Part shown: positions 1-64,000 of the stretch, piece by piece
Position numbering within the stretch: the first letter of the stretch is position 1
Layout of the letters: every line of letters begins with the position of its first letter
Source: Patescibacteria group bacterium
GTDB taxonomy: Bacteria; Patescibacteriota; Patescibacteriia; Magasanikbacterales; UBA922
Direction of reading: 5' to 3'
Assembly: GCA_028687045.1 (NCBI GenBank)
Contig: JAQUAW010000001.1
Span: 2,034 to 66,033, forward strand
Length of the DNA: 64,000 nt
Position numbers and translations under genes: made by a program
Notes under the pieces: generated by a model
Databases searched by the model: none
Told to the model about the DNA's origin: nothing
Seen by the model: only the letters and a program-made list of their open reading frames with translations

Positions 1-525
1 GATAAAATAAAAAACACAGAAACCTTTCCTGGGTGTTTGGCGGTGATTGATCAATTGGAAATCTTGGCAGATCAGCTTGATGATGGACCGATAATTTGTC
101 TCGATGCTATTAAAGATCCAGGTAATCTAGGTACTATTATTCGCACGGCCGATTGGTTTGGTTTCAAGAATATTTTACTTTCTGAAGACACTGTGGATGT
201 CTACAATCCCAAAACTGTGCGTAGTACTATGGGTTCAATTTTTCATTTGAAGATTGCAAAAACCAGTAATCTTTTAAAAACTCTAGAAAAGCTCAAAAAA
301 GAGTCTGAATACAAAATTTACTCACTAGATTTGAAAGGGGAGAGTCACAAAAAAATGAAATATGAAGAAAAAGTTGTCTATATTTTTGGTAGTGAATCTC
401 AAGGAATTAGAGAAGGTCTTGAAAAAATAGTCGATAAGAGCTATAATATAGCAGGTCAAGGTCAAGCTGAATCACTCAATGTGGCAATTTCAGCTGCTAT
501 TGTAATGGCTAATTTATCATCCTAA
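1..525 (+). CDS. SpoU/TrmH-family RNA 2'-O-methyltransferase, C-terminal part. The 5' end is cut by the window edge and the frame is open back to position 1.
   Basis: ORF track 37..525 with no in-frame stop upstream. It has SpoU-like motifs (DPGNLGTIIRTADWFG, ESLNVAISAAI). Confidence 0.6.
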   Translation, partial: DKIKNTETFPGCLAVIDQLEILADQLDDGPIICLDAIKDPGNLGTIIRTADWFGFKNILLSEDTVDVYNPKTVRSTMGSIFHLKIAKTSNLLKTLEKLKKESEYKIYSLDLKGESHKKMKYEEKVVYIFGSESQGIREGLEKIVDKSYNIAGQGQAESLNVAISAAIVMANLSS

Positions 526-558
526 GTCGAGAATACGACGAGGGATCTGTAGACTCTG
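526..558 (+). repeat. Intergenic hairpin repeat, Y-type (…GA.GGATCTGTAGAC…)
   Basis: GTCGAGAATACGACGAGGGATCTGTAGACTCTG. Paired with an inverted X-type copy at 631..678. Confidence 0.6.
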
Positions 559-630
559 ATAACCTTCTTAATCTATTTAGCAACATCTTTTAGAATCAAT
601 TAATGATTTATTAAACAAAAACATTTATAC

Positions 631-678
631 TTAAGAAAGATCCCATGTCGAGCTTCGCCGACTTTGGGATTGTGAGAA
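631..678 (-). repeat. Intergenic hairpin repeat, X-type, abutting the gltX start
   Basis: CTTAAGAAAGATCCC…TTCGCCGACTTTGGGAT is the reverse complement of the X consensus GGTCATCCYGAGCCGACGAAGTACGGCGTAAGGATCTTTCTTAAG. Confidence 0.6.
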
Positions 679-681
679 CAT

Positions 682-2139
682 ATGATAAGAACACGTTTTG
701 CACCAAGTCCAACAGGCTATTTACATATTGGTAGTTTGCGTACAGCTCTTTATGCTTATCTTTTTGCACGCAAACATGATGGTAAGTTTTTGCTTCGTAT
801 TGAAGACACTGACCAAGGACGTTTTGTAGAAGGATCTCTTGAAAATATTCTTGAATCATTTGCTTGGACTCACGTTACAATAGATGAAGGAGTCGTTTTG
901 GAAAATGGAGAAATCAAACAAAAAGGTGATAAAGGTCCTTATATTCAATCCGAAAGATTGGAAATTTATCAAAAATATATCAAAGTTTTATTAGAAAAAA
1001 ATGATGCTTATCACTGTTTTTGTAGCAAAGAAAGATTGGACGAAATGCGTAAACAACAAGAAGAAAATAAACTTGCTACAGGTTATGATGGACATTGTCG
1101 TAATTTGACTAAAGAAGAAGTGGATGCAAAACTAGAAAATAAAGAAAGTTTTGTAATTAGAATGAAAATGCCAAAGGAAGGTGTGACTGTAATTGACGAT
1201 ATGGTGCGTGGCCGTGTGGAATTTCAAAACAAGTTAATTGACGATCAAGTTTTGATTAAAGCAGATGGATTTCCAACTTATCATTTTGCGGTAGTAGTAG
1301 ATGATCACTTGATGGAAATTAGTCATGCTATTCGTGCTGAAGAGTGGTTGGCTAGTACTCCAAAACATATTGTGCTTTATAATATGTTTGGTTGGGAAAC
1401 TCCAAAATTTGCTCATTTATCATTGCTCATCAATGAAAAGAAACAAAAACTTTCCAAACGTCATGGTGACGTATCGGTGATTGATTATGTCAAAAAAGGT
1501 TATTTACCTGAGGCTTTTGTTAATTTTATTGCTTTTTTGGGTTGGAATCCAGGTGATGATAGAGAATTTTTTACTTTGGAAGAATTAGAAAAAGAATTTG
1601 ATTTTGCCAAAGTTGGTAAGGCTGCTGCAGTATTTAATATTGAAAAACTAAATTGGTACAACAAACAATATATAATGAAAATGTCGAAAGAAGAATTGGC
1701 TAAAAGATGTGAAAGTTTTTTTCAAGAAAAAAGTGTAGATGTTAGTAGTTTTGATTTAGCAAAAATTGTTGCTTTGGAACAGGGGAGAGCCAATACTTTA
1801 TTTGAAATAGTAGAGAATACTTCCTTTATTTTTGCTTTGCCAGAGTATGAATCGTCTATGCTTGTCTGGAAAAAATCTGATAAAGAAACAACAAAAGTTA
1901 ATTTACAAAAGACTATTGAATTTTTAGAAAATATAACAGGGGAGTGGACACGTGAAAATCTGGAATCTTCTATGCTTACTTGGATAAAAGAGCAAGGATT
2001 AGGTAATGGTGATGTTTTGTGGCCAATGCGTGTTAGTTTGTCTGGTTTACAAAATTCTCCAGGACCTTTGGAAATTGCTGGAGTACTAGGAAAAGAAGAA
2101 ACTTTGACTAGAATGAGACAGGCTGTAGATAAAATTTAG
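682..2139 (+). CDS. gltX: Glutamyl-tRNA synthetase
   Basis: N-terminal RFAPSPTGYLHIGSLRTALY (HIGH motif) and a KLSKR (KMSKS-like) motif. 485 aa. Confidence 0.9.
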   Translation: MIRTRFAPSPTGYLHIGSLRTALYAYLFARKHDGKFLLRIEDTDQGRFVEGSLENILESFAWTHVTIDEGVVLENGEIKQKGDKGPYIQSERLEIYQKYIKVLLEKNDAYHCFCSKERLDEMRKQQEENKLATGYDGHCRNLTKEEVDAKLENKESFVIRMKMPKEGVTVIDDMVRGRVEFQNKLIDDQVLIKADGFPTYHFAVVVDDHLMEISHAIRAEEWLASTPKHIVLYNMFGWETPKFAHLSLLINEKKQKLSKRHGDVSVIDYVKKGYLPEAFVNFIAFLGWNPGDDREFFTLEELEKEFDFAKVGKAAAVFNIEKLNWYNKQYIMKMSKEELAKRCESFFQEKSVDVSSFDLAKIVALEQGRANTLFEIVENTSFIFALPEYESSMLVWKKSDKETTKVNLQKTIEFLENITGEWTRENLESSMLTWIKEQGLGNGDVLWPMRVSLSGLQNSPGPLEIAGVLGKEETLTRMRQAVDKI

Positions 2140-2176
2140 AATTTTTTGAGAAAACATGCTATAATAGTTTCTAACT

Positions 2177-3433
2177 ATGAAAAAGCGTGTTTTTTTATTT
2201 ATTTCTATTCTTATATCGGTTTTTTTGATAAACCCGTTTTTTGTTTTTACTGTCGATGCTACAGAAGTTGCTAGTACAAAAACAGATATTGATGAATTAA
2301 ATAAACAAATAGCTGACAAGAAAAATAAAGTAGCTGAATTAGAAAAGACGATTAAGGCTTACAAAGAAAAAATAGAACAAACAAAATTGGATTTTACGTC
2401 CTTGTCAAATCAATTATCTATTTTGGATAATTATATAGCCCAAGTAGATTTGGATATTCAATTTACACAACAAAAAATAGAACAAGCAGAGTTACAAATC
2501 AAAGAGATGTCTTTGTCAATTCAAGAAAAAGAAAGAGTAATAGCTGAACAACAAAGGCTTTTGTCTGGTCTTATCAGAACTATTCATTATGAAAATAATA
2601 AAAAGTATATAGAAGTAATGGCTGCTTATAATAGTTTTTCTGATTTTTATAATCGTGTTCATTATGTACAAAATCTTGAAAAAGATATGGGTAAAAGTGC
2701 CAAAACTGTTCGTTTAGCTAGAGAAGATTTGGAAAATAAGAAAAAACAAAAAGAAGAACAACAAAAGAGTTATCAAGAATTAAATGATAAATTGGATAAT
2801 AGAAAGAAAGATTTACAAGAACAAACACAATACAAAGAGAATTTACTTCTAAAAACAAAATCATCTCAACTTACTTTTAGTACTTTGGTAAATAATTTGA
2901 AACAACAGTATAGTCAAATTGAAAATGATATAAGTAGTATTGAAAATCAAGTTAGAAAAAGATTGGAAGAACAAAATAAAATAAATAATGGCAATCCACA
3001 GCAATCTGGTTTGTTGCCTCTTTCTTGGCCAACAGATAGTCGTTATGTGACAGCTTATTTTCATGACAAATCTTACCCTTTTAGAAATATTTTTGAACAT
3101 TCAGCTATTGATATTAGAGCTGCACATGGTACGCCTGTACGAGCATTAGCTTCTGGTTATATAGCCCGTACTACTCATTGTGCAACTTCTAGTTGTTATG
3201 CTTATGCTATGATAATCCATTCTGATGGTTTTTCGACTGTTTATGGACATTTGAGTAAAATTATAGTTTCAGAAGATCAGTTTGTGACTAGAGGTGATGT
3301 TATTGGTTATTCTGGTGCAACACCTGGTACTATTGGTGCTGGTCCTTTTACTACAGGCCCTCATTTACATTTGGAAGTACGTAAGAATGGTATTCCAGTA
3401 AATGCCTTAACTTACTTAGTTCAAGACTATTAA
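2177..3433 (+). CDS. Secreted coiled-coil protein with a C-terminal M23 (LytM) metallopeptidase domain; EnvC-like murein hydrolase or activator
   Basis: Signal peptide or TM at the N-terminus, a long K/E/Q-rich coiled coil, and a C-terminal HxxxD...HLHLEVRKNG motif typical of peptidase M23. Confidence 0.7.
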   Translation: MKKRVFLFISILISVFLINPFFVFTVDATEVASTKTDIDELNKQIADKKNKVAELEKTIKAYKEKIEQTKLDFTSLSNQLSILDNYIAQVDLDIQFTQQKIEQAELQIKEMSLSIQEKERVIAEQQRLLSGLIRTIHYENNKKYIEVMAAYNSFSDFYNRVHYVQNLEKDMGKSAKTVRLAREDLENKKKQKEEQQKSYQELNDKLDNRKKDLQEQTQYKENLLLKTKSSQLTFSTLVNNLKQQYSQIENDISSIENQVRKRLEEQNKINNGNPQQSGLLPLSWPTDSRYVTAYFHDKSYPFRNIFEHSAIDIRAAHGTPVRALASGYIARTTHCATSSCYAYAMIIHSDGFSTVYGHLSKIIVSEDQFVTRGDVIGYSGATPGTIGAGPFTTGPHLHLEVRKNGIPVNALTYLVQDY

Positions 3434-3438
3434 TTTTT

Positions 3439-3996
3439 ATGGAATTTAAAAATAAAAAAGATTTTTTTAGTGATAATGTTATATTTTTTGATACTGAATT
3501 TACCAATATTGATACAGAAATCGGTGAACTTATGTCTATAGCACTTGTAAAGCCTAATGGTGAAGAACTTTATCTAGAATTGGCTTATGATGAAAGAAGC
3601 GTGCATCCTTGGGTAACTGAGAATGTAGTACCTTACTTGTCAGGAAACAAAATCTCCAAAGAAGAAGCTCTAAATCAAATCTGGGAGTTTATTGGTAGGG
3701 GAGAAGAGAAGCCTTTTTTGATGGCTTATGTCAATCAATTTGATAGTATTTATTGGTATAGATTATTTTCAGACCCAAAAGAGCATCCTGTTTTTTGGAT
3801 ACCAATTGATTTCGCCTCTATTTTGTTTGCTTATGGTTTTGATCCTGAAATAATGAGAGTAGAGGACTTCTATCAATGGTTGGATATTGATACCAAAAAA
3901 TATAATAAACACAACGCCTTAGATGATGCTAGAAAGTTGAAAGAAGTCTATGATAAATTTAAGAGTAGGGTCCTAGTGTCGCACAATATAGAGTAG
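3439..3996 (+). CDS. DEDDh-family 3'-5' exonuclease (DnaQ/RNase T-like)
   Basis: Exo I FFDTEFT, Exo II YVNQFDSIYW and Exo III HNALDDARKL motifs. Confidence 0.6.
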   Translation: MEFKNKKDFFSDNVIFFDTEFTNIDTEIGELMSIALVKPNGEELYLELAYDERSVHPWVTENVVPYLSGNKISKEEALNQIWEFIGRGEEKPFLMAYVNQFDSIYWYRLFSDPKEHPVFWIPIDFASILFAYGFDPEIMRVEDFYQWLDIDTKKYNKHNALDDARKLKEVYDKFKSRVLVSHNIE

Positions 3997-4001
3997 TAAA
4001 T

Positions 4002-4042
4002 TATAAAAAATAAAAAGGGGAGAGATTAGTTTAATTGTCTCT
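4002..4042. terminator. Bidirectional rho-independent terminator hairpin
   Basis: AAAAAGGGGAGAGA..TCTCTTCCCTTTTTT, a 14-bp perfect stem flanked by an A run and a T run, directly after the stop of 3439..3996. Confidence 0.65.
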
Positions 4043-4864
4043 TCCCTTTTTTAATTATACTTTTCTAATTTATGAATTTATAATTTTGAATTTTGAAACA
4101 ATTTTCAATTTAATAATTTTGAAAAATATTTTTGATAAATTTCAAAAAAAATTATAAAATGATATTTTATTTAAAATAAAATTTTAGATAAATAATCAAA
4201 AGTACTTGCTAGTTGGATGTTTAGAATTGGATTTCTGATTACTACAATAGTCATGGGGATTTTTTAATAAAAAAGATGATACACTATACCTTGAGAAATA
4301 AAGCCCTGTTTTGTAGTGTCGTAAAATATAGATAATAATGGCTAAGTAGAGCCAAAAAGAGGAGATTGTTGTACTACCGAGTAGGTATCTATAATAAGCT
4401 AATAATTACTATAAAATAGCTGTAAAAAAATAGAACAATTATGTATTAAATATTTTTTTGTTAATTTTAAAGTTACATAAGTATTGGATATTAATGTTAG
4501 ATGTAGGGTACTAATGGCTGATGAAACATTTAAATATTATCTTATATTATAGTAGTATGTCGCATAAGGTATATTGTGCGACATTGCTTTAAACTAGTAT
4601 AAATGCTACCCAACTATACTTTTTTGTGTCTCTTCCCTATCAATGTTTTTGTTGCAAACAAAATATATCTAATATATTATTTTACCTTAAATAAAAAATA
4701 GACAATTATATTATTGTGTCTATTTTTTTTATAAATTTGCAGCGACGGTCGTGTGAAGTTTGGTATGGGTAACTAAACTTCTCACGACCGTCTATAGCGT
4801 CCCCTACTCTAGTAGAAAACGCTCTACATATTATATAACTACGTTTCTGAAATCTTGTCAACTG

Positions 4865-5683
4865 TTATTTAATTGTTGCAAAAAGTATTTTTGCGTAGTT
4901 TGGATTTGCGTTGTATAAATTGCTCATTTGTTTGATTACTCTCAAAAGAGATGGTTCAAAATCATTTACTTTTATAGTATCCCCTTCTGTTACATTGTCT
5001 AATACTGTATTTGCTACAGTTTTGACATTTTTGAATTCTCTATCTGTCAAAATCCAAAAAGCCAATTCATTTTCAATATGTCTTTTTTTGTTGTCTTGAA
5101 TAAGATAAACTTTAGGATTATTTGAAGTTTTTACCAAGTCTCCTTCTTTGACAGTATTCTCTGTTGAGGCCACAGTAGCTTCACCTATTTGTTGGCGATA
5201 TTTTGTAAGTTCAGTCAAAACCCATTGTTTAGTAATAGCATTGCCTGGGCAACTTTTTTTTGAGTAATCACGGTGAAAATGTATTTCAGAATCTGGAATA
5301 TTTAATTTTTTTAATAAAGTATTTATAGAATGTAGTGTATTCGTCTTGGTTTCTCCACACCAAACTTGGTTATCATAATCACCAACAACTTCAATACCAA
5401 TACTAAGATGATTGCCACTTCCGGCGTGAATACCATCACGACTCATATCAGAGAATAACCAAATACCATCTTCTGCCACAAAGAGATGTGGTCCTGCAGA
5501 CCAGCCTAGTCCTTCATAATAATGTTTTAAGCCTAGTACAGTGTTTTGTCCGTTCCATTCTTCTTTACTTGGACTCCAAGTATGATGGATTACTAGTTTG
5601 TTTGGGGGTAATGATCCATAATTTTTACTATTTGCGTAGCTAGTAAATTGATTACGATTTAATTTTTGATTTACAATATCCAT
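4865..5683 (-). CDS. N-acetylmuramoyl-L-alanine amidase (amidase_2/PGRP fold) with a C-terminal putative cell-wall-binding repeat
   Basis: Motifs HHTWSP...GWSAGPHLFV...HRDYSKKSCPG. The C-terminal segment VYLIQDNKKRHIENELAFW is shared with the protein at 55586..56989. Confidence 0.7.
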   Translation of the reverse strand: MDIVNQKLNRNQFTSYANSKNYGSLPPNKLVIHHTWSPSKEEWNGQNTVLGLKHYYEGLGWSAGPHLFVAEDGIWLFSDMSRDGIHAGSGNHLSIGIEVVGDYDNQVWCGETKTNTLHSINTLLKKLNIPDSEIHFHRDYSKKSCPGNAITKQWVLTELTKYRQQIGEATVASTENTVKEGDLVKTSNNPKVYLIQDNKKRHIENELAFWILTDREFKNVKTVANTVLDNVTEGDTIKVNDFEPSLLRVIKQMSNLYNANPNYAKILFATIK

Positions 5684-5719
5684 ATATATTATATTTTAAA
5701 ATTAATTTGTTTTATTTTT

Positions 5720-6751
5720 TTATTTCCAATAAATTCTATCAGAATAACGTAGATCTATATAATCCAAAAACTTATTTTCATCTTTTATTTTGTCTCTATA
5801 CAAAGCTTCTATTTTATTTATTTGAGATTTCACATCTATATCAAAACGTGTTTTCATATAAAATCCTTTGTATGTTTTTATGGTAAGATCTTGATGGTTA
5901 TCTTCAAATACAAAATATTTTAAAGGAATTTTTTCATTATTATCTAAATTTTTAAACCAAGCTATAATTGAGCTAACTTCATTTTTGTCTAAAACATTTT
6001 GATTGATAGTTACCTCTTGAAAATTATTTTTATCATAAATAATTGGATAATTACCTAAATCTTTTTTTATTGCATTTATGTCAGGTTCATGAAATCTAGC
6101 TATTACTATGGTAGTGGTAACTGTAGTACCATCATTTGTAGTCGTGGCTACATTTTTGGTAATATCTTTCCATTCATAATCACTGGTTTTACGCATTATT
6201 TCTACTATTTTTCCATCTAAATCAACATAGCTATATTCAATTCCATTATCATAGATAATAGTTGATATTTTTTCTTGAATAATAATTTCTAATTTATTAG
6301 GGAAACTTTTTTTGACTATTATTTTTTCTATAGGATATCTATCTTTTATAATATTTTTTATGTCATTAATATTGGCAATTAAATAGCTGTTTTGTTTGAT
6401 AAAACCGAATTTATTATAATTTAATATACCATTCACAGTGTCCAAAAGTTCTGTTTTGTTTATTCTTTGTATTCCTTCAATATTTATATTTTTGATAGAG
6501 AAAAATGGATGAAAAATAAATAAAGAAAATGTAAAAGATAAACTAAAAACTATAATAACTACTTTTAGATAAATATGATTATTGACTTTTTCATGTAAAA
6601 ATGGATTTTCCATTTCTTTGCCTTGCCAAGCAAAATCACGTCTTGTTTTTTTATAATTAAAAAAAGAGCTAAAAAACTTTTTGGTATTTTTTACTTTATG
6701 ATGAAACTTTCTTTGTAGTTTGTGATGATTTATGATTTTTTTGACTGACAT
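5720..6751 (-). CDS. ftsQ: Cell division protein FtsQ/DivIB-like (single TM plus POTRA)
   Basis: Basic N-terminus, one TM helix, then INIEGIQRINKTELLDTV, which is a POTRA signature. Confidence 0.55.
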   Translation of the reverse strand: MSVKKIINHHKLQRKFHHKVKNTKKFFSSFFNYKKTRRDFAWQGKEMENPFLHEKVNNHIYLKVVIIVFSLSFTFSLFIFHPFFSIKNINIEGIQRINKTELLDTVNGILNYNKFGFIKQNSYLIANINDIKNIIKDRYPIEKIIVKKSFPNKLEIIIQEKISTIIYDNGIEYSYVDLDGKIVEIMRKTSDYEWKDITKNVATTTNDGTTVTTTIVIARFHEPDINAIKKDLGNYPIIYDKNNFQEVTINQNVLDKNEVSSIIAWFKNLDNNEKIPLKYFVFEDNHQDLTIKTYKGFYMKTRFDIDVKSQINKIEALYRDKIKDENKFLDYIDLRYSDRIYWK

Positions 6752-6757
6752 AGAGTA

Positions 6758-6803
6758 CGGTCATCCTGAGCCGACGAAGTACGGCGTAAGGATCTTTCTT
6801 AAG
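6758..6803 (+). repeat. X-type hairpin repeat directly upstream of the ftsQ start
   Basis: CGGTCATCCTGAGCCGACGAAGTACGGCGTAAGGATCTTTCTTAAG. Confidence 0.7.
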
Positions 6804-6933
6804 AAGTACTTTTTAGAAATAATTTATGCTAATTGATTCTTATGATTTTGCTAATACTACTTAAAATATAAACATAATAAATTTTCCCCTCCATATTATT
6901 CTGTTAAATATAATTTATATTTTAGAGTTTGTA

Positions 6934-6966
6934 GGGTCTACAGATCCATCGCTCCGCTCAGGATAA
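6934..6966 (-). repeat. Y-type repeat, the inverted partner of 6758..6803
   Basis: Reverse complement is TTATCCTGAGCGGAGCGATGGATCTGTAGACCCT. Confidence 0.65.
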
Positions 6967-6967
6967 T

Positions 6968-7993
6968 TTAAAATCCACGTTTTTTATTTCTGATAGTTTC
7001 AATAATCCAGTTGAACCAATATAGTGGTGAGACTATATAGTCTTGTGCTGGTAATAAATCAATTTTGAAACCACCAAAACCTTTTTTGAAATGAGTAATA
7101 CCTTTGAAAGGATGACTATCAGGCGCATCGTCAGGAGCTATACCCCAGAAGTTGTAATAGTTTAATCCCCTTCTTTTGGCTTCTTTGATAGCTTCCCATT
7201 GTAGTAAATATGATGTTGGTAATTTTTTGTCTTGAACAAGTGAAGCCCCATGTCTATAAGCTGCTGAATTTCCATAATAATAGACTACAGCAGAAGAATC
7301 TAGCGTGTTGTTGTTTGGTAAGTATGCTTTGATTATAGCGACTTCATTGTCTTTGGAAAAATTTAAAAATTCTTTTTCTACATAACTATTTGAAAAACGT
7401 ACAAAATGATGTTTTTTTGCAGTATAATCATGCAAAACATTGAATTCTTCCAAAACTTTTTTATCATTAGAAAATTCTATTTTTACATTTTCTCTTAGGC
7501 ATCTATTTATTAGATTTCGATGATTTTTGTTCATATTCATCAAAATATTTTCTTCACTATCACGCAAATCCAAAAGCCAAGTCGTTTCAGCTAATACGTG
7601 GGTAGGCGCTTTACGAAAACCTATTTCGGCATAATTTTGTTTGTTTGTTTCAGTATCTTCTATGAAAGGTGAAACACGGATAAAAGAATAATTTTCTTTT
7701 TTGGCTTTTTGTTTTAAAAAATCTAACCAAGACTGCAAAGCTTCTTTGTTATTTTCTGTTATATAAGGTCCATAAGGTACAAAAAGAAAGTTGCCACGTT
7801 TAGCATGTACACTTAATACCAAAGAACCTCCTACAAGTTCATTATTTTTATAAATACCAATAAGCCAGTACTTCTCCCCCATCAATTTATAAAACTCACC
7901 ATATTTGTAAGATTGGTTCATGAGAGTGTATTTTTGTTTTAGCAAAAATTCTTCCCAATTTTTTTTATTTTCAATTTCTTTTATTTCGTACAT
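6968..7993 (-). CDS. FemAB-family peptidoglycan interpeptide-bridge aminoacyltransferase (paralog 1)
   Basis: About 340 aa with a FemABX-like motif layout (GNFLFVPYGP, HHFVRFS, LNYYNFWGI). Tandem with its paralog. Confidence 0.5.
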   Translation of the reverse strand: MYEIKEIENKKNWEEFLLKQKYTLMNQSYKYGEFYKLMGEKYWLIGIYKNNELVGGSLVLSVHAKRGNFLFVPYGPYITENNKEALQSWLDFLKQKAKKENYSFIRVSPFIEDTETNKQNYAEIGFRKAPTHVLAETTWLLDLRDSEENILMNMNKNHRNLINRCLRENVKIEFSNDKKVLEEFNVLHDYTAKKHHFVRFSNSYVEKEFLNFSKDNEVAIIKAYLPNNNTLDSSAVVYYYGNSAAYRHGASLVQDKKLPTSYLLQWEAIKEAKRRGLNYYNFWGIAPDDAPDSHPFKGITHFKKGFGGFKIDLLPAQDYIVSPLYWFNWIIETIRNKKRGF

Positions 7994-7995
7994 AA

Positions 7996-8988
7996 TTATT
8001 TTTCTTTTGTACTATGACCAACAATGGTTCTTTTTCTTAGTTTTTGAATTAAAGAAAATATTTTGTATTTGAAAGGATTCAGAATTATTTCCAAAGGTTT
8101 TGGATAGCATTCTAATTTACCATTAAAACCAGCTTTAAACTTCGCTACACCATCAAGAGGATGAGATTTTTGCCAAGTATAATTATGGTGTGAATTTTTG
8201 TCAGTACTTCCCTCTTTGGCTGGCGGAGCCATTCCCCAAAAGTCATAAACTTTGCAACCAAGTTGTTTGGCTAATTTTATTATTTCAAATTGATTTAGAT
8301 AAGGTCCCATCAAGTTGCGATGACTATTGGAAGACGCACCAAATAAATAATACATTTTGTTTTCATATTTGAAAACAATAGCTGAGGATAATACATCTTC
8401 ACCAAAATAAGTTGTGAGTTGGTAAACAGTATCTAACTTCAATAATTTTTCAATATAAGTTTTGTCATGAGTTCTAATACTATTTCTCTCAGTTGTCATT
8501 TCATTCAATTTCCAATAGGTTTCTAGATTTTTTTCTTGTTTGCATACTACACCTTTTTTGATAGCTAGATTTATATTGTATCTAGTTTTGCTATGCATTT
8601 CAGATAATATTTCATTTTCAGATTTTTCTAGATCTAGTAACCAAGTACATTCTGGTTGACGATTTCTTACTTCGGTGTAACTAAAATTTTTTGTAGTGGT
8701 GCTATTCAATCTTTCAATTCGCCAAAATACAAAATTTTTTTCTTTGAAAAATTTACTTATTTCATCAAGTATTTCTTCAGAAAAAGAAACGCGAGGTACG
8801 TAAATAAATTTCAAACCAAGAGCATTGGAAGTTACTACACCTTGAAATTGTATTTTTTCATTGTCAGTTATCAATTCGTATCTAAGTAGTTGTCTGCCTG
8901 TATCTTTCAAAAATTCACCATATTCCCAAGATTGTAAAAATTCTTTTTTTAGTGTCCAATCCTCTTTTTTTAATACTTCTTTTATCAT
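7996..8988 (-). CDS. FemAB-family aminoacyltransferase (paralog 2)
   Basis: Same architecture as 6968..7993 (FIYVPRVS, KVYDFWGMAP). The stop and start are 3 bp apart. Confidence 0.5.
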   Translation of the reverse strand: MIKEVLKKEDWTLKKEFLQSWEYGEFLKDTGRQLLRYELITDNEKIQFQGVVTSNALGLKFIYVPRVSFSEEILDEISKFFKEKNFVFWRIERLNSTTTKNFSYTEVRNRQPECTWLLDLEKSENEILSEMHSKTRYNINLAIKKGVVCKQEKNLETYWKLNEMTTERNSIRTHDKTYIEKLLKLDTVYQLTTYFGEDVLSSAIVFKYENKMYYLFGASSNSHRNLMGPYLNQFEIIKLAKQLGCKVYDFWGMAPPAKEGSTDKNSHHNYTWQKSHPLDGVAKFKAGFNGKLECYPKPLEIILNPFKYKIFSLIQKLRKRTIVGHSTKEK

Positions 8989-10223
8989 ACATTATTATTT
9001 ATTAATTCAACTATCATCTTAGCTTGCGTATAGGTAATGTCTTTGTTAATTGGTAAGTTTATAGATCTGGTAGCTAAATATTCAGCTTTGGGACAACTAT
9101 TTTTTATATAACCAGTTCTTTCTATATCTAAATATTTATCATTTGGAGCAATCACTGAGTCATACCAGTTACCCAAGATAATTCTTTTTTTCTTAGCTAA
9201 TTGAATCAAATTTTTTGGATTATCTACTAAAATTGTATACCTCAAAAGAATTTCATCATTAGATATTTGAGGTTTTTGAATATTTTTGGCTACTAACATT
9301 CTATCATATATTTCAGAAATTTCTTGTCGGTGTTTGTTCATTTGTTCCAATTTTTGCAATTGGTTCAACAAAATTTTTGCCAAAGAATTCGGATATTTTG
9401 CTGGATAAAAATTTAATTTGTGGCAAGATTTTTCTTCTTTATAAATTATTTTGCCTGTTATACCCATTTTTTGAGCCAAAGCTAATCCTAGTTTCCCTAA
9501 ATTAGCTACATCATAAAGAGCTTTACCAATATAAAAGATTGGGAAATTACAAAGATTTTGGAGTATTGTTTTTGTACTTGATTCTGGTAGTTTCTTATTT
9601 AACAACATTATTTTTTCGGCTATTTTGTCATTGTTGGTAATAAGTGCCCCACCTCGTGATGATGATATAACTTTGTCAGTACCAAAACTAAACATGCCAA
9701 TATCTCCCCAAGTTCCTATTAATTTGTCTTGGTATTTACCACCTATAGTATGAGCACAGTCTTCTATGACTATTAGATTATTTTCTTTGGCTATTTGTAA
9801 TAAATTTTCTAAATCTGCAGCTTTACCAAAAGTATGTTGAATAATTAATATTTTTGATTTTGGTGTTATTTTCTTTTTCAAATCTTCTACAGACATGTTC
9901 AAATCTTCGTTTATGTCTACATATACAGGTTTAGCTCCTGCCCAATTAATAGCATTACTAACAACAAGACAAGTATAGGCTTGAACCAAGACTTCATCAC
10001 CATACTTTATGTCTGTTGCTTCTATAGCTTTTTGTAAAGCAGTACGTCCACTATCAAAAGTAATCGCATATTTTACAGAAAAATAATTTTGTAACCAATT
10101 TTCAACTTGAATAATATTATTACCTTTTTTTAGTTGAGACCATTTCCAAGGTAAAAGTAAAAAAGACAAAGCAGTACTTACATCTTTTTTAGAAATGTTA
10201 GGATGAAAACCTGTAAAAATCAT
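8985..10223 (-). CDS. DegT/DnrJ/EryC1/StrS-family PLP-dependent sugar aminotransferase
   Basis: IEDCAHTIGG and FSFGTDKVISSSRGGAL motifs. Overlaps the upstream gene by 4 bp. Confidence 0.75.
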   Translation of the reverse strand: MIFTGFHPNISKKDVSTALSFLLLPWKWSQLKKGNNIIQVENWLQNYFSVKYAITFDSGRTALQKAIEATDIKYGDEVLVQAYTCLVVSNAINWAGAKPVYVDINEDLNMSVEDLKKKITPKSKILIIQHTFGKAADLENLLQIAKENNLIVIEDCAHTIGGKYQDKLIGTWGDIGMFSFGTDKVISSSRGGALITNNDKIAEKIMLLNKKLPESSTKTILQNLCNFPIFYIGKALYDVANLGKLGLALAQKMGITGKIIYKEEKSCHKLNFYPAKYPNSLAKILLNQLQKLEQMNKHRQEISEIYDRMLVAKNIQKPQISNDEILLRYTILVDNPKNLIQLAKKKRIILGNWYDSVIAPNDKYLDIERTGYIKNSCPKAEYLATRSINLPINKDITYTQAKMIVELINNNV

Positions 10224-10227
10224 AATT

Positions 10228-11823
10228 TTATTTAGCTAATTCTTGTCTTACGTTATCAGGTATTCTGTTTTCTAATAAAATAACTGATTTTTTATTTTTT
10301 TGATTTTTTATAAATTCTAATAAATCTTTACTACTCAGTTTTACCATAATTTTTGTATTGTATTTTGTTCCTACACCTTTTTTTAAAGGTTCTATGAAAT
10401 CAGGAGTTGTAATGACTAATTCATCAGCTACAAAAGCTACTTCACCACCAATTTGTTCGTGTATTTCATCACTTAGCTCCCCTAGTTCTATTATTCCTCT
10501 AGTAATAACTACTCTATTATATTCATGAGGATAACCAGCTAACATATTTATAGCAACGCGAAAACCATCAGGATTGGAGTTGTAAGTATCATCAATTATA
10601 ATAGCTTTACCATAATTATAAATTTGCAAAGCATGTTTTGGATTTTCTATTTTTTTGACAGCTTCTTTTATTTCTTCAATAGAAAAACCTAAATAATTAG
10701 CAACCAAAAGAGAAGGTGCCAAATTCAAAATATTGTATTCGCCGGTAATTTTTGTTTGTATTTCAATTAAAGTTTCTTTTCCTTCAATTGTTTTTTTGAA
10801 TTTACCAATTATTCCTATTTCATTACTTTTTATATCTTCAATTAGACATGTCGGTTGGTATTCTTCTTCAAAACCAAAAGTTAAAACTTTGGCTTTTATT
10901 TCATCTAAAAATTCTCGACAATACTTGTTGTCAGAATTTGTCACTGCCAAACCATTTTTTGGTAAAAATCTTAATAGCTCATATTTTGCTTTTTGAATGT
11001 TTTCAATAGATCCAAACAAACTTAAGTGCTGAGGACTAATAGCTGTAAGTATGCCAATTTCAGGGTGGACAATATTACAATGTTCTGTCAAATCACCAAC
11101 ATTATAAGCTCCCATTTCAACTATAAAAAAGTCAATATCTTTGAAGTTGTTTTGTAAAATAAATTTACTGATACCAAAATCTGTATTAATATTTTTTGGT
11201 GTGCAAATAACTTTGAATTTGTAAGCGAGTAATTGAGTAAGAATTTCTTTGGTACTAGTTTTACCATAACTACCAGTGATACCTATCACACGTAATTTTT
11301 TTATTTTTTGCAATTTCTTTCTGGCCATTCTAGCGATATGATCTTTGACAAATTGGGAAGCAATATTTAGTAAATGTACTAAAATAGTAATAGTTATAAA
11401 ACGCAAGAAACTAAAAGCAGCAATAGTCCTAATATCTTCTGTCTTTAAATAAAAAGCAATTTCAATTAATACTGAAGAAAAAATTAACAAAATTATTTTC
11501 AAACTAAATTTTGGTTTCTTGATTGGTTTTTTGAGAATTATCTTTGCTAAAAAATATAAAAAGTCCAAAAAGTATATTAGAAAAACTGCCCACTCAATCA
11601 CCAAAAAATAGCTTTGATTCCAAAAAAATACTACCAAAACAAGTGGCATTTTGTAAATAAAATCATAACGGAAAATAATCCGTTTACCTTCAGAAGTGCG
11701 AAGTAAATCCAAAAATCTATCCCAACGATATTCTTTTAGTTGCCAAAAATAAGCAAATTGCAAATATTCATTGCTCATGCTGATTAGCCAAAGTAAAATA
11801 ATGGATAAATCTAAAAGATTCAT
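10228..11823 (-). CDS. Mur ligase family protein (MurF-like) with an N-terminal multi-TM extension
   Basis: IGITGSYGKTSTKE P-loop typical of Mur ligases, with about 170 aa of hydrophobic N-terminus. Confidence 0.6.
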   Translation of the reverse strand: MNLLDLSIILLWLISMSNEYLQFAYFWQLKEYRWDRFLDLLRTSEGKRIIFRYDFIYKMPLVLVVFFWNQSYFLVIEWAVFLIYFLDFLYFLAKIILKKPIKKPKFSLKIILLIFSSVLIEIAFYLKTEDIRTIAAFSFLRFITITILVHLLNIASQFVKDHIARMARKKLQKIKKLRVIGITGSYGKTSTKEILTQLLAYKFKVICTPKNINTDFGISKFILQNNFKDIDFFIVEMGAYNVGDLTEHCNIVHPEIGILTAISPQHLSLFGSIENIQKAKYELLRFLPKNGLAVTNSDNKYCREFLDEIKAKVLTFGFEEEYQPTCLIEDIKSNEIGIIGKFKKTIEGKETLIEIQTKITGEYNILNLAPSLLVANYLGFSIEEIKEAVKKIENPKHALQIYNYGKAIIIDDTYNSNPDGFRVAINMLAGYPHEYNRVVITRGIIELGELSDEIHEQIGGEVAFVADELVITTPDFIEPLKKGVGTKYNTKIMVKLSSKDLLEFIKNQKNKKSVILLENRIPDNVRQELAK

Positions 11824-11828
11824 ATCAT

Positions 11829-12560
11829 TTAATTAGAAAATGTTTTTATTATATTTAATAATTCTTCTTTTTTCCAAAGGTGTAAACCATGTGTACCATT
11901 TTTTATCACTTCAAGTTTTGAACCTACGATATTATTGGCAATTAATTCAGCATCTTTGACAGGAACAAAACTATCTTTGTCTCCCCAGACAATTAGAGTT
12001 GGGATTTTTATTGCTGGTAAAAACTCGCTAACATCTTGCTTATTGATTTTGAGGAAAATATCTCTTTTGATGCCAGTTGTCTTATTGTAGTCCCCTGTTC
12101 CTGCTGATTTGTAAAGTAATTTACGCATAAAACCAGCAAGCTTATTTAGCCCTGGTAAACTAAATACTATTTTACCACTTTTGGCAATAAATTTAAAGAT
12201 TTTATTTCTAATACTTTCTGGTCGACGATAAATAGCAGCGCCACTCAAAATTAATTTATCAACAATGTTTGGTTCGTGAGATAGTAAATAAGAAGCAACT
12301 TGTCCACCAAAACTATGACCAAGCAAAATTGTGGGCTGTCCTTCTTGTTTGAGACTAATTATTTTGTCTTTAACAAACTGTGAGTACTCCTCCACACCCC
12401 AAATTGAGCTAGGACAGCTTTCCTCACCAAAACATGGTAGTTCTATCACTTCTACTTCAAAATCACTCTCCGCCAACAATACAAAATCAGACCAAGTTTG
12501 TTTTGATCCGTTCCAGCCGGGGAGGATAATCAATTTTTTATTTTGTGGAGTGCTCTCCAT
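11829..12560 (-). CDS. Alpha/beta-fold hydrolase
   Basis: GHSFGG nucleophile elbow; 243 aa. Confidence 0.6.
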   Translation of the reverse strand: MESTPQNKKLIILPGWNGSKQTWSDFVLLAESDFEVEVIELPCFGEESCPSSIWGVEEYSQFVKDKIISLKQEGQPTILLGHSFGGQVASYLLSHEPNIVDKLILSGAAIYRRPESIRNKIFKFIAKSGKIVFSLPGLNKLAGFMRKLLYKSAGTGDYNKTTGIKRDIFLKINKQDVSEFLPAIKIPTLIVWGDKDSFVPVKDAELIANNIVGSKLEVIKNGTHGLHLWKKEELLNIIKTFSN

Positions 12561-12602
12561 AATTTTGAATTTAGTAATTTTAAATTTTAAAATTTTGAAA
12601 AC

Positions 12603-13082
12603 TTATTTTATTGCTTTTTTGACAATACTTTTTATATTATCATCGGCACTAGTTATTTTCAAATTATCTATTTCAGACAAAGGAATCCATTCTAATTTGG
12701 CATTCAACTGTATTTCTTTTTCTTCAAAATTTTGTTCTTTTGCATTACCTACTAATTCACAGACATAAAAAAACTTAATAGCATGTGATGATCCTAAATT
12801 AAATGGCATCTCAAAAAAACGAGTGTTTATTTCTATCAAATCTTTTACTTTAATTTCAAAACCTGTTTCTTCCAAAAATTCTCTACGCAAAGCGTCAATA
12901 TGATCTTCACCGAGTTCAATCCCACCACCAATCAAATAATAACCTAAATCTCCAAATTTTATCATGAAAACTTTATCATCTTTTATTACCACAGCATATA
13001 CTGATGGACGAAAATATAAATCACTAACTTTCATTATTACTTTTTCACCTTCCATATTGTAGCCTTCAACAGTATTTGACAT
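12603..13082 (-). CDS. Nudix hydrolase (paralog A)
   Basis: Nudix box GGGIELGEDHIDALRREFLEETGF. Confidence 0.75.
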   Translation of the reverse strand: MSNTVEGYNMEGEKVIMKVSDLYFRPSVYAVVIKDDKVFMIKFGDLGYYLIGGGIELGEDHIDALRREFLEETGFEIKVKDLIEINTRFFEMPFNLGSSHAIKFFYVCELVGNAKEQNFEEKEIQLNAKLEWIPLSEIDNLKITSADDNIKSIVKKAIK

Positions 13083-13083
13083 A

Positions 13084-13493
13084 TTAGTTTATTGATTTTT
13101 TTATAATAGAAACTAAGTCAGTACTATCACCTATTTTAATTTTTTCTAATTTTGAAAGTTCAACCCATTTTCACAACTGAAAAATATTCTGATAGCATGA
13201 ACATCTTTATTAAATGAAGGATGTCTGAAAAAACTAGTTTGCACATCAATAATTTTCTTTATTTGTACATTATATCCAGTTTCATCTAGTACTTCTCTAC
13301 TTATTGCATTCTCTATTGTTTCTCCCAAGTCTATTCCCCCACCTGGTAAAGAGTATCCAAAATTTTGGCTTATCATTAAGACTTTTTCATCTTTTGTTAC
13401 TATACCATAAACAGAAATTCTCCAACTCAAATCAGAAATATTCATTTCTATTTTGTTTCTATCTTTATCTTCTCCTGTAACAGTTTTGTTCAT
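13084..13493 (-). pseudogene. Nudix hydrolase paralog B, apparently frameshifted near the 3' end
   Basis: The ORF 13146..13493 stops early (…ENGLNFQN*). A different frame just downstream encodes VELSKLEKIKIGDSTDLVSIIKKSIN, which is homologous to the C-terminal tails of paralogs A and C. Confidence 0.45.
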
Positions 13494-13494
13494 A

Positions 13495-13977
13495 TTATTT
13501 TTTAATACAATTTTTTACTATTTCAAGCAATGTACCATCGTCCCCTGCCATTTTTAGATTTTCTATTTCAGATAAATTTACCCACTCCACACTAACATTC
13601 AAAATATTTTCAGACTCAGTCAATTTTATATCTTCTGGATTTTCCGATATTATTTCAGCTTTATAAAATATTTTTATAGTATGACTGTATTTTTCTTTTA
13701 TTGGTGATTTGAAAAAAGCTGTTTGTATATCAAGTAAATCTCCTACTTCCACAGTATAGCCGGTTTCTTCTTTCAATTCTCTTATCAAGGTATCTATGTG
13801 ATCTTCACCAAGATCAATTCCACCACCTGGTAAAAAATAACCATACTTACCAAACTTTGTCATTAATAATTGATTGTCTTTAATTATGATAGCATAAATT
13901 GATGGTCTAAAATATAAATCATCAACATTGATAATTATTTTTTCATTAGATATTGTTAGTCCGTCAACTGTTTTCAT
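13495..13977 (-). CDS. Nudix hydrolase (paralog C)
   Basis: Nudix box GGGIDLGEDHIDTLIRELKEETGY. Confidence 0.75.
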   Translation of the reverse strand: MKTVDGLTISNEKIIINVDDLYFRPSIYAIIIKDNQLLMTKFGKYGYFLPGGGIDLGEDHIDTLIRELKEETGYTVEVGDLLDIQTAFFKSPIKEKYSHTIKIFYKAEIISENPEDIKLTESENILNVSVEWVNLSEIENLKMAGDDGTLLEIVKNCIKK

Positions 13978-13989
13978 GTTTTTTTGTTT

Positions 13990-15249
13990 TTATGCTTTTA
14001 TAGTATCCTTGCCCATAAAATTCTGCAAAACTTTCGGTACTCTAATACTTCCATCCGCTTGCTGATTGTTTTCAAGTATAGCAATTGGAAAACGACTTAG
14101 TACTACAGCTGTACCATTTAGTGTATGCACAAATTCATTTTTGCCTTCCTCATTTTTATATTTGATATTTAATCTTCTTGCTTGATAATCTGTACAGTTA
14201 CTGGTACTAGTGATTTCACCATAACCACCTTTAGCTTCATCTTCAGCTTTCATCGTCATCCAAGCTTCAATATCATATTTGCGGTAAGCAGGACCACCAA
14301 GATCGCTAGTTGGAATGTCAATAACGCGATAAGGAATTTCTAAACCATCACAGATTTCTTTTTCAATACTTAATAATTCTTGATGCAAGGTTTCACTTTC
14401 TTCTGGTTTACAGAAAATAAACATTTCTAATTTGGTAAATTGATGCACACGATAAAGACCTTTGCTAGTGCGACCATAAGCTCCAGCTTCAGTACGGAAA
14501 CAGTGAGACATAGCAGCATATTTCTTTGGTCCAGAGCTCAAATCCAAAACTTCGTCAGCATGATAGCCGAGCATTGTAATTTCTGCAGTGCCAACTAAAC
14601 TCAAACCTTCATCATTAATATTATAAATTTGTTTTTCTGCTCCACGAGGATTGAAACCAGCACCAAGCAAAATTTCATGCTTAGCTAAATCTGGAGTTTC
14701 GACAAGATTGTAACCGTGTTTTGCCAAAATATCCATGCCGTAATTTAGCATCGCTTGGTTTAGTCTGACCATATCATTTTTGACAAAGTAAAACTTACTA
14801 CCAGTTACTTTGGCACCACGTTCGAAATCTATCAAATCAAGATTGATCATAAGTTCTTCATGATCTTTGGCAGGAAAATCAAAGTTTGGAATAGTTCCAC
14901 GTTCTTCGACTGTGACAAAATCTTCTTCGCCACCAATCGGACTTTGTGGATGAGTCATATTTGGTACTTGGAGCATTAGTTCCATAAAATCAGCATCAAC
15001 TTTTGCTAGTTCTTCTTCCAAAGATTTTATTTTCTCCCCTACTTCACGCATTTGTTTTATTTCTTCATCAGTTGGTTTACCTTTTGATCCACTATTTCTT
15101 TTTGAACGTAGTTCTTCTACTTCTTGCATTTTTTCTCTTTTTTGTTTGTCCAAATCAAGAAGAGTATCAATATTTATTTTGACTCTTCTATTTACACAAT
15201 TTTGTTTTATGAGTTCGCTATTGTCGCGAATGAATTTTATGTCGAGCAT
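13990..15249 (-). CDS. serS: Seryl-tRNA synthetase. The likely true start is the second Met (MLDIKFIRDN…); the ORF track extends to 15264.
   Basis: N-terminal coiled coil and class II motifs (FRTEAGAYGRTSKGLYRVHQF, GTAV…SR). Confidence 0.9.
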   Translation of the reverse strand: MLDIKFIRDNSELIKQNCVNRRVKINIDTLLDLDKQKREKMQEVEELRSKRNSGSKGKPTDEEIKQMREVGEKIKSLEEELAKVDADFMELMLQVPNMTHPQSPIGGEEDFVTVEERGTIPNFDFPAKDHEELMINLDLIDFERGAKVTGSKFYFVKNDMVRLNQAMLNYGMDILAKHGYNLVETPDLAKHEILLGAGFNPRGAEKQIYNINDEGLSLVGTAEITMLGYHADEVLDLSSGPKKYAAMSHCFRTEAGAYGRTSKGLYRVHQFTKLEMFIFCKPEESETLHQELLSIEKEICDGLEIPYRVIDIPTSDLGGPAYRKYDIEAWMTMKAEDEAKGGYGEITSTSNCTDYQARRLNIKYKNEEGKNEFVHTLNGTAVVLSRFPIAILENNQQADGSIRVPKVLQNFMGKDTIKA

Positions 15250-15258
15250 ATGGGCAAT

Positions 15259-15302
15259 GGTCATCCCGATCCGCCGAAGGACGGAAAGGGATCTTTCTTA
15301 AA
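15259..15302 (+). repeat. X-type repeat overlapping the serS 5' end
   Basis: GGTCATCCCGATCCGCCGAAGGACGGAAAGGGATCTTTCTTAAA. It has compensatory stem changes relative to copy 6758..6803. Confidence 0.7.
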
Positions 15303-15370
15303 TATAAATGTTTTTAAAATAATTGACGTTAATTGATTCTAAAAAATGTTTTTGAATAAATAAAAGTTAT

Positions 15371-15416
15371 CAGGGTCTACAGATCCATCATCGTATTCTC
15401 GACTCAGGATGACATT
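15371..15416 (-). repeat. Y-type repeat, the inverted partner of 15259..15302
   Basis: CAGGGTCTACAGATCCATCATCGTATTCTCGACTCAGGATGACATT. Confidence 0.65.
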
Positions 15417-16465
15417 GAATTACAATACTCAATCAACTCTGGCAAAATTTCTTGATATAACTTATTATTGGCTCCAATCATATCTTCGTCTCCTGCTTTT
15501 TCCAAATCAAACCATTCAATTCCCAAAGTCTCGGCGTCAGATATTTCGTTAATGTTGGAAATTACTTTACAAAGCATTGGTACTAGATACACTTGATATT
15601 TTACAACTGAATCTAACTGAGCTTCAACATATATTTTGCTGAGTTGTCTGACTACTTCTACCACATAGCCAACCTCTTCTTGAGTTTCTCTAATTACATT
15701 TGTTTCAAATGTTTCACCAAGTTCCATACTGCCACCTGGGAATTCCCACTTGTTATGGTAGTCTGGTCGATGGGGGTCATTCCTCTTGGACATAAGAATT
15801 TTTCCATTGTCTACAATGATGGCAAGTGGAACAACGATGTGTTTGACACCATACTGATTTTGTAAATAATATTTTATTTTTATCAAAGCTTTGCCGCGGT
15901 GACTTGTTGCATTTTTTTCATTCGGTGTTAGTTCTGCATAAGTTTTTCCTAAATCTTCCAAATAAAATATTGGATCATAGCCCCAAGCAGTCTCTGTGTC
16001 TACACGTTTTTCTAATACCACCCCTTCTCTTACTCCGGTATTAGAAAAAAAACTTTTTTGTTGAGGGTCATAACAAACAAGACAAGATTTGAACTGTGCT
16101 TGTCTTTTTTCTAGTGGGACATCTTTTAATTTTTCTAGTAAAATATTTATACGTTCATCAGCATCAGCACCTACTCGAGCACTAATTACTCCAGGCCAAC
16201 CATCCAAAGCATCTACAAAAATTCCACCATCGTCAGCAATACTCATTAGACCTGTTTTTTCAGCGTAGTATTTGGCTTTAAGCACGGCATTGGCTTCTAT
16301 GGTACTTTCTGTTTCTTCAGGCTCTACTATTTTTTCGGGTAATTCAGCTAGAGACAAAAAATTAAATGGCAAATCTGCCAAAAATTTTTTCATTTCTCTG
16401 AATTTACCTTCATTGGTAGTAGCGATTAATATTTTTCTTTTTTCTTCTGTCATAAGGTTTTTCAC
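15404..16465 (-). CDS. Fusion protein: an RdgB/Ham1-type non-canonical NTP pyrophosphatase (N-terminal) joined to a Nudix hydrolase (C-terminal)
   Basis: N-terminus ILIATTNEGKFREMKKFL with a Ham1-like layout. C-terminus FPGGSMELGETFETNVIRETQEEVGY is a Nudix box. Confidence 0.65.
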   Translation of the reverse strand: MKNLMTEEKRKILIATTNEGKFREMKKFLADLPFNFLSLAELPEKIVEPEETESTIEANAVLKAKYYAEKTGLMSIADDGGIFVDALDGWPGVISARVGADADERINILLEKLKDVPLEKRQAQFKSCLVCYDPQQKSFFSNTGVREGVVLEKRVDTETAWGYDPIFYLEDLGKTYAELTPNEKNATSHRGKALIKIKYYLQNQYGVKHIVVPLAIIVDNGKILMSKRNDPHRPDYHNKWEFPGGSMELGETFETNVIRETQEEVGYVVEVVRQLSKIYVEAQLDSVVKYQVYLVPMLCKVISNINEISDAETLGIEWFDLEKAGDEDMIGANNKLYQEILPELIEYCNSMSS

Positions 16466-16506
16466 AATCCCGAACCCGAGGAACGAGGGAAGGGATCTTT
16501 CTTAAA
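16462..16506 (+). repeat. X-type repeat at the start of the RdgB-Nudix gene
   Basis: TCACAATCCCGAACCCGAGGAACGAGGGAAGGGATCTTTCTTAAA. Confidence 0.7.
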
Positions 16507-16584
16507 TTAAAATTTTTAGAAAATACTTATGTTAATTGATTTTGAAAAACATGCAATTGAAATAGGTATTTTTATTATCACGTT

Positions 16585-16624
16585 TTGACAAATTTCTCCG
16601 CCAAATCGGCGGATCAATTTGTCA
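16585..16624. promoter_or_regulatory. Split palindrome TTGACAAATT–(22-bp GC hairpin)–AATTTGTCA
   Basis: The same half-sites recur at 33788..33809 and 50728..50752. Confidence 0.45.
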
Positions 16625-16628
16625 TTCC

Positions 16629-17048
16629 TTATGTTTTTTCTAATAACTTTTTTCTTATCTCCCCAGACTTATGTTGTTCTGGTTTGTAAGATTTCAACCG
16701 AACAACTTTTGTGTTCAATCTAAATTCTTTGATTTTTTCTTCTAATTTATCAATAAAATTTTGTTGATCATAACCAAGAGCTATTACATCTGGTTTTTCA
16801 GTTTTGATAACTTTGTAATAATCTATTTTATTTCCTAAAACAGCTTGGTCAATTATTCTTATATTTTTCAAGAATTCTAATCTCTCTTTTTCGTTATGAA
16901 CTAAAGTAATTTTCTTTATTTTTTTTGAAGTAATATCTCTTCCAACTACAACCACTAAATAACTCCCTAGTTTCTTGGCTTGTTTGAAAAGATTCAAGTG
17001 TCCCAAATGTACAATATCAAATGTTCCAAAGACCATTACTTTTTTCAT
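16629..17048 (-). CDS. Cytidylyltransferase-like nucleotidyltransferase (HxGH family)
   Basis: FGTFDIVHLGH motif; 139 aa. Confidence 0.55.
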   Translation of the reverse strand: MKKVMVFGTFDIVHLGHLNLFKQAKKLGSYLVVVVGRDITSKKIKKITLVHNEKERLEFLKNIRIIDQAVLGNKIDYYKVIKTEKPDVIALGYDQQNFIDKLEEKIKEFRLNTKVVRLKSYKPEQHKSGEIRKKLLEKT

Positions 17049-17056
17049 AAATAAAA

Positions 17057-18556
17057 TTATTTCTTTTTTTCATCTTTCTCTTCCACTTCTTCTACAGGTT
17101 TCATAAGTGGAAAAGCTGTAACTTCACGCAAAGTATGTGAACCAGTGATAAGAGCTGCAAATCTATCAATACCAATACCAGTGCCTGTAGCTGGAGGCAT
17201 GCCGTGTTCTAGAGCTTCTACATAACTCCAGTCGTTGGCCATAGCTTCATCATCCCCTTCTGCTTTATTTTTTACTTGTTCTTCAAATCTTTCACGTTGA
17301 TCGATTGGATCGTTTAGCTCTGTATAAGAATTACTAAGCTCAAAACCATTGACGATAAGTTGGAACATTTCAGTATATCTTGGATCTTCAGCTTTTTTGG
17401 CTAGAGGTTTGAGTTCAATTGGATAATTCAAGACAAAAGTTGGTTGAATCAATTCTTTGCGAGCTGATTGTTTGTATAAATTATCAAGCAATTTTCCACG
17501 TTCGGTAAGATTTTCATGATCATAACCTTTGGCTGACATGACTTTTTTCAATTCTTCCAAATCTGTAAATTCATCAATATCAATACCAGAATATTTGAGA
17601 ACTGCATCATGAAAAGTAATACGAGGATATGGACCTGCAAAATTTATTTTGTGTTCATCGACTTCTACTTCCAATTTACCTATAGAATTTTCAACGACAT
17701 AAGGAATCAATTTTTCATGCAAGGTCATGTTGTCTTCATAATCAGCATAAGCCCAATAATATTCAAGCATGGTAAATTCTGGATTGTGTTGGTGGTCAAC
17801 GCCTTCATTGCGGAAAGCTCTACCCATTTCAAAAGTTTTTTCAAAACCACCTACCAACAATCTTTTTTGCCAAAGCTCACCCATACAAATACGTAAATGC
17901 ACATCTAAATCATAAGCATTCAAGTGTGTATCAAAAGTACGAGCCATAGCACCAGAAGAAATAGTTTCAAGCACTGGTGTTTCTACTTCAATAAAATTTT
18001 CATTTTGTAAAAATTCACGAATATAACGTAATATTTTTCCACGAACAATAATTTTGGCTTTTTCTTCTGGGTTGACCAAAAGATCCAAATATCTCTTACG
18101 ATAGCGCACTTCTTCATCATTCAAACCATGAAATTTGTCTGGCAGTGGTAATAAAGTTTTTGCGAGTAGTGTCCAAGAACTAACCAAGATAGAAGGTTCG
18201 CCTTTGTGTGTCATGAATTTTTTGCCTTGAACTTCAACAATATCACCTGAATCAATTTTTTTACTAAATAATTTGTAATTGTCAATTCCAATGTCATCTT
18301 GCTTAAAAGCTATTTGCATTCTGCCTGATTCATCTTGTAAATGACAAAACATAAGCTTTCCCATATCACGCTTTGTCATAAGACGTCCAGCAACACTAAG
18401 TTCAGCATCTTCTTTTGCGTCAAGAGCTTCTTTTATAGTTTGTTTACGATTTATTCTAGCAGGATAAATACTTATATTCATTTCCTGAAGTTCTTTCAAT
18501 TTACGAAGACGTATTTCACGCTCGTCATTGATATTGATTTCTATATTATTTGTCAT
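17057..18556 (-). CDS. lysS: Lysyl-tRNA synthetase, class II
   Basis: OB-fold N-terminus and class II motifs (FRNEGVDHQHNPEFTMLE, GIGIDR). Confidence 0.9.
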   Translation of the reverse strand: MTNNIEININDEREIRLRKLKELQEMNISIYPARINRKQTIKEALDAKEDAELSVAGRLMTKRDMGKLMFCHLQDESGRMQIAFKQDDIGIDNYKLFSKKIDSGDIVEVQGKKFMTHKGEPSILVSSWTLLAKTLLPLPDKFHGLNDEEVRYRKRYLDLLVNPEEKAKIIVRGKILRYIREFLQNENFIEVETPVLETISSGAMARTFDTHLNAYDLDVHLRICMGELWQKRLLVGGFEKTFEMGRAFRNEGVDHQHNPEFTMLEYYWAYADYEDNMTLHEKLIPYVVENSIGKLEVEVDEHKINFAGPYPRITFHDAVLKYSGIDIDEFTDLEELKKVMSAKGYDHENLTERGKLLDNLYKQSARKELIQPTFVLNYPIELKPLAKKAEDPRYTEMFQLIVNGFELSNSYTELNDPIDQRERFEEQVKNKAEGDDEAMANDWSYVEALEHGMPPATGTGIGIDRFAALITGSHTLREVTAFPLMKPVEEVEEKDEKKK

Positions 18557-18621
18557 AGCTATTTAACTTAAATTTAGGCTAATTTACTGACTTATTGTAA
18601 CAGATTTCTTTCAAAAATACA

Positions 18622-18646
18622 AATACTCCCAAGAAGGGAGTATTTT
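18622..18646. terminator. Rho-independent terminator between greA and lysS
   Basis: TACTCCCaagaaGGGAGTA hairpin followed by a T run. Confidence 0.6.
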
Positions 18647-18768
18647 GGCTAATTAAAGATAATTTTTTCAAAATAAGACTTTAGTTCTTAACTAAGTGTA
18701 TATAAAGCAGATACAGCAAGTACAACCTATATAACTATAATTAAAACCTAATACCTAAAACCTAATAA

Positions 18769-19230
18769 CTATTTAATATCTACAATCTTATAAACCTGTA
18801 CACCAGATGGTAAAGTCACTTGTATTTCTTCATTTTTTTCTCTTCCTAGAAAAGCAGAACCTAGAGGTGATTCATTGGATATTTTACCAGATACAGGGTC
18901 AGCTTCTTGAGCTCCGACAATAGTATAGTCTTTTTCTTTACCATTTATCTTTACAGTAACAGTAGAACCTATTTGAACAAAGCTACTTTTTCCTTCTGAA
19001 ATTATTTCAGCATTGTCCAATAGATTTTTCAATTCTATTACTCTACTTTTTGCCCAAGACATTTCGTCACGAGCAGCATGATATTCAGCATTTTCTGACA
19101 AATCACCCATTTGTTTAGCTTCATCAATACGTTTGGCAATAGTAGGTGTCTTTTCATTTTCTAATTCGTCCAATTCTGCTTTCAAATTGTCTAATTTTTG
19201 TTGAGTCATATATTGTACATCATCCGTCAT
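18769..19230 (-). CDS. greA: Transcription elongation factor GreA
   Basis: 153 aa. N-terminal coiled coil and a C-terminal FKBP-like domain (GSTVTVKINGKEKDYTIVG). Confidence 0.8.
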   Translation of the reverse strand: MTDDVQYMTQQKLDNLKAELDELENEKTPTIAKRIDEAKQMGDLSENAEYHAARDEMSWAKSRVIELKNLLDNAEIISEGKSSFVQIGSTVTVKINGKEKDYTIVGAQEADPVSGKISNESPLGSAFLGREKNEEIQVTLPSGVQVYKIVDIK

Positions 19231-19336
19231 ATATTTTGTTACTTAAAATGAGTTAAAAAAATAGTACCGCATACGCGGACCTGTCAGCTACTAGTATAAC
19301 AGGTTTTGAATTAAGGTCAAATTTTCTTTCCACAAA

Positions 19337-21358
19337 TTATCTTTTTTTATAATCTGCCCACCATTTATAAAATTCATTAGCTATTGGCTCGGCTGCAATA
19401 CCACCTTCACCACCCTCTTCTACTAGCACGGTAACTACTATTTCAGGATTTTCAAATGGTGCAAAAGAAGTAAACCATGCATGGGTATCTTTATTTTGAC
19501 TCCATTGAGCCGTACCTGTTTTACCAGCTGAACTAAAAGGTAAATTTTTCAAACCAGCACAAGAACCATAAGCCACACAATCTTTCATACCTAAACGAAT
19601 CGTTTCTAAGTTAGCTTTATCAATAAAATTTTCTGATAAAATTTTTGGAGTAATTTCAGTTCTTTCATTTGTTTCTGGATTGATAATTTGTTTTACAAGA
19701 TGAGGTTGATAGACTGTGCCTCCATTGGCAACACTAGCCGTCATATCCGCAATTTGTAAAGGGGTAGTCAAAAAGTCACCTTGTCCAATAGAATAATTGT
19801 AAGTGTCACCAATATACCAAGGTTCTTTTTTTGTACGTTGTTTCCATTGTGGTGTTGGCAAAAACCCACTTGATTCAGCTGGTAAATCAATACCAAGTAC
19901 TTTACCAAAACCAAATTTTTTCAGATATTCATTTATCGTGTCTACTCCCATACCTGCAAAATCACCATAACCACCGCCAATATAATAATAAAATGTATTA
20001 ACCGAAAGAGCTAGTGATTTACGAACATTAGTCAAACCGTGTCCTCCAACTTGCCAATCTGGAAAAAACCATTGTTGTACTCTAAGTCCTCCCGTACTCA
20101 AAAAAGTAGTATTAGCTGTAATAATATTTTCTTGTAAAGCTGCTGATGAGATGGCAGGTTTGATAACTGAACCAGAAGGAAAACTACCACTTATAGCTCT
20201 ATTGAAAAGAGGTCTGTTTTCATTATTCAAATATTCACTATATTTTGTTTGGCTAATTCCTCCAGAAAAATCATTATTGTCAAAACCAGGATAACTTACC
20301 AAAGCAAGGATTTCACCGTTACGAGGATCCATGACAACTGCCGAGGCTCTTTCTTTTTTTAATTCTTGAAGTTTTTTAGAAATTATTTCTTCTAGTTGTA
20401 TTTGCATATTATTGTCTATAGACAATATCAAATTAGAACCAGAAGTTGGGTCTTTTTCTGCCAAAACTTGTTGTTCTCTACCTTGAGCATTTACTTCTAT
20501 TCTTTTTTCACCATAAATGCCTCTTAGATAATTTTCATATTTTTTTTCTACTCCAGTTTTACCTATAGAATCAGAAGGTAGATAACCTTTTCGATAATAA
20601 GTTTCCAATTCTGTAGGAGATAATTTACCCACATAACCTAAAATATGTGCCAAGGTATTGTTAGTATAATTTTGTTCATCTTCTGGATGTAAAAAATCTA
20701 CAGTACTAGTTGAAATATTAATATTTTTGCTAGAATCCAAAATATATAATCTCTTACTACCAAATTGAATATTGATACCAGGTAAATCCAAACTAGCAAT
20801 TTGAATTTTTAAAGTAGTTTCATAAGGTATATCTTCGGCAATAATAATTGAATCTTGACGATAATTTTTATATTTTTCAATAGTATTTTGTACGTCTTGT
20901 TTATCTTGACCCGTTATACTAATTAATTTTTCAATTACGTTATTTAATTCTTTTTTATCCTTTGGTAAATCTTTTGGAACAACAGTGAGTGAAAAATTTG
21001 CTACATTTTGTGTAAGTTGAAAATTGTTTCTATCGAAAACGAGTCCCCTTTCAGATTGTATAGGTATGACTTTTTGTCTATTTCCTTCAGCTTGTGCGCG
21101 ATAATTATTTCCCATCAAAATTTGTAAAAAAAATCCTCTACCAAGAATAAAAGAAAAACAAAAAACTATAAATAATAAGAAAAAGAAAGTTTTTTTGCTA
21201 TCTGAAAAACTGGAGCCGAGGTGTGAACTGCCAGAAGTAGTAATATCTTCACTATGGTTATTACCCATAAACAAACTATCTTCTGTCCAAGATAATTTAT
21301 ATTTACCTTTTAGTGAGATATCCTTTTTAGGATTTATTAAGTATGGATCTATTTCCAT
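19337..21358 (-). CDS. mrdA: Penicillin-binding protein 2 (peptidoglycan D,D-transpeptidase)
   Basis: 673 aa with an N-terminal TM, a dimerisation domain and a transpeptidase domain. Lies directly upstream of mreD/mreC/mreB. Confidence 0.8.
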   Translation of the reverse strand: MEIDPYLINPKKDISLKGKYKLSWTEDSLFMGNNHSEDITTSGSSHLGSSFSDSKKTFFFLLFIVFCFSFILGRGFFLQILMGNNYRAQAEGNRQKVIPIQSERGLVFDRNNFQLTQNVANFSLTVVPKDLPKDKKELNNVIEKLISITGQDKQDVQNTIEKYKNYRQDSIIIAEDIPYETTLKIQIASLDLPGINIQFGSKRLYILDSSKNINISTSTVDFLHPEDEQNYTNNTLAHILGYVGKLSPTELETYYRKGYLPSDSIGKTGVEKKYENYLRGIYGEKRIEVNAQGREQQVLAEKDPTSGSNLILSIDNNMQIQLEEIISKKLQELKKERASAVVMDPRNGEILALVSYPGFDNNDFSGGISQTKYSEYLNNENRPLFNRAISGSFPSGSVIKPAISSAALQENIITANTTFLSTGGLRVQQWFFPDWQVGGHGLTNVRKSLALSVNTFYYYIGGGYGDFAGMGVDTINEYLKKFGFGKVLGIDLPAESSGFLPTPQWKQRTKKEPWYIGDTYNYSIGQGDFLTTPLQIADMTASVANGGTVYQPHLVKQIINPETNERTEITPKILSENFIDKANLETIRLGMKDCVAYGSCAGLKNLPFSSAGKTGTAQWSQNKDTHAWFTSFAPFENPEIVVTVLVEEGGEGGIAAEPIANEFYKWWADYKKR

Positions 21359-21359
21359 G

Positions 21360-21863
21360 TTATTTTATTAATCTAAATTTTGTAAAAGTCTTTTCTAAAA
21401 TAAAATATAATAAAAAAGATAAACTAGTTGTAAGTAGTATTTCCCAACCATAATATACAAACAAAGTTGCTTTTATTTTTGTATTAGAAAATATAATCAA
21501 AATTGTATAAAAAATTCTAAAAATAACAACTTCTAATAATGTCATTGTGGCCAAAGCCCAAATAGATTTATTAGCAAAAAATTCATAATACAACCAATAT
21601 ACCAACAAAAAACTAATAGTCAAAGATATAGTGAAAACTCCAAAAGATAATTCACTATACAAATCCATCAAAATTCCTGCCAGAAAAGCCAACCAAACAA
21701 CACTCCCTGTACCATAAAAACTCAACATTATTATCAAAAAAATAATAACTAAATTGATGTTTTCAAAAGGATATGGTAATAAATAAGAAAAATACAAATT
21801 TAATACAAAAACAGTAACTATCAAAAAAATATAAAAAAGTGTCTTCAATACAGACTTAATCAT
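21360..21863 (-). CDS. mreD: Rod shape-determining protein MreD-like polytopic membrane protein
   Basis: Sits between mreC and mrdA; 167 aa and entirely hydrophobic. Confidence 0.5.
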   Translation of the reverse strand: MIKSVLKTLFYIFLIVTVFVLNLYFSYLLPYPFENINLVIIFLIIMLSFYGTGSVVWLAFLAGILMDLYSELSFGVFTISLTISFLLVYWLYYEFFANKSIWALATMTLLEVVIFRIFYTILIIFSNTKIKATLFVYYGWEILLTTSLSFLLYFILEKTFTKFRLIK

Positions 21864-21880
21864 AACAATAAAAAATTATT

Positions 21881-22675
21881 TTAAGATTTTTTTGGAATAA
21901 TAACTGCTACCAAATTTATATAACCCAAATCAGCAGCCGGTGTAATAACAGCTTGTTGAAAAGGTTCGTGTGGTTGCTTATCAACTACCTCAATATTACC
22001 AATTATCAATCCTCTAGGTATACCAACAGTAAGACCTGAAGAAATAATAGTATCTCCAGGTGCGACTATTTCATTTTGTGGAATATAATTCATTCTAACT
22101 CCTAAGCCATAACCACCTTCTACCAAACCAATACTTCTTTCTCCATTCATAATAGTAGCACCTATAGCACTACTGTTGTCATTGATAAGTCTAACCACAG
22201 ATCTATCATCTTCTACTTTTGTTATTCTCCCAATAAGAATTCCACCACCCACAACGACAGGATTATCCAAACTAATACCATTTTTAGAACCCTTATCGAT
22301 CATAAGAGTAGTCCCTAATGGATTGATGGTTCTACTCAAAACTATTGCTCCTATATGTTCATAATCATTTTCTAGAAAAAAATTTAATTCTTTTTTCAAT
22401 TCATCATTTTCTTCGTTTAACAATTTTATATTTGTTAAAGCTACTTGATTTTGTTGTCTGAGTTGTTCCAAAGTATTTTTATCTTCTTCGGTTAATACCT
22501 GCTTGGATTTTTTAAAATAAGTTTTTACATTATTTACAGGTTTCAAACTCCAATCAATAACAGCTATAAATGGTTTTTCAATAAAATTTAACAAATGGAA
22601 ATGATTAAAAAATATAACAAAAATAATCACAAAAAAAATAGTAAAAAATGTTTTTGTTTTACTTTTGTTAACCAT
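21881..22675 (-). CDS. mreC: Rod shape-determining protein MreC
   Basis: N-terminal TM, coiled coil, and a C-terminal beta domain (VVVGGGILIGRITKV). Confidence 0.7.
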   Translation of the reverse strand: MVNKSKTKTFFTIFFVIIFVIFFNHFHLLNFIEKPFIAVIDWSLKPVNNVKTYFKKSKQVLTEEDKNTLEQLRQQNQVALTNIKLLNEENDELKKELNFFLENDYEHIGAIVLSRTINPLGTTLMIDKGSKNGISLDNPVVVGGGILIGRITKVEDDRSVVRLINDNSSAIGATIMNGERSIGLVEGGYGLGVRMNYIPQNEIVAPGDTIISSGLTVGIPRGLIIGNIEVVDKQPHEPFQQAVITPAADLGYINLVAVIIPKKS

Positions 22676-22687
22676 ATAGTATCTTAT

Positions 22688-23734
22688 TTATCTCTTTTGT
22701 TTAGATGAAGGTAATGCTATGTTTTTCAAAAGTTCATCTTCTTCCAACAAAATACCAGCTCCTCTCACAGTAGTTGTAAGTGGATCGTCGGCTATTCTTA
22801 CAGAAATTTCAGTAGCACGAGAAATTATTTTATCAATACCTCTAAGCATAGCTCCTCCACCAACTAATAATAAACCTCGTTCATGAATATCAGCTATTAA
22901 TTCTGGTGGTGTAGTTTCCAAAGTCATTTTGATATGGTCTACAATAGTTTTGATACTACGAGCCAATGCTTCACGAATTTGAGCATCGTTTACCAAGACT
23001 TCTTTTGGTAGACCAGTCACGACGTCTCTTCCTTTCATATTAAATTCTAGTAATTCACCAGAAGGCAAAGCTGAACCAACTTTGATTTTTATTTGTTCAG
23101 CATGACTTTCACCAACCAATAAATTGAAAACTTCTCTAGCATATTGTGTAATATTTCTGTTCATTTCGTCACCAGCAATTTGAGTAGATTTCCAGGTAAC
23201 CACACCATTCAAAGACAGAACTGCTATTTCGGTATTGCCAGCACCAATATCAACTACCATACTACCAACAGCTTCTTGAATTGGTAAACGAGCTCCAATA
23301 GCGGCTGCCATAGGACCTTGCACAACAATAACTTCACGTGCTCCTGCAGACGTCACAGCATCTTCTACCGCTTTTATTTCTACTTCAGTGACATCTAACG
23401 GAACAGCAATAATAACGCGTGGTCTATTTGTAAATGAAAAACCGTCTTTTTGAACTTTATCAATAAAATATTTAAGCATTTTTTCGGTCACTTCGTAATC
23501 AGATATTACACCTGCTGTAAGTGGTTTGGTAACTTGAATATGAGATGGAGTTTTTCCAAGCATTTGTTTGGCTTCTTGTCCTACTGCCAAAATTTGCTCG
23601 GTTTTGATGTTTATAGCGACAACAGATGGTTCATCTATCACAATACCTTTTTCAGAAGTATAAACCAAAGTATTGGCTGTACCTAAGTCAATGGCGATAT
23701 CTTTTCCTATTTTTTTAAACAATTTTTCAAACAT
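22688..23734 (-). CDS. mreB: Rod shape-determining protein MreB (actin homolog)
   Basis: DLGTANTLVY and VVDIGAGNTEIAV motifs. Confidence 0.9.
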   Translation of the reverse strand: MFEKLFKKIGKDIAIDLGTANTLVYTSEKGIVIDEPSVVAINIKTEQILAVGQEAKQMLGKTPSHIQVTKPLTAGVISDYEVTEKMLKYFIDKVQKDGFSFTNRPRVIIAVPLDVTEVEIKAVEDAVTSAGAREVIVVQGPMAAAIGARLPIQEAVGSMVVDIGAGNTEIAVLSLNGVVTWKSTQIAGDEMNRNITQYAREVFNLLVGESHAEQIKIKVGSALPSGELLEFNMKGRDVVTGLPKEVLVNDAQIREALARSIKTIVDHIKMTLETTPPELIADIHERGLLLVGGGAMLRGIDKIISRATEISVRIADDPLTTTVRGAGILLEEDELLKNIALPSSKQKR

Positions 23735-23832
23735 ATTTTCATTAAAACACTAGAACATAAAAACATTAAAACAATTTTTTCAAATAAATTATTATTTCAA
23801 TGTATTCATTTATATCTACTAAATAATTTTTA

Positions 23833-25086
23833 CTATTTTAATAATTCATCAATTGCAATAATTTTAGCTTCACTTTCATTACGTTTTTTAATTTCAACAG
23901 AATCTTGTGCCAAAGTCTTTGGACTTATGATGACACGAAGAGGAATACCAATTAAATCACTATCGGCAAACTTCTCCCCTGCTCGCACACCAATTCTATC
24001 ATCATACAAAACTTCTTTGCCTTGTTTTGTCAAAGTTTCATATAGTTCATCAGCTTTCTTCACATCAGCTTCTTCGCTACAAAGTGAAACAAGATGAATT
24101 TGGAATGGTGCGACGCTCTCTGGCCAAACAAGACCTTTTTCATCAGCAAAGCGCTCAACAATCACTCCCATCAAACGAGTAACACCAATTCCATAAGATC
24201 CTAGATGTACATATTTTTTTTCACCATTTTCGTCTGTAATATAAAGATTCATTTGTTCAGATTTTTTGGTACCAAAATTAAAAATATTTCCCACTTCAGC
24301 TGTTTTGACTTCTTCTAATTCATCACGAGTTACACCCAAATCTTGCAAAACTTTGTCACTCAAAACTTCATTATTGATAGCTATCTTTTTATCACGATTG
24401 ATATAGATAACATCTTCGCCAGCATCGGTAATTGTTTGAAATTCGTGAGAGAACTGTGTGAAGGCTCCACCAGAAGCAAAAGTAACAAAAGTATCGTCAC
24501 CTAGTCCAACACGTTCAAATACGCGCATATAAGCATCTATCACACCTTGATAAAATTTTTCATGTTGTTCTGCATCTAAGCTGTATGAATATAAATCTTT
24601 CATGACAAATTCACGACCACGCAAAATACCTGATTTTGCTCTTAGTTCATTACGCATTTTTGTTTGAAATTGATAAACATAAGCAGGTAAATCTTTGTAA
24701 CTAGAAATGTAATTTTTCATCATTTCACTAATAGGTTCTTCGTGTGACCAACCAAAACCGACTTCTGTGCCATTTTTTAATTTAGATTTGAACCAGACAT
24801 CCACATTTTCATCACTCCAGCGATCGGTATTTTCCCAAAGTTCTTTTCTTTGAAGACTAGTCATGATGAGTTCTTGTCCTCCAACAGCATTCATTTCTTC
24901 ACGAATAATTTGTTTTATTTTTTCAAGTACACAAATACCTAATGGTAGATAAGCATAAGCACCGGCCATTTCTTTGTAAATATATCCTGCGCGTGTCAGA
25001 AATTCTGCATTTTTTGACACTTCATCAGCAGGCGCTTCTTTGCGAGTTTTGGTAAATAATTGTGATTGTTTCATATGTTTTATCAT
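23833..25086 (-). CDS. proS: Prolyl-tRNA synthetase (short, archaeal/eukaryal-like form)
   Basis: 417 aa with class II motifs. Lacks the long bacterial insertion domain. Confidence 0.8.
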   Translation of the reverse strand: MIKHMKQSQLFTKTRKEAPADEVSKNAEFLTRAGYIYKEMAGAYAYLPLGICVLEKIKQIIREEMNAVGGQELIMTSLQRKELWENTDRWSDENVDVWFKSKLKNGTEVGFGWSHEEPISEMMKNYISSYKDLPAYVYQFQTKMRNELRAKSGILRGREFVMKDLYSYSLDAEQHEKFYQGVIDAYMRVFERVGLGDDTFVTFASGGAFTQFSHEFQTITDAGEDVIYINRDKKIAINNEVLSDKVLQDLGVTRDELEEVKTAEVGNIFNFGTKKSEQMNLYITDENGEKKYVHLGSYGIGVTRLMGVIVERFADEKGLVWPESVAPFQIHLVSLCSEEADVKKADELYETLTKQGKEVLYDDRIGVRAGEKFADSDLIGIPLRVIISPKTLAQDSVEIKKRNESEAKIIAIDELLK

Positions 25087-25087
25087 A

Positions 25088-25116
25088 TTGAGCGAAGCGA
25101 AATATCTTTCTTAAGG
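25088..25116 (+). repeat. X'-type repeat at the proS start
   Basis: TTGAGCGAAGCGAAATATCTTTCTTAAGG. Confidence 0.6.
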
Positions 25117-25227
25117 AATACTTCTATAACGCTTCAAATTAATTTTTATTAAATAACTATTTTAAATAACTTTTCTGAGAAGAAATAAATATTTTGTAAG
25201 AAAATTTTTCTTATTATAATATATTTA

Positions 25228-25253
25228 GGAAAGATTCTTCGCTCCGCTCAGAA
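25228..25253 (-). repeat. X'-type repeat, the inverted partner of 25088..25116 (about 110-bp spacer)
   Basis: GGAAAGATTCTTCGCTCCGCTCAGAA, the reverse complement of TTCTGAGCGGAGCGAAGAATCTTTCC. Confidence 0.6.
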
Positions 25254-25640
25254 TTAATTTGCCTTATGCTTGACTGAAATATTGAACGAAATAATCAAGA
25301 CAAACATAATCAAGAGTAAACTTCCAGTAACCATATTTAAATAATTTTGACCTTGTAAAAACAAAGCTAAAATCATAAATAATGACAAAAATAATGATTG
25401 ACGAAAGCTTATTTGGACATAGCGGAATAGCGGCAAATCTTTGGCTCCGAAAAATCTATAAAAGAAAAAGAATATAATTGACAAAGTCCCAAGTACTGAC
25501 AAAAAAAGGCTTCCATAAAAGAAAAGAAAGCCTGATAAAGGTGATGAAGTAGGATCAACATTTAAAATAACAAAAAACCAAGATACCCAACATAGTATCG
25601 TGGCAAAGAGCATTGTAGCAATATATTGACGTAAATTCAT
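25254..25640 (-). CDS. Small polytopic membrane protein of unknown function
   Basis: 128 aa with about 4 TM helices. Confidence 0.4.
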   Translation of the reverse strand: MNLRQYIATMLFATILCWVSWFFVILNVDPTSSPLSGFLFFYGSLFLSVLGTLSIIFFFFYRFFGAKDLPLFRYVQISFRQSLFLSLFMILALFLQGQNYLNMVTGSLLLIMFVLIISFNISVKHKAN

Positions 25641-25726
25641 AATAAGACAAAAATATAGCTATATTTAGCTATATCTTATATTACACTTTTTTTGTGGCTT
25701 TGGCAAGGGTAGTTTTTAGGCTATTT

Positions 25727-26026
25727 TTAAGCCAAATACCTAATCCTATCCACTTCATTTCTACCCAATTTTTCATTCAATTTATCCACTATTTGCGTTT
25801 GATTTAGCCTTATTTCCTGTGCCATAGCTGAACTACTACAACTTATAGTCAAAGTTCTGTTTTTGAGAAAAAGTGGAAGGGCTGTTTTTGCTAAATCTTC
25901 ACCAAATATCTCAGACAACACAACTTTGGCTTCTTCAACTACTTGAGAATCATCGAGTTGTTTTTTGAGTGGGCCTTTTTGAGTGAACCTGCTGTTTAGT
26001 GTGTCTCCGAGGGAGGAAAAGGGCAT
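25727..26026 (-). CDS. DUF721/DciA-like protein
   Basis: C-terminal pattern LKNRTLTISCSSSAMAQEIRLNQTQIVDKLNEKLG..V.RIRY matches the DUF721 consensus (GVLxVxVxSSAWAxEL…LN…G). Confidence 0.5.
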   Translation of the reverse strand: MPFSSLGDTLNSRFTQKGPLKKQLDDSQVVEEAKVVLSEIFGEDLAKTALPLFLKNRTLTISCSSSAMAQEIRLNQTQIVDKLNEKLGRNEVDRIRYLA

Positions 26027-26043
26027 AAATTCTTTGTATAAAT

Positions 26044-26150
26044 AAATGGAGATAAACTTGAGATAAATAGAGATGATACAATAATTTTTCGGTTAAAACT
26101 CATCTCAAGTGTATCTCTATCTTATCTCTTCGTCTTTTATCTTATCACAC
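26044..26150. repeat. GAGATAA/TTATCTC motif cluster upstream of the DciA-like gene
   Basis: GGAGATAAACTTGAGATAAATAGAGATGATAC … ATCTCAAGTGTATCTCTATCTTATCTCTTCG. Homologous to 43707..43778 but with the two arms in swapped order. Confidence 0.55.
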
Positions 26151-26194
26151 ATCATTTCAAAATCCAAATTATTCTTAATAAACAAAGCCCAACA

Positions 26195-29134
26195 TCAAAG
26201 CTGTCTAAACTCACATATCTCCTTAAAATCACAATACTGACAAACATGTTTATTTGGGGTGGCTTTGAAATCCCCTTTTTGGATTCGTTCCATCGCGTCA
26301 AACAGCTTAGCTTCTAACTTTTCTTTGTCTTTGTCTGTACCTACAAAAGACATTTTCTTGTTTTCATTTAAATAAAAGAAAGTTAATTTGTCTATCTTTC
26401 CTAAATTTTGGTATTGTGGCAAAGTTTCCACAGCAATTTGATAAATAAGCAATTGTTGTTTGTCGTCAATTGTTAGTTTATCTTTTGGTGTACCAGTCTT
26501 ATAATCTATAATCTCCAATTTATTATCTTCCACAGCATCAATTCTATCTATTCTACCTTTGACAAAGTATTCCCCTATTTTGATTTTAAATCCGCCTTCA
26601 ATTGTCACTGGGATTGTCCAATTATTTTCTTGTGATTTGTAAAATTCTTTGAGTAATTCTTCACCTTTGGCAAAATATTCTTCTCTTTGGTTTTTACTCT
26701 TGTACCAATCAGGGATCCATTTTCTTTTGTAAATTGCGAGTAATTCTTCTTCATTTGGAATTTTTATTTTGCCCGTACTTTTGTTTTCGGTAACAGTCTC
26801 AAACAAAGATACTTGCTTAGCACTATTCATATCTTGTACTTTTTCATAAAATTCTTGCAAAGTCCCGTGAATAGTATTACCAAAACTAAAATGTGGACTA
26901 CCTTTACTTGGCAAATTCAAAACGTAAGCCAACTTGTAATTGTAAGGGCACTTTTGGTAAGTACTAATACGAGAATAAGAAAATATTTTTGGTGGAATGT
27001 ATTCTATTTCTTCCTCATCATTTTCTATTTGCGTATTTAGTTTTTTTATTTCTTGCATCAGAGTTTGTTCTTTTTCAACAAGTTTTTTTTCTTTATTATC
27101 GAAATCAAGCTCAGCCAAAAAGCGACTTATTTTCTTGGCTCTAGTTCCACCATAACTACTCGCACTTGTCAAAAATAATCTTTGTTTGGCACGAGTCACT
27201 GCCACATAGAAAAGACGACGCTCTTCCTGATAATGCAAATCATTGTTTTCCAAAAACTTTTCTCTAATAAGTTCATCTGGCAAAGCTATTCCTTCACTCT
27301 TGCGTCTAGTTGGAAATCTTTCTTCTACCAAATTTACAATGAAAACATTTTTGTATTCTAGACCTTTTGAACCATGAATAGTGATGATATTGACTGAGTC
27401 TGGTGTATCTTTGATTTGATTTATTTTGCCACCGTCCCCTGATTCGATGATGAATTCATAATTCTCGACAAAACCAGCCACATGGGCTCCAGGTACATTT
27501 TCTTCGTAAGTCCGAATAAGATCAAAAAATTGTTTCAAATGATAAATTTGTCTGATAACGTCTTTGTTTCCTTTATTTTCTTCAATAGTCAAATATGACA
27601 AATAACCAATGCTTTCCATAAATTGATAAAGCAAACTGGTTGGCTTTTCAAATTTACTTTGCTTGATTCCTTCGTGACAGGCGTTTAATAATTTGTTAGC
27701 CATTTCTATCGCGTGAGTAGACAAAAATAATTCTTGAGCTCGCTTGAGTGTTTCATAATAAGACATACTTTTTCTCTTGGCTGTACTTGTCACTTTTTGC
27801 AAATCGTTTTGACTAAATTCCAAAAACGGCATTTTTAGCAAACGAAAAAATGCTTTGTCATCATAAATATTAGTCAGAAGTGTGAGGAAATTGAAAGCAT
27901 CAATCACAATATCTTGACGATAAAGCCCTGCTGAAGCAAGATACTCAAAAGGAATGCCAAAGCTCTCCAAAGCGTTGCTAAATGGCTCTACGTGAGAATT
28001 GGCACGAACAAGAATTGCGAAATCATCCCAATTACTATCTTTATCATTTTCTTTTATTTCCACTATTTTGTTTATCACTCCTACTACTTCTTCATCAAGT
28101 GTTTCATAGTGTAAATGTTCTATTTGAGTGTGCAAATCTTTGAGACCACTTTCCAATCTTTTACTAATTTGTAATTTTTCTTCTAGACGATGTGGATTAT
28201 TATTTTTGATAGAGTTGTAAGCCAAATCCAAGATTTCTTGACCAGAACGATAATTGTCTGTCAGAACAATATTTTTGGCATTAGGATAATCTGTTTTGAA
28301 ATTCATGATGATAGCAACATTGGAACCACGAAAAGAATAGATAGCTTGGTCATCATCCCCTACTACTGTCAGTTTATTATTTTCGCCTGCTAACAATTTT
28401 ACCAATTGATATTGCGCCCAATTGACATCTTGAAATTCATCTACCATTATATATTTAAATCTTTTTTGTAATTTTTTGAGTACGTTTGGTCTGTCTTGCA
28501 AAAGTTTGACTGCATAAAAAATAATATCACCAAAATCCATTGACTCATTATCCAACAATAATTTTTGATATTTATTATAGGCATCAGCCAACTCAATCAA
28601 TCTATTTTTTTCTTGTTTTTCAGCTTCGTCTTTGTCCAAAATCAAAGACTTTACATAATCCAAATAAGCTTGAGGTGTTATCATTTCATCTTTGGCTTTG
28701 GAAAAGTGTGTAAGAAGTTCATGAATATAACGATTTGGACTACCCATTGGTCGATAATAATCAAAATTAAAATCATAAATATGTTCTCGCAAAAGCAACC
28801 AAGCGTCGGTCTCATTTAATAATTTGAAATGATTTGGTAGACCAATTTCAAGACCATATTCTTCCAAAACTTTTTGACAAAAACTATGAAATGTAGAAAT
28901 TTGCATTTCAGTATAATTGGCTTCAATCAGGTCGTCTACTCTATCTTGCATTTCTTGTGCTGCTTTGTCAGTAAAAGTCAAAGCCAAAATTTCTTCGGGC
29001 AAAGCCAATTTTTGCTCGACAATGTGAGCAATTTTTTTGGTAATGACGGTAGTTTTGCCAGTACCAGCACCAGCAATAATCAACAAATTACCATCGTTGT
29101 ATTCTATGGCTTCTTTTTGGTTTTTATTTAACAT
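26195..29134 (-). CDS. UvrD/PcrA-type superfamily-1 helicase fused to a C-terminal PD-(D/E)XK nuclease with a Cys cluster (AddA/RecB-like)
   Basis: N-terminal GAGTGKTT Walker A. C-terminal RIDRIDAV..IIDYKTG plus CQYCDFKEIC. Confidence 0.75.
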   Translation of the reverse strand: MLNKNQKEAIEYNDGNLLIIAGAGTGKTTVITKKIAHIVEQKLALPEEILALTFTDKAAQEMQDRVDDLIEANYTEMQISTFHSFCQKVLEEYGLEIGLPNHFKLLNETDAWLLLREHIYDFNFDYYRPMGSPNRYIHELLTHFSKAKDEMITPQAYLDYVKSLILDKDEAEKQEKNRLIELADAYNKYQKLLLDNESMDFGDIIFYAVKLLQDRPNVLKKLQKRFKYIMVDEFQDVNWAQYQLVKLLAGENNKLTVVGDDDQAIYSFRGSNVAIIMNFKTDYPNAKNIVLTDNYRSGQEILDLAYNSIKNNNPHRLEEKLQISKRLESGLKDLHTQIEHLHYETLDEEVVGVINKIVEIKENDKDSNWDDFAILVRANSHVEPFSNALESFGIPFEYLASAGLYRQDIVIDAFNFLTLLTNIYDDKAFFRLLKMPFLEFSQNDLQKVTSTAKRKSMSYYETLKRAQELFLSTHAIEMANKLLNACHEGIKQSKFEKPTSLLYQFMESIGYLSYLTIEENKGNKDVIRQIYHLKQFFDLIRTYEENVPGAHVAGFVENYEFIIESGDGGKINQIKDTPDSVNIITIHGSKGLEYKNVFIVNLVEERFPTRRKSEGIALPDELIREKFLENNDLHYQEERRLFYVAVTRAKQRLFLTSASSYGGTRAKKISRFLAELDFDNKEKKLVEKEQTLMQEIKKLNTQIENDEEEIEYIPPKIFSYSRISTYQKCPYNYKLAYVLNLPSKGSPHFSFGNTIHGTLQEFYEKVQDMNSAKQVSLFETVTENKSTGKIKIPNEEELLAIYKRKWIPDWYKSKNQREEYFAKGEELLKEFYKSQENNWTIPVTIEGGFKIKIGEYFVKGRIDRIDAVEDNKLEIIDYKTGTPKDKLTIDDKQQLLIYQIAVETLPQYQNLGKIDKLTFFYLNENKKMSFVGTDKDKEKLEAKLFDAMERIQKGDFKATPNKHVCQYCDFKEICEFRQL

Positions 29135-29164
29135 ACTGAGCGGAGCGAAGTATCTTTCCTAAGG
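29135..29164 (+). repeat. X'-type repeat at the helicase-nuclease start
   Basis: ACTGAGCGGAGCGAAGTATCTTTCCTAAGG. Confidence 0.6.
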
Positions 29165-29283
29165 AAAATATCAATAATAAAAAAAAACTTCATCTATATT
29201 AAAATTGTTTAAGCTAGTATTATTCTACTACAATTCTTCAAAAAAACAAAATCTCCCCAACTAAGAGAGATTCTATTCCGCGT

Positions 29284-29320
29284 ATATCCGCGTAAATATC
29301 CGTTTAATCTGCGTTTTTAA
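29284..29320. repeat. Four phased TCCGCGT-like units with a 10-11-bp period
   Basis: TCCGCGTatatCCGCGTaaataTCCGTTTaaTCTGCGT. Related units occur at 46213..46239 and 19271..19287. Confidence 0.5.
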
Positions 29321-29463
29321 ACTCCACAATTACATCCACCACAACAACTGTCTTCTTTTTCTGTTTCCTCGTCACAAGCGCAAAAACCTTCATTATTGCA
29401 ACAGGTATCTTCTTGCTTTGGCTCTTCTTGTGAATCTTTTTCTTCTTTTGTTTCGTCTGACAT
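29317..29463 (-). CDS. Candidate 48-aa micro-protein: acidic N-terminus and a C-terminus with 8 Cys (…TCCNNEGFCACDEETEKEDSCCGGCNCGV). Not in the ORF track because it is under 60 aa.
   Basis: The ATG lies 13 bp downstream of the stop of 29477..30676 on the same strand, and the frame is open for 147 nt. Confidence 0.35.
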   Translation of the reverse strand: MSDETKEEKDSQEEPKQEDTCCNNEGFCACDEETEKEDSCCGGCNCGV

Positions 29464-29476
29464 ATATTTATTTTAG

Positions 29477-30676
29477 TTATTTAAGTAAATTTGGATACTT
29501 TTGAAAAAACATCTCCAAAACCTGACCATTTAGTCTGTAAACTTGATTTTCCTCGTCTTTCGTTACCCACATAGTATCTAGCAAATTTTGCATTATGCCT
29601 TCATTACTTAATGCAAAAGGCAGTTTTTTTCCCTGCATTATTTTTTTCAAAACATCCCTTTCTTCATCATTAAAAGTTTTTTGAAAAACTTGTCTATAAT
29701 GGTTAAATATGTTGTCAAAGTTTCTCTCTATTCTTTCAATGACATCTTCCATATCACTAGCCGTATAATTTAATTTCTTTACGTCAACAGAACAAAATTC
29801 AGCCAAAAATTCATTGACAAAATAATTTATTTCTCTAGCTTTACCACCGGTAAACTCGTAAATTTTTTCTATGGCATCAGGGGCAAAAGTAAGATAGCTC
29901 CCTTCCAAGTCTTTTTCTACTAATAATCTTGTCTCTTCCAAAGTAAGTGGTCTAATATAAAATTCTTGATAATCCTCACCAAATATTTTTTGTAACATCT
30001 TATTATTTTCTATATCTACAAAATGCAATACCAAAGCTATCTGCAGTTCATCCAAATTACCTAAACTTGCGATATATCTCAAAAATCCCTCATTATCTAT
30101 AACATTGACTACCTCATCAATGGCTATAAAACATTTAATATTATTATCTTTTAGATATTGATTTAAATACTCAAACGGTGTTTGTCCACTTTCTGTAATT
30201 TTTTCTCTTATTTCCTCAATACTAGCTTGTTTACCTTGTTCAATCTCTTTTTGACGAATAAATTTACAAACTTCATACAATCCAAATCGTTTTTTAAAAT
30301 AGTCTAAACTACTATCTGAAAGAATCGGAATAGCGTCAAACTTGATAGAATTATCTGCACCAAAGTCATTGACCAAGGAATTCAACATACTACTTTTGCC
30401 AATCCTTTTGAGACCTCTTATTGCTACATTTTGTCCAGCGAGTAAAGTATCTTGAATTTTCTTTTCTTGATCCAGACGAACAATACTTCTTTCTATACTG
30501 GCTTCACGTGTAATTCTTTCTCTTGTTTTTTCAAGATGAACTTCAAAAATTTCAGGTGATAATCTTGCTCTTACTTCTTCTAAAGTCAGTTCTTTTTCTT
30601 GTTGCTCAGTACTTTCATTCATTGTTAGTTTTTCTTCCTCTGGCACAAAAGGAAGATAATTATCACCTGTACCCAT
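29477..30676 (-). CDS. AAA+/P-loop ATPase of unknown function
   Basis: Walker A IRGLKRIGKSSML and Walker B CFIAIDEV. 399 aa. Confidence 0.55.
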   Translation of the reverse strand: MGTGDNYLPFVPEEEKLTMNESTEQQEKELTLEEVRARLSPEIFEVHLEKTRERITREASIERSIVRLDQEKKIQDTLLAGQNVAIRGLKRIGKSSMLNSLVNDFGADNSIKFDAIPILSDSSLDYFKKRFGLYEVCKFIRQKEIEQGKQASIEEIREKITESGQTPFEYLNQYLKDNNIKCFIAIDEVVNVIDNEGFLRYIASLGNLDELQIALVLHFVDIENNKMLQKIFGEDYQEFYIRPLTLEETRLLVEKDLEGSYLTFAPDAIEKIYEFTGGKAREINYFVNEFLAEFCSVDVKKLNYTASDMEDVIERIERNFDNIFNHYRQVFQKTFNDEERDVLKKIMQGKKLPFALSNEGIMQNLLDTMWVTKDEENQVYRLNGQVLEMFFQKYPNLLK

Positions 30677-30733
30677 AATATAAAAAATATAGTTGATTTA
30701 TGAAACTATAATATCATCTCTATAATACCCAAG

Positions 30734-32518
30734 TCAAGCCATAAAACCACCAACTTGAATATCCCACAAATTACGATAAATACCATTTTTTTTCTTCAAA
30801 AGTACTTTGTGTGAACCTTGTTCAAGAATTCCACCTTGTTCTATCACCAAAATTCTATTTGAATTCATAATAGTCGAAAGTCTGTGTGCGACGATAATGA
30901 CAGTCTTACCTTTCATCAGATTTCCCAAAGCATCTTGGATAAGCTTTTCTGACTTAGAATCTAAACTAGAAGTTGCTTCGTCCAAAATCAAAATTGGGGA
31001 ATTTTTTAGTATTGCTCGAGCTATAGCTACGCGCTGTCTTTCACCGCCCGAAAGCTTGATACCTCTTTCTCCTACCAAAGTATTGTAACCATCTGCCAAA
31101 TTCAAAATAAAATCATGAGCATTGGCTTGCTTGGCAACAGACATCACTTCTTCATCACTAGCATCTGGTTTAGCATAACGAATATTTTCCATGATACTTC
31201 TATGAAAAAGCATCGGGTCTTGTGGCACAAGACTGACATTTTGCCATAAACTTTCTTGCGTACACTTGGCAATGTTTTGTCCATCTATCAGAATTTTTCC
31301 ACCAGAAATATCATGTTGACGTAAAAGCAATTTTACAATAGTAGACTTCCCTGCACCTGAGGAACCAACGAGGGCTATTTTTTCTTGAGGCTTGATTACC
31401 AAATCCATTTTTTTGATTATTTCTCTAGTTTTGTTGTAAGCAAAAGAAACTTCTTTGAATTCTATTTTACCTGTCGTAACTTGTAATTTTTTGGCATTTT
31501 TGACATCTTGTATGTCATAAGGCATATTTAGTATCTCAGTCATTTCTTCGGCGTCAGCCAGTGATTCATAAAAATCTCTAATTACACGACCAAAGCCAAA
31601 AAACTTTTCAAAAATAATAATAAGATAAGATTGAATCAAAATAAAATCACCAACTGTAATACTACCAGCTTGCCAAACTTTGACAGCATAAAACAACATC
31701 ACGATTTCCAACAAAATCATCAACATCCATTGTATACCATCAAACCAAGTGGAAATGTCCCAAGAAAATTTTCTTATTTTCCTTAGATCTTCTGTTTTTT
31801 GTTCAAATTCTTTACACTCTCTACCATAACCAACCAACAACTTTACATTGGTATTATTAGTAAAAGAATCAGCCAAAAAAGCTCCAACCTTGGAATCTAG
31901 CTGACTTCTCTCAAAATCATATTTTAATTTGAATTTACTAAAAAAGTAACTAGTCAAAACAAAGATGAATATCCAAGAAATTATTATTAAAGCAAAAAAC
32001 TTGTTACGACTAAATAAGACAATAGAAATAAGTGTAACATTGATAATGATAGGCAAAAGATCCCAAATTATTCTATCTGAAATTCTATCAAAAGCTTGTA
32101 CAAATCTACCAACTTTTTTTACCAGAGAACCTACGAAGCTGTTGTTGAAAAAAGAAAAAGAATGTTTGTGAACTTTGGAAAAACAAGCATCATTCAAATC
32201 TTTTAGACTGTCTGTGCTAAACTTTATGTACAAAAAAGCCATGACACGGATAAAAAACCACTGCAAAATTTTTATACCCAAAATAATAAATAATGTGGTA
32301 TAGAGAATCTCAACATTAGGATTAGTAGACAAGACATCAAAAAACTTTTTGTACCAATAAGGAGCCAATATTGAAAAAGCATCACCAATCAATAACAACA
32401 AAAACATAGACATAAAGCTCCATTTGTATTTCCAAGCTTGTTGCCAATAAATTTTCAAAGTTATTTTGGTATTATTTTTCATAAGTAATTTATTTTTTTT
32501 GCAATAAAAAAACGTCAA
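30734..32518 (-). CDS. ABC exporter with fused permease and ATPase (MsbA-like half transporter)
   Basis: Six-TM N-terminal half, then GSSGAGKST Walker A, LSGGERQRVAIARAIL signature and ILILDEATS Walker B. Confidence 0.85.
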   Translation of the reverse strand: MTFFYCKKNKLLMKNNTKITLKIYWQQAWKYKWSFMSMFLLLLIGDAFSILAPYWYKKFFDVLSTNPNVEILYTTLFIILGIKILQWFFIRVMAFLYIKFSTDSLKDLNDACFSKVHKHSFSFFNNSFVGSLVKKVGRFVQAFDRISDRIIWDLLPIIINVTLISIVLFSRNKFFALIIISWIFIFVLTSYFFSKFKLKYDFERSQLDSKVGAFLADSFTNNTNVKLLVGYGRECKEFEQKTEDLRKIRKFSWDISTWFDGIQWMLMILLEIVMLFYAVKVWQAGSITVGDFILIQSYLIIIFEKFFGFGRVIRDFYESLADAEEMTEILNMPYDIQDVKNAKKLQVTTGKIEFKEVSFAYNKTREIIKKMDLVIKPQEKIALVGSSGAGKSTIVKLLLRQHDISGGKILIDGQNIAKCTQESLWQNVSLVPQDPMLFHRSIMENIRYAKPDASDEEVMSVAKQANAHDFILNLADGYNTLVGERGIKLSGGERQRVAIARAILKNSPILILDEATSSLDSKSEKLIQDALGNLMKGKTVIIVAHRLSTIMNSNRILVIEQGGILEQGSHKVLLKKKNGIYRNLWDIQVGGFMA

Positions 32519-33236
32519 TAGTATTATACACCTTTTGACGTTTTTTTAAAATAGTTTTTTTAAAAAATAAAAAACAATAATAAAAAATAATTATTGTTTA
32601 TCTTTAAAATCTTATAATTATTATTTACAAAATAAATTATAAAAAATTCAAATTACAATAATTAACAAATCTTTTGTCAAAATCAATCTAAATTTTTGTT
32701 TCAAAAAACCAAAACTTAGATTGATTGAGACGACGTACCTCCTTTGTTAAAGTAATCTCAATCCTCCTTTTGTTCTTCTTTTTTTTCGATGAGCCCTCAC
32801 AATGGGGGCTTTACCGAAGAATGGTGTTGAATGGCTCTGCCAAACACCACCACAAAGCTGAACCGAGCTACAAGAGGATGATCGGAACCCTCCACTTTAA
32901 ACTCGTATATACCAGACGTAACAAAAATAAACAGAAAATTATGATGCACTTCTTCGACTACTCGGCACTGTGGCCGCTTAGCCAAAAAGTGAATCATATA
33001 CATCAAAACGCCTTCATGCGTTTTGATGTGTTGACCACAAAAAGTTGGAAGAAAAGAGATACTACGTAGGTGATAAAGTCTGCAAACAGTCTTGATATCT
33101 CCACTGTTCACAGCACCAACACACCTCCCTAAAAAAGCTGTATTGCGCCGCCACGACTCTGTCGCGGCAGCTAAAAATAGAAACAAAGCCAAGAAAGGCA
33201 CTGTTGCCAAAAGATCCACCTGGACCTCCTAGAAAT

Positions 33237-33458
33237 GCGACTTCACAACGTGAGAACTTCTCACGCCATTCAGTCGCTGGTTTCTATCTAAAAAATAGAC
33301 AAAAATCAGCAACTGAATTTTTTGGCACGCACAAAATCATACTCTCCGACATATCCACTGTCAATTACTATATCCTTGACAGAGTGTAATTTGTCGTTCT
33401 ATTTGTAAAAGTTCTCTATACAAAAAAATACACCTAATTTAATAGATGTATTTTTTTT
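33237..33458. repeat. Copy 1 of a 210-220-bp direct repeat. It contains a GC-rich nested hairpin, a degenerate TTGACA palindrome and a terminal hairpin with a T run.
   Basis: About 90% identical to 33650..33866. Starts GCGACTTCACAACGTGAGAACTTCTCACGCCATTCAGTCGC. Confidence 0.7.
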
Positions 33459-33649
33459 GCCCCTCCTTTCCTCCTTTGTGTATGTGAATGGTTGGGCAAT
33501 TACCTCAAGCGGATCCCCAATAGCGGGAATCTCCACCTGAAGCCCCTGATTTCCGGCGGCTGTTTAGCCAGCCGGAAACCATCAACAACACAATGACGGG
33601 AGACACTCCCGCCAAAAACTCCAAAAAGCTCATGTGAGCCTCCGAAACG

Positions 33650-33866
33650 GCGACTTCGCAACGTGAGTACTTCCCACGCCATTCAGTCGCTAGTTTCTAT
33701 CTAAAAAATAGACAAAAATCAGCAACTGAATTTTTTAGCACGCACAAAATAATACTCTTTGACATATCCACTGTCAATTACTTTACCCTTGACAAATTTC
33801 AATTTGTCGTTCTATTTGTAAAAGTTATTTATATAAAAAAATACACCTATTTTCTAGGTGTATTTT
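33650..33866. repeat. Copy 2 of the same direct repeat. It contains the perfect palindrome CTTGACAAATTTCAATTTGTCG and the terminator TACACCTAttttcTAGGTGTATTTT.
   Basis: Aligns to copy 1 with a 413-bp period. Confidence 0.7.
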
Positions 33867-33885
33867 AATTAATTTATTTTAATTT

Positions 33886-35160
33886 CTAAACAAGATAACG
33901 TAAGAAAATATAGACAGTACACATCACCAAAGCTACAAAAGTCAAAGGTAATGCCATCTTCATATACTCCCAAAAACCAATACCATGACCTTCTTTACTA
34001 GCAATACCACTTACTACAACATTGGCTGAAGCACCAACCAAGGTCGCATTTCCACCAATATCAGCACCAAGAGCCAATGCCCACCAAATTGGTGCCAAAG
34101 GTAGTCCTGCAATAGTTCCTAAATCTTTGACAAGTGGGATCATAGTAGCTACAAATGGAATATTATCAATTACAGCTGAAAATATAGCTGAACCCCACAA
34201 AACACTCAAAGTAGTAGCTGTCATGTTTCCACCAGTAAGATTTAGCAAACCTTCAGCCAACATACGAATAGCGCCAACTTCTTCTAGAGCTACAACCAAG
34301 ATGAAAAGTCCCATGAAGAAAAATATTGTAGTCCATTCTACTTCTTTCAAATGTTCTTCTGGATCATGCATGGTCAAAAGCAACATAAGAGCAGCACCAC
34401 CAAGAGCGATAGTAGCACCTTCTAAATGAGTTACACTATGGGTAAAAAATCCAACCAAAACTATAGCCAAGACAAATAATGCTTTTTTTAACAATTTTAC
34501 GTCAGACAAAGCTTCTCTTGGATTAAATTTTGCGATAGTAGCTTGTGCTTCTGCAGTAGCCACAAGTTGCTTGCGATAAATGAAAACCAAAAGTGCAATA
34601 GTAACAATAGAAACAAGAACAGAAATAGGTCCAAGATTAACCAAAAAATCATTGAAAGTAAGACCACTAGCACTACCAATAAGAATGTTTGGCGGATCTC
34701 CGATAAGAGTAGCTGTACCACCAATATTGGCCAACAAAATAGCACCTATAAGAAATGGCTTAGGGTGAATTTTCAAATTATGAGCAACCACAAAAGTGAC
34801 TGGTATCATAAGAAGTACAGTAGTCACATTGTCGAGCAAAGCAGAAAAAACAGCAACAATAGTTAGTAATAATATATATATTTTTACAGGGTTACCCTTA
34901 CCAACTTTGGTAGCCCAGATAGCCACATATTGAAACATACCACTGTGTTTGGCTATTCCCACAATAATCATCATACCAATCAAAAGGCCTAGAGTATTGA
35001 AGTCAATCCCCTCAATTGCTTTTTCTTGTGTCACAATACCAAGCAAAACCATCAATCCCGCACCAGCCATAGCAATGACAGTACGATGAATTTTTTCAGA
35101 GATGATAATAGCGTAAGTAGTAATAAAGACAACAAGTGTAATCCAAAAAAAGATTCCCAT
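33886..35160 (-). CDS. ArsB/NhaD-superfamily ion transporter permease
   Basis: 424 aa, about 10-12 TM helices, with a duplicated internal-repeat architecture typical of the ArsB/NhaD/CitMHS group. Confidence 0.65.
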   Translation of the reverse strand: MGIFFWITLVVFITTYAIIISEKIHRTVIAMAGAGLMVLLGIVTQEKAIEGIDFNTLGLLIGMMIIVGIAKHSGMFQYVAIWATKVGKGNPVKIYILLLTIVAVFSALLDNVTTVLLMIPVTFVVAHNLKIHPKPFLIGAILLANIGGTATLIGDPPNILIGSASGLTFNDFLVNLGPISVLVSIVTIALLVFIYRKQLVATAEAQATIAKFNPREALSDVKLLKKALFVLAIVLVGFFTHSVTHLEGATIALGGAALMLLLTMHDPEEHLKEVEWTTIFFFMGLFILVVALEEVGAIRMLAEGLLNLTGGNMTATTLSVLWGSAIFSAVIDNIPFVATMIPLVKDLGTIAGLPLAPIWWALALGADIGGNATLVGASANVVVSGIASKEGHGIGFWEYMKMALPLTFVALVMCTVYIFLRYLV

Positions 35161-35187
35161 ATAGTTTATAAATCTTTATTATATTTA

Positions 35188-35658
35188 TTAATGAATTCCG
35201 AGTACACGAGCGATAGCTTTTTTGATATCAGTACGATTGATATAGCCAACCAATTTTTCTTCAGCATCGACTACTGGAATTTGACGAATCTTGAATTCAG
35301 AAAGCATAGTAGCAGCTTCCATCAAAGTATGACTTTCTTTGATAGTGTGAACCTCTTTGGTCATAAATTTGGTAATAGGTTCATCAGCAACTTCTTTGAT
35401 TCTAACACTAAATTCTTCAGCCGCCTCAAAAGAAGCTAAATGTTTGTCTTCTTCCAAATAATCTGGAACTACATATTGAATCAAATCCATACTAGACAAA
35501 ATCCCTTTTACATATTTTTCATCGTCAACGACAACCACTCCATTGGTACGACCGTCAACCATTTTTTGCAATGCTTCTCTAAAAGTAGCATTAATATTTA
35601 CTGTTGTCACAACATCTTGCATGTTGTTTTTGACAAGATATTTTTCTTGTTCTGTCAT
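35188..35658 (-). CDS. Tandem CBS-domain protein
   Basis: 156 aa with two CBS-like motifs (GVVVVDDEKYVKGILS; IPVVDAEEKLVGYINRTD). Sits directly upstream of the permease. Confidence 0.7.
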   Translation of the reverse strand: MTEQEKYLVKNNMQDVVTTVNINATFREALQKMVDGRTNGVVVVDDEKYVKGILSSMDLIQYVVPDYLEEDKHLASFEAAEEFSVRIKEVADEPITKFMTKEVHTIKESHTLMEAATMLSEFKIRQIPVVDAEEKLVGYINRTDIKKAIARVLGIH

Positions 35659-35781
35659 ATATTCTATATATTATATATAAATTAAATTGCTTTTTGCATT
35701 ATTTCTAATTTAGAACATACAACATTATAAGATAATTTTAGTATAATTTCAAGGGTAACAGTGGATAAATATTTAAACAAC

Positions 35782-35819
35782 AAAAAATACCAGATTGTAA
35801 CTGGTATTCTTTATTTTTT
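35782..35819. terminator. Bidirectional rho-independent terminator
   Basis: ACCAGATTGTAACTGGT hairpin with an A run on one side and a T run on the other. Confidence 0.6.
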
Positions 35820-35840
35820 ATTTCTAATAAACAATCATTC

Positions 35841-37436
35841 TTATAAATCGTTTCCTGTATATGACATATTGAAACTTTTATTAATCAAAGGAAAATCTGG
35901 CACAATATTGTTCAAACCAGCCTCACCCAAAGCTGACCAGTTGACAAAGGAAGGATCTCTTGGAAATACTCTACTAATATTGCCTTGTGCGTCTGTAGCT
36001 ACGAAATAAGATATCTCTCCACGCCAACCTTCCACCATACTTACAGCATAAGCACTTTTTTGCAAAATAAGGCTAGTAATATTGGCTACAATAATCTCTC
36101 CCTCAGGTATTTTTTGCAAAGATTCTTGTACTATTTCCAATGATTTACGAATTTCTTTTAAACGAATCTGAAATCTAGCGTTGACATCACCCTCTTCTTC
36201 TACAGGTATTTGCCCCATAGAAACTTCGGCGTAAGCAGCATAAGGGTGATCAACACGTGTATCATGTTTTACACCTACAGCTCTACCAGCGACACCCAGA
36301 GTACCTTGGTTATTAGCTACTTCTAGAGAAATGATGCCTGTACCTTTTAGACGATTCAAAAGTGATGCACTATCTTCAGCGATAGCAATCACTTCTTCAA
36401 AATCTTTAGCAATTTTTATCAGTTCTTTACTTAGATAATCTTGTTCACTTTTGTTTAAATCTTTTTTTACACCACCAATAGTATTTACACTACGCAAAAA
36501 TCTACTTTTTGTTAATTTTTCATTTATTTGCATCATCATTTCACGCAAACGTGATCCATTGGCTCCACCAAAACTGAAACCAGTATCCATCATAATAGCT
36601 CCAATATCACCAAAATGATTAGCTAGTCTTTCAAGTTCAGCAAAAATGGTTCTCAAATACAAAGCACGTTTTGGCACTTCAATTCCAGCTAATTTTTCTA
36701 TAGTTTGACAAAAAGCTAAAGAATGACTAAAAGAACTATCACCAGAAATTTTTTCTGACAAACGTATCTTATTTTCCAAAGACAAAACTTCAAATAATTT
36801 TTCACTACCTTTGTGTACATATCCCAAACGTGGTTCAAGTTGCACAATACTTTCTCCAGCCATACTAAAACGAAAATGACCAGGTTCGATAATACCAGCA
36901 TGAATTGGTCCAACAGGAATTTCATAAATCCCCTCACCTTTTACTTCTTGAAATTCATATTTACCGGTTACTTCTTTCAATTTGGTTTTCCATTCAAAAT
37001 CTTTTCTAAGAGGAAAAACATTACTTGGATAATTTTCATGCAAAATAAGCGGTCTATTGTCTGGAATATCTGTAGCTACTAAACCAAAAAAAGTCTGAAT
37101 TCTTCTTTCGTAGTTTAATATTTCAGGTACAAGGTTAGCCAATGAAGGAAAATCAGTAGTATTTTTCAATTCAATAAAAGGACAGATAAAAAAATTATCA
37201 CCAGGTACAGCAAATAAATACCAAATTTTGAAAGCTCCTTTTTCTTTTCTTTCGTCTGTAGCGGTGACTAGCTTAAGTGAAAGTTTTTTTTGATTATGTA
37301 ACTCTCCTACAATTTCAGCTATTTGTGTAGAAGATACTTCGAAGATAGCCAAGTTATCGTGATACTCTACGTTAGCATTCTTTGGAAGGTATGATTGTAT
37401 TTTTTCTTTTATCATATTAGTATTGCAAAACAGCAT
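35841..37436 (-). CDS. Fused NuoC-like/NuoD-like subunit, homologous to the group-4 [NiFe]-hydrogenase large subunit but lacking the Ni-binding cysteines (Ehr large subunit-like)
   Basis: VGPIHAGIIEPGHFRF and LGYVHKGSEK are NuoD/HycE-like. The L1 position reads KISGDSSFSH where hydrogenases have RxCGxCxxxH. The C-terminus has no CxxC. Confidence 0.7.
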   Translation of the reverse strand: MLFCNTNMIKEKIQSYLPKNANVEYHDNLAIFEVSSTQIAEIVGELHNQKKLSLKLVTATDERKEKGAFKIWYLFAVPGDNFFICPFIELKNTTDFPSLANLVPEILNYERRIQTFFGLVATDIPDNRPLILHENYPSNVFPLRKDFEWKTKLKEVTGKYEFQEVKGEGIYEIPVGPIHAGIIEPGHFRFSMAGESIVQLEPRLGYVHKGSEKLFEVLSLENKIRLSEKISGDSSFSHSLAFCQTIEKLAGIEVPKRALYLRTIFAELERLANHFGDIGAIMMDTGFSFGGANGSRLREMMMQINEKLTKSRFLRSVNTIGGVKKDLNKSEQDYLSKELIKIAKDFEEVIAIAEDSASLLNRLKGTGIISLEVANNQGTLGVAGRAVGVKHDTRVDHPYAAYAEVSMGQIPVEEEGDVNARFQIRLKEIRKSLEIVQESLQKIPEGEIIVANITSLILQKSAYAVSMVEGWRGEISYFVATDAQGNISRVFPRDPSFVNWSALGEAGLNNIVPDFPLINKSFNMSYTGNDL

Positions 37437-38862
37437 TATTAATTAAAGTCTGCAAAAATGGTGGCAAATAGACACTCAAAATAACTATAATAGTAACAAA
37501 TAAAATTTGTGGAATAAACAACCAAATATTATTTTCACCTTTTTCAATATTGTCTGGTTTTTCTCCAAAAAACATAGCTGTAAAATGTTTCAAAAAACTT
37601 ACAAAAACTAAAGCGAGAAAAAACAGAGCAATCAAACTAACGACAGGATACTCTTTCATACCAGCTGACAAAATGTAAAGTTTGGTCATAAACATTCCAA
37701 ATGGTGGCACACCTGTCACAATCAGAAAACCAATAAGGGAAAGTACACCCGTCACAGGCAAGACTTTCAAAGCTCCTTTGACATTGAAAATTTTGGCAGA
37801 ACTATATTTCAATAACAAATTTCCTGTAGATAAAAAGAGTACGACTCTGACACAAGAATGATAAACAATATGAAGTATTGCTGCAAAAATACCTAATCCT
37901 CCAAAACCAAAACCAAGTGCCATTACACCGGCATTTTCAATACTAGAATAAGCAAGCAATCTTTTGTAATTTTTGGCATTGAACATAATCAAAGCTGAGA
38001 CAACAATAGACAATAGACCAAAAACAATCAATAGTGTTTGACTAAACAAAGGTCCAACGGCAATGTCTACAATAACCTTGTATCTAAGCATAATCACAAA
38101 AGCAATTGGCAACAAAGCGCCGGATAACAAAGCGCCTATAGGTGCTGGTGCTTTGCTATAAGCATCTGGTTTCCAAGTGTGCATTGGTACAAAACCAATC
38201 TTAGTACCATAACCAATAAGTACAAAAACAAAAGCAATTTTAGCAAGCAAGGGGTCAAGATGAATAGCATTACTAGTCAATGTTTGCCAGTCCACCAAAC
38301 CAACACTAGACAAATCAATAGAGGTAAAAAATAATAATGTTCCAAAAAATCCCAAAAGTAAACCAACAGAATTGATAATCAAATATTTCCAAGCTCCTTC
38401 AATCGCTGATGGTTTATTGTAAAAACTTATCAAAAAGGCAGTAGACAGTGTGGTAGCTTCAATAGAAATCCAAGCAAAAATAGGATTGCTAGAGGTAATT
38501 GCCAAAAACATCGCTACAAAAAACATATTCAACAAAACAAAATATTGTTTTACACGTGTAAAACCAATAATACTTTTTTGCATTTCTTGACGTAAATATT
38601 GTACAGAATAAATAGTAGTAGCAAAACCAACAAAACCAAGAACCAAGACAATAATAGCACCCAAAGAATCAATTGAAAAAAATCTTCCAGAACCTGGTGT
38701 ATAAATTCCCAATGAAGACACTTTTAGAGCTACTACAATAGACAACACCAAAGAAATTAATGAAGAAACTACTGATACAACTTCAATAACTACTTTTCTT
38801 TTAGAAAGAAGATTTATTATCGCTGCAATAAACAAAGTTATTATTATAAAAAAAATTTCCAT
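37417..38862 (-). CDS. NuoN/NuoM/MrpD-like antiporter-type membrane subunit
   Basis: 481 aa, about 14 TM helices, with family-typical motifs. Confidence 0.7.
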   Translation of the reverse strand: MEIFFIIITLFIAAIINLLSKRKVVIEVVSVVSSLISLVLSIVVALKVSSLGIYTPGSGRFFSIDSLGAIIVLVLGFVGFATTIYSVQYLRQEMQKSIIGFTRVKQYFVLLNMFFVAMFLAITSSNPIFAWISIEATTLSTAFLISFYNKPSAIEGAWKYLIINSVGLLLGFFGTLLFFTSIDLSSVGLVDWQTLTSNAIHLDPLLAKIAFVFVLIGYGTKIGFVPMHTWKPDAYSKAPAPIGALLSGALLPIAFVIMLRYKVIVDIAVGPLFSQTLLIVFGLLSIVVSALIMFNAKNYKRLLAYSSIENAGVMALGFGFGGLGIFAAILHIVYHSCVRVVLFLSTGNLLLKYSSAKIFNVKGALKVLPVTGVLSLIGFLIVTGVPPFGMFMTKLYILSAGMKEYPVVSLIALFFLALVFVSFLKHFTAMFFGEKPDNIEKGENNIWLFIPQILFVTIIVILSVYLPPFLQTLINNAVLQY

Positions 38863-38866
38863 ATTT

Positions 38867-39514
38867 TTAATCTTTTAATTTTTTCATTGAAGAAACATTC
38901 AATGTTCCAAAATGTTTATACAACATTGAAATAAAAATTGAGGCAATCATAATCCAAATAAAAATATTAAAAATAATTCCTAATTGAAGAGAAGCCGACT
39001 GCTCTAACTCAGCAAAAACAGCAAACATCACGATACTATTTTCAAAAGACAAAATACCAATAATTTGTGACAAAGCCCCTTTACGATTGACTATCAAAAA
39101 CAAAGAAAGAAACATCGATGACAAAGCAAGAGATAACAGCATTTGATGATCTGACACAATACTAGTCAAAGGAACAAACTTTTGTGAATGAGCTATAAAA
39201 ATTAAAACAGCAATAACAATTAAAGTAATTGGTGTATTTAGATAAGTACTAACAGAAAAAGACAAAGCATATTTTTTGATCAGACTAATAAAAAACTTTG
39301 GTGCTACAATAACTTTGACAATCAACATCACAAGTATAACTAATAACATCCACAAATCTTTGGTCTCAAAAAAAGAATTTAATAATATAATAACAACTAC
39401 TAATGATTGCAAGGCATAAGTATACACAGCTGAAACGTTTTTCTTCATTATAAGCAAAAAGACAACAGATAATAGAACTATCTCAGATAAAAATTGTAAA
39501 GTTAATAGATTCAT
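38867..39514 (-). CDS. Small polytopic membrane subunit of the same module, possibly NuoJ/K- or MbhD/HyfE-like
   Basis: 215 aa and hydrophobic. Embedded between the NuoH-like and NuoN-like genes. Confidence 0.4.
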   Translation of the reverse strand: MNLLTLQFLSEIVLLSVVFLLIMKKNVSAVYTYALQSLVVVIILLNSFFETKDLWMLLVILVMLIVKVIVAPKFFISLIKKYALSFSVSTYLNTPITLIVIAVLIFIAHSQKFVPLTSIVSDHQMLLSLALSSMFLSLFLIVNRKGALSQIIGILSFENSIVMFAVFAELEQSASLQLGIIFNIFIWIMIASIFISMLYKHFGTLNVSSMKKLKD

Positions 39515-39547
39515 AAATTATCACTATAAAAAACAAAGTTAGATGTT

Positions 39548-40483
39548 TTATTTAATTGAATAAATAAGTCCAATTGCCACAACATTGAAAATAAAAGAAA
39601 TAAATAATAAATCTGGCAATCGAAAAAATCTAAATTTAGCAATAGTTGATTCTAGCACAGCAATAGCACCACAAAATAAAAATATTTTTATTAAAAAATA
39701 AAAAATACTCAAAGATATCGAAGCCAACCCAACATCAGTACCAAAACCAAATGGAAAAAATAAGTTAGCGCCAAGTACCATAAAAATAAGTAATTTGTTG
39801 GCAGCAGCCCATTCCATCAGTGCCAAACGTTTACCAGAAAATTCCAAAATCATAGCTTCATGCACCATAGTCAATTCCAAATGAGTAGCTGGATTATCAA
39901 AAGGAAATCTGGCAGTCTCAGCCAATAAAACAATGAAAAATCCACCAAAAGCAAGTAATACTGGCAAAAAGTATTGACCACCAATTGATTGACTAAAACT
40001 TGCGATATCAAACAAATTACTAGAACCAGCTATCAAAGCCATGGTTAAAAGTGAAAAAATGAAGCCTCCTTCAGCTAAAGCTGAAATAGTCATTTCACGA
40101 CTTGAACCAAAACCACCAAAAGCACTACCTGTATCAACACCAGCCAAAGCCATAAAAAAAGTACCAATAGCTAAAGTATAAACAACAAATAAAATATCAC
40201 TAGTAACAAAACCTGCAATGCGTGGAAAAAAGATAGGTATACTAAAGCCAACTACCAAAGTTACTGCAAAAACAATATAAGGAGTAAATCGAAAAACCCA
40301 AGAAGCGTCATTACTTATTACTTCATCTTTGTGTAAAAGTTTCCAGATATCTCTGTAAGGTTGAAAAATATTAGCACCTTGACGATTTTGTAACTTAGCT
40401 TTTATTTTTCTAATAATACCAATACACAAAGGTGACAAAGCTGGTACAAAAAATAATTGGATTATCCAAATAAATATTGACAT
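39548..40483 (-). CDS. NuoH/HycD/EchB-like membrane subunit
   Basis: 311 aa; the RIAGFVTSD…GFGSSREMTISALAEGG region matches the NuoH/HyfC fold pattern. Confidence 0.7.
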   Translation of the reverse strand: MSIFIWIIQLFFVPALSPLCIGIIRKIKAKLQNRQGANIFQPYRDIWKLLHKDEVISNDASWVFRFTPYIVFAVTLVVGFSIPIFFPRIAGFVTSDILFVVYTLAIGTFFMALAGVDTGSAFGGFGSSREMTISALAEGGFIFSLLTMALIAGSSNLFDIASFSQSIGGQYFLPVLLAFGGFFIVLLAETARFPFDNPATHLELTMVHEAMILEFSGKRLALMEWAAANKLLIFMVLGANLFFPFGFGTDVGLASISLSIFYFLIKIFLFCGAIAVLESTIAKFRFFRLPDLLFISFIFNVVAIGLIYSIK

Positions 40484-40487
40484 AAAA

Positions 40488-42539
40488 TTATAATATTACG
40501 AGTAGAGCTAGCATAAGAGCTACAAAAATATAAGTGATATAAAGATCGATATTACCATTCTGTATAGTCTTAGCTTTTACAGATAACTTATTGATTACTA
40601 TATGTATAGGTTGATAAAAGTAAGTATTGTATATATTACTAATACTCAAAGTTATTGTTCTTGATTTTGGTAAATATCTATTTTGATCATCATAATACTC
40701 AATATTATTTTGAATAGTTGGTTTGAGCAAACCTTTGAAAATCAATATTATTGATCGTGAGAATCCTGTAGCTGTTATTTCAGCACGTGGAGTAAGATCT
40801 GTACCACAATCCCAAGTATTGGTCTTACATTCTTTTTGTGTTTTGTTAATTACTTTTTTGAAAACGAAAATTACCAAAAAAGTAGCAACCACAAGTAAAA
40901 GAAAAATAAACATACCAGAGATTGAAGAAAATCCATCAGAAACAGTCATACTCTGGTTAGAAGAAATATTTACAGCAGAAGCTGAATTTTTGAAGATACT
41001 CAAACTTTGACTTACGGTATTGATAAGACTAATTACATATCCAGAAAATACACCAAACAAAAGTGTTAATAATGCTAAAGCGCCCATACCTAAACGCATA
41101 GAAAAAGGAGATTCTTTGGCATGTTTCACTTCCTCACTACGTGGACGAGCCAAAAAAGTAGCAGCAAAAGCTTTGACAAAACAAGCAAGTGCTAATCCCC
41201 CAGTAAATACCAATGATCCTGCTGCCAAAATAAAGATCCATTGTGTTACAAACTGCATTTGATTTATTCCTTGAAACAAAGCTTGATAAGTCAACCATTC
41301 ACTAAAAAAACCATTAAACGGTGGCAAAGCAGAAATAGCAATTGAACCAATAAGAAAGAAGAAAGCTGTTTGTGGCATGTACTTTATTAGACCACCATAT
41401 TCTTCCATATTACGAGTATGTACTTGGCTTATTACCGAGCCTGCACTTAAGAAGAGTAAAGCCTTGAAAATAGCATGATTAAGTGTGTGAAATAATGCTG
41501 CACCAAGGCCAAGCAAAGCCAAAGCTGGTAAATTTAGAGAATAAAAAGTCAAAGCACTGCCCAAACCAAGCAAAATAATACCAATGTTTTCTATACTATG
41601 ATAAGCAAGCAATCTCTTGATATCATGTTCAGTCAAAGCATATAAAACTCCGAGTAGAGATGAGATTGAACCAACCACCAAGATTACTAATCCCCACCAG
41701 TATGGTGCTGGAGAAAGAATATCCAAAAACAATCTTACCATCATATAGATACCAGTCTTGATCATAACACCTGAGAGTATTGCTGAAACATAAGAAGGAG
41801 CAGCTGGATGAGCGGCTGGTAACCAAATATGCAATGGGATAATACCAGCTTTCAAGCCAAAACCAATAAAAGCAGAAACAAAAATAATATTTTTTATAAA
41901 TGCAGGAACAAGAGCTATATTTTCTTTTATCACTAGAAAATCAAAAGAACCAATATACTTAAACAAAAGTAAAAAAGCTAAAATAATAAAGGCTGTACCA
42001 ATATAAGTCATCACCAAATACAAAAAACCTGCCTTTACATTATCTTGATCATTTTTTTCATAAACAATCAAGAAATATGAAGTAACTGCCATTATTTCCC
42101 AAAAAATAAGGAAAAAAAGAGCATTAGAAGAAGTTACTACTAAAATAACACTGGCAATAAAAATGTTATAGAAAAATCCAAGAGCGCCAATATTATATTT
42201 TTTGTAATAATGTTTTATATAACCTACACCATAGATAGAACAGAATAAGACTATCAAAGAAACTACAAAAACAAAAAAACTAGACAACAAGTCGATATGA
42301 AAAGACAATGTAAAAAGTGAAAAAACAGATGTTTTCAGATCAAACAACAAACTACTTTTTGTCAAAATTGCTGTAATAGAAAAAATCAAACCCCATAAAG
42401 AACCAGCGATAGCAAAAAAACTACCCCAGCCATTTGCATATTTATCATTTTTGAGGAAAAACAAAGATCCAATGCCTCCAACAAAAAATAAGGAAAGTAA
42501 AATAAAAAAGCTAATTGGTGAGGTAATGATTTCTAACAT
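40488..42539 (-). CDS. NuoL/MrpA/HyfB-like large antiporter subunit
   Basis: 683 aa, about 16-18 TM helices, with the conserved WLPAAHPAAPSYVSAI-type motif. Confidence 0.75.
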   Translation of the reverse strand: MLEIITSPISFFILLSLFFVGGIGSLFFLKNDKYANGWGSFFAIAGSLWGLIFSITAILTKSSLLFDLKTSVFSLFTLSFHIDLLSSFFVFVVSLIVLFCSIYGVGYIKHYYKKYNIGALGFFYNIFIASVILVVTSSNALFFLIFWEIMAVTSYFLIVYEKNDQDNVKAGFLYLVMTYIGTAFIILAFLLLFKYIGSFDFLVIKENIALVPAFIKNIIFVSAFIGFGLKAGIIPLHIWLPAAHPAAPSYVSAILSGVMIKTGIYMMVRLFLDILSPAPYWWGLVILVVGSISSLLGVLYALTEHDIKRLLAYHSIENIGIILLGLGSALTFYSLNLPALALLGLGAALFHTLNHAIFKALLFLSAGSVISQVHTRNMEEYGGLIKYMPQTAFFFLIGSIAISALPPFNGFFSEWLTYQALFQGINQMQFVTQWIFILAAGSLVFTGGLALACFVKAFAATFLARPRSEEVKHAKESPFSMRLGMGALALLTLLFGVFSGYVISLINTVSQSLSIFKNSASAVNISSNQSMTVSDGFSSISGMFIFLLLVVATFLVIFVFKKVINKTQKECKTNTWDCGTDLTPRAEITATGFSRSIILIFKGLLKPTIQNNIEYYDDQNRYLPKSRTITLSISNIYNTYFYQPIHIVINKLSVKAKTIQNGNIDLYITYIFVALMLALLVIL

Positions 42540-42540
42540 A

Positions 42541-43083
42541 TTATTTTTTTTGTGAAGGTTTATTTTCTATTGTTTCAAGAATCTTGAGTAATGATTGAAG
42601 AATAAAAGTAGGTGTAGGAGGATCACCCAGAATTTGATAATCTACAGGTATCACTGAATCTACACCATTTAACACAGCATAAGAATCTTTGAATATTCCA
42701 CCATCAATAGCATCATCCCCTATTGCTACCACAATTTTTGGGTTAGGTGTGCCATCATAGGCATCTTTGAGAGCCTTGGCCATATTTTTCGCTACAGGAC
42801 CAGTCACAAGCAACATGTCAGCGTGTCTTGGTGAAGCCACAAAATGAATACCAAAACGTTCAACATCATAGAAACTGTTAGACAAAGCTACCAATTCTTG
42901 TTCACAAGAGTTGTCTGATCCAGCATCAATTTGTCTGATAGCCAAAGAACCCCTAAATAATTTTTTTACTTTATCTTGTATTTTTTCTCCAATTTCAAAA
43001 AAATCCTTTTGATTAAGATCATCTTTTGAAATAGAAATTATATTTTTTGGTGTTTTGAATATTTTTACAAAAAGTTTCAACAT
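42541..43083 (-). CDS. NuoB/hydrogenase small-subunit homolog with 3 of the 4 Fe-S ligand cysteines replaced
   Basis: Aligns to NuoB: GCCAVEMM becomes NSCEQELV, MGSCANGGG becomes IGDDAIDGG, and PGCPP becomes LGDPP. Confidence 0.7.
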   Translation of the reverse strand: MLKLFVKIFKTPKNIISISKDDLNQKDFFEIGEKIQDKVKKLFRGSLAIRQIDAGSDNSCEQELVALSNSFYDVERFGIHFVASPRHADMLLVTGPVAKNMAKALKDAYDGTPNPKIVVAIGDDAIDGGIFKDSYAVLNGVDSVIPVDYQILGDPPTPTFILQSLLKILETIENKPSQKK

Positions 43084-43267
43084 ATAGACCTTAAAATAAT
43101 ATTTTATTATACTTTACAAAAAATCACTAAAATATAAATATACCTATGATTGGCAAATTTATAACAGGACATATTTTCTCACTAAATAAACTAATTGTCA
43201 ACCCAATAAATTTATATTATACACATGAAAAAATCAAAAAACCACTTTTGAAAAGTGGTTTTACCTT

Positions 43268-43696
43268 TTATCTTAATTTTCTGTATTTGTTGGCAACCCT
43301 GATTCTGTTCATTTCTTTATCAATAAGTGCTTGCAGTCTAGCATAATCAACATCTTCAATATTTTTGACTTTTTCCATTTCTTCTTCAGCTCTCTTATGA
43401 GCTTCTTCAGCTCTAGCAAGATCAATATTATCAGCTCTTTCAGCACTATCAGCCAAGATGACTAATTCACTATTTGCTCTCACTTCCAAAAAACCACCAG
43501 AGATAGCATAAGGATGTTCACCATCTTTATCTTTGATTCTCATTTCTCCAGCTTGAAGAACAGAAACCATAGGAATATGGCTTGGCAATACGGTAATTTC
43601 ACCAGAAGTTGTTGGAATACTTACTTGAAAAACATCATTTTCGTAAACTTTTTTTTCTGGTGTGATTATTGTAAATTTTAAAGTTTGTGTTGACAT
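43268..43696 (-). CDS. atpC: F1 ATP synthase epsilon subunit
   Basis: 142 aa with a beta sandwich and a helical hairpin. Last gene of the atp operon. Confidence 0.8.
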   Translation of the reverse strand: MSTQTLKFTIITPEKKVYENDVFQVSIPTTSGEITVLPSHIPMVSVLQAGEMRIKDKDGEHPYAISGGFLEVRANSELVILADSAERADNIDLARAEEAHKRAEEEMEKVKNIEDVDYARLQALIDKEMNRIRVANKYRKLR

Positions 43697-43706
43697 AGAT
43701 ACAAAT

Positions 43707-43778
43707 TTTATCTCAATATATCTCTATTTTATCTCTATCTTATTATAAGGAGATAAATGGAGATAATGTAGAGATATG
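43707..43778. repeat. GAGATAA/TTATCTC motif cluster between atpD and atpC
   Basis: TTTATCTCAATATATCTCTATTTTATCTCTATCTTATTATAAGGAGATAAATGGAGATAATGTAGAGATATGG. Confidence 0.55.
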
Positions 43779-43785
43779 GTTTTAT

Positions 43786-45174
<1,389 letters not shown>

Positions 45175-45204
45175 TTAATTAATTGATTTGTTTTAAAATA
45201 TTTA

Positions 45205-46170
45205 TTAATTTAACGCTGCAGCACCACCAGCAATTTCCGCAATTTCTTGAGTAATAGCAGCTTGTCTAGTCTTGTTATAAGTAAGATTCAATTCTTTGAT
45301 CATATCATTTGCTGAGTCACCGGCATTTTTCATAGCCAACATGCGAGCACTGTGTTCACTAGCAGAACTTTCAAGTAGAGATTGATATATTTGCATTTCT
45401 ACAAGTCTAGGTAAAATTGTTTTCAAAACTTCAGCTTTACCTGGTTCAAATAAATATTCGTTCAATTGTTCTTGCTTTCCTTTATTCAAAGTTCTTTCTT
45501 TCAAATCTTCATCACGACCAAGCTCAGTAATCATTTTTTCCAAATCAAATTCTGAAATTGGTAACACTTGACGAATCTTAGCTTCTTGAGCCACAGCTGA
45601 ACGATAATCTGTATAAGATACTACAACTTTATCATATTTTTTTTCTATATAATTTCCAATTATCATTTGAGAAGCTACCATTACATCTTCAAGTACTGGT
45701 TTATCTGAAATACTATTGAAAGAAGCAATCAAGTTGTAACCGTGTTTTTTACAAAAATCAGCACCTTTTTTACCAATACCAATCACATCTACTTCCACAC
45801 TTTCACTAGACTGGGTATGTTTATTACGAGCACGTTGAAAACTAATATTTTTTGGATCTTTTAGTTGAGCTGCAGTTTTTTTGATAATATTGGAATTGAA
45901 ACTTCCACACAAACCACGATTGGAAGTAATCAAAATTAATAATATTCTTTTTACTTGTCTTATCTCAAGCAAAGGCATTGATTCCTTTTCAGTCTTTGAC
46001 AAATTTATCAACAAATCCCACGCAGTAGTAGCGTATTCTCTAGTATCCAAAGCAGCCTGCACAGCTTTGCGCATTTTGGCAGCCGAAACCATTTCCATCG
46101 CCTTAGTAATTTTTTTGGTGTTGGAAACTGATTTGATTCTAGTTTTTATTGCTTTAGCACTTACAGCCAT
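45205..46170 (-). CDS. atpG: F1 ATP synthase gamma subunit
   Basis: 321 aa with conserved termini (MAVSAKAIKTRIKSVSNTKKITKAMEMVSAAKMRKA …AITQEIAEIAGGAAAL). Confidence 0.85.
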   Translation of the reverse strand: MAVSAKAIKTRIKSVSNTKKITKAMEMVSAAKMRKAVQAALDTREYATTAWDLLINLSKTEKESMPLLEIRQVKRILLILITSNRGLCGSFNSNIIKKTAAQLKDPKNISFQRARNKHTQSSESVEVDVIGIGKKGADFCKKHGYNLIASFNSISDKPVLEDVMVASQMIIGNYIEKKYDKVVVSYTDYRSAVAQEAKIRQVLPISEFDLEKMITELGRDEDLKERTLNKGKQEQLNEYLFEPGKAEVLKTILPRLVEMQIYQSLLESSASEHSARMLAMKNAGDSANDMIKELNLTYNKTRQAAITQEIAEIAGGAAALN

Positions 46171-46241
46171 ATTATTAAATAAAAAGTTTAAAGTTTAAAG
46201 TATCTGTGTTAATCCGCGTTGTTATCTAATTATTCTGCGTA

Positions 46242-47729
46242 TTATTTCTTAAATTCTTCACAAACACCTTTCAAATCCGCAATGATACTATCATCCCATT
46301 CACCTTTAGAGATTTTTTCTAACAATGATTGGTGACTACCTCTAACAAAATCCAAAAATTTTTCTTCTGTTTTCAAAATATCAGTAACAACAACATCATC
46401 GAAATAACCATTATCTACTGCAAAAATAGAAGCAACTTGATCTTCAACATGCATCGGACTATATTGAGGTTGTTTCATAAGTTCTACTACTCTAGCACCT
46501 CTATCCAATTGTTTCTTTGTTTCGACATCTAGATCACTAGCAAATTGAGCAAAAGCTTCAAGTTCACGATATTGAGCAAGAGCAAGCTTAATTTTACCAG
46601 AAACTTTTTTCATTGGTTTAGTTTGAGCAGCACCACCTACACGAGAAACAGAGATACCGACGTTGACAGCTGGACGAATACCCTTGAAAAACAAATCTGT
46701 TTCCAAGAAAATTTGTCCATCAGTAATAGAAATTACGTTGGTTGGAATATAAGCAGTCACGTCAGAAGCTTGTGTTTCAATAATAGGAAGAGCGGTAATA
46801 GATCCACCACCATGTTCTTTGTTCAAGTTACAAGCACGTTCCAAAAGACGGGAATGAAGATAAAAAACATCTCCAGGATAAGCCTCACGTCCTGGTGGGC
46901 GTCTCAAAAGCAAAGAAATTTCACGATAAGCCCAAGCTTGTTTTGTCAAATCATCATAAACGATTAAGACATCTTCACCTTTATCAGCGAAGTATTCAGC
47001 CATAGTTACACCAGCATACGGAGCAATAAAAGACATCGCAGCAGGATCAGATGCACCAGCTACCACTACAGTTGTGTATTCCATAGCACCATTTTCTTCA
47101 AGTTTAGCTACGATACGAGCTACTTTTGACTCTTTTTGTCCAATAGCTACATAAATACATTTCATGTTTTGACCTTTTTGGTTGATGATAGCATCAATTG
47201 CAATAGCTGTTTTACCAGTTTGACGATCACCAATGATAAGCTCACGTTGTCCACGTCCAATTGGAATCATAGCGTCAATAGCTTTGATACCAGTCTGTAC
47301 AGGAACACCAACAGGTTGACGACTCATCACACCAGGAGCTGTTTTTTCGATAGGATAAAATTCTTTTGTAACAATATCACCTTTACCATCAATAGCTTGT
47401 CCAAGAGCGTTTACCACACGACCAATCACTTTTTCACCAACTGGTACTGACAAAATTCTACCAGTTCTCTTGACAGTATCACCTTCTTTGATTTTTTCAT
47501 ATTCACCCAAAATCATAGCACCTACAGTTTCTTCTTCCAAATTCAAAGCTACACCCATAATACCGCCTGGGAATTCAAGCATCTCTTGAGATTGACAACT
47601 TGTCAGACCACTCATACGAGCAATACCGTCCCCTACTTCAATAACAGTACCGACTTCTTCTACTTCTACTGTTTTTTGAAAAGCAGAAATATGTTTTTTT
47701 AGTTCTTCGATTACTTGATTTGTAGACAT
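46242..47729 (-). CDS. atpA: F1 ATP synthase alpha subunit
   Basis: [11 protein letters not shown] Walker A; 495 aa. Confidence 0.95.
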
Positions 47730-47744
47730 ATATTTTTTACTAAT

Positions 47745-47775
47745 CTTGAGCGGAGCGAAAGATCTGTAGACCCTG
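47745..47775 (+). repeat. Y-type repeat upstream of the atpA start
   Basis: CTTGAGCGGAGCGAAAGATCTGTAGACCCTG. Confidence 0.6.
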
Positions 47776-47804
47776 CGAACGCTTCTTTTAATTTAAATGT
47801 TTTT

Positions 47805-48191
47805 TTAAATAGTTAAACTTTTTTTTAAATTTGTCAATTGTGTTTTCACACTAGCATCCAATATTTTATCTTCTATTTTCACTCTAATACCACCTATCAA
47901 ATTTTTATCAATCTTTTCTTGAACAAAAACTTCTTTACCAAAAGATTCTTTAATTTTTTTGATAATTTCACTATCCAAATCTCTTGCAGAAGTTACTTCC
48001 AATTCAACTATTCCTTGTTTCTTCTTAAGAATAGTTTCAAATTCAGCTATAATATTATTGGTTTGTTTTATTTTGTGTTTTTTAGCTAGTAGACCCACAA
48101 AATTTTTCAAAACAATATCTAAATCACTAGCATTCAAACCAATAGTCAATTCGTAAAGAGCTTCAGCAAATTGTTTATTAGAAATTTTCAT
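47805..48191 (-). CDS. atpH: F1 ATP synthase delta (OSCP) subunit, short form
   Basis: C-terminal IGGIRVKIEDKILDASV is typical of delta. It sits between atpF and atpA. Confidence 0.65.
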   Translation of the reverse strand: MKISNKQFAEALYELTIGLNASDLDIVLKNFVGLLAKKHKIKQTNNIIAEFETILKKKQGIVELEVTSARDLDSEIIKKIKESFGKEVFVQEKIDKNLIGGIRVKIEDKILDASVKTQLTNLKKSLTI

Positions 48192-48200
48192 ATATTTACG

Positions 48201-48243
48201 TCATTCCGACCCGCCGAATCGGCGGGGAGGGATATTTCTTAAA
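48201..48243 (+). repeat. X-type repeat upstream of the atpH start
   Basis: TCATTCCGACCCGCCGAATCGGCGGGGAGGGATATTTCTTAAA, with the perfect inner stem CCCGCCGA/TCGGCGGG. Confidence 0.65.
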
Positions 48244-48308
48244 TCTAAATTATTTTAATTTACAAAACTTTCAAATGATTCTAAAATACTTTTTCAATTA
48301 ATTTATTA

Positions 48309-48869
48309 TTATTTTTTTAGACTAGCTAAACTATCTTCAATTATTTTTTTGTCAATTTTACCATCCATTTTTTCATTCAAGATTTTTTCTAAAGCAGTTA
48401 CAATAAGTGTAGCTGATTCCTGTCTAATCTCTTCCATCATTTGTACTTTTTCTGTTTGAATACTTTTTTTAGCTTGATCCACAATCACTTCGACTTCACT
48501 TTTAGCTTTTACTTTCATATCCTCACCAAGTTGTTTAGCTTCAGTATGTGCTTTTTCAATTACTTTATTAGCTTCAGCTTTGGCTTCTTTCAATTTGTCT
48601 TGATATTCTTTTTCACTAAGAGCTAAATTAGTTTCAATTTCTTTAGCATTATCAATACTATCATCAATCATTTTTTTACGTTCAGCCAATGTTTTAGTCA
48701 AAGGTTTCAAAATCAAAAACCATAAGATTATAGCAACAACAGTAAAGTTAATAAGTTGAAAAACAAAAAGTTGAGCATTTAAACCCAAAGATGCTGGTAA
48801 ACTTTGTTCAGCAACGCCTGTTTCCTCATGTGTATTTAATGTTTCTTCTGTCATAATAATATTAAACAA
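48309..48869 (-). CDS. atpF: Fo ATP synthase b subunit
   Basis: Single N-terminal TM followed by a long charged helix. Confidence 0.7.
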   Translation of the reverse strand: MFNIIMTEETLNTHEETGVAEQSLPASLGLNAQLFVFQLINFTVVAIILWFLILKPLTKTLAERKKMIDDSIDNAKEIETNLALSEKEYQDKLKEAKAEANKVIEKAHTEAKQLGEDMKVKAKSEVEVIVDQAKKSIQTEKVQMMEEIRQESATLIVTALEKILNEKMDGKIDKKIIEDSLASLKK

Positions 48870-48979
48870 GTAAATAATTATTTGTGTTTATTTGTGTAAC
48901 ATTTGTATTATTTTCAAACAAATAAACCAATGAAACCAAGTTTACCAGTTTTTAGCTAGTAAACTTAGTCTACAACGAT

Positions 48980-49267
<288 letters not shown>

Positions 49268-49338
49268 TTATAAATTAAGTGACCTTTCGATCTTAGTCCC
49301 CTTGAAAATTTCAAGAAGATTGAAGATTGAAATGTCTT

Positions 49339-50157
49339 TTAGTGATGTGCTTCTTCTTCATCTCCATGTGGAACAGAAGTGGCTACCGTCATATATACCA
49401 AAGTAAGCATCGCAAATACCGTAGCTTGAATCACACCTACCAATATCTCAAGTAACATGAAAGGTGTTGGAACAAAAGCCGCAACTAAAGCCGAAATCAC
49501 AGAAATCAAGATTTCTCCAGCAAAAATATTACCAAAAAGACGTAGAGAAAGAGATACAACTTTTGCAACCTCAGAAACTATTTCGATAAGACCCACACCA
49601 AATTCAATGATAGCTGCAAAAACAGCAATGAACCCTTCGCCAATACCATTTTTGAATTTTTTAAAACTTTTGAAAACATTTTTTATTTGTACAAACTTAC
49701 CCAAATGTGTAAAAACACCAATAGTAGCAAAAGCATAGAGATGCGAACCAATCACAGAAACAAGTGCCATAGCGAGAGTAAGATTCAAATCAGTGTTGGC
49801 AGGACGAAGCAACATATTGTGTCCAACAGTAATACTTCCTGTACCTGGTAAAAGTCCAAGCCAATTTGATAACAAAATAAAAAAGAAGATAGCACCAACT
49901 ATTGGCAAAAATCTAATAGTCTTTTTTCTATCTCCTGTAACTTGATCAAAATAACCAAGTAGCGTGTCTAAGAAAAATTCACTAGCATTTTGTAATTTTC
50001 CTGGTTTCAAACTTATACTTCTTTTTATAAAAATTCCTAAAATCAAAAAAATGACAATCGCAAGCCAAGCATTTACCATAGTATTGGTAATATTTAGATT
50101 ACCAATGTGAAATACTGCTTCTGGAGCAAGTGTAGGAATGTGAATTTCTGCGCTCAT
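49339..50157 (-). CDS. atpB: Fo ATP synthase a subunit
   Basis: 272 aa with a conserved Arg in the LSLRLFGNIFAGE motif. Confidence 0.85.
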   Translation of the reverse strand: MSAEIHIPTLAPEAVFHIGNLNITNTMVNAWLAIVIFLILGIFIKRSISLKPGKLQNASEFFLDTLLGYFDQVTGDRKKTIRFLPIVGAIFFFILLSNWLGLLPGTGSITVGHNMLLRPANTDLNLTLAMALVSVIGSHLYAFATIGVFTHLGKFVQIKNVFKSFKKFKNGIGEGFIAVFAAIIEFGVGLIEIVSEVAKVVSLSLRLFGNIFAGEILISVISALVAAFVPTPFMLLEILVGVIQATVFAMLTLVYMTVATSVPHGDEEEAHH

Positions 50158-50192
50158 AATTTATTTATTTTGATTTCCATAATTAATGGTGT

Positions 50193-50278
50193 TCTCCCCC
50201 TTGTAGGGGGAGCTAGAGGGGGTTAATGACAATTTAATCAACGTCGAACCCCACCTGACCTCCCCTACAAGGGGAGGA
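50193..50278. repeat. GC-rich composite hairpin element between atpZ and atpB
   Basis: CTCCCCCttgtaGGGGGAG and its inverted twin CCTCCCCtacaaGGGGAGG flank a third hairpin, AGGGGGTT…AACCCCAC. Confidence 0.55.
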
Positions 50279-50297
50279 ACTCTCTAAAAAGTTTTAT

Positions 50298-50558
50298 TTA
50301 TTTTTTTTCGTCAAGTTTCTTATACTCTTCCCCATACAACTTAGCTTTCTTATAAATCATTTTAGTAGAAAGAAAGGCAGCCAAGAGAAAAGCTGAGATA
50401 GTAAACCAAGGAGCGTGTCCATATTTACCTTCAAGCCACTGACCAATTAAGACAAAAACTATAATAGGTACAGCAATTATGGCTCCAAAATCACCCACAA
50501 TACGTAGACCCAACATCATATATTTTCTATCTTTTGGATCTTCTGGTAAAAGAGACAT
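50298..50558 (-). CDS. AtpZ/AtpI-like small membrane protein encoded upstream of atpB
   Basis: 86 aa with two TM helices, in the leader position of the atp operon. Confidence 0.5.
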   Translation of the reverse strand: MSLLPEDPKDRKYMMLGLRIVGDFGAIIAVPIIVFVLIGQWLEGKYGHAPWFTISAFLLAAFLSTKMIYKKAKLYGEEYKKLDEKK

Positions 50559-50727
50559 ATTTTTTGAAAGAATGTCTAGAATAAAAACGGTGCTATTATA
50601 ACTGTTTTAACCCATTTAGTCAATTATTTAGCAAATTTGTTGTGAATAATAATAACTAGACAAAATTTGGCCAAAAAATAACACGCCATCAGTTTAGCAA
50701 AAACAAATACGATGTCAATCTGATTAC

Positions 50728-50752
50728 CCTTGACAAATTGGAATTTGTTGTT
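50728..50752. promoter_or_regulatory. Operator-like palindrome CCTTGACAAATTggAATTTGTTG. It overlaps a -35-like TTGACA and lies upstream of tatD.
   Basis: Near-identical to the site at 33788..33809. Confidence 0.45.
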
Positions 50753-50842
50753 CTAAAACAAATAAGCGTTATTTACTCTTAAATAACAAAGAATCTCAAA
50801 ATTACCGAGATTCTTTTTTATTTTATAAATTTTTCAATCAAA

Positions 50843-50880
50843 ACTTTCGTAATTTCGTACTGTTCGTATTTCGTATCCCT
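50843..50880. repeat. TTCGTA array (4 units with an 8-9-bp period) downstream of tatD
   Basis: CTTTCGTAATTTCGTACTGTTCGTATTTCGTATCCCT is a direct repeat of 51790..51830. Confidence 0.6.
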
Positions 50881-50886
50881 CAAAAC

Positions 50887-51732
50887 CTAAATTTTAATCT
50901 TATCAAACAACCTCAAACTATTTTCCCAAATAATATTTTGGACTTCCTTAACACTCAAATCTTTTATAATAGCTACTTGTTTGAGGACTTCTTCTACCAT
51001 CCAAGGTTCACAACGTTTGCCACGATACTTTTGAGGAGCGAGATATGGAGCATCTGTTTCTATCAAAAATCTATCCAAAGGAACATTTTTTACTACTTCC
51101 CACAAATCTTTTTGAATTTTTGGTTCTGTCTTTTTGCTAGGAAAAGTGATAATACCCGTGAAACCCAGATACAAACCAAAATCCAAATATTTTTGAGCAA
51201 CTTCCCAATCTCCACTAAAACAATGTACTACTCCACGTATTGGCTTAGGTAATGTTTCTAATACAGCAATTAGCTCTTTGTGAGCATCACGAACGTGAAT
51301 TACCAATGGTAAATTATGTTTTATAGCAAAATGATATTGCGCCAAAAATATTTCTTTTTGTTTTTTCAAAACTTCTTCAACTGTTTTGTCTTTCGGAACA
51401 TGATACAATTCAAAACCACATTCCCCTACTGCAATTACTTTGTCTGACTTAGCAAGTTCAGCAAAATATTCTTCATCAAAATTTTCTTCACGAGAAACAA
51501 AAGATGATTCTTCTTCATCGACATAAGTTGGAAATAAGTGTATTGGATGAATCCCGATTGAAGCAAAAATATTAGAATTACTTTCAGCTAACTCCACCGC
51601 TTTTCTACTCGTTTCTTTTTGGGTACCAATAGCATGAAGCCAAATATTTTTTTCAGCACAAACTTCAAGCACTTTTTCACGCTCTTCATCAAAACCTTTG
51701 AATTGTATATGGCAGTGAGAGTCAAACAACAT
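50887..51732 (-). CDS. tatD: TatD-family metal-dependent DNase/hydrolase
   Basis: N-terminal FDSHCH and a TIM-barrel motif layout. Confidence 0.85.
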   Translation of the reverse strand: MLFDSHCHIQFKGFDEEREKVLEVCAEKNIWLHAIGTQKETSRKAVELAESNSNIFASIGIHPIHLFPTYVDEEESSFVSREENFDEEYFAELAKSDKVIAVGECGFELYHVPKDKTVEEVLKKQKEIFLAQYHFAIKHNLPLVIHVRDAHKELIAVLETLPKPIRGVVHCFSGDWEVAQKYLDFGLYLGFTGIITFPSKKTEPKIQKDLWEVVKNVPLDRFLIETDAPYLAPQKYRGKRCEPWMVEEVLKQVAIIKDLSVKEVQNIIWENSLRLFDKIKI

Positions 51733-51742
51733 ACTATTAACT

Positions 51743-51830
51743 GGATACGAAATACGAAAATTTACGAAAGTACGAACTACGGAACTTTCGTATGTTCGTA
51801 CTTTTCGTATTTCGTATCCCTATTAACGAA
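51743..51830. repeat. Long imperfect palindrome built from the same TTCGTA/TACGAA units, upstream of tatD
   Basis: GGATACGAAATACGAAAATTTACGAAAGTACGAAC…CTTTCGTATGTTCGTACTTTTCGTATTTCGTATCC. Confidence 0.6.
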
Positions 51831-52437
51831 TTAAATTCTCAGCGTAATCTACAGTAGAATGAAGCAATTGCAAAGCCTTTGGCAAAAGTGGAATAAAGAT
51901 AGAGGCAATATCACTCAAAATTGGAGCGATTATTGAATTTGCCAAACTTGTCATTATTTTTTCAGAAAGCGGAATTCTTTCAATAAAATATACAAACAAG
52001 CCAAGACTTAGAATACCTTCAATAATACCCAAACCTAAACCAAACAAACGATTGAAAGTTTTGACAAAAGGAACGATAGAAACTATCTTAAAAATTCTAT
52101 CAATAAACCAAAACAAAACACCAACCAAACTAGTAATAATAAAAAAAGCCAAAACAAACATCAAAACCTTACTAGTATTTACTCCCCAACCTGTTACAGA
52201 AATAAGCCAATTAGCCAAATCCTGATAATATCTACCGGCCAAATAAACACCTAAGAAAGTACCAATGAGTGATCCAAATGCACGGACAAATCCAGACCAA
52301 AAACCATAAATACCAAAACTACCTATAATTATAAGAAAAATGATATCAGTGACATTCATACATATATAATAAAAATTATGCTTATATTTTACTATAAAAA
52401 AAATAAAAAGTAAATAAAAAAGCCCAATATTGGGCAA
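51823..52437 (-). CDS. cvpA: CvpA-family membrane protein. The start may be an internal Met (MNVTDIIF…).
   Basis: Four TM helices with GxxxG-rich segments typical of colicin V production protein. Confidence 0.55.
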   Translation of the reverse strand: MPNIGLFYLLFIFFIVKYKHNFYYICMNVTDIIFLIIIGSFGIYGFWSGFVRAFGSLIGTFLGVYLAGRYYQDLANWLISVTGWGVNTSKVLMFVLAFFIITSLVGVLFWFIDRIFKIVSIVPFVKTFNRLFGLGLGIIEGILSLGLFVYFIERIPLSEKIMTSLANSIIAPILSDIASIFIPLLPKALQLLHSTVDYAENLIR

Positions 52438-52454
52438 TTATTTTTGTGGTTTGT

Positions 52455-52602
52455 GAGGAGAACGGTGGGACTCACGTTTGTCTGTCGACTACGGGTATTG
52501 ACGCGAAGGAGGCACGTCAGCACCGCACGTAGAGCAAACTACCAGTCCATCTAGGGAGCAAACTCCCCAGACTATGGCCGCGAGCACTCCACCGTTCCCC
52601 TC
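52455..52602. ncRNA. Candidate structured ncRNA of about 150 nt, identity unknown. It has a long terminal helix and two internal hairpins. The strand is uncertain.
   Basis: About 60% GC in a roughly 30% GC genome. The 5' GAGGAGAACGGTGGGACTCACG pairs with the 3' CGCGAGCACTCCACCGTTCCCCTC. Internal hairpins are CTACG..TGACG..CGTCA..CGTAG and GGGAGcaaaCTCCC. Confidence 0.45.
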
Positions 52603-52662
52603 AACCACAAACTACGATATTTTAGTTAATTTGTCAATAGTTAGTTATAAAAGCAGTTCAAT

Positions 52663-54183
52663 CTATTTCTCTAATCTTACAAACAAAATATCTGCTTTTT
52701 TGATTTTTTTTCCTTCTTGCAATAAACCCCATTTTTTTTCTTCAGCAAAATTGTCTGAAACTTCCAAATTCAATTGAGACAAAATCTTTTCTGCAGTTCC
52801 AGGAATAATTGGTACCAGTGATAAAGCCAAATGTCGTAGACCTTCTACCAATTGATACAATAAAACAGAGATATTTTCACCAGTCTTCACTTTTTCCCAA
52901 GGTTTTTCTTCAGAAATTTTCAAATCTATCTTAGAAACCAAGGAATTGATATTTTTTATTACTTCTTCAAAATCAAATTTAGCAAAAGCACTTTCATAAT
53001 CTAACCAAAATTTTTCTGTTCCAAAAATATCTGTTGCAAGGGCTGGTACCTTATTTTCTTGATATTTTTCAATCATAGTCAAAATACGAGAAGTAAGATT
53101 ACCAATACCATTTACTAGATGAGCGGTGTAGAAATTTTCAAAACGTGATACTGAAAAATCACCATCTTTAGTTGAAGAAACTGCTCCAAGCAAATAATAA
53201 CGTACAGCATCTGTTCCATATTTAGTAACAACATCTTCTGGATTCACGACATTTCCTAGAGATTTACTCATCTTCTCTCCTTCAGTTGTCAAATAACCAT
53301 GTATAAATTCTGTTGTTGGCAAATCCAAACCTGCAGAAATAAGCATAGCCGGCCAGTAAAGAACATGAAATTTGCCAATACCTTTGCCAATTACATGCAC
53401 TACTTCCCTATTTTCTTGATCATTTTGTTCCCAATATTTTGCAAACAAACTTTCATCACTACTACCAAAATTTAAACCTGTTATATAATTTGACAAAGCA
53501 TCCACCCAAACATACATAATTTGACTTTCATCACCTGGAACTTTTACCCCCCAATTGTGAGCACGCTCTGCACTACGAGAAATACTAAAATCTTCCAATC
53601 CTCTATCTATAAAAGCAAGCCACTCATTTTTACGAAATTCTGGAGTAATATTTATAATGTTTTTTTCTAACAATTCTTTCAATTTTTCTTGGTAATTGGA
53701 AAGTTTGAAAAACCAATTTTCTTCTTCAACCACTTCCGGTACAGTCTTATGTTCCAAACATTTACCATCCTCGAGTTCTTCTTCTTTATAAAAAGCTTCA
53801 CAACCAACGCAATACAAACCTTTGTATTTTCTTTTTTCTAAATCTTCTTTCTTGAAATTATTCCACAATTTTTGGGCACCTTTCATATGTCTATCTTCTG
53901 TAGTACGAATGAAGCCATCAAAAGAAATATTCAAAATATTTTTGAAATTATAAAATTCTTTGTAGTATTCATCAACAAATTCTTGAACACCCTTGCCAGC
54001 TTTTTCAGCTGCTTGTACATTTTTGAGAGAGTTTTCATCAGTACCGGACAAAAAGAAAACATCTTTACCCACAAGTCTATGATAACGAGCTATTGCATCT
54101 GTTTGAATATATTCAAGAGCATGTCCAATATGAGGTTTGCCATTGATATAAGGAATAGCGGTTGAAATATAATACTTATTCAT
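52663..54183 (-). CDS. metG: Methionyl-tRNA synthetase
   Basis: HIGH (PHIGHALE) and KMSKS motifs. Confidence 0.9.
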   Translation of the reverse strand: MNKYYISTAIPYINGKPHIGHALEYIQTDAIARYHRLVGKDVFFLSGTDENSLKNVQAAEKAGKGVQEFVDEYYKEFYNFKNILNISFDGFIRTTEDRHMKGAQKLWNNFKKEDLEKRKYKGLYCVGCEAFYKEEELEDGKCLEHKTVPEVVEEENWFFKLSNYQEKLKELLEKNIINITPEFRKNEWLAFIDRGLEDFSISRSAERAHNWGVKVPGDESQIMYVWVDALSNYITGLNFGSSDESLFAKYWEQNDQENREVVHVIGKGIGKFHVLYWPAMLISAGLDLPTTEFIHGYLTTEGEKMSKSLGNVVNPEDVVTKYGTDAVRYYLLGAVSSTKDGDFSVSRFENFYTAHLVNGIGNLTSRILTMIEKYQENKVPALATDIFGTEKFWLDYESAFAKFDFEEVIKNINSLVSKIDLKISEEKPWEKVKTGENISVLLYQLVEGLRHLALSLVPIIPGTAEKILSQLNLEVSDNFAEEKKWGLLQEGKKIKKADILFVRLEK

Positions 54184-54298
54184 ATTTATTTTTTGGATTA
54201 TTAGAATAACATAAAAAATATTTGTGTCTATTCGTTAGTATTTGTGTTATTCTTAAACTTTTTTAATTCACAAAACGTAAAATTTAAAATTCACTTTT

Positions 54299-54979
54299 TT
54301 ATTTAGAAATGATAACAACGAATTCTCCTTTATCCTTCACCTGCATATCACCAAGTCCACCTACTGTCCCACGATAAATCGTTTCAAATTTTTTGGTAAG
54401 TTCCCGACAAATGCAAATCTTAGTTTCTGGATTCAAAAACTCTTGCATACTTGCCACGGCTTTGAGAATTCTGTGATTTGATTCATAAAAACAAACTGTC
54501 TGTTCAATATTTGCTAAATTTTTAAAATAAGTTTGTCTACCATTTTTTTGTGGAGGAAAACCAAGGAAAACAAATTTGTCAGTAGGAAATCCAGAAATAG
54601 AAAGTGCTGTCACTACAGCAGAAACACCAGGAATTGGAATAATAGTTAATTGGTTACTTAGTTTATTAGTTAATTCACTAATTAAAAGATTACCTGGATC
54701 ACTTATACCCGGTGTTCCTGCATCAGTAACTAATGCTAAATTTTTACCTTCTTCAAGCAATTCTTTTATTTCAGAAACTTTTCTTTCGTCACTATGTTGG
54801 TGATAACTAATTGTCTTAGTGGTGATTTCATAATGATTCAACAATTTTTGAGTGACTCTAGTATCTTCACACAAAACAAAATCAACGCTTTTCAAAGTTT
54901 CCAAAGCGCGCAAAGTAATATCACCTAAGTTTCCAATCGGTGTAGCGACAATATATAATTTTCCAAAATCAGTCGTCAT
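54299..54979 (-). CDS. rsmI: 16S rRNA (cytidine1402-2'-O)-methyltransferase RsmI (tetrapyrrole-methylase fold)
   Basis: LYIVATPIGNLGDITLRALETL…LCEDTR. Confidence 0.8.
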   Translation of the reverse strand: MTTDFGKLYIVATPIGNLGDITLRALETLKSVDFVLCEDTRVTQKLLNHYEITTKTISYHQHSDERKVSEIKELLEEGKNLALVTDAGTPGISDPGNLLISELTNKLSNQLTIIPIPGVSAVVTALSISGFPTDKFVFLGFPPQKNGRQTYFKNLANIEQTVCFYESNHRILKAVASMQEFLNPETKICICRELTKKFETIYRGTVGGLGDMQVKDKGEFVVIISK

Positions 54980-55232
54980 AATCCTTATTTCTTAATTCTT
55001 AGTTCTTATATAATAACAAATCTAGCCAAAAAATCAAACTATTGACAAAAAAACGAATTTAAAGTAGATTGACTAATCAATTTTGACTAAACAAGGTCAA
55101 ATTTTGTCTACCAAAGATGCTGTCAAACTATTTAACATTATCTTTGGCAGACCAAAAGTCTGCAAACAGACCTGAGAAGGAACGAGCTGGAAGTACCAGA
55201 ACGTCTCTTCTCACCTGCACCTTGGGAGAGGT

Positions 55233-55460
55233 GTGGAAATAAGACGAACAAAGGCCGACACCTACATCAGTGTAGGTTCGGCCATCGGCGCTATAGCGGG
55301 CGCCGTCTTCGGCCTCGAGGCCGGAGGAAACATGGGTGCAGGAATCTTCTGCACCGTGGTCGGCTCCGCACTTGGAGTCGTCCTTGGACTGGTCGCTATG
55401 CCAGTCCTAAAACTAACCGCTGCGGCGTTTGTCAGATCTGACAAACGCCGCGATCTCTAA
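55233..55460 (+). CDS. Small Gly-zipper membrane protein encoded in a GC-rich island. Alternate start codon; the gene model is uncertain.
   Basis: GSAIGAIAGAVFGLEAGGNMGAGIFCTVVGSALGVVLGLVAM carries GxxxG repeats. Local GC is near 58%. It is followed by two hairpin terminators. Confidence 0.4.
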   Translation: MEIRRTKADTYISVGSAIGAIAGAVFGLEAGGNMGAGIFCTVVGSALGVVLGLVAMPVLKLTAAAFVRSDKRRDL

Positions 55461-55510
55461 CAGCCGTGGGCAGAAGCTAAAAACTTCTTTGCCCACGGCC
55501 ATCCAATCTT
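55413..55510 (+). terminator. Tandem hairpins ending in T8 downstream of the Gly-zipper ORF
   Basis: GCGGCGTTTGTCAGATCTGACAAACGCCGC is a perfect palindrome. It is followed by CCGTGGGCA…TGCCCACGG and then ATCTTGccaaaaCAAGATTTTTTTT. Confidence 0.6.
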
Positions 55511-55585
55511 GCCAAAACAAGATTTTTTTTATTTTTTATGCTATAATATGAAAACTAAATAGAAATTAATGTCTAAAATAAAAAT

Positions 55586-56989
55586 ATGAAAAAACCTGTA
55601 GTTTATATAGCTCTACTGAGCTTATTACTTCCCCAAATTTCTTTAGCAACTGAATTCAACCCTAATTTTATTATTACTGATGAAGCTTTGCAAAACAAAG
55701 ATACCATGACAGTCTCTGATATTCAGATTTTTTTGGAAGAAAAAAATAGTGCTTTAGCTGACTTCATTACTGAATACCAAGATGGATCAAGACAAAAAGC
55801 TTCTAGCATCATCTATAATTCAGCTCAAAAATATAATATCAATCCCAAATATTTACTTGTAAAACTACAAAAAGAACAAAGTCTAATTACCGAAAAAAAT
55901 CCTAGCCAAAAACAATTAGATTGGGCTACAGGCTACGCTGTATGCGACAGTTGTAGTAAAGATGATCCAAGTATTCAAGAATACAAAGGTTTTGCCAAAC
56001 AAGTAGACAAAGCTGCGGATGTAATGCGTGGTTATTATGAAAAAGTAAGTTCTCAAGCTTGGATAAAAAGAGCTGGACAAACTTATAATATAGACGGACA
56101 AGATATTACACCAGCCACCAATGCTACAGCGTTTCTTTATACCTATACTCCACATTTGCATGGCAACCAAAATTTTTGGACAATCTGGCAATCTTGGTTT
56201 GAACAAAGCTATCCAGATGGTACCTTAGCCAAAACATCTACTGATACTACAGTATATTTGATTCAAAATGGCAAAAAAAGAAAAATATCTAATATGACTT
56301 CTTTGATTACCCGCTTTGATCCAAAACTTATAATTACCATAACAAAATCAGAACTAGACAAATTAGAAGAAGGAATAGAAATCAAATTACCAAACTATGC
56401 TATTGTTAGTTCCCCTTCTGGTTATTACTTGCTTGATTATGATTACAAAAGAAAATTTGATAGTTATGATGTTGTCAGAGCTATAGGTTACAATCCTGCC
56501 GAAATTATGGAAGTCACAGATACTGAATTATCTGAATATTTACCTGGCAAAAATATTAGTGCCGATGTAAAAGATTTAACAGGTCGTCTAGTGCAATTGA
56601 AAGGAACCAACAATTTTTATTATATAAAAGATGACACTTATGCTCCAATACTTGATAAAAAAATAATACAATTGAACTTCCCAAATTTAACTATTGATAA
56701 AGTAGACAATAGTGCTTTCAACAACTTAAACAAAACAGAACCACTATTACCAAAAAATGGTACTATCATTGGTGTAGAAGGTGAAGCTACTATCTATGTT
56801 ATGGAAAATGGTAAAAAAAGACATATCAACAATGAAGAGACTTTCTTACAATATGGCTATAATTGGAAAAATGTTGTCTGGATAAATTTTGGAGCAGCCC
56901 TAATCATTCCAGAAGGTCAGCCCTTGCAATTAATCGAACAACTTGATAATTTAGATGTAGTCACAACTTCGGACGTATCAAGTCTTTAA
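55586..56989 (+). CDS. Secreted protein with two copies of a roughly 35-aa repeat shared with the amidase at 4865..5683. Possibly a cell-wall-binding or murein-hydrolase-associated protein.
   Basis: Signal peptide MKKPVVYIALLSLLLPQISLA. Repeats are TTVYLIQNGKKRKISNMTS and ATIYVMENGKKRHINNEETFLQYGYNWKNV. Confidence 0.5.
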   Translation: MKKPVVYIALLSLLLPQISLATEFNPNFIITDEALQNKDTMTVSDIQIFLEEKNSALADFITEYQDGSRQKASSIIYNSAQKYNINPKYLLVKLQKEQSLITEKNPSQKQLDWATGYAVCDSCSKDDPSIQEYKGFAKQVDKAADVMRGYYEKVSSQAWIKRAGQTYNIDGQDITPATNATAFLYTYTPHLHGNQNFWTIWQSWFEQSYPDGTLAKTSTDTTVYLIQNGKKRKISNMTSLITRFDPKLIITITKSELDKLEEGIEIKLPNYAIVSSPSGYYLLDYDYKRKFDSYDVVRAIGYNPAEIMEVTDTELSEYLPGKNISADVKDLTGRLVQLKGTNNFYYIKDDTYAPILDKKIIQLNFPNLTIDKVDNSAFNNLNKTEPLLPKNGTIIGVEGEATIYVMENGKKRHINNEETFLQYGYNWKNVVWINFGAALIIPEGQPLQLIEQLDNLDVVTTSDVSSL

Positions 56990-56999
56990 ATTATAATTT

Positions 57000-57791
57000 A
57001 TGCCCATAGTATTTGCAGCTATCACACCTCATCCACCTATTATTATAGATGGCATAGGAAAAAACAAAAAAGAACTAGTAAACAAAACAATAACAGCTTT
57101 TGAAAAACTTGAACAAAATCTATATACTAGTAAACCAGATGTTATTGTTATAATTTCTCCACATGGTGATATTTTTGAAAATACTTTTGCAGTAAACCTG
57201 TCTGAAAATTTTGTTTCTCATTATGAAAAATTTGGTGATTTTGCTACCCAAGAATCATGGACAGGTGAAATAATGTTGGGACATATTATCAAAGAAAAAT
57301 CTTACGAAAAAAATTTACCAGTACAACTAATCACCGAAGCAAAACTAGATCATGGTTCATCAATACCACTTTCAAAATTAACAAAACACTTCCAAAATAT
57401 AAAAATATTACCAATTGGCAATACTCAACTAGATCCAAAAACACAATTAGAATTTGGACAACTTTTATACGAAATATTTTCAGAATCAGAAAAACGAATA
57501 GCTATTATCGCCTCAGCTGATTTGTCACATGCTTTAAATAGTGATTCTCCGGCAGGCTTTCACAAAGATGGTGAAGAATTTGATAAAAAAATTATTGAAT
57601 TACTAGAATCTCATAATACAGCTGGTATCGTCAACTTAGATCCAGAACTTGTAAAGAATGCTTCTCAGTGTGGCTACAACTCAATAATTACAATACTTGG
57701 ATGTCTAAGAAACATCAACTATTCTTTCAAAAATATTTGCTATGAAACTAGTGTAGGTATTGGCTATCTAACTGGAGAATTTGTCTTTTAA
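57000..57791 (+). CDS. LigB/MEMO1-family protein (class III extradiol dioxygenase-like fold)
   Basis: N-terminal FAAITPHPPII and SPHGD motifs. Confidence 0.5.
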   Translation: MPIVFAAITPHPPIIIDGIGKNKKELVNKTITAFEKLEQNLYTSKPDVIVIISPHGDIFENTFAVNLSENFVSHYEKFGDFATQESWTGEIMLGHIIKEKSYEKNLPVQLITEAKLDHGSSIPLSKLTKHFQNIKILPIGNTQLDPKTQLEFGQLLYEIFSESEKRIAIIASADLSHALNSDSPAGFHKDGEEFDKKIIELLESHNTAGIVNLDPELVKNASQCGYNSIITILGCLRNINYSFKNICYETSVGIGYLTGEFVF

Positions 57792-57811
57792 AAACCAAAT
57801 ATTTTAATTTT

Positions 57812-59680
57812 GTGATTGCCAAAATCATTCCACTTACAAGACTACCTAGGGCTTTTTCTTTTTTTGATTATACCATACCTGAAAATTTGGAAAAATCACT
57901 AAAAACAGGTCAATTGGTAGAAATACCTTTCCGCTCCAAAAGTATCTTTGGTATTGTTTATGATATTGAAAAAAATGATAATGAAAAATTAAAAGAACTA
58001 AAAAGTATTGTAAACGAAATAGCTATTTTTAGTAAAAAACAATTGGAGATGTACTTACTTTTGTCTGAAATTTATCTAATATCTCCTTCGGTATTACTAA
58101 AAATGAGTTTGTTGCCACTACAAAAAAGAAAATTACAAAAGATAGCACTGCAAACTTTTACAGAAAAAGCTAAAAAAGAAAATACCCAAAGTTATCATTT
58201 TTATAATTCAAAAGAAGAACATAAAAAAATATATAAAAATATAGAAAATAATAGTTTGCTAATAGTACCAGAAGTTAGACAAATTGAAGAAATAAAAAAA
58301 ATTCTCCCAAAAAAATTACAAGACAAAATAGTCGTCTGGTATTCTGAACTTAGTACCAAACAAAAATTTGAAAATTGGCTACAAATAAAAAATGGTGAAA
58401 AAACAATTATCATAGGTACACGCAATGCTCTATTTTTACCATTCAATAATTTGGACAAAATTATTATTGACTTTGAACATGATGAAAATTTAAAAAGTTG
58501 GGATAGTACACCTAAATTCCAAACCAAAGACATTGTAAAATTTTTACAAAAATTATATTCTTGCGATATTAGCTTTGCTAGTTTTTCACCTAGTTTTGAA
58601 AAGTATTACGAAATAAACAAAGGACAAATTGAATACTCCCAAAAATTGACTAAAGATAAATTACTATTCAAAAATACAAAATCAAATTTACCAACAGTCA
58701 TAAATATTTCAAACAAAAATTTTAGTCAAAATAAAAGTGTTTTTTCACTAGATTTGGAAGAGAGAATAAGAACAGCTACCAAAGATGTCTTCATTTATAT
58801 AAATAGAAAAGGTTTTGCCACAACCACACAATGTCTAAATTGTGGTTATATAGCTCGTGATCCTCAGACAAATCTACCTCTTATTTACGACCAAAGCAAA
58901 AATATTCTCTATTCACCTTACAGCAAATTTAGTCAAAAGTTCTCCCCTACCTGTCCCGAATGCAAAAGTGAATTGATAAAAAACTATGGCTACGGCACAG
59001 AGTTAGTAGAACAAGAAGTAAAAAAAATAATGAACACAGAAAGTTCTCATGATATTATTAAGCTAGACAAAGATAGTAATCAATTAGAAACAACATCTAA
59101 TCAAGCTCGTATTATCATTGGTACAAATGCAGCTATCAAAGCTATCAACTGGGAACAGACTGACTTGATCATTTTTCTCGATATTGATAGACAATTAGCG
59201 ATACCTGAATATTTATCCCAAGAAAACATCTGGCACAATATTCAAGAAATAAATTATTATCGAAATGAACAAAGCAAATTTTATATTCAAACTAATAATC
59301 CAGAACATACTATTTTCAAATCACTAGGCGAAAAAGACAGAATATATAGGACAGAACTAAACACTCGACAAAAACTAGGTTTATTTCCTTACCAATATGT
59401 AGTAAAATATTACTGTGGAACTGATAGTGAAAACAAAAGCAAGAACCTATCAGAACAAACTGCCAAAAATGTTATGACAGCATTGACAAAACTAGCCAAA
59501 AATGCTACAATACTCGGCCCTTACGAAATGCAACCAAAATATTTTCGTAAGCAATATTGGTATGGTTTCGCTCTAAAAATTGCTGATAAAAACTCATTAT
59601 CAGTAATCAGGCAAATCAATCAATATATTCCTGGCAACTTCAAAATAGATCCTAATCCTATTTCGTTGCTTTCTCCTTAA
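57812..59680 (+). CDS. priA: Primosomal protein N' (PriA)-like protein with a Zn-ribbon and an atypical, apparently degenerate Walker A region
   Basis: N-terminal KIIPLTRLPRAFSFFDYTIPENL…GQLVEIPFRSKSIFGIVYDI is PriA-like. The CxxC…CxxC Zn ribbon is present. No GxGKT is recognisable. Confidence 0.55.
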   Translation: MIAKIIPLTRLPRAFSFFDYTIPENLEKSLKTGQLVEIPFRSKSIFGIVYDIEKNDNEKLKELKSIVNEIAIFSKKQLEMYLLLSEIYLISPSVLLKMSLLPLQKRKLQKIALQTFTEKAKKENTQSYHFYNSKEEHKKIYKNIENNSLLIVPEVRQIEEIKKILPKKLQDKIVVWYSELSTKQKFENWLQIKNGEKTIIIGTRNALFLPFNNLDKIIIDFEHDENLKSWDSTPKFQTKDIVKFLQKLYSCDISFASFSPSFEKYYEINKGQIEYSQKLTKDKLLFKNTKSNLPTVINISNKNFSQNKSVFSLDLEERIRTATKDVFIYINRKGFATTTQCLNCGYIARDPQTNLPLIYDQSKNILYSPYSKFSQKFSPTCPECKSELIKNYGYGTELVEQEVKKIMNTESSHDIIKLDKDSNQLETTSNQARIIIGTNAAIKAINWEQTDLIIFLDIDRQLAIPEYLSQENIWHNIQEINYYRNEQSKFYIQTNNPEHTIFKSLGEKDRIYRTELNTRQKLGLFPYQYVVKYYCGTDSENKSKNLSEQTAKNVMTALTKLAKNATILGPYEMQPKYFRKQYWYGFALKIADKNSLSVIRQINQYIPGNFKIDPNPISLLSP

Positions 59681-59754
59681 ACTAGTAAACACAACAGATT
59701 CGGCCTAATAAACCGATAAACTAATAAACTCAATATTTCATGAAGCAACATGCA

Positions 59755-59786
59755 CAGGATCTACAGATCTCTCGCTACGCTTCGAG
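59755..59786 (-). repeat. Y-type repeat upstream of the def start
   Basis: CAGGATCTACAGATCTCTCGCTACGCTTCGAG. Confidence 0.55.
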
Positions 59787-59804
59787 ATTTATTATAGAAT
59801 TCCT

Positions 59805-60302
59805 ATGACACTAGACATTATCACAATCCCTAATGAGAATCTTAGAAAAAAATCTGTAGAAGTAGATCTTGATTTTGTGCGTGATGAAAATAGTCAAAAA
59901 CTTTTTGACGACATGATAAAAACTATGTATGAAGATGATGGTATTGGCTTGGCAGCACCTCAGATTGGCAAAAATATTCGTGTCTGTGTAATAGGCAGAG
60001 AAGCTCTCAAGATGGACAAACACAATACTCTACCAGTAGAAGATCTAGTACTTATAAATCCAACTTGGCAAAAAATAAACAAAAAAACTCATGTGGAATT
60101 AGAAGGTTGCCTTTCTGTACCAAAAACTTATGGCAAAGTAAAACGCTACAAAAATGTTTATGTAGAAGCACTAAATCGTAAAGGAGAACATATCGAGTTT
60201 GAAGCCAACAACTTTTTTGCTAAGGCTGTCCAACATGAAGTAGATCATCTTAATGGCGTTTTGTTTATTGACAAAGCGACTGGGATTTACGAGATAGAGT
60301 AA
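59805..60302 (+). CDS. def: Peptide deformylase
   Basis: GIGLAAPQIG, EGCLSVP and HEVDHLNG motifs. Confidence 0.9.
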   Translation: MTLDIITIPNENLRKKSVEVDLDFVRDENSQKLFDDMIKTMYEDDGIGLAAPQIGKNIRVCVIGREALKMDKHNTLPVEDLVLINPTWQKINKKTHVELEGCLSVPKTYGKVKRYKNVYVEALNRKGEHIEFEANNFFAKAVQHEVDHLNGVLFIDKATGIYEIE

Positions 60303-60438
60303 TTAAATATACTAATATACAAATTATACGAATGATACTAATAATACAAATACTCAATTAAACAATTATTTAGTAGAAAAAAATTAGTAATATTTGTATC
60401 ATTTGTAACATTAGTATATTGGTATAATATTCATTAGT

Positions 60439-61362
60439 ATGCAAAAAATAAAAATCATTTTCTTTGGAACACACGAATTTGCCAAAACAATTTTACAAGG
60501 ACTTATTGATAGTTCTCTTTTTGAAATAGAAAAAGTCATTACCCAACCAGACAAACCAGTTGGACGTAAACAAATTTTGCAAAAATCCCCTGTTAAAATT
60601 CTAGCCGAAGAATTTGGATTAGAAATTGATCAACCAGAAAGCTTAAAAAACTACGAACTATTGGTTAATGACTCTGAACTATTCATCGTCGCTCAATATG
60701 GTCTACTCATTCCTGAAAACATTTTGAATATTCCAAAATTTGGAACAATAAATACTCACACTTCCCTACTACCAAAATATCGTGGAGCTTCACCTATTCA
60801 ATCAGCAATTTTCAATGGTGAAAAAGAAACAGGTGTCACCATCATGCTAATGGACAGAGGTATGGACTCTGGGCCTATTTTGAGCCAAAAAACAGTACCA
60901 ATACTAGCAGATGAAACTTATATAGATTTAGATGAAAAAATGGCGCAAATCGCCTCACAATTGCTTCTAGATACAATACCAAAGTATATTGACGATGAAA
61001 TAAAGCCACAAACTCAAAATGAAGCTGAAATAACATTTTGTAAAAAATTAGACAGAGATGATGGTAAAATTGATTGGAAAAAATCTACATCAGAAATTTA
61101 CAATCAATATCGTGCTTTCACACCATGGCCAGGTGTCTGGACTACTTGGAATGACAAACGTCTAAAACTTTTGAAAATGTATCCCAGTGATAAAAAAATA
61201 GAAACTGGTAAAGTATCTATAGAAAATGGTAAAATATATATTGGCACTATCGACAGTTCTTTAGAAATACTGGAATTACAATTAGAAGGAAAACCTTCTA
61301 TGATGGTCTCAGTGTTTATAAATGGTTATGGTAAAAATTTTGATAACACTCTCCTAAAATAA
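60439..61362 (+). CDS. fmt: Methionyl-tRNA formyltransferase
   Basis: N-terminal formyltransferase motifs (INTHTSLLPKYRGASPIQ) and a C-terminal OB-like domain. Confidence 0.9.
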   Translation: MQKIKIIFFGTHEFAKTILQGLIDSSLFEIEKVITQPDKPVGRKQILQKSPVKILAEEFGLEIDQPESLKNYELLVNDSELFIVAQYGLLIPENILNIPKFGTINTHTSLLPKYRGASPIQSAIFNGEKETGVTIMLMDRGMDSGPILSQKTVPILADETYIDLDEKMAQIASQLLLDTIPKYIDDEIKPQTQNEAEITFCKKLDRDDGKIDWKKSTSEIYNQYRAFTPWPGVWTTWNDKRLKLLKMYPSDKKIETGKVSIENGKIYIGTIDSSLEILELQLEGKPSMMVSVFINGYGKNFDNTLLK

Positions 61363-61370
61363 CCAATTTT

Positions 61371-61413
61371 GTCATCCTGAACCGACGAAGTACGGTGAAG
61401 GATCTTTCCTAAA
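61371..61413 (+). repeat. X-type repeat between fmt and the GIY-YIG gene
   Basis: GTCATCCTGAACCGACGAAGTACGGTGAAGGATCTTTCCTAAA. Confidence 0.7.
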
Positions 61414-61437
61414 ATAATTTTAATTAATAAATAATTT

Positions 61438-61728
61438 ATGGGAGGAAATAATTATTATGTTTATATAATGACAAGTATAAGTGGCGTTTTATATATTGGG
61501 GTTACAAATGATTTAAGACGTCGAGTGATTGAACATAAAAATGAATTAATAGATGGTTTTACAAAAAAATATAAATGTCATAAGTTAGTGTACTACGAAT
61601 ATTTTACTGATATAAATTATGCCATTCGACGTGAAAAAGAATTAAAAGGTTGGAAAAGAATCAAAAAAATAGAATTAATTAAAAAAGATAATTATAATTT
61701 AATTGATTTATTTCCGAAAATTAATTAG
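61438..61728 (+). CDS. Small stand-alone GIY-YIG nuclease (YhbQ/UPF0213-like)
   Basis: YYVYIMTS…VLYIGVTNDLRRRVIEH…; 96 aa. Confidence 0.8.
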   Translation: MGGNNYYVYIMTSISGVLYIGVTNDLRRRVIEHKNELIDGFTKKYKCHKLVYYEYFTDINYAIRREKELKGWKRIKKIELIKKDNYNLIDLFPKIN

Positions 61729-61749
61729 TTGGAAGTGTATAAATTTAAA

Positions 61750-61784
61750 AAAGATTCTTCGTCCTCTACGGGACTCAGAATGAC
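61750..61784 (-). repeat. Diverged X-type repeat in inverted orientation, downstream of the GIY-YIG gene
   Basis: AAAGATTCTTCGTCCTCTACGGGACTCAGAATGAC. Confidence 0.5.
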
Positions 61785-61807
61785 AGTTAGAAAGATTAGT
61801 TTAATCC

Positions 61808-63253
61808 GTGTTCCAATCTAAACATTTCAATGTGAAAAATTTTAATAAAGAAATGACACCTAAAAAGTTAGAATATTTACTTCTAACATTTTTTTTGATT
61901 CTACGTCTAGCTTCTTTTTGGACTTACCAAAATCTTGTTTGGAATTCTAGTTTAGCAACTATTTTGATAATCAGCTTCACTTATTTGACTCTAAAAAATC
62001 TACCACTAGCCTGGACAATTCTCGTAACAGAACTTTTCTTAGATGGAGCTGGCGGTTTTTTTCAACTAGGTGGACTAATACTCCGTACTTGGTTTCTTGG
62101 TATTTTTGCTCTTGCCTGGCTAGGGTCAAAAATAAAAAATAGAAAACTAAATCTGAGTCTTCCAAAACCAATACTAATCACTCTCCTACTTTCTATTTTT
62201 ACAATCTTACTAGCTATAATCTTGGGATTGAAAAATGGACATGGAACTATACTTGTTTTACAAGATGCAATTCTATATTTCTTTGTTTTCTTATTATTTC
62301 CAACTTTGGAATTTACCAACTTCCCAAAAAAATATTTTATAAGTCTCAGCAAGATATTTATCATATTATCAGGAGTATTTTCTCTTTTAACTTTTTTTAT
62401 TTATTCTAGTGCTTTAGGTTTTTTACAAAACCCTTATTACCACTGGTTTCGTGACATTGCTGGTGGCAAAATTACAGATCTAGGAAATCACTTTTTTCGA
62501 GTAGTATTGTCCAATCAAATTATCATAGTTCCTCTTGTTTTAATCTTTATTTCTTATTTGATTAAACAATCTACAAATAAAAAATGGTGGTTTTTGACAT
62601 CATTATCTTTGTTGATTCTAATCATGAATTTTTCACGTATTTATTTTCTAGCCCTTGCTTTCGGCATGCTGATTTTGGCATACAAAAATAACTTCAAAAA
62701 ATGGTTTCTAACTTCCCTTACGATTACAACTTTATTTATCACAATCTTTATTTCTTTGAACCTTGTTTCTAGCCGTTTCAATTCTATTGGTTTAGAACTT
62801 ATTGGTTTAAAAATATCTTCTATACAAAAACCAAGTGATGATATTAGTGGAGCCATTCGACTCGCAATGTTACCAGATATAAAAGAAAAAATATCTACAC
62901 ATCCCTATTTTGGCTCTGGTCTAGCTACCCAAGTAAGCTATGAAGATCCTGCTACAAAAGAAATAGTTACTCGCACTCAGTTTGATTGGGGTTATTTTGA
63001 AATGTTGGCTGAACTAGGCTTTGTAGGTACCTTCATATTCTTACTTTTTATTATCATGGTACTTTATTATTTAGCAAAATTAGTTTATAAACAAAAAAGC
63101 CCACTTCATTTAGGACTTTTTGCCGGAGCTATTTCACTATTTGTTATCAATATTACAACTCCTGCTCTATTTCAAGGTTTTGGAATACTCTACTTTGTAT
63201 TTATTATGAAAATTATTTCTGAAAATCATCAAGATGATGTTTCTCTACAATAA
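61808..63253 (+). CDS. O-antigen ligase/polymerase-like polytopic membrane protein (Wzy_C-like). The start may be the downstream ATG (MTPKK…).
   Basis: 481 aa, about 12 TM helices, with a large periplasmic loop near the C-terminal third. Confidence 0.5.
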   Translation: MFQSKHFNVKNFNKEMTPKKLEYLLLTFFLILRLASFWTYQNLVWNSSLATILIISFTYLTLKNLPLAWTILVTELFLDGAGGFFQLGGLILRTWFLGIFALAWLGSKIKNRKLNLSLPKPILITLLLSIFTILLAIILGLKNGHGTILVLQDAILYFFVFLLFPTLEFTNFPKKYFISLSKIFIILSGVFSLLTFFIYSSALGFLQNPYYHWFRDIAGGKITDLGNHFFRVVLSNQIIIVPLVLIFISYLIKQSTNKKWWFLTSLSLLILIMNFSRIYFLALAFGMLILAYKNNFKKWFLTSLTITTLFITIFISLNLVSSRFNSIGLELIGLKISSIQKPSDDISGAIRLAMLPDIKEKISTHPYFGSGLATQVSYEDPATKEIVTRTQFDWGYFEMLAELGFVGTFIFLLFIIMVLYYLAKLVYKQKSPLHLGLFAGAISLFVINITTPALFQGFGILYFVFIMKIISENHQDDVSLQ

Positions 63254-63962
63254 TTTTTTTAGCTTTTTCATAATTACTAACTTTCTCACTCCACCATGGC
63301 AAATTTTTACATGGTTTTTTGTAAGCAAATTTCGGCAACCAACCACTTATTATTCCTGTAGAAATGATGGTAAACAAATATTCATCAATCCACTCTCCTT
63401 TTTTACCAAGTTCTAACATAGTTAACCACAAATCCCAATCTTGAAAACGTTTTAATTTTTCATCAAACAAAGGAAAATCCTCCCGACGAATAAGTGAACT
63501 AGTATGTATATAATTATTTTTTTGTAATTCTATTGGTGAAAATTTCTTAGCCAACATTTTTTTCTTACCCAAATTGAAACTAGAATAAACAAAACTAAGA
63601 TCTTGCTTTTTATCCAATTTTTTTGCCATTTTTTCCAGCATATCGCTTTCCGCTTCAATATCTGCATCCCAAAATATAACATACTCCCCTTTTGATAAGT
63701 CAAATCCTTTATTTCTGGCAGCTGGAGCACCTTTGTTTTCTTGACGGTAATAAATAATGTTTACGTTTGTATTTTTTTTCACATTCCTCATTCCTCGTTC
63801 CACATTCCCCTCGACACTGCCATCATCCACCACAATAATTTCTTTATTCTCATAATTTTGTTGTGTAGCCGAAAGCAAAGACTTCTCGAAAATCTCGACA
63901 CGATTGTAAACTGGGATAATAATACTAATCAATTTTGGCATATATTTTTTTATTTTTGACAA
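63213..63962 (-). CDS. Family-2 glycosyltransferase
   Basis: IISIIIPVYNR…VVDDGS (DxD motif). Confidence 0.75.
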   Translation of the reverse strand: MSKIKKYMPKLISIIIPVYNRVEIFEKSLLSATQQNYENKEIIVVDDGSVEGNVERGMRNVKKNTNVNIIYYRQENKGAPAARNKGFDLSKGEYVIFWDADIEAESDMLEKMAKKLDKKQDLSFVYSSFNLGKKKMLAKKFSPIELQKNNYIHTSSLIRREDFPLFDEKLKRFQDWDLWLTMLELGKKGEWIDEYLFTIISTGIISGWLPKFAYKKPCKNLPWWSEKVSNYEKAKKIIVEKHHLDDFQK

Positions 63963-64000
63963 TAAAAGGAAATACTAAATAAAGTACAGAAAAAAACAAA

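What the first reader, a model, noticed from the sequence alone, without database searches (positions are those of the whole stretch)
35841..43083. Six-gene Ehr-like module (complex I / group-4 hydrogenase homolog without redox cofactor ligands) lying directly downstream of atpC, co-directional with the F1Fo ATP synthase operon
Seen in the sequence: the six minus-strand genes run in the order NuoB-like, NuoL/MrpA-like, NuoH-like, small membrane subunit, NuoN/MrpD-like, NuoC-NuoD fusion. They are tightly packed, with a 20-bp overlap at the last junction. The block begins 185 bp after atpC and continues in the same direction as atpZ-atpB-atpE-atpF-atpH-atpA-atpG-atpD-atpC (50558..43268). There is no NuoE, NuoF, NuoG or NuoI input module and no hydrogenase maturation gene in the window.
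From established knowledge: group-4 [NiFe] hydrogenases need the L1/L2 CxxC pairs in the large subunit, and both they and complex I need the four Cys of the NuoB N2 cluster. Here the L1 position reads KISGDSSFSH and the NuoB homolog retains one Cys of four. That is the signature of the rarely studied Ehr (energy-converting hydrogenase-related) family, whose function is unknown.
Inference: the module is a redox-dead, Mrp-like ion-translocating unit, possibly co-transcribed with and functionally tied to the ATP synthase. The functions I can imagine are ion recycling, a coupling-ion switch or an assembly scaffold, rather than a respiratory enzyme.
Basis: partly seen in the sequence, partly recalled or inferred. 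Interest (0 to 1): 0.9.

Follow-up and report, generated by a model that had tools for sequence, protein, structure and literature searches.

The report
Cofactor-less complex-I relative beside ATP synthase
A tiny groundwater-type bacterium (Candidate Phyla Radiation) carries a six-protein relative of respiratory complex I that has lost every metal site needed to move electrons yet is strongly conserved and repeatedly sits right behind the ATP synthase genes, which gives a testable lead on how these respiration-less bacteria handle their membrane ion gradients.

Summary
Six intact minus-strand genes (35841-43083) encode NuoB-like, HyfB/NuoL-like, NuoH-like, HyfE-like, HyfF/NuoN-like and NuoC-NuoD-like proteins, 184 bp downstream of atpC. 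All four NiFe cysteines are replaced (S231, S234, S525, G528). Three of the four N2 [4Fe-4S] cysteines are replaced (D57, C60, D124, D154).

The window comes from a Magasanikbacteria-type CPR bacterium. The module belongs to the Ehr family, and a monophyletic CPR Ehr clade was already published (Jaffe 2020; Danczak 2017).

Two things go beyond what I found in the literature:
- Loss of the N2 cluster is not a general Ehr signature. 83 canonical Ehr loci keep the cluster ligands (82 CCCC, one PCCC), and about 25 of them also carry a 2x[4Fe-4S] module. A monophyletic subclade of about 58 loci, including this one, has lost all of it.
- Only that iron-sulfur-less subclade is linked to atp. 12 of 46 assessable loci have atpC followed by ehrS in the same direction, at 8 or more separate tree positions, with spacers as short as 2-35 bp. 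None of the 83 canonical loci has an atp gene nearby.

In this window a terminator-like hairpin and a conserved promoter-like site lie between atpC and ehrS, so co-transcription here is doubtful. Ion-translocation residues are conserved and dN/dS is 0.02-0.16.

The most likely function is a redox-independent cation/proton translocator working with an H+-type F1Fo ATPase. This is an inference, not shown.

The parts
42541..43083 (-). ehrS: NuoB/HycG-like small subunit, 180 aa, with N2-cluster ligand positions D57, C60, D124, D154
   Evidence: Pfam Oxidored_q6 E=7e-24. Aligned to HycG and MbhJ. dN/dS 0.017-0.093.
40488..42539 (-). ehrA: HyfB/NuoL/MrpA-like antiporter-like subunit, 683 aa, retaining E148, K230, K261, H351, H355, K359, E414
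   Evidence: Aligned to HycC and MbhH. These residues are conserved at 90% or more in both Ehr clades.
39548..40483 (-). ehrB: NuoH/HycD-like subunit, 311 aa, with conserved acidic residues (E130, E138, E189, D196, E203, E209, E214, E224, E278)
   Evidence: Pfam NADHdh E=8e-46. Aligned to HycD. Conservation.
38867..39514 (-). ehrC: HyfE-like small membrane subunit, 215 aa (NuoK-type region; K67, R144, E158 conserved)
   Evidence: NCBIfam PRK11492 E=3.5e-15, full length but below cutoff. The orthologue in L163 has a weak PF00420 hit. Conservation.
37417..38862 (-). ehrD: HyfF/NuoN/MrpD-like antiporter-like subunit, 481 aa, retaining E135, K221, H228, H331, H335, K339
35841..37436 (-). ehrL: NuoC-NuoD fusion (HycE-like large subunit) with no NiFe ligands (S231, S234, S525, G528) and no complex I quinone-site residues (I183 and G232 in place of Nqo4 H38 and Y87). 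The true start is probably M8 at 37415 (524 aa).
43238..43262 (-). Terminator-like hairpin directly after the atpC stop codon (AAAACCACTTTTCAAAAGTGGTTTT followed by a T-run)
   Evidence: Fold energy -10.5 to -11.5 kcal/mol, z=-2.7. Conserved in L161 and L081.
43173..43201 (-). Promoter-like site TTGACA-17-GAAAAT (TG-extended) upstream of ehrS
   Evidence: The TTGACA and the TG-GAGAAT/GAAAAT elements are conserved in L081 and L161 within an otherwise diverged spacer. This is a consensus match only, not proof of function.
43268..50558 (-). F1Fo ATP synthase operon atpZ-B-E-F-H-A-G-D-C. The c subunit has an H+-type ion site (AFAEAIAIY; no Q...E-S/T sodium motif).

Best explanation
The six genes encode a member of a monophyletic, iron-sulfur-less subclade of the Ehr (energy-converting hydrogenase-related) branch of the complex I / group-4 hydrogenase superfamily. 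This subclade is found mainly in CPR/Patescibacteria and in a few other MAGs labelled Firestonebacteria, Endomicrobiales, Fibrobacteria, Thermoleophilia and Bdellovibrionales.

Shown here:
- The NiFe ligands, the N2 [4Fe-4S] ligands, any ferredoxin-like subunit and the complex I quinone-site residues are all absent.
- The charged-residue chains of the two antiporter-like subunits, the NuoH-like subunit and the HyfE-like subunit are conserved just as in cluster-bearing Ehr. So is the pocket of the large subunit.
- All six genes are under strong purifying selection.
- The atp operon is the only recurrent neighbour of this subclade.

Inferred:
- With no route for electrons, the complex most likely acts as a redox-independent, gradient-driven cation/proton translocator. 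That would make it an Mrp-like secondary antiporter, or a converter between delta-pH and membrane potential.
- The conserved peripheral arm would then act as a cap or gate on the NuoH-like channel.
- It would work together with the H+-type F1Fo ATPase. In a fermenting cell with no respiratory chain, the ATPase spends ATP to build a proton gradient. The Ehr module would then use or reshape that gradient for Na+ or K+ extrusion, pH homeostasis, or supplying a second coupling ion to symporters.

In this window the module probably has its own promoter. In several relatives it is fused into the atp operon.
For: Identity:
- Pfam, NCBIfam and PDB matches for every subunit.
- The Ehr-specific large-subunit signature is shared with about 150 loci.

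Loss of cofactors:
- Residue-level alignments.
- EhrS has a single cysteine.
- The ligand positions vary across the subclade (DCDD, TCDD, DCDN, DCGD, SEGD, TEGD and others). This argues against a replacement metal site.
- No CxxCxxCxxxC ORF occurs in the iron-sulfur-less operons or anywhere in the window.
- Canonical loci keep the ligand cysteines (83: 82 CCCC, one PCCC), and about 25 also have a 2x[4Fe-4S] module.

Retained function:
- EhrA E148, K230, K261, K359 and E414, EhrD E135, K221 and K339, and many acidic residues of EhrB are conserved at 90% or more in both clades. Almost no position is conserved only in the cluster-bearing clade.
- dN/dS is 0.02-0.16 for all six genes, and is lowest for EhrS.
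- The iron-sulfur-less group I is monophyletic in 50 of 50 NJ bootstraps.

Link to ATP synthase:
- 12 co-directional and 2 nearby cases among 46 assessable non-redundant loci, against 0 of 83 canonical loci. Fisher p=1.5e-6, not corrected for phylogeny.
- Linked loci sit at 8 or more separate positions on the tree.
- The atp genes are the only recurrent neighbour clusters.
- Spacers are 2, 9 and 35 bp in L106, L094 and L089.
- All visible c subunits are H+-type.

From my own knowledge, not tested here: deactive mitochondrial complex I and E. coli complex I have been reported to carry out Na+/H+ antiport without redox turnover. Mrp antiporters are built from the same antiporter-like subunits.
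Against: - No ion specificity or transport direction can be read from the sequence.
- The Mrp subunits thought to form the Na+ path (MrpB, E, F, G) are absent.
- The peripheral arm is as conserved as the membrane arm, and EhrS is the most conserved subunit. The large-subunit pocket is invariant. That is more than a passive cap would seem to need, and it fits a still-unknown chemistry at the pocket.
- 32 of 46 loci are not next to atp.
- In the window itself a terminator-like hairpin separates atp from ehr.
- The Ehr tree does not follow taxonomy, which indicates horizontal transfer. Part of the synteny pattern could therefore reflect insertion preference.
- No experimental data exist for any Ehr.
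Confidence: 0.45

Rival explanations
1. It is still a primary, chemistry-driven ion pump. A non-redox reaction at the strictly conserved large-subunit pocket, or at an attached partner protein, would drive proton translocation and produce the gradient that the neighbouring ATP synthase uses. One candidate reaction is CO2/bicarbonate interconversion by a carbonic-anhydrase-like partner, by analogy with cyanobacterial NDH-1 CupA/B and DabAB.
For: - The pocket residues (E184, H187, S231, H238, K520, S525, Y526, D530) and the whole peripheral arm are as conserved in the iron-sulfur-less clade as in cluster-bearing Ehr. EhrS has the lowest dN/dS of the six genes.
- In an unbiased Pfam scan of 146 non-atp flanking ORFs, the most recurrent family was Pro_CA_2 (putative carbonic anhydrase). 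It had 4 proteins in 3 loci (L163, L058, L109), and all three loci are atp-linked.
- L163 has one copy between atpC and ehrS and a second copy after ehrL.
- There is a weak CDCA (zeta-carbonic-anhydrase) hit in L007, between atpC and ehrS.
- Decarboxylating or carboxylating enzymes (malic enzyme, Orn/Arg decarboxylase, PEP carboxylase) occur near some loci.
Against: - CA-like neighbours occur in only 3-4 of 46 loci, and there is none in the window.
- An iterative HMM search did not extend the family.
- Two of the Pfam scores are at or just below the cutoff, and the CDCA hit is below its cutoff.
- No known reaction is assigned to any Ehr pocket.
- The same pocket is kept in Ehr that do carry Fe-S clusters, which points to chemistry that originally needed electrons.
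Confidence: 0.22
2. It remains a redox enzyme. Electrons would enter directly from a partner encoded elsewhere or from a soluble donor such as NADH, as Danczak et al. proposed. Alternatively, a cofactor that is not bound by cysteine would sit in the pocket.
For: - Danczak et al. 2017 suggested NADH as the donor for the CPR six-subunit complex.
- Canonical Ehr are probably redox enzymes, with 1 to 3 Fe-S clusters.
- The pocket is conserved between the two clades.
Against: - No NAD/FAD/FMN-binding, ferredoxin, flavodoxin or cytochrome domain was detected in any of the six proteins or in the operon flanks.
- EhrS has one cysteine, and the ligand positions vary.
- The complex I quinone-site His and Tyr are replaced by I183 and G232.
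- From my own knowledge, CPR bacteria generally lack quinone biosynthesis.
Confidence: 0.1
3. The position next to atp has no functional meaning. The horizontally mobile Ehr cassette would simply have landed several times downstream of a strongly conserved operon, and its function would be unrelated to ATP synthase.
For: - 32 of 46 loci are unlinked.
- The window has a terminator-like hairpin and its own promoter-like site.
- The Ehr tree is incongruent with taxonomy. Loci labelled Firestonebacteria, Endomicrobiales and Thermoleophilia nest among CPR loci. Jaffe 2020 also infers lateral transfer.
- Nucleotide identity between the window and L161 is mosaic.
Against: - atp genes are the only recurrent neighbours.
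- Linkage is always in the same place and orientation (after atpC, co-directional) in 12 loci at 8 or more tree positions. These include the deep-branching L058.
- In three lineages the spacer is 2-35 bp, which amounts to an operon fusion.
- None of the 83 canonical Ehr loci has an atp gene within 10 kb.
- In L007 the cassette lies between atpD and atpC.
Confidence: 0.12
4. It is a decaying relic of an ancestral hydrogenase or complex I and has no function.
For: - All cofactor ligands have been lost.
- The close relative L161 has a 1-nt deletion that splits EhrA.
Against: - All six ORFs are intact.
- dN/dS is 0.02-0.16.
- Identity is 60-75% across different candidate phyla.
- The functional residues are invariant.
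- The L161 deletion lies in a T7 homopolymer, so it may be an assembly error.
Confidence: 0.02

Closest known systems
Canonical Ehr complexes (Marreiros et al. 2013; examples discussed for Nitrospira, Sulfobacillus, Margulisbacteria/Saganbacteria)
   Same: - The same six-subunit set.
- The same large-subunit signature replacing the NiFe motifs (S-G-D...H and N-x-S-Y-x-G-x-D).
- The same conserved membrane-arm residues.
- Function unknown in both.
   Different: - Canonical Ehr keep the N2 cysteines in EhrS (83 loci here: 82 CCCC, one PCCC). About 25 of them add a 2x[4Fe-4S] module, either separate or fused to EhrS.
- Their gene order is mostly A-B-C-D-L-S.
- Their recurrent neighbours are sigma-54 NtrC-type regulators, never atp.
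- The window's clade has no Fe-S ligands, has the order S-A-B-C-D-L, and is linked to atp.
CPR Ehr clade of Jaffe et al. 2020 (PMC7304191); 'six-subunit Nqo-like/hydrogenase' of Kaiserbacteria in Danczak et al. 2017 (PMC5581439)
   Same: Almost certainly the same clade. It is monophyletic, CPR-dominated, lacks the NiFe cysteines, is patchily distributed and shows signs of lateral transfer.
   Different: Those papers, as far as I could read them, describe neither the loss of the small-subunit Fe-S ligands nor any linkage to ATP synthase. 'ATP synthase' occurs 0 times in PMC7304191. Danczak et al. proposed an NADH-driven electron-transfer role, which the sequence features here do not support.
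E. coli hydrogenase-4 / formate hydrogenlyase (Hyf, Hyc; structure 7Z0S)
   Same: These are the best structural and profile matches for every subunit: HycE 5e-67, HycG 2e-28, HycC 2e-82, HycD 2e-38, and HyfB/HyfE/HyfF profiles. The large subunit has the same NuoC-NuoD-type fusion.
   Different: - There is no NiFe site, no proximal cluster, no HycF/HyfH or HycB/HyfA ferredoxin subunits, no formate dehydrogenase and no hyp maturation genes in the window.
- EhrA keeps the TM7 lysine (K230) that HycC lacks.
Mrp-type multisubunit cation/proton antiporters
   Same: Both contain two antiporter-like subunits (MrpA/MrpD family) and a NuoK/MrpC-like element. Neither has redox cofactors. Mrp is the proposed analogue for how the module works.
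   Different: Mrp has MrpB, E, F and G and lacks NuoH-, NuoB- and NuoD-like subunits. Ehr has the opposite composition, so it is not a member of the Mrp family.
Respiratory complex I (Nuo/Nqo)
   Same: It has homologues of NuoB, C, D, H, L/M/N and K, and the same chain of conserved charged residues in the membrane arm.
   Different: - NuoE, F, G, I, A and J are absent, as is a third antiporter-like subunit.
- The N2 ligands are absent.
- Quinone-site residues H38 and Y87 are replaced by I183 and G232.
Energy-coupled carbonic anhydrase systems (cyanobacterial NDH-1 CupA/B; DabAB). Relevant to one rival explanation only.
   Same: These pair an antiporter-like subunit or subunits with a carbonic-anhydrase-like protein. 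Three atp-linked Ehr loci carry Pro_CA_2 proteins adjacent to the operon.
   Different: - There is no CA-like gene in the window.
- Pro_CA_2 is not the CupA or DabA family.
- The association is seen in only 3-4 of 46 loci.

Membership tests
[quoted passage not shown] | The large subunit is homologous to the group-4 [NiFe]-hydrogenase large subunit / NuoD. | tested here: met
   Pfam Complex1_49kDa and Complex1_30kDa. HycE E=5e-67, MbhL E=5e-42.
[quoted passage not shown] | The L1 (RxCGxCxxxH) and L2 (DPCxxCxxH/R) NiFe-binding cysteines are absent. | tested here: met
   S231 and S234, then S525 and G528, in the alignment to HycE. The same substitutions occur across about 150 related loci.
[quoted passage not shown] | A syntenic six-gene set: small subunit, two antiporter-like subunits, a NuoH-like subunit, a HyfE-like subunit and the large subunit. 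| tested here: met
   The same set occurs in 160+ loci.
[quoted passage not shown] | Groups with sequences that the literature calls Ehr (Nitrospira, CPR). | tested here: met
   Nitrospira loci L012-L017 share the signature and the gene set. Nitrospira Ehr is described in PMC10284858 and the CPR Ehr clade in PMC7304191. The original definition (Marreiros 2013) could not be read.
Canonical (cluster-bearing) Ehr | The small subunit has the four cysteines of the N2-type [4Fe-4S] cluster. | tested here: not met
   D57, C60, D124, D154 here. 82 loci have CCCC and one has PCCC, against about 58 loci without the cysteines.
Group-4 [NiFe] hydrogenase (Hyf/Hyc/Ech/Mbh) | NiFe ligands in the large subunit. 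| tested here: not met
Group-4 [NiFe] hydrogenase (Hyf/Hyc/Ech/Mbh) | A NuoI/HycF-like 2x[4Fe-4S] subunit and a proximal cluster in the small subunit. | tested here: not met
   No such gene in the operon and no CxxCxxCxxxC ORF in the window. The proximal-cluster ligands are lost.
Group-4 [NiFe] hydrogenase (Hyf/Hyc/Ech/Mbh) | hyp maturation genes in the genome. | not testable with these tools
   None in the 64-kb window. The rest of the genome was not available.
Respiratory complex I (NDH-1) | The NADH-oxidising module NuoE/F/G, or at least NuoI with N2. | tested here: not met
   Absent from the operon and the window. The N2 ligands are lost.
Respiratory complex I (NDH-1) | Quinone-site residues (Nqo4 H38 and Y87). 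| tested here: not met
   I183 and G232 in the alignment to T. thermophilus Nqo4.
Mrp cation/proton antiporter | The seven-subunit set MrpA-G, including MrpB, E, F and G, with no NuoH/B/D homologues. | tested here: not met
   Only MrpA/D-like subunits and a NuoK-like element are present. NuoH-, NuoB- and NuoCD-like subunits are present.
Mrp cation/proton antiporter | Conserved TM5 Glu, TM7 Lys, TM8 Lys and TM12 Lys/Glu in the antiporter-like subunits. This is a works-like criterion. | tested here: met
   EhrA E148, K230, K261, E414; EhrD E135, K221. Transport activity itself was not testable.

The most novel reading that the evidence does not exclude
The iron-sulfur-less Ehr would be the missing bioenergetic partner of the CPR ATP synthase. 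It would be a complex-I-derived machine stripped of all electron-transfer parts. It would now work either as a pure ion-gradient converter or as a non-redox, chemistry-driven pump (for example coupled to CO2/bicarbonate through carbonic-anhydrase-like partners). Its repeated fusion to the atp operon would reflect an obligate functional, possibly physical, coupling. This would explain how bacteria with no respiratory chain energise or regulate their membranes. It would also provide a natural 'redox-knockout' of the complex I coupling machinery.
Probability: 0.25. Interest if true: 0.85.

Novelty: new variant of a known kind. Interest (0 to 1): 0.66.

Why it matters
CPR/Patescibacteria make up a large share of bacterial diversity. 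They lack electron transport chains, yet almost all of them keep an F1Fo ATP synthase. What builds or uses their membrane gradient is an open question, raised for example in the Vampirococcus paper (PMC8080830).

Here a conserved complex-I-like module with no electron-transfer cofactors is the only recurrent neighbour of the atp operon in this clade, and in some lineages it is fused into that operon. This is a concrete and experimentally tractable candidate for part of the answer.

It also bears on complex I mechanism. Nature has kept the entire coupling and ion-translocation apparatus under strong selection after removing the redox chain. That offers a system in which ion translocation can be studied apart from electron transfer.

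It also corrects the picture of Ehr as one uniform family. The loci fall into classes with three clusters, one cluster and no cluster.

Tried and rejected
- A new metal site made of Asp residues (D57, D124, D154). Rejected because these positions vary across the clade (T, S, G, E, N, A, V).
- A frame or sequencing problem hiding the cysteines. Rejected because all ORFs are intact, the substitutions are shared by dozens of independent assemblies, and dN/dS is low.
- The genes being part of a larger nuo or hyc locus. Rejected because no further nuo, hyc or hyp genes occur within the 64 kb. The flanks are atpC on one side and a CBS protein plus a transporter on the other.
- A Na+-coupled ATP synthase or a coupling-ion switch. 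All visible c subunits of atp-linked loci have H+-type sites.
- A riboswitch or known RNA element in the atpC-ehrS spacer. Nothing reached any Rfam threshold.
- Other conserved partners. Clustering of flanking ORFs found only atp genes. A Pfam scan of 146 flanking ORFs gave no family in more than 3 loci.
- The idea that the whole Ehr family is non-redox. Weakened by finding 2x[4Fe-4S] modules in about 25 canonical loci.
- An iterative HMM search for more CA-like neighbours did not expand the family.
- Literature. Marreiros 2013 is not held. Beam 2020 and the 2025 complex I survey do not mention the feature. No paper combined Patescibacteria, Ehr and hydrogenase.
- Structure prediction was not run. 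Single-chain models return no ligand or interface information that would separate the hypotheses.

Full report
OBSERVATION. ORF listing confirms six tightly packed minus-strand genes at 42541-43083, 40488-42539, 39548-40483, 38867-39514, 37417-38862 and 35841-37436. They lie directly downstream of atpC (43268-43696) and of the rest of an F1Fo operon that runs up to 50558.

Pfam and NCBIfam give the six proteins the following assignments:
- NuoB-like (Oxidored_q6).
- HyfB/NuoL-like. This is a near full-length match to hydrogenase-4 subunit B, at 649 bits against a cutoff of 667.
- NuoH-like.
- HyfE-like (E=3.5e-15, below cutoff).
- HyfF/NuoN-like.
- A NuoC-NuoD fusion.

The best solved-structure relatives are the subunits of E. 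coli formate hydrogenlyase: HycE 5e-67, HycG 2e-28, HycC 2e-82 and HycD 2e-38.

In the HycE alignment the L1 cysteines are S231 and S234 (KISGDSSFSH) and the L2 cysteines are S525 and G528. In the Nqo4 alignment the quinone-site residues H38 and Y87 are I183 and G232. In the HycG/MbhJ alignments the four proximal-cluster cysteines are D57, C60, D124 and D154. C60 is the only cysteine in that protein.

Pfam scans of nearly all ORFs of 100 aa or more in the window found only housekeeping genes. There is no NuoE/F/G/I, no hyp gene and no ferredoxin motif.

Two small corrections apply. The spacer is 184 bp, not 185. The 20-bp overlap disappears if ehrL starts at M8 (37415), as in its 523-524-aa homologues, which leaves the junction TAA-t-ATG.

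ORGANISM AND FAMILY. The closest large-subunit homologue (93% identity) comes from a Candidatus Magasanikbacteria MAG. This lineage belongs to the Patescibacteria/Parcubacteria group.

Homologues at 60-66% identity carry labels from many CPR lineages (Paceibacterota, Peregrinibacteria, Gracilibacteria and others). Some are labelled Firestonebacteria and 'Deltaproteobacteria'.

A pattern scan of one genome per GTDB species found more than 590 related loci. They include Nitrospira, Thaumarchaeota, Rokubacteria, Acidobacteria, Verrucomicrobia and Firmicutes. Nearly all share the large-subunit signature [R/K/S]-x-S-G-D-x-x-x-x-H and N-x-S-Y-x-G-x-D. These are what the literature calls Ehr. Membership of the Ehr family is therefore met.

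WHAT IS DIFFERENT ABOUT THIS CLADE. I tabulated the four N2-ligand positions of EhrS over 160 loci: 80 from genomes and 80 from metagenomes.
- 83 loci keep the cluster ligands (82 CCCC, one PCCC).
- About 58 have lost the cysteines, with variable residues: DCDD 23, TCDD 11, DCDN 6, SEGD 5, DCGD, TADD, TEDD, TEGD and others.

The variability argues against a substitute metal site.

About 25 of the canonical loci also encode a 2x[4Fe-4S] ferredoxin-like module. It is either a roughly 110-aa ORF between ehrL and ehrS or a fusion to the N-terminus of EhrS. None of the iron-sulfur-less operons has one. The Ehr family therefore contains versions with three clusters, one cluster and no cluster, and the window's version is the last of these.

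On a concatenated five-subunit NJ tree the main iron-sulfur-less group is monophyletic in 50 of 50 bootstraps. Two deep-branching iron-sulfur-less loci (L058, L069) join it in only 24 of 50, so the loss may have happened once or twice.

Loci labelled Firestonebacteria, Endomicrobiales and Thermoleophilia nest among the CPR-labelled and unlabelled metagenome loci, which indicates lateral transfer. Jaffe et al. inferred the same.

IS IT STILL FUNCTIONAL? Yes, by every sequence criterion I could apply.
- The canonical charged residues of the antiporter-like subunits are conserved at 90% or more in both the cluster-bearing and cluster-less clades. These are EhrA E148, K230, K261, H351, H355, K359 and E414, and EhrD E135, K221, H331, H335 and K339.
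- The same holds for about nine acidic residues of the NuoH-like EhrB.
- It also holds for pocket residues of EhrL (E184, H187, K520, Y526, D530).
- Almost no position is conserved only in the cluster-bearing clade.
- dN/dS against two close relatives is 0.02-0.16 for all six genes, and is lowest for the cysteine-less EhrS.

The decaying-relic reading is therefore rejected.

LINK TO ATP SYNTHASE. Among 46 non-redundant iron-sulfur-less loci with enough upstream sequence, 12 have atpC followed by ehrS in the same direction. These are L003, L010, L058, L081, L089, L094, L106, L109, L125, L130, L161 (which stands in for the window's lineage) and L163.

Two more loci have atp genes adjacent in another arrangement. 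In L007 the cassette lies between atpD and atpC. In L128 atp is divergent from ehr.

None of the 83 canonical loci has any atp gene within about 10 kb. Fisher p=1.5e-6, not corrected for phylogeny.

The linked loci occupy at least eight separate positions on the Ehr tree. Clustering of all flanking ORFs found atpA/D, atpC and atpG to be the only neighbour families present in more than five loci.

True spacers are 2 bp (L106), 9 bp (L094), 35 bp (L089), 119-132 bp (L109, L125, L081), 184 bp (window, L161) and 257 bp (L058). One gene is inserted in each of L163, L010 and L130.

In the window, L161 and L081 the spacer begins with a hairpin followed by a U-run. The hairpin folds at -10.5 to -11.5 kcal/mol with z=-2.7. 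The spacer also contains a conserved TTGACA-17-GA(A/G)AAT promoter-like site. The synteny is therefore real and recurrent. Transcriptional coupling, however, is probably partial or absent in this window, while being near-certain in the lineages with 2-35-bp spacers.

No Rfam element lies in the spacer. The c subunits of all atp-linked loci have the H+-type site, with no Q...E-S/T sodium motif.

MECHANISM. Three things are shown:
- There are no ligands for any known electron-transfer cofactor.
- The ion-translocation residues are intact and under selection.
- The clade is specifically and recurrently linked to an H+-type F1Fo operon.

The rest is inferred. The only model that needs no unseen partner is a redox-independent, gradient-driven cation/proton translocator working alongside the ATPase. 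There is precedent from my own knowledge. Mrp antiporters use the same antiporter-like subunits. Complex I has also been reported to catalyse Na+/H+ antiport without redox turnover.

The main weakness is that the peripheral arm and its pocket are as conserved as the membrane arm. That hints at chemistry or gating still taking place there.

The strongest rival is therefore a non-redox, chemistry-driven pump. One lead for it came from an unbiased Pfam scan of 146 non-atp flanking ORFs. The most recurrent family was Pro_CA_2 (putative carbonic anhydrase), with four proteins in three loci, all of them atp-linked. L007 adds a weak zeta-carbonic-anhydrase-like hit. This recalls the CupA/B and DabAB systems. 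But it is seen in only 3-4 of 46 loci and not in the window.

The NADH-driven role proposed by Danczak et al. is not supported by any domain or motif found here. An incidental-synteny reading remains possible, but it fits poorly with the constant position and orientation of the linkage and with the operon fusions.

NOVELTY. Ehr has been known since 2013. A monophyletic CPR Ehr clade lacking the NiFe cysteines was reported in 2020, and a six-subunit version in Kaiserbacteria in 2017.

In the papers I could search and read, I found no description of the loss of the small-subunit cluster as a clade-defining trait. I also found none of the three-, one- and zero-cluster versions within Ehr, or of the atp linkage. 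The founding paper could not be read, so some of this may already be noted there.

I rate it a new variant of a known kind, with moderately high interest. It gives a concrete handle on how the membrane is energised in bacteria that have no respiratory chain.

Noticed in passing
window 33886-35752: Directly downstream of ehrL lies a strong promoter-like site (TTGAAA-17-TATAAT, 35752-35724). It is followed by a CBS-pair protein (35188-35658, 156 aa). A CitMHS/ArsB/Na-sulfate-symporter-type transporter (33886-35160) follows 27 bp later. The same pair follows ehrL in L161, and a short match to the CBS gene follows ehrL at the end of L081, but the pair is absent from more distant loci. CBS pairs usually sense adenosine nucleotides, so this may be an energy-sensing transporter unit.
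   Followed up: partly
L163 3836-4285 and 11795-12340; L058 11822-12763; L109 14313-15227; L007 3445-4161: Putative carbonic-anhydrase-family proteins (Pfam Pro_CA_2, 30-57 bits against a cutoff of 30) flank the iron-sulfur-less Ehr operon in three atp-linked loci. In L163 one copy sits between atpC and ehrS. In L058 and L109 the protein is a tandem two-domain form. L007 has a weak CDCA (zeta-carbonic-anhydrase) hit between atpC and ehrS.
   Followed up: partly
L161 4878-6928 (GCA_041674805.1, the 93%-identical relative of the window): EhrA is split into 415-aa and 263-aa ORFs by a 1-nt deletion in a T7 homopolymer. The window's copy is intact. This could be an assembly error or a real frameshift.
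   Followed up: partly
L120, L107, L005, L053, L059, L021: Several contigs carry two Ehr or Ehr-like operons in tandem. In L120 an iron-sulfur-less S-A-B-C-D-L operon lies between the ehrL of a canonical operon and a ferredoxin-fused ehrS.
   Followed up: no
L007 (Daviesbacteria MAG) 2986-21556: The Ehr operon and about 5 kb of other genes lie, on the opposite strand, between atpD and atpC of an otherwise colinear atpF-A-G-D ... C operon.
   Followed up: no
canonical Ehr loci (e.g. L046 12227-13624): Cluster-bearing Ehr operons are often next to sigma-54-dependent NtrC-type response regulators (13 loci) and small universal-stress-like proteins (6 loci). They are never next to atp.
   Followed up: partly
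window 35841-47729 compared with L161: Synonymous divergence between the window and L161 steps up at the atpC/ehrS boundary. dS is 0.02-0.16 in atp genes and 0.20-0.34 in ehr genes, and nucleotide identity is mosaic (87-100% in 500-bp windows). This could reflect recombination or codon constraint on atp. It is not resolved.
   Followed up: partly
window about 29400-30700 (ORF 29477-30676): A 399-aa AAA/ATPase_2-type gene is present in the window but missing from the otherwise colinear relative L161. This is a strain-specific insertion or deletion.
   Followed up: no
window 12603-16465: Three tandem NUDIX hydrolase genes (12603-13082, 13146-13493, 13495-13977) lie close to a Ham1-NUDIX fusion (15404-16465). 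This is an unusual concentration of nucleotide-sanitising enzymes for a small genome.
   Followed up: no
L001 11631-13817 (Firestonebacteria MAG): In this non-CPR carrier of the iron-sulfur-less Ehr, the gene next to ehrL encodes an ACS/CODH beta subunit of the Wood-Ljungdahl pathway. A 2x[4Fe-4S] protein lies beside it.
   Followed up: no

What the first reader, a model, noticed from the sequence alone, without database searches (positions are those of the whole stretch)
42541..43083. NuoB/hydrogenase small-subunit homolog with Cys-to-Asp and Cys-to-Ser substitutions at three of the four [4Fe-4S] ligand positions
The residue-level alignment is visible in the sequence: CCxxE becomes SCEQE, GxCxxGG becomes GDDAIDGG, and GCPP becomes GDPP. 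The surrounding fold-defining segments are preserved: RFGIHFVASPRHADMLLVTG, PNPKIVVAIG and VIPVDYQILG. So the protein is a folded NuoB-like subunit that cannot hold cluster N2. Conservative Asp replacements hint at retained structure, and perhaps metal or ion binding, rather than decay.
Basis: seen in the sequence. Interest (0 to 1): 0.75.

Follow-up and report, generated by a model that had tools for sequence, protein, structure and literature searches.

The report
Iron-sulfur-free hydrogenase-like membrane complex subunit
This gene encodes the small subunit of a complex-I/hydrogenase-like membrane machine whose iron-sulfur cluster ligands are replaced by aspartates; the whole six-protein complex has no visible redox cofactor site, yet it is strongly conserved in ultrasmall (CPR) bacteria and often sits next to the ATP synthase genes.

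Summary
ORF 43083..42541 (minus strand, 180 aa) is a PF01058 NuoB/HycG-type small subunit with one Cys. Against its nearest relatives (CxxC-type hydrogenase and Ehr small subunits) the four [4Fe-4S] ligand positions read D57, C60, D124, D154.

It is not decay. dN/dS is 0.09-0.12. D57 is invariant in 72 orthologous loci. The AF2 model has pLDDT 92 and superposes on MbhJ at 2.0 Å. It is the most conserved of the six subunits.

It opens a fixed operon, S-HyfB-HyfC-HyfE-HyfF-NuoCD. The large subunit has lost all four NiFe cysteines, and no ferredoxin-type subunit is present. The window's complex has 11 scattered Cys in 2,401 residues, so no redox cofactor site is visible. The antiporter Lys/Glu residues and the NuoH-like carboxylates are invariant.

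The nearest relatives found (Nitrospirota-type, NiFe-less like Ehr) keep all four Cys. The only recurrent neighbour is the F1Fo ATP synthase.

Best reading: a redox-dead Ehr variant working as a gradient-linked ion translocator, with a charge-preserving acidic pocket where the cluster was. The CPR Ehr clade was known from its large subunit (Jaffe 2020). I found no description of the cofactor-free state or the ATP synthase linkage. New variant of a known kind.

The parts
42541..43083 (-). Small subunit (NuoB/HycG/HyfI-like, 'EhrS-like'), 180 aa, Cys-less cluster site
   Evidence: PF01058 E=7e-24. PDB alignments to HycG and MbhJ. AF2 pLDDT 91.7. Foldseek match to MbhJ at TM 0.88. dN/dS 0.09-0.12.
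42913..42915 (-). Codon GAC = D57, at the position of [4Fe-4S] ligand 1 of CxxC-type small subunits
   Evidence: Aligned to Cys in HycG and MbhJ and in Cys-intact relatives. Asp in 72/72 orthologous loci. Codon checked.
42904..42906 (-). Codon TGT = C60, the only retained ligand Cys and the only Cys in the protein
   Evidence: Cys in 63/72 loci, otherwise A/V/I/T. It is therefore dispensable.
42712..42714 (-). Codon GAT = D124, at ligand 3 (GxCxxGG becomes GDDAIDGG)
   Evidence: Aligned to Cys in HycG, MbhJ and PSST. D in most loci, G in 5, E in 1.
42622..42624 (-). Codon GAT = D154, at ligand 4 (GCPP becomes GDPP)
   Evidence: D or N in all orthologues: 80 GDPP and 40 GNPP among 120 homologues.
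40488..42539 (-). HyfB/NuoL-like antiporter-type membrane subunit, 683 aa; start codon 1 nt after the small-subunit stop
   Evidence: PF00361 E=2e-56. NCBIfam hydrogenase 4 subunit B, 649 bits. HycC 7z0s_C E=2e-82. E148, K230, K261, H355, K359 and E414 are invariant.
39548..40483 (-). HyfC/NuoH-like membrane subunit, 311 aa
   Evidence: PF00146 E=8e-46. Invariant carboxylates E130, E138, E189, D196, E203, E209, E214, E224, E278.
38867..39514 (-). HyfE-like membrane subunit, 215 aa
   Evidence: NCBIfam NF008556 'hydrogenase 4 membrane subunit', E=3.5e-15, below its cut-off. E158 invariant.
37417..38862 (-). HyfF/NuoN-like antiporter-type membrane subunit, 481 aa
   Evidence: PF00361 E=4e-39. 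NCBIfam hydrogenase 4 subunit F. E135 and K221 invariant. Position 339 is K in 54/54 other loci and R here. Position 394 is K in 43 loci and E in 11.
35841..37436 (-). Fused NuoC-NuoD / HycE-like large subunit, 531 aa, without NiFe ligands; overlaps the upstream gene by 20 nt
   Evidence: PF00329 and PF00346. HycE 7z0s_E E=5e-67. RVCGICGFAH aligns to KISGDSSFSH and DPCYSC to NMSYTG. These motifs are conserved across loci.
43268..50157 (-). F1Fo ATP synthase operon (a, c, b, delta, alpha, gamma, beta, epsilon), directly upstream on the same strand
   Evidence: ORFs. Pfam labels come from the syntenic locus L001. The same arrangement is seen in 15 of 71 orthologous loci, and in 12 of the 45 with at least 7 kb of upstream sequence.
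43238..43262 (-). Terminator-like hairpin with a T-run just after atpC
   Evidence: It suggests the ATP synthase and Ehr-like genes are adjacent but separate transcription units.
43173..43201 (-). Promoter-like site (TTGACA-17-TGnGAAAAT) upstream of the small-subunit gene
   Evidence: This is a consensus match only. Promoter-like hits in the region are not above shuffled expectation (77 found against 66 ± 8).

Best explanation
The ORF encodes the small (NuoB/HycG/HyfI-type) subunit of a six-subunit Hyf-like 'energy-converting hydrogenase-related' (Ehr) complex: small subunit, HyfB-like, HyfC/NuoH-like, HyfE-like, HyfF-like, and a fused NuoCD-like large subunit.

Shown. In this clade the [4Fe-4S] site of the small subunit has been rebuilt with carboxylates at D57, D124 and D154 (D or N). 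The large subunit has lost all four NiFe cysteines. No ferredoxin-type (HycF/NuoI) subunit is encoded. The complex has no Cys motif able to bind any Fe-S or NiFe centre. All six genes are under purifying selection. The small subunit keeps the NuoB fold and is the most conserved subunit. The proton/ion-translocation residues of the two antiporter-like subunits and the carboxylate chain of the NuoH-like subunit are invariant. The only recurrent neighbour is the H+-type F1Fo ATP synthase.

Inferred. The complex is redox-inactive and works as a gradient-driven, Mrp-like ion or proton translocating or regulating device. In fermentative CPR cells it would operate together with the ATP synthase: ATP hydrolysis builds a proton-motive force that the complex uses or converts, or the reverse.

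Also inferred. The small subunit is kept because it caps and positions the peripheral module on the NuoH-like subunit. Its three Asp keep roughly the net negative charge of a [4Fe-4S](Cys)4 centre (-2/-3) in the old cluster pocket. That would preserve salt bridges to basic residues of the large subunit, such as the conserved K/R229 of the ex-L1 motif. Alternatively the pocket forms a protonatable or cation-binding site at the entrance of the ion path.
For: - Ligand mapping: PDB alignments and Cys-intact relatives.
- Conservation of the Cys-less state: 120/120 homologues. Of 72 orthologous loci, 53 read DCDD and 8 DCDN, with D57 at 72/72.
- Selection: dN/dS is 0.09-0.12 for S and 0.09-0.18 for the other five subunits, at dS 0.43-1.0. 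S is the most conserved subunit in 33/46 loci.
- Fold: pLDDT 91.7; MbhJ TM 0.88, rmsd 2.0 Å.
- Large subunit: the NiFe Cys positions read S, S, S, G, and the replacing motifs are conserved.
- No CxxCxxCxxxC ORF in the 64-kb window or inside any of about 70 operons.
- 11 scattered Cys in 2,401 residues.
- Invariant antiporter Lys/Glu/His and NuoH-like carboxylates.
- Gene order S-B-C-E-F-G is fixed in the CPR-clade loci that hold the whole operon, 46 of them with all six genes near full length.
- ATP synthase is the only recurrent neighbour: 12/45 loci with enough upstream flank, drawn from several CPR phyla. The c-subunits lack the Na+ signature (the motif itself is from my own knowledge).
- Only D57, Q62, A108 and I168 distinguish the clade from Cys-bearing relatives, so the interfaces are unchanged.
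- Each Cys (TGT) to Asp (GAT) change needs two nucleotide changes.
- Independent Cys-less lineages also carry D/E/N/S/G at these positions. This argues that acidic or polar replacement was selected.
Against: - No biochemical data exist for any Ehr complex.
- The complex lacks MrpE/F/G-type subunits, which belong to true Mrp antiporters, so Na+/H+ antiport is not directly supported.
- A peripheral arm under strong constraint is not obviously needed for simple antiport. Large-subunit motifs such as KISGDSSFSH are near-invariant and shared with the Cys-bearing nearest relatives. This hints at a function of the arm that I cannot name.
- ATP synthase adjacency holds in only about a quarter to a third of loci. 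In this window a terminator-like hairpin separates the two units.
- The charge-mimic or salt-bridge idea could not be tested, because no coordinates or complex model were available.
- D124 is Gly in 5 loci and D154 is Asn in about 13% of loci, so no single fixed metal-site geometry is conserved.
Confidence: 0.55

Rival explanations
1. The acidic pocket (D57, D123, D124, D127, D154, E61, E63) is a true cation site for Mg2+, Ca2+, Na+, K+ or Mn2+/Fe2+. The small subunit would then act as an ion sensor or gate, or as the cytoplasmic ion-loading site of the transporter, rather than as a structural filler.
For: There are three new carboxylates plus pre-existing D123, D127, E61 and E63 within the three ligand loops. 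D/N alternation at positions 154 and 127 is typical of hard-cation sites. D57 and D123 are invariant or nearly so. S is the most constrained subunit.
Against: Ligand positions vary: G at 124 in 5 loci, and A/V/I/T at 60. Other Cys-less lineages use quite different sets such as SAEGD, DAAAD and SAAES. No structure or metal analysis is available.
Confidence: 0.22
2. The peripheral arm is a non-redox catalytic or binding module. The conserved Ser/Asp/His pocket that replaced the NiFe site would carry out or sense a chemical step coupled to the membrane arm. The analogy is DabA/DabB or cyanobacterial CupA-NDH-1, where antiporter-like subunits energise CO2 hydration (own knowledge).
For: The large subunit is under purifying selection (ω 0.11-0.22). 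Its polar motifs are near-invariant: S231, D233, S525, Y526 and D530 at 97% or more. These motifs are shared with the Cys-bearing nearest relatives. The arm is retained although no redox site is visible in it.
Against: There is no recognisable catalytic domain or metal motif, and Pfam reports only Complex1_30kDa and Complex1_49kDa. No conserved partner or substrate-related neighbour was found. The idea is purely analogical.
Confidence: 0.13
3. The complex is still redox-active. It would use a non-Cys-ligated cluster or metal at the Asp/Cys site, or a cofactor-bearing partner encoded elsewhere, such as a ferredoxin or the FDH module proposed for other Ehr complexes.
For: Single Asp ligands to [4Fe-4S] clusters are known, for example P. 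furiosus ferredoxin and the DPOR NB-cluster (own knowledge). Ehr complexes in Margulisbacteria and Saganbacteria were hypothesised to pair with FDH/NuoEF-like modules (PMC6349859).
Against: I know of no precedent for a 1-Cys/3-Asp [4Fe-4S] site. The lone Cys is A/V/I/T in 9/72 loci. There is no ferredoxin motif in the operon or window, no conserved redox neighbour, and no Cys motif in any subunit. Without a relay cluster, electrons from an external partner could not reach the buried pocket (inference).
Confidence: 0.06
4. The gene is a decaying relic or pseudogene of a former hydrogenase or complex I operon.
For: All cofactor ligands are lost. One near-identical MAG (L004) has a 1-nt deletion in a T7 run inside the HyfB-like gene.
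Against: All six ORFs are intact in the window. dN/dS is about 0.1. Identity across many CPR phyla is 58-75%, with fixed gene order. Antiporter residues are invariant. The operon was acquired horizontally and kept in an actinobacterial chromosome (L056). The L004 indel lies in a homopolymer and looks like an assembly error.
Confidence: 0.02

Closest known systems
Ehr (energy-converting / Ech-hydrogenase-related) complexes (Coppi 2005; Marreiros et al. 2013); the CPR-specific Ehr clade noted by Jaffe et al. 2020 (PMC7304191)
   Same: The subunit repertoire is like a group-4 hydrogenase: NuoL-, NuoH-, HyfE- and NuoN-like membrane subunits plus large and small subunits. The large subunit lacks the NiFe cysteines. 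Jaffe et al. reported a monophyletic CPR Ehr clade lacking those cysteines and concluded that it cannot interact with H2.
   Different: Jaffe et al. examined only the large-subunit L1/L2 motifs. Here the small subunit has also lost its [4Fe-4S] ligands and no ferredoxin subunit exists, so the complex has no redox centre at all. The nearest Cys-intact relatives found (Nitrospirota, Thermodesulfovibrionales, Methylomagnum; 52-57% identity) are likewise NiFe-less but keep CxxC...C...C. Their gene order is B-C-E-F-G-S rather than S-B-C-E-F-G. Published Ehr hypotheses assume redox-driven ion pumping. I could not check whether Coppi 2005 or Marreiros 2013 mention Cys-less EhrS, because neither paper is held.
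E. coli hydrogenase-4 / formate hydrogenlyase small subunits HyfI and HycG (PDB 7z0s_G) and P. furiosus MbhJ (6cfw_J)
   Same: These are the best solved-structure matches (E about 1e-28, 37-41% identity; model TM 0.88 and rmsd 2.0 Å to MbhJ). The membrane partners match HyfB, C, E and F.
   Different: HycG and MbhJ bind a proximal [4Fe-4S] cluster through CxxC...C...C. They work with a NiFe large subunit and a 2x[4Fe-4S] subunit (HycF or MbhN). All of these features are absent here.
Complex I subunit NuoB / PSST / Nqo6 (cluster N2)
   Same: Same Pfam family (PF01058) and fold (Foldseek E about 1e-14; Aquifex NuoB TM 0.89). It takes the same position next to NuoD- and NuoH-like subunits.
   Different: There is no tandem-Cys N2 site, no NuoE/F/G/I module and no NuoA/J. 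The large subunit lacks the quinone-site Tyr: Y87 of Nqo4 aligns to Gly (read by eye from the alignment).
Mrp-type multisubunit cation/proton antiporters
   Same: Both lack redox cofactors. Both use NuoL/M/N-like (PF00361) subunits with the conserved TM5 Glu and TM7/TM8/TM12 Lys/Glu set. This is the proposed functional analogue.
   Different: No MrpB/E/F/G homologues were recognised. The complex carries a NuoH-like subunit and a full two-subunit (NuoB + NuoCD) peripheral arm, which Mrp lacks.
DAB (DabA/DabB) and cyanobacterial NDH-1 CupA/B CO2-uptake modules (own knowledge)
   Same: They are a precedent for complex-I-type antiporter subunits being coupled to non-redox chemistry.
   Different: They use different soluble partners (carbonic-anhydrase-like, Zn-binding). 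Nothing homologous to those partners is found here.

Membership tests
NuoB / Oxidored_q6 superfamily (PF01058) | Significant match to the PF01058 domain and a flavodoxin-like NuoB fold | tested here: met
   Pfam E=7e-24, 84 bits against a 27-bit cut-off. AF2 pLDDT 91.7. Foldseek hits to PSST, MbhJ and NuoB.
Complex I NuoB (cluster N2 subunit) | Four Cys ligands (CCxxE ... GxCxxGG ... GCPP) binding [4Fe-4S] N2 | tested here: not met
   The sequence reads S59-C60, D124 and D154. NCBIfam NuoB equivalog models score far below their cut-offs, for example 101 against 283 bits.
Complex I NuoB (cluster N2 subunit) | Encoded with nuoA-N, including the NADH/Fe-S module NuoE/F/G/I | tested here: not met
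   The operon has only six genes. There is no ferredoxin-type ORF in the 64-kb window.
Group 4 [NiFe]-hydrogenase small subunit (HycG/HyfI/EchC/MbhJ) | CxxC...C...C ligands of the proximal [4Fe-4S] cluster | tested here: not met
   D57, C60, D124 and D154 align to the four Cys of HycG and MbhJ.
Group 4 [NiFe]-hydrogenase small subunit (HycG/HyfI/EchC/MbhJ) | Partner large subunit with L1 (RxCGxCxxxH) and L2 (DPCxxC) NiFe motifs | tested here: not met
   The motifs read KISGDSSFSH and NMSYTG.
Group 4 [NiFe]-hydrogenase small subunit (HycG/HyfI/EchC/MbhJ) | 2x[4Fe-4S] electron-relay subunit (HycF/HyfH/MbhN/EchF) in the complex | tested here: not met
   No CxxCxxCxxxC ORF in the operon or window, nor inside the operons of about 70 orthologous loci.
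Group 4 [NiFe]-hydrogenase small subunit (HycG/HyfI/EchC/MbhJ) | Hyp maturation genes in the genome | tested here: inconclusive
   None were found among the Pfam-annotated ORFs of the 64-kb window. The rest of the genome was not examined.
Ehr (hydrogenase-related) complexes | Homologues of group-4 hydrogenase membrane and soluble subunits encoded together | tested here: met
   S, HyfB-, HyfC-, HyfE-, HyfF- and NuoCD-like genes are contiguous. The order is conserved.
Ehr (hydrogenase-related) complexes | Large subunit lacks the NiFe-binding cysteines | tested here: met
   This matches the description in PMC7304191 and PMC6349859.
Ehr (hydrogenase-related) complexes | Small subunit EhrS retains a [4Fe-4S] cluster, which published models of redox-driven pumping assume; whether this defines the family is unclear | tested here: not met
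   The nearest Cys-intact relatives found read CCCC, while this clade reads D-C-D-D/N. The type Geobacter EhrS could not be examined.
Mrp cation/proton antiporter | MrpA/D-type PF00361 subunits with conserved Glu/Lys transport residues | tested here: met
   Two PF00361 subunits. E148, K230, K261, K359 and E414 in one and E135 and K221 in the other are invariant; position 394 of the second is K in 43 loci and E in 11.
Mrp cation/proton antiporter | Full MrpA-G set, including MrpB/E/F/G, and no peripheral arm | tested here: not met
   Only four membrane subunits, none matching MrpE/F/G models. A NuoB + NuoCD arm is present.

The most novel reading that the evidence does not exclude
A complete complex-I/hydrogenase-type machine, with peripheral arm, NuoH-like coupling subunit and two antiporter modules, has been kept for a very long time with no redox centre. 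Its arm, including the carboxylate cluster that replaced the [4Fe-4S] site, would act as a protonation- or cation-driven switch (a 'pseudo-N2') or as a non-redox catalytic site. That switch would gate or drive ion translocation together with a reversed ATP synthase. This would be the missing PMF-handling partner of the ATP synthase in respiration-less CPR bacteria. It would also be a natural experiment separating complex-I conformational coupling from electron transfer.
Probability: 0.15. Interest if true: 0.88.

Novelty: new variant of a known kind. Interest (0 to 1): 0.6.

Why it matters
Three reasons.

1. [quoted passage not shown] What builds or uses their proton gradient is an acknowledged open question (PMC11665869). 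A conserved, cofactor-free, antiporter-bearing complex that repeatedly sits beside the ATP synthase operon is a concrete candidate partner.

2. For complex-I mechanism and evolution, this machine keeps the peripheral arm, the NuoH-like carboxylate chain and the antiporter residues, yet has no electron-transfer centre. That allows a test of which parts of the coupling apparatus work without redox chemistry. It also shows that Ehr complexes should not be assumed to be redox pumps in metabolic reconstructions. These genes are routinely annotated as 'NADH-quinone oxidoreductase subunit B' or 'Ni,Fe-hydrogenase III small subunit'.

3. The operon also lies in a low-GC island of a cultured actinobacterium, Cryobacterium sp. 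Y50. That offers a tractable system for experiments.

Tried and rejected
- Rfam and tRNA scans of the window found nothing, so they gave no taxonomic anchor. Taxonomy came from protein hits instead: Candidatus Magasanikbacteria, 99% identity.
- The first AF2 run, with a shallow 16-sequence alignment, gave pLDDT 57. The ligand loops scored lowest. This was an alignment-depth artefact; the 124-sequence alignment gave 91.7.
- A Biopython neighbour-joining tree timed out. I replaced it with average-linkage clustering on identity distances, leaving out the ligand columns. That is crude, so "several independent Cys losses" is suggested, not proven.
- Literature searches for 'EhrS/EhrL' and 'Ehr' were swamped by electronic-health-record papers. 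Marreiros et al. 2013 is not held. Searches for 'NuoB-like/NuoD-like' and for 'hydrogenase-related' + 'Patescibacteria' returned nothing. Absence of prior description is therefore only as good as this library.
- I looked for a conserved electron-input partner or any recurrent neighbour by clustering flank ORFs from 71 loci. Only ATP synthase genes recur.
- I looked for partners of the Cys-intact relatives (L076, L078). Only unrelated genes turned up: HTH, PhnA, YkuD, a histidine kinase.
- Pseudogene hypothesis: rejected.
- Na+-coupled ATP synthase: not supported by the c-subunit motifs.
- The downstream CBS-domain and CitMHS transporter genes are conserved only in the closest Magasanikbacteria (L004-L006). 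I did not treat them as part of the system.
Full report
**1. Observation**

The window has an ATG-initiated ORF on the minus strand, 43083..42541 (180 aa plus stop). The plus-strand frame is full of stops.

The protein matches Pfam PF01058 (Oxidored_q6) at E=7e-24. It matches the solved small subunits HycG (7z0s_G, E=2e-28) and MbhJ (6cfw_J, E=4e-28), followed by about 40 complex-I PSST/NuoB chains.

- Against HycG (vDCGGCNGCEIE), against MbhJ (SGSCNGCDIE) and against the closest Cys-bearing relatives (DAGSCNGCELE), ligand 1 of the CxxC pair aligns to D57 and ligand 2 to C60.
- Only on the complex-I tandem-CC template does ligand 1 fall on S59.
- Ligand 3 is D124 (GxC becomes GDD). D123 was already Asp in Cys-bearing relatives, which read GDCxDGG.
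- Ligand 4 is D154 (GCPP becomes GDPP).

So three Cys became Asp and one Cys was kept. Each TGT-to-GAT change needs two nucleotide substitutions.

**2. What it belongs to**

The gene opens a tightly packed six-gene unit on the minus strand, with 1- to 33-nt gaps and one 20-nt overlap:
- small subunit;
- a 683-aa HyfB/NuoL-like subunit (PF00361; NCBIfam 'hydrogenase 4 subunit B', 649 bits);
- a 311-aa HyfC/NuoH-like subunit (PF00146);
- a 215-aa HyfE-like membrane protein;
- a 481-aa HyfF/NuoN-like subunit;
- a 531-aa fused NuoC-NuoD/HycE-like large subunit.

In the large subunit the HycE NiFe motifs RVCGICGFAH and DPCYSC align to KISGDSSFSH and NMSYTG, so all four Ni-Fe cysteines are gone.

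No ORF with a CxxCxxCxxxC ferredoxin motif exists in the 64-kb window or inside any related operon. The six proteins together hold 11 Cys in 2,401 residues, never in a cluster motif. The small subunit has only C60, and the large subunit has only one conserved Cys, C243. The complex therefore has no visible site for any Fe-S or NiFe centre.

Directly upstream on the same strand lies the complete F1Fo ATP synthase operon (50157..43268). A terminator-like hairpin (43262-43238) and a promoter-like site (43201-43173) separate it from the small-subunit gene. The two are adjacent but probably transcribed separately.

The rest of the window is housekeeping: aminoacyl-tRNA synthetases, Mur/FemAB/PBP2/MreBCD, NUDIX proteins. 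Operon GC equals window GC, 0.318.

**3. Relatives**

The best database hit (99% identity) is from a Candidatus Magasanikbacteria MAG (CPR/Patescibacteria). The top 120 clusters (68-99% identity) carry labels such as Magasanik-, Staskawicz-, Nomura- and Moranbacteria and Paceibacterota. All of them keep SDN[AS]CEQE, GDDAxxGG and G[DN]PP.

A scan of one genome per GTDB species found 235 loci, and 80 were fetched.
- The loci at 58% identity or more that hold the whole operon, 46 of them with all six genes near full length, show the order S-B-C-E-F-G.
- Across the 72 small-subunit copies of this clade (71 fetched loci plus the window; three fetched loci repeat the L008 genome), the four ligand positions read DCDD in 53 and DCDN in 8. 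The rest are DCGD (5), DADD (4), DVDD (2), and DIDD, DADN, DTDD and DCEN (1 each).
- D57 never varies. The lone Cys is replaceable by small or hydrophobic residues.

A separate clade at 52-57% identity (Nitrospirota, Thermodesulfovibrionales, Methylomagnum) keeps all four Cys (DAGSCNGCELE, GDCGCxGG, GCPP). Its gene order is B-C-E-F-G-S, and its large subunit also lacks NiFe Cys (RVSGDTTVAH / NQSYSGHDL). This matches the published description of an Ehr complex.

In an exhaustive search of 1.84 billion cluster representatives, about 115 of the best 150 hits have CxxC...C...C. Scattered Cys-less variants also appear (SAEGD, DAAAD, NGEGD, DAADN, SAAES, ESCED, DAVDD, DSDDS and others), some from Chloroflexota and Dehalococcoidia. 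In a crude clustering that leaves out the ligand columns, these variants sit among different Cys-bearing groups. That suggests several independent losses, repeatedly with D/E/N/S/G replacements.

**4. Selection and structure**

Pairwise dN/dS against four Magasanikbacteria orthologues:

| Genes | dN/dS | dS |
|---|---|---|
| Small subunit | 0.09-0.12 | 0.43-0.83 |
| Other five subunits | 0.09-0.18 | 0.50-1.00 |
| atpD / atpA (for comparison) | 0.03-0.06 | 0.39-0.56 |

The ranges use the three least saturated comparisons; the fourth orthologue (L008) is at dS 1.3-2.1.

Across 46 more distant loci the small subunit is the most conserved of the six proteins in 33 cases. Its median identity is 68.5%, against 56-66% for the others. 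Only four positions (D57, Q62, A108, I168) are fixed in the clade and rare in Cys-bearing relatives, so the rest of the protein and its interfaces look unchanged.

AF2 with a 124-sequence alignment gives pLDDT 91.7 and pTM 0.81. Foldseek places the model on MbhJ (TM 0.88, rmsd 2.0 Å), on Aquifex NuoB (TM 0.89, 1.8 Å) and on PSST chains.

The membrane arm looks functional. TM5 Glu, TM7 Lys, TM8 Lys, the HxxFK motif and TM12 Glu/Lys are invariant in both antiporter-like subunits, and they align to the same positions in HycC and MbhH. The NuoH-like subunit keeps nine invariant carboxylates.

**5. Context**

I clustered all flank ORFs from 71 loci. Only ATP synthase genes recur (atpC and atpD in 19 loci). 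Among the 45 loci with at least 7 kb of upstream sequence, 12 have atpD upstream on the same strand and 3 more have it nearby in another orientation. These loci come from several CPR lineages: Magasanik-, Falkow- and Uhrbacteria, 'Saccharibacteria'-labelled MAGs, and others. By my rough estimate, random placement in a ~1-Mb genome would give well under one such case in 45.

The adjacent c-subunits have Ala after the ion-binding Glu/Asp, so they lack the Na+ signature (the motif is from my own knowledge).

The operon also occurs outside CPR. In the isolate Cryobacterium sp. Y50 it lies in a GC 0.49-0.56 island between GC 0.61-0.67 flanks. MAGs labelled Syntrophus, Negativicutes, Endomicrobiales and Ignavibacteria also carry it, although MAG labels are less certain.

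**6. Mechanism**

*Shown.* The small subunit cannot bind a Cys4 cluster. The complex has no visible redox cofactor site. It is under strong purifying selection. It keeps the ion-translocation residues. It is physically linked to ATP synthase genes in many lineages.

*Inferred.* The complex is a redox-independent ion or proton translocating or regulating device. It would be functionally analogous to Mrp antiporters or to the antiporter modules of MBH, and it would work with the ATP synthase in fermentative cells.

*Inferred.* The three Asp keep about the -2/-3 charge of the former [4Fe-4S](Cys)4 centre. They would either salt-bridge to conserved basic residues, such as K/R229 of the large-subunit ex-L1 motif, or form a protonatable or cation site at the head of the NuoH-like carboxylate chain. 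Two points argue that Asp was selected rather than reached by drift: each replacement needs two nucleotide steps, and acidic or polar residues recur in independently Cys-less lineages.

*Unexplained.* The peripheral arm, including the near-invariant Ser/Asp/His motifs at the ex-NiFe site, is very strongly constrained. Those motifs are shared with the Cys-bearing nearest relatives. The arm probably does something specific that I cannot name.

**7. Comparison with what is known**

The system is a member of the Ehr group of hydrogenase-related complexes by subunit content and by its NiFe-less large subunit. Jaffe et al. 2020 reported a monophyletic CPR Ehr clade lacking the large-subunit cysteines and inferred that it has no H2 chemistry. 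Their supplement covers only the L1/L2 motifs of the large subunit.

Published Ehr models assume that redox reactions drive ion translocation (PMC6349859). In the searchable literature I found no mention of three things: that the CPR-type small subunit has lost its cluster ligands, that no Fe-S subunit remains, or that the operon is linked to ATP synthase genes. Coppi 2005 and Marreiros 2013 could not be read, so some prior mention of Cys-less EhrS cannot be excluded.

The protein fails the defining cofactor features of complex-I NuoB and of group-4 hydrogenase small subunits. It is not an Mrp member, since there are no MrpE/F/G subunits and a peripheral arm is present, although it may work like one.

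**8. Verdict**

It is best described as a new, fully cofactor-free variant of a known kind (Ehr).

Interest is moderate to high. It bears on the open question of how respiration-less CPR bacteria use their ATP synthase (PMC11665869), and on which parts of complex-I-type coupling need redox chemistry. A cultured carrier, Cryobacterium sp. Y50, makes it testable. The functional assignment remains inference.

Noticed in passing
L056 (Cryobacterium sp. Y50, NZ_PJJM01000102.1), locus coordinates about 10001-17200: The complete Cys-less S-B-C-E-F-G operon (small subunit 63% identical, ligand state DTDD) sits in a GC 0.49-0.56 island between GC 0.61-0.67 flanks of a cultured actinobacterium. This looks like horizontal acquisition and offers a possible experimental host.
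   Followed up: partly
L004:11770-11780 (JBAYVA010000001.1; small subunit 99% identical to the window): A 1-nt deletion in a T7 run (T7 to T6) inside the HyfB-like gene, at the GFFSEW TM12 motif, breaks the frame in this MAG. The window copy is intact. It is probably a homopolymer assembly error. L041 and L074 show similar split HSPs in the same gene.
   Followed up: partly
L076 (Nitrospirota MAG), locus 1-10501: Two tandem copies of a Cys-intact Ehr-type operon (…F-G-S then B-C-E-F-G-S). The two small-subunit paralogues read DAGSCNACEWE and DAGSCNGCELE.
   Followed up: no
L018:17238-18677 and L030:7471-8859: In Kaiserbacteria and Moranbacteria loci a second HyfF-like antiporter gene (about 60% identical to the window's) follows the large-subunit gene. 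Some CPR versions therefore have three antiporter-like subunits.
   Followed up: no
window 33886-35658 (-): A CBS-domain protein (156 aa) and a CitMHS/ArsB-type ion transporter (424 aa) lie directly downstream of the operon. A strong promoter-like site sits at 35752-35724. The pair is conserved only in the closest Magasanikbacteria (L004-L006).
   Followed up: partly
window 36723-36752 and 35847-35864 (-); large subunit residues 229-238 and 523-531: The motifs that replaced the NiFe-binding L1 and L2 motifs (K-I-S-G-D-S-S-F-S-H and N-x-S-Y-S/T-G-N-D-L) are near-invariant across CPR loci. They are also shared with the Cys-intact nearest relatives (RVSGDTTVAH / NQSYSGHDL). This points to a conserved but unknown function of the ex-NiFe pocket.
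   Followed up: partly
window 12603-16465 (-): Three NUDIX-domain proteins lie close together (159 aa, 160 aa, and a 353-aa Ham1/ITPase-NUDIX fusion), interleaved with a seryl-tRNA synthetase gene.
   Followed up: no
window 6968-8988 (-): Two tandem FemAB-family paralogues sit next to a DegT-type aminotransferase and a Mur ligase. This suggests peptidoglycan cross-bridge synthesis in a CPR genome.
   Followed up: no
window 1-64000: No tRNA gene and no Rfam family at gathering threshold in 64 kb. GC is 0.32 throughout.
   Followed up: yes
P0124, P0166, P0121, P0142, P0232 and other cluster representatives: Other group-4-like small subunits have independently different Cys-less ligand sets (DAAD, SAES, SEGD, DADN, DCDN), some from Chloroflexota or Dehalococcoidia. 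Loss of the proximal cluster seems to recur in this superfamily. Their operon contexts were not examined.
   Followed up: partly

What the first reader, a model, noticed from the sequence alone, without database searches (positions are those of the whole stretch)
52455..52602. Roughly 150-nt GC-rich, strongly base-paired element between metG and cvpA: candidate ncRNA
Seen: about 60% GC. There is a terminal helix of about 22 bp (GAGGAGAACGGTGGGACTCACG with CGCGAGCACTCCACCGTTCCCCTC) enclosing two hairpins, which gives a three-way-junction-like fold. No ORF is plausible. It is not part of the hairpin repeat families. The size and shape are compatible with a small SRP RNA, a 6S-like RNA or a cis-regulatory leader of cvpA if transcribed from the minus strand. 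I could not match SRP, RNase P or tmRNA consensus motifs by eye.
Basis: seen in the sequence. Interest (0 to 1): 0.6.

Follow-up and report, generated by a model that had tools for sequence, protein, structure and literature searches.

The report
New structured small RNA gene, Magasanikbacteria
The GC-rich stretch between metG and cvpA is a real small RNA gene of an unknown family, read from the minus strand, whose three-armed fold is kept by compensating mutations in the few relatives that carry it; its function is not established.

Summary

The RNA strand is the minus strand, the same as metG and cvpA. It folds at -90.6 kcal/mol (z -8.9), against -68.4 for the plus strand.

A TTGACA-17 nt-TAGTTT promoter sits just upstream and an intrinsic terminator follows. 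This predicts an independent transcript of about 165-190 nt.

Three diverged homologs keep the fold: 97.6% of cells are paired and 30 of 65 pairs have changes on both sides. The fold has a long closing helix with two conserved bulges, a short hairpin, and a long arm capped by an invariant CUCC loop (CCUCCUU here).

No Rfam 15 family matches. SRP RNA, 6S RNA and a cvpA leader are not supported. The gene is missing from the closest relative. Other relatives carry different three-way-junction RNAs in the same slot.

My preferred mechanism is inferred, at about 0.3. The RNA would act in trans, with its anti-Shine-Dalgarno-like loop pairing with GGAGG sites. Such sites are rare in this genome, which largely lacks Shine-Dalgarno sequences.

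Verdict: a new, lineage-restricted sRNA family of moderate interest.

The parts
52632..52637 (-). -35 box TTGACA of the predicted sRNA promoter
   Evidence: Read. TTGAC(A/T) is retained in all nine RNAs found in this slot, always 17 nt from a TAnnnT hexamer. Predicted, not mapped.
52609..52614 (-). -10 box TAGTTT. It is weak, matching TATAAT at 3 of 6 positions. The predicted start is about 52602-52606.
   Evidence: with the spacing conserved in homologs. The simple promoter scan did not call this site because the -10 is weak.
52579..52602 (-). P1, 5' strand (GAGGGGAACGGUGGAGUGCUCGCG), with conserved single-nucleotide bulges A and U inside the invariant UGGAGU
   Evidence: 21 pairs, 8 with changes on both sides, 100% of cells paired.
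52541..52578 (-). P2 hairpin: a 4-bp basal stem, an internal loop containing the invariant CAUAGU, an upper stem and a YUUR tetraloop
   Evidence: The upper stem is shortened by 8 nt in L106 but still pairs.
52480..52539 (-). P3, a long arm of three stacked helices with bulges
   Evidence: helices 5-7 have 12 of 22 pairs with changes on both sides.
52506..52512 (-). Apical loop CCUCCUU, which resembles the anti-Shine-Dalgarno sequence. The CUCC core is invariant in the four A-type sequences.
   Evidence: The B-type RNAs in the same slot have ACCUCCUUA and ACCCCCUUU at the tip of the same arm.
52477..52479 (-). Junction strand AAA, inside the invariant GCAAACG
52455..52476 (-). P1, 3' strand (CGUGAGUCCCACCGUUCUCCUC)
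52436..52454 (-). Single-stranded A/C-rich linker (ACAAACCACAAAAAUAAUU)
   Evidence: It is unpaired in the consensus, and its A/C-rich character is kept in the four A-type sequences.
52416..52435 (-). Intrinsic terminator: GCCCAAUAUUGGGC followed by U6
   Evidence: One search found 2 terminator-like sites in the region against 0.3 expected. The hairpin covaries in homologs: 3 of 5 pairs changed on both sides.
52386..52414 (-). Predicted cvpA promoter (TTTACT-17-TAAAAT), downstream of the sRNA terminator. It is not part of the RNA and is listed to show that cvpA is a separate unit.
   Evidence: The TAAAAT region is also present in loci that lack the element.

Best explanation
SHOWN. The element is a structured RNA whose fold is under selection on the minus strand. 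It is about 150 nt from 52602 to 52455, and about 190 nt including the linker and terminator down to 52416.

It folds into a three-way junction with these parts:
- a 21-24-bp closing helix P1 with two conserved one-nucleotide bulges;
- a short hairpin P2;
- a long arm P3 capped by an exposed seven-nucleotide loop, CCUCCUU;
- an A/C-rich single-stranded linker and an intrinsic terminator.

PREDICTED. It is transcribed on its own from TTGACA-17-TAGTTT.

INFERRED (about 0.3). It acts in trans as a base-pairing regulator. The invariant C/U-rich apical loop, which has the same sequence as the anti-Shine-Dalgarno tail of 16S rRNA, would pair with purine-rich GGAGG sequences and so mask ribosome binding or trigger RNase III cleavage. 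S. aureus RNAIII and Rsa RNAs, and B. subtilis RoxS, work this way through C-rich loops.

This genome initiates translation almost entirely without Shine-Dalgarno sequences. The regulon would therefore be small: the few GC-rich accessory genes that do carry a strong SD behind long structured leaders.

The confidence given (0.35) is for the whole statement including the mechanism. That it is a real structured ncRNA gene on the minus strand I put at about 0.9.
For: Structure and strand:
- The minus strand folds at -90.6 kcal/mol (z -8.95), the plus strand at -68.4. The minus-strand fold has 9 G-U pairs against 3.
- Homologs are L018 (97%), L004 (about 75%) and L106 (114.5 bits).
- On the model-fitted alignment, 97.6% of cells pair and 30 of 65 pairs changed on both sides. 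Slid controls give at most 7, and 0 of 500 shuffles reach the observed value.
- A MAFFT plus RNAalifold alignment made independently of the model gives the same fold, with 20 of 52 compensatory pairs.

Purifying selection:
- Window versus L018 shows 6 differences in 195 nt, against 15 of 179 at cvpA third codon positions.
- All six differences lie in loops or preserve pairing.

Independent transcription unit:
- The -35 box and the 17-nt spacing are conserved in all nine slot RNAs.
- A terminator for metG precedes the promoter in L002, L005 and L106.
- The RNA's own terminator covaries.

Loop:
- The CUCC core is invariant in A-type sequences.
- B-type RNAs have the same motif on the same arm.

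SD-poor genome: 48 of 52 ORFs of at least 120 aa lack any SD-like core. The strong SDs I saw by eye were in three accessory genes:
- 33633-33508, GGAGG-5-AUG;
- 33219-32800, AGGAGG-5-GUG;
- 55233-55460.

Candidate site:
- GACGUGCCUCCUU (52518-52506) is complementary over 13 nt to AAGGAGGUACGUC, which lies in a hairpin loop at 32744-32732 on the minus strand.
- 12 of 13 positions are kept in the L004-type genome.

Precedent for C-rich loops binding the SD: PMC2837412, PMC5419742.
Against: - There is no expression data. The promoter is predicted only, and its -10 box is weak.
- No significant target was found. A duplex-energy scan of the whole window gave no outlier; the best non-self hit, -29.9 kcal/mol, lies within the tail of the distribution.
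- The 13-nt site is not conserved for the B-type RNA, where only 6 nt match. In L118 it has a central A-C mismatch.
- Loop-to-SD pairing with the three SD-bearing genes is only 6-7 bp.
- The 16S 3' end of this organism was not seen.
- A 21-24-bp GC-rich closing helix with conserved bulges is more than a base-pairing sRNA needs, and suggests a protein partner.
- Only four distinct A-type sequences exist, from one small clade.
Confidence: 0.35

Rival explanations
1. Protein-binding or scaffold RNA. The long closing helix, with its invariant bulged UGGAGU/UCCCA segment, and the conserved junction nucleotides would form a protein-recognition site. The RNA would sequester, guide or be processed by a protein, in the way Y RNA, 6S RNA or an RNase III substrate works, rather than pairing with mRNAs.
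For: - Conserved single-nucleotide bulges A and U lie in an otherwise covarying 21-bp helix.
- CAUAGU and GCAAACG at the junction are invariant.
- The helices are very stable and GC-rich, more than a seed-pairing sRNA needs.
- No convincing mRNA target was found.
Against: - No match to the Y RNA, 6S or SRP models.
- No candidate partner gene is linked to the locus.
- The bulges are specific to the A type. The B to E RNAs in the slot have fully paired P1 helices.
- The gene is dispensable in close relatives.
Confidence: 0.25
2. Trans-encoded antitoxin-like RNA for a small hydrophobic protein. This is a specific version of the base-pairing model. The RNA would repress the nearby GC-rich Gly-zipper membrane protein gene (55233-55460) or the 42-aa peptide ORF (33633-33508), as type I antitoxins do.
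For: - Both candidate genes are small, hydrophobic, SD-led and preceded by long structured leaders.
- The Gly-zipper island and the sRNA are both present in the window and in L018, and both absent from L001.
Against: - Complementarity is limited to the SD core.
- L002 has a slot RNA but no Gly-zipper island.
- The genes are 2.6 kb and 19 kb away and do not overlap the RNA.
- Toxicity of these proteins is not known.
Confidence: 0.08
3. Cis-acting element: either a 3'-UTR stabiliser or terminator module of metG, or a riboswitch-like leader controlling read-through into cvpA.
For: - In the window, no terminator separates metG from the element, so metG transcripts should run into it.
- The element is on the same strand as both genes.
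- Three-way junctions with conserved junction nucleotides are common in riboswitches.
Against: - The promoter is conserved.
- In L002, L005 and L106 a metG terminator precedes that promoter.
- I saw no alternative antiterminator pairing.
- The cvpA promoter region lies downstream of the terminator and is kept in genomes without the element.
- Most Magasanikbacteria have a 14-100-nt metG-cvpA spacer.
- No Rfam riboswitch model matches.
Confidence: 0.1
4. Selfish DNA palindrome (MITE-like) or degraded foreign coding fragment, with no RNA-level function.
For: - Presence/absence polymorphism between close relatives.
- GC content far above that of the genome.
- The slot RNAs of types B to E share a conserved inverted-repeat core, GGAC(R)GAC...GUC(Y)GUCC, around a variable interior.
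Against: - Single copy. No other copy was found in 64 kb or in about 0.97 Mb of related loci outside this slot.
- No target-site duplication.
- Strand-asymmetric G-U pairing in 8 of 9 slot RNAs.
- Compensatory changes in the internal hairpins.
- Indels that are not multiples of three.
- Fixed orientation between a promoter and a terminator.
- No phage, plasmid or viral match.
Confidence: 0.05
5. A highly diverged housekeeping RNA: small SRP RNA, 6S RNA, RNase P RNA or tmRNA.
For: The size of 150-190 nt, the GC-rich island in an AT-rich genome, and the long terminal helix.
Against: - No Rfam hit even at E<=10 over the element, nor for the other slot RNAs at E<=1.
- ARAGORN finds no tmRNA.
- There is no central bubble.
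- No SRP domain-IV or RNase P core motifs were seen by eye.
- The gene is absent from this locus in the nearest relative and is replaced by unalignable RNAs in others.
Confidence: 0.03

Closest known systems
S. aureus RNAIII and Rsa sRNAs (UCCC-motif loops); B. subtilis RoxS/RsaE (C-rich regions)
   Same: Stand-alone sRNA gene with an intrinsic terminator. An exposed C/U-rich apical loop is complementary to the Shine-Dalgarno GGAGG. In those systems, loop-to-SD pairing blocks initiation and recruits RNase III (PMC2837412, PMC5419742).
   Different: - No sequence or structure homology, and no Rfam hit.
- One C-rich loop rather than several.
- A long GC-rich closing helix and a three-way junction.
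- The host is a CPR bacterium that hardly uses SD sequences.
- No target has been demonstrated.
6S RNA (Rfam RF00013)
   Same: Length of about 150-200 nt, a long closing helix formed by the 5' and 3' ends, low sequence conservation with conserved structure, and a GC-rich island.
   Different: - No large central bubble. The junction has 0, 1 and 3 unpaired nt, and the 5' side is a covarying hairpin.
- No model match at E<=10.
- Absent from the locus in close relatives.
Small (4.5S) SRP RNA (Rfam RF00169)
   Same: Size class, and extended helices.
   Different: - No GNRA or GGAA-capped domain IV with symmetric and asymmetric loops (checked by eye).
- No model match.
- Branched rather than a single hairpin.
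- Not conserved among relatives.
Bacterial Y RNA (YrlA)
   Same: Long terminal stem with conserved bulged nucleotides, closing a multi-branched upper module.
   Different: No model match. I saw no tRNA-like T- or D-arm mimic by eye. No rsr (Ro) gene was seen near the locus.
Type I antitoxin sRNAs encoded away from their toxin (for example IstR-1 with TisB)
   Same: A small structured RNA that could mask the ribosome-binding region of a small hydrophobic-protein mRNA with a long folded leader.
   Different: No extended complementarity to the nearby small-protein genes was found. There is no overlap or close adjacency with those genes.

Membership tests
Small SRP RNA (RF00169) | Scores against the Rfam covariance model | tested here: not met
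   No hit at the gathering threshold in the window or at E<=10 over 52300-52750.
Small SRP RNA (RF00169) | Domain IV hairpin with a conserved tetraloop and symmetric and asymmetric internal loops | tested here: not met
   Read by eye. The loops are YUUR and CCUCCUU, and there is no GGAAGCAGC-type motif.
Small SRP RNA (RF00169) | Universally retained in related genomes | tested here: inconclusive
   Absent from the same locus in L001/L099 and in most Magasanikbacteria. Whole genomes could not be scanned.
6S RNA (RF00013) | Scores against the Rfam covariance model | tested here: not met
   and for the other slot RNAs.
6S RNA (RF00013) | Large central bubble that mimics an open promoter, between the closing and terminal helices | tested here: not met
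   The junction strands are 0, 1 and 3 nt. The 5' side forms the covarying hairpin P2.
6S RNA (RF00013) | Binds the RNA polymerase holoenzyme and templates pRNA | not testable with these tools
   Needs biochemistry.
Riboswitch or cis-regulatory leader of cvpA | Lies in the 5' UTR of the regulated gene, downstream of that gene's promoter | tested here: not met
   The predicted cvpA promoter (52414-52386) lies downstream of the element's terminator. It is conserved in loci without the element.
Riboswitch or cis-regulatory leader of cvpA | Expression platform with mutually exclusive terminator and antiterminator pairings | tested here: not met
   By eye, no conserved alternative pairing with the terminator arms. 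The terminator sequence varies freely.
Riboswitch or cis-regulatory leader of cvpA | Matches a known riboswitch class | tested here: not met
Trans-acting base-pairing sRNA with a C-rich, SD-targeting loop (RNAIII, Rsa and RoxS type; a functional class) | Independent transcription unit with its own promoter and intrinsic terminator | tested here: inconclusive
   The promoter and terminator are conserved in sequence and position. No transcript data are available.
Trans-acting base-pairing sRNA with a C-rich, SD-targeting loop (RNAIII, Rsa and RoxS type; a functional class) | Conserved unpaired C/U-rich motif complementary to GGAGG | tested here: met
   The loop is CCUCCUU in the window, L018 and L004, and CUCCC in L106. 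The CUCC core is invariant.
Trans-acting base-pairing sRNA with a C-rich, SD-targeting loop (RNAIII, Rsa and RoxS type; a functional class) | Identifiable mRNA target whose pairing is conserved or covaries | tested here: inconclusive
   The 13-nt site at 32744-32732 is kept at 12 of 13 positions in L118 but lost in L124. There is no energy outlier.
MITE or selfish palindromic repeat | Multiple dispersed copies and target-site duplications | tested here: not met
   Single copy in the window and the loci. No duplication at the boundary with the empty site in L001.
tmRNA or tRNA | Detected by ARAGORN | tested here: not met
   no genes in the window.

The most novel reading that the evidence does not exclude
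The metG-cvpA slot of this Magasanikbacteria subclade holds a rapidly diversifying family of three-way-junction RNAs. Each displays an anti-Shine-Dalgarno mimic on an exposed loop.

The host itself initiates translation without SD sequences. These RNAs could therefore selectively silence SD-dependent, non-self messages, from phages, mobile elements or recently acquired GC-rich cassettes. That would be an RNA-only discrimination between self and foreign at the level of translation initiation.

The presence/absence polymorphism, the tandem copies and the swapping of types between near relatives would then reflect the kind of turnover seen in defence loci.
Probability: 0.06. Interest if true: 0.85.

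Novelty: new member of a known kind. Interest (0 to 1): 0.5.

Why it matters
Very few non-coding RNAs beyond the universal ones are described for Candidate Phyla Radiation bacteria, and none can be studied in culture.

This locus offers a compact RNA with unusually clean covariation support from only four sequences. It has clear promoter and terminator signals and one obvious functional handle: an invariant anti-SD-like loop in an organism that barely uses SD sequences.

If the loop does pair with GGAGG sites, it would show sRNA control of the small SD-dependent subset of genes in a non-SD bacterium.

The variable slot, which carries different three-way-junction RNAs in neighbouring genomes, is also a natural experiment in how sRNA genes are born, exchanged and lost.

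If the RNA turns out to be a protein partner instead, it is still a new structured RNA class to add to Rfam.

Tried and rejected
- Rfam at the gathering threshold on the whole window, at E<=10 on the element, and at E<=1 on six related loci: nothing relevant.
- ARAGORN: no tRNA or tmRNA.
- Metagenome scan with ACGGTGGAG-N(100-130)-GAGTCCCACCGT: only copies identical to L018 and L004, plus five chance hits in high-GC coding DNA.
- Three viral-contig scans: none or chance hits only.
- blastn against phage and plasmid collections: no match.
- Search of about 0.97 Mb of fetched loci with model R1 and with a P1-core regular expression: no member outside the metG-cvpA slot. The one extra hit, in L057, folds no better than shuffles, z -0.17.
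- Target search by duplex energy over the whole window: no outlier.
- The attractive 13-nt match to a hairpin loop at 32744-32732 was followed into two other genomes. It is conserved at 12 of 13 positions in one and lost in the other, so I keep it only as a lead.
- I first suspected that two 'units' at 32.7-33.8 kb were further ncRNAs. tblastn shows that unit 2 encodes a protein homologous to ORFs that carry weak or faint SnoaL-family (NTF2-like) Pfam hits. Unit 1 contains a 42-aa ORF. Pfam did not match the window ORFs themselves.
- Hammerhead core, K-turn, tRNA-like arms and 5S rRNA resemblance (GAUGG...UGGUAGU): considered by eye and dropped, with no motif fit and no model hit.
- The helix extension GUGGUUUGUG/CACAAACCAC outside 52455-52602 is not conserved in L004 or L106, so I do not count it as part of the RNA's conserved fold.

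Full report
**Where and what**

The window is a ~31% GC genome fragment. Its metG and cvpA genes have their closest matches in Candidatus Magasanikbacteria MAGs, which belong to the Patescibacteria/CPR.

The finding lies between two genes, both on the minus strand. They are metG (52663-54183, PF09334) and cvpA (ATG at 52359, PF02674).

The segment is 58% GC. It is one of only two GC islands in 64 kb.

**Is it more than chance?**

Both strands fold better than dinucleotide shuffles, but unequally:
- The plus strand gives -68.4 kcal/mol, z -4.8.
- The minus strand gives -90.6 kcal/mol, z -8.9.

The difference comes from G-U pairs: 9 in the minus-strand fold and 3 in the plus-strand fold. G-U pairs exist only at the RNA level. 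This points to an RNA read in the same direction as metG and cvpA.

**Transcription signals on the minus strand**

- TTGACA (52637-52632), then 17 nt, then TAGTTT (52614-52609). This places a start at about 52602-52606, right at the foot of the helix.
- After the helix come a 19-nt A/C-rich linker and the terminator GCCCAAUAUUGGGC-U6 (52435-52416).
- The -10 box is weak, and the consensus scan did not call it.
- The cvpA promoter-like site (TTTACT-17-TAAAAT, 52414-52386) lies beyond the terminator. It is also present in a genome that lacks the element.

**Relatives**

A metG-based scan of one genome per species, together with look-ups of CvpA homologs, gave the orthologous spacer from about 25 Magasanikbacteria loci. 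Three kinds of homolog of the window RNA exist:
- L018, with many identical metagenome copies: 97% identical.
- L004, identical to L086: about 75% identical.
- L106: 114.5 bits to model R1.

With only these four sequences the fold is strongly supported:
- On the model-fitted alignment, 97.6% of cells pair.
- 30 of 65 pairs changed on both sides, against 2-7 when partners are slid by 1-3 columns. No shuffle out of 500 reaches the observed values.
- This alignment leans towards the model. I therefore repeated the test with MAFFT and RNAalifold alone, which recovered the same three-way junction with 20 of 52 compensatory pairs.
- Between the window and L018, the RNA has 6 differences in 195 nt, whereas cvpA third codon positions differ at 15 of 179. 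All six differences are in loops or preserve pairing.
- Indels of 1, 2, 3, 4 and 8 nt rule out a coding reading.

**Anatomy (minus strand)**

- P1 (52602-52579 with 52476-52455): 21-24 bp, with two single-nucleotide bulges, A and U, inside the invariant UGGAGU/UCCCA.
- P2 (52578-52541): a 4-bp base, an internal loop with the invariant CAUAGU, and a YUUR tetraloop.
- One junction nucleotide (52540).
- P3 (52539-52480): three stacked helices capped by the seven-nucleotide loop CCUCCUU (52512-52506). L106 has CUCCC, so the invariant core is CUCC.
- Junction AAA (52479-52477), inside the invariant GCAAACG.

**Known families**

- Rfam 15 gives nothing at the gathering threshold in the window, nothing over the element at E<=10, and nothing at E<=1 in six related loci.
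- ARAGORN finds nothing.
- The junction leaves no 6S-type bubble.
- I saw no SRP domain-IV motif, RNase P core or hammerhead core. These checks were by eye.
- No phage, plasmid or viral contig carries the element.

**A variable slot**

The closest relative by metG (L001, 95.5% nucleotide identity) has no such RNA. Its metG-cvpA spacer is 100 nt and holds only a plain terminator. More distant Magasanikbacteria have spacers of 14-60 nt.

Four other near relatives carry different RNAs in the same place:
- L002 and L117 (type B).
- L005 (type C).
- L003, with two in tandem (types D and E).

These RNAs cannot be aligned with the window RNA apart from P1-like and terminator segments. They do share several features with it:
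- Each has TTGAC(A/T)-17-TAnnnT and a terminator.
- Each folds better on the sense strand. This holds for 8 of 9 slot RNAs, by 10-27 kcal/mol.
- Most form the same kind of three-way junction.
- Type B again shows ACCUCCUUA or ACCCCCUUU at the tip of its long arm, and its P1 and apex are conserved between L002 and L117.

I read this as a small family of paralogous sRNA genes with differential loss or exchange. No member was found outside this slot in about 0.97 Mb of related sequence.

**Mechanism**

What is shown is a conserved RNA fold with conserved flanking signals. What follows is inference.

The one conserved, exposed and sequence-specific feature shared by types A and B is the C/U-rich loop. 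Its sequence equals the anti-Shine-Dalgarno tail of 16S rRNA. In Firmicutes, C-rich loops of RNAIII, Rsa RNAs and RoxS pair with SD sequences (PMC2837412, PMC5419742).

In this genome, 48 of 52 ORFs of at least 120 aa have no SD-like core upstream of the first ATG. Many have a TATAAT-like box a few bases before the ATG. The strong SDs I saw were in three GC-rich accessory genes with long leaders:
- a 42-aa ORF (33633-33508);
- a 140-aa ORF (33219-32800) with SnoaL-family homologs;
- a 75-aa Gly-zipper membrane protein (55233-55460).

A loop that pairs with GGAGG would therefore have few possible partners.

I could not identify a target with confidence:
- Loop-to-SD pairing with those three genes is 6-7 bp.
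- The best extended match is 13 nt with a hairpin loop at 32744-32732. It is kept at 12 of 13 positions in one other genome but lost in a B-type genome.
- A duplex-energy scan shows no outlier.

The long bulged P1 helix and the invariant junction fit a protein partner at least as well. That is my main rival explanation.

**Verdict**

This is a real structured small RNA gene, newly recognised, on the minus strand. It is restricted to a small Magasanikbacteria subclade and is not a member of any Rfam family. My confidence in that is about 0.9.

Its function is open. My preferred mechanism is trans base-pairing through the anti-SD-like loop, at about 0.3. A protein-binding role comes next, at about 0.25.

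As a kind of object it is a new member of a known kind, the bacterial sRNA. It is of moderate interest because of the host lineage, the clean covariation, and the odd pairing of an anti-SD mimic with a genome that largely lacks SD sequences.

Noticed in passing
L002:5630-5795; L117:2259-2412; L005:5640-5765; L003:6213-6368 and 6458-6640: The same metG-cvpA slot in near relatives holds other GC-rich structured RNAs of 115-180 nt (types B to E). These cannot be aligned with the window RNA. Each has TTGAC(A/T)-17-TAnnnT and a terminator, and most fold into a three-way junction. L003 carries two in tandem. Types B to E share a P1 core, GGAC(R)GAC/GUC(Y)GUCC.
   Followed up: partly
window 55042-55535 (+): Second GC island (59% GC). 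It has a promoter TTGACA-17-TAGATT (55042-55070), a conserved structured leader of about 150 nt, and a 75-aa Gly-zipper membrane-protein ORF (55233-55460). Differences from L018 in the ORF are largely synonymous. Two hairpins and a terminator follow. The island is precisely absent from L001. There is no Pfam match above threshold.
   Followed up: partly
window 32676-33800 (-): Two adjacent units share a nearly identical promoter plus leader of about 150 nt. Unit 1 contains a 42-aa ORF (33633-33508) behind GGAGG. Unit 2 encodes a 140-aa protein (33219-32800) behind AGGAGG, homologous to ORFs in L118-L126 that have weak SnoaL-family Pfam hits. Four of the six AAGGAGG heptamers in the window fall in the 3' parts of these two units, two of them in or next to a conserved hairpin just before a terminator.
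   Followed up: partly
window, whole: Almost no Shine-Dalgarno usage: 48 of 52 ORFs of at least 120 aa lack any SD-like core within 20 nt of the first ATG. Many have a TATAAT-like box a few bases upstream, which suggests leaderless or very short-leader mRNAs.
   Followed up: partly
L018:4000-4870 compared with window 53290-54183: metG is mosaic between close relatives. The 3' part and the downstream genes are about 91% identical between the window and L018, but the 5' half of metG is only about 66% identical. L018-type genomes also have a PDDEXK_3 gene inserted between rsmI and metG. This suggests recombination around the locus.
   Followed up: no
window 50191-50280: GC-rich imperfect palindrome (GTTCTCCCCCTTGTAGGGGGAGCTAGAGGGGGTT ... 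AACCCCACCTGACCTCCCCTACAAGGGGAGGAAC) between the ATP synthase a-subunit gene and the upstream small ATPase-gene-1 ORF.
   Followed up: no
window 51743-51819: Perfect 18-nt inverted repeat GGATACGAAATACGAAAA / TTTTCGTATTTCGTATCC, with further nested repeats, between the tatD-like gene and cvpA.
   Followed up: no
L004:3000-3065: Upstream of its sRNA gene, L004 carries an extra hairpin of about 60 nt (GGGUGG...CAUACCUCCACC) followed by a terminator-like hairpin. It may be another small element in the same slot (fold z -3.2).
   Followed up: no
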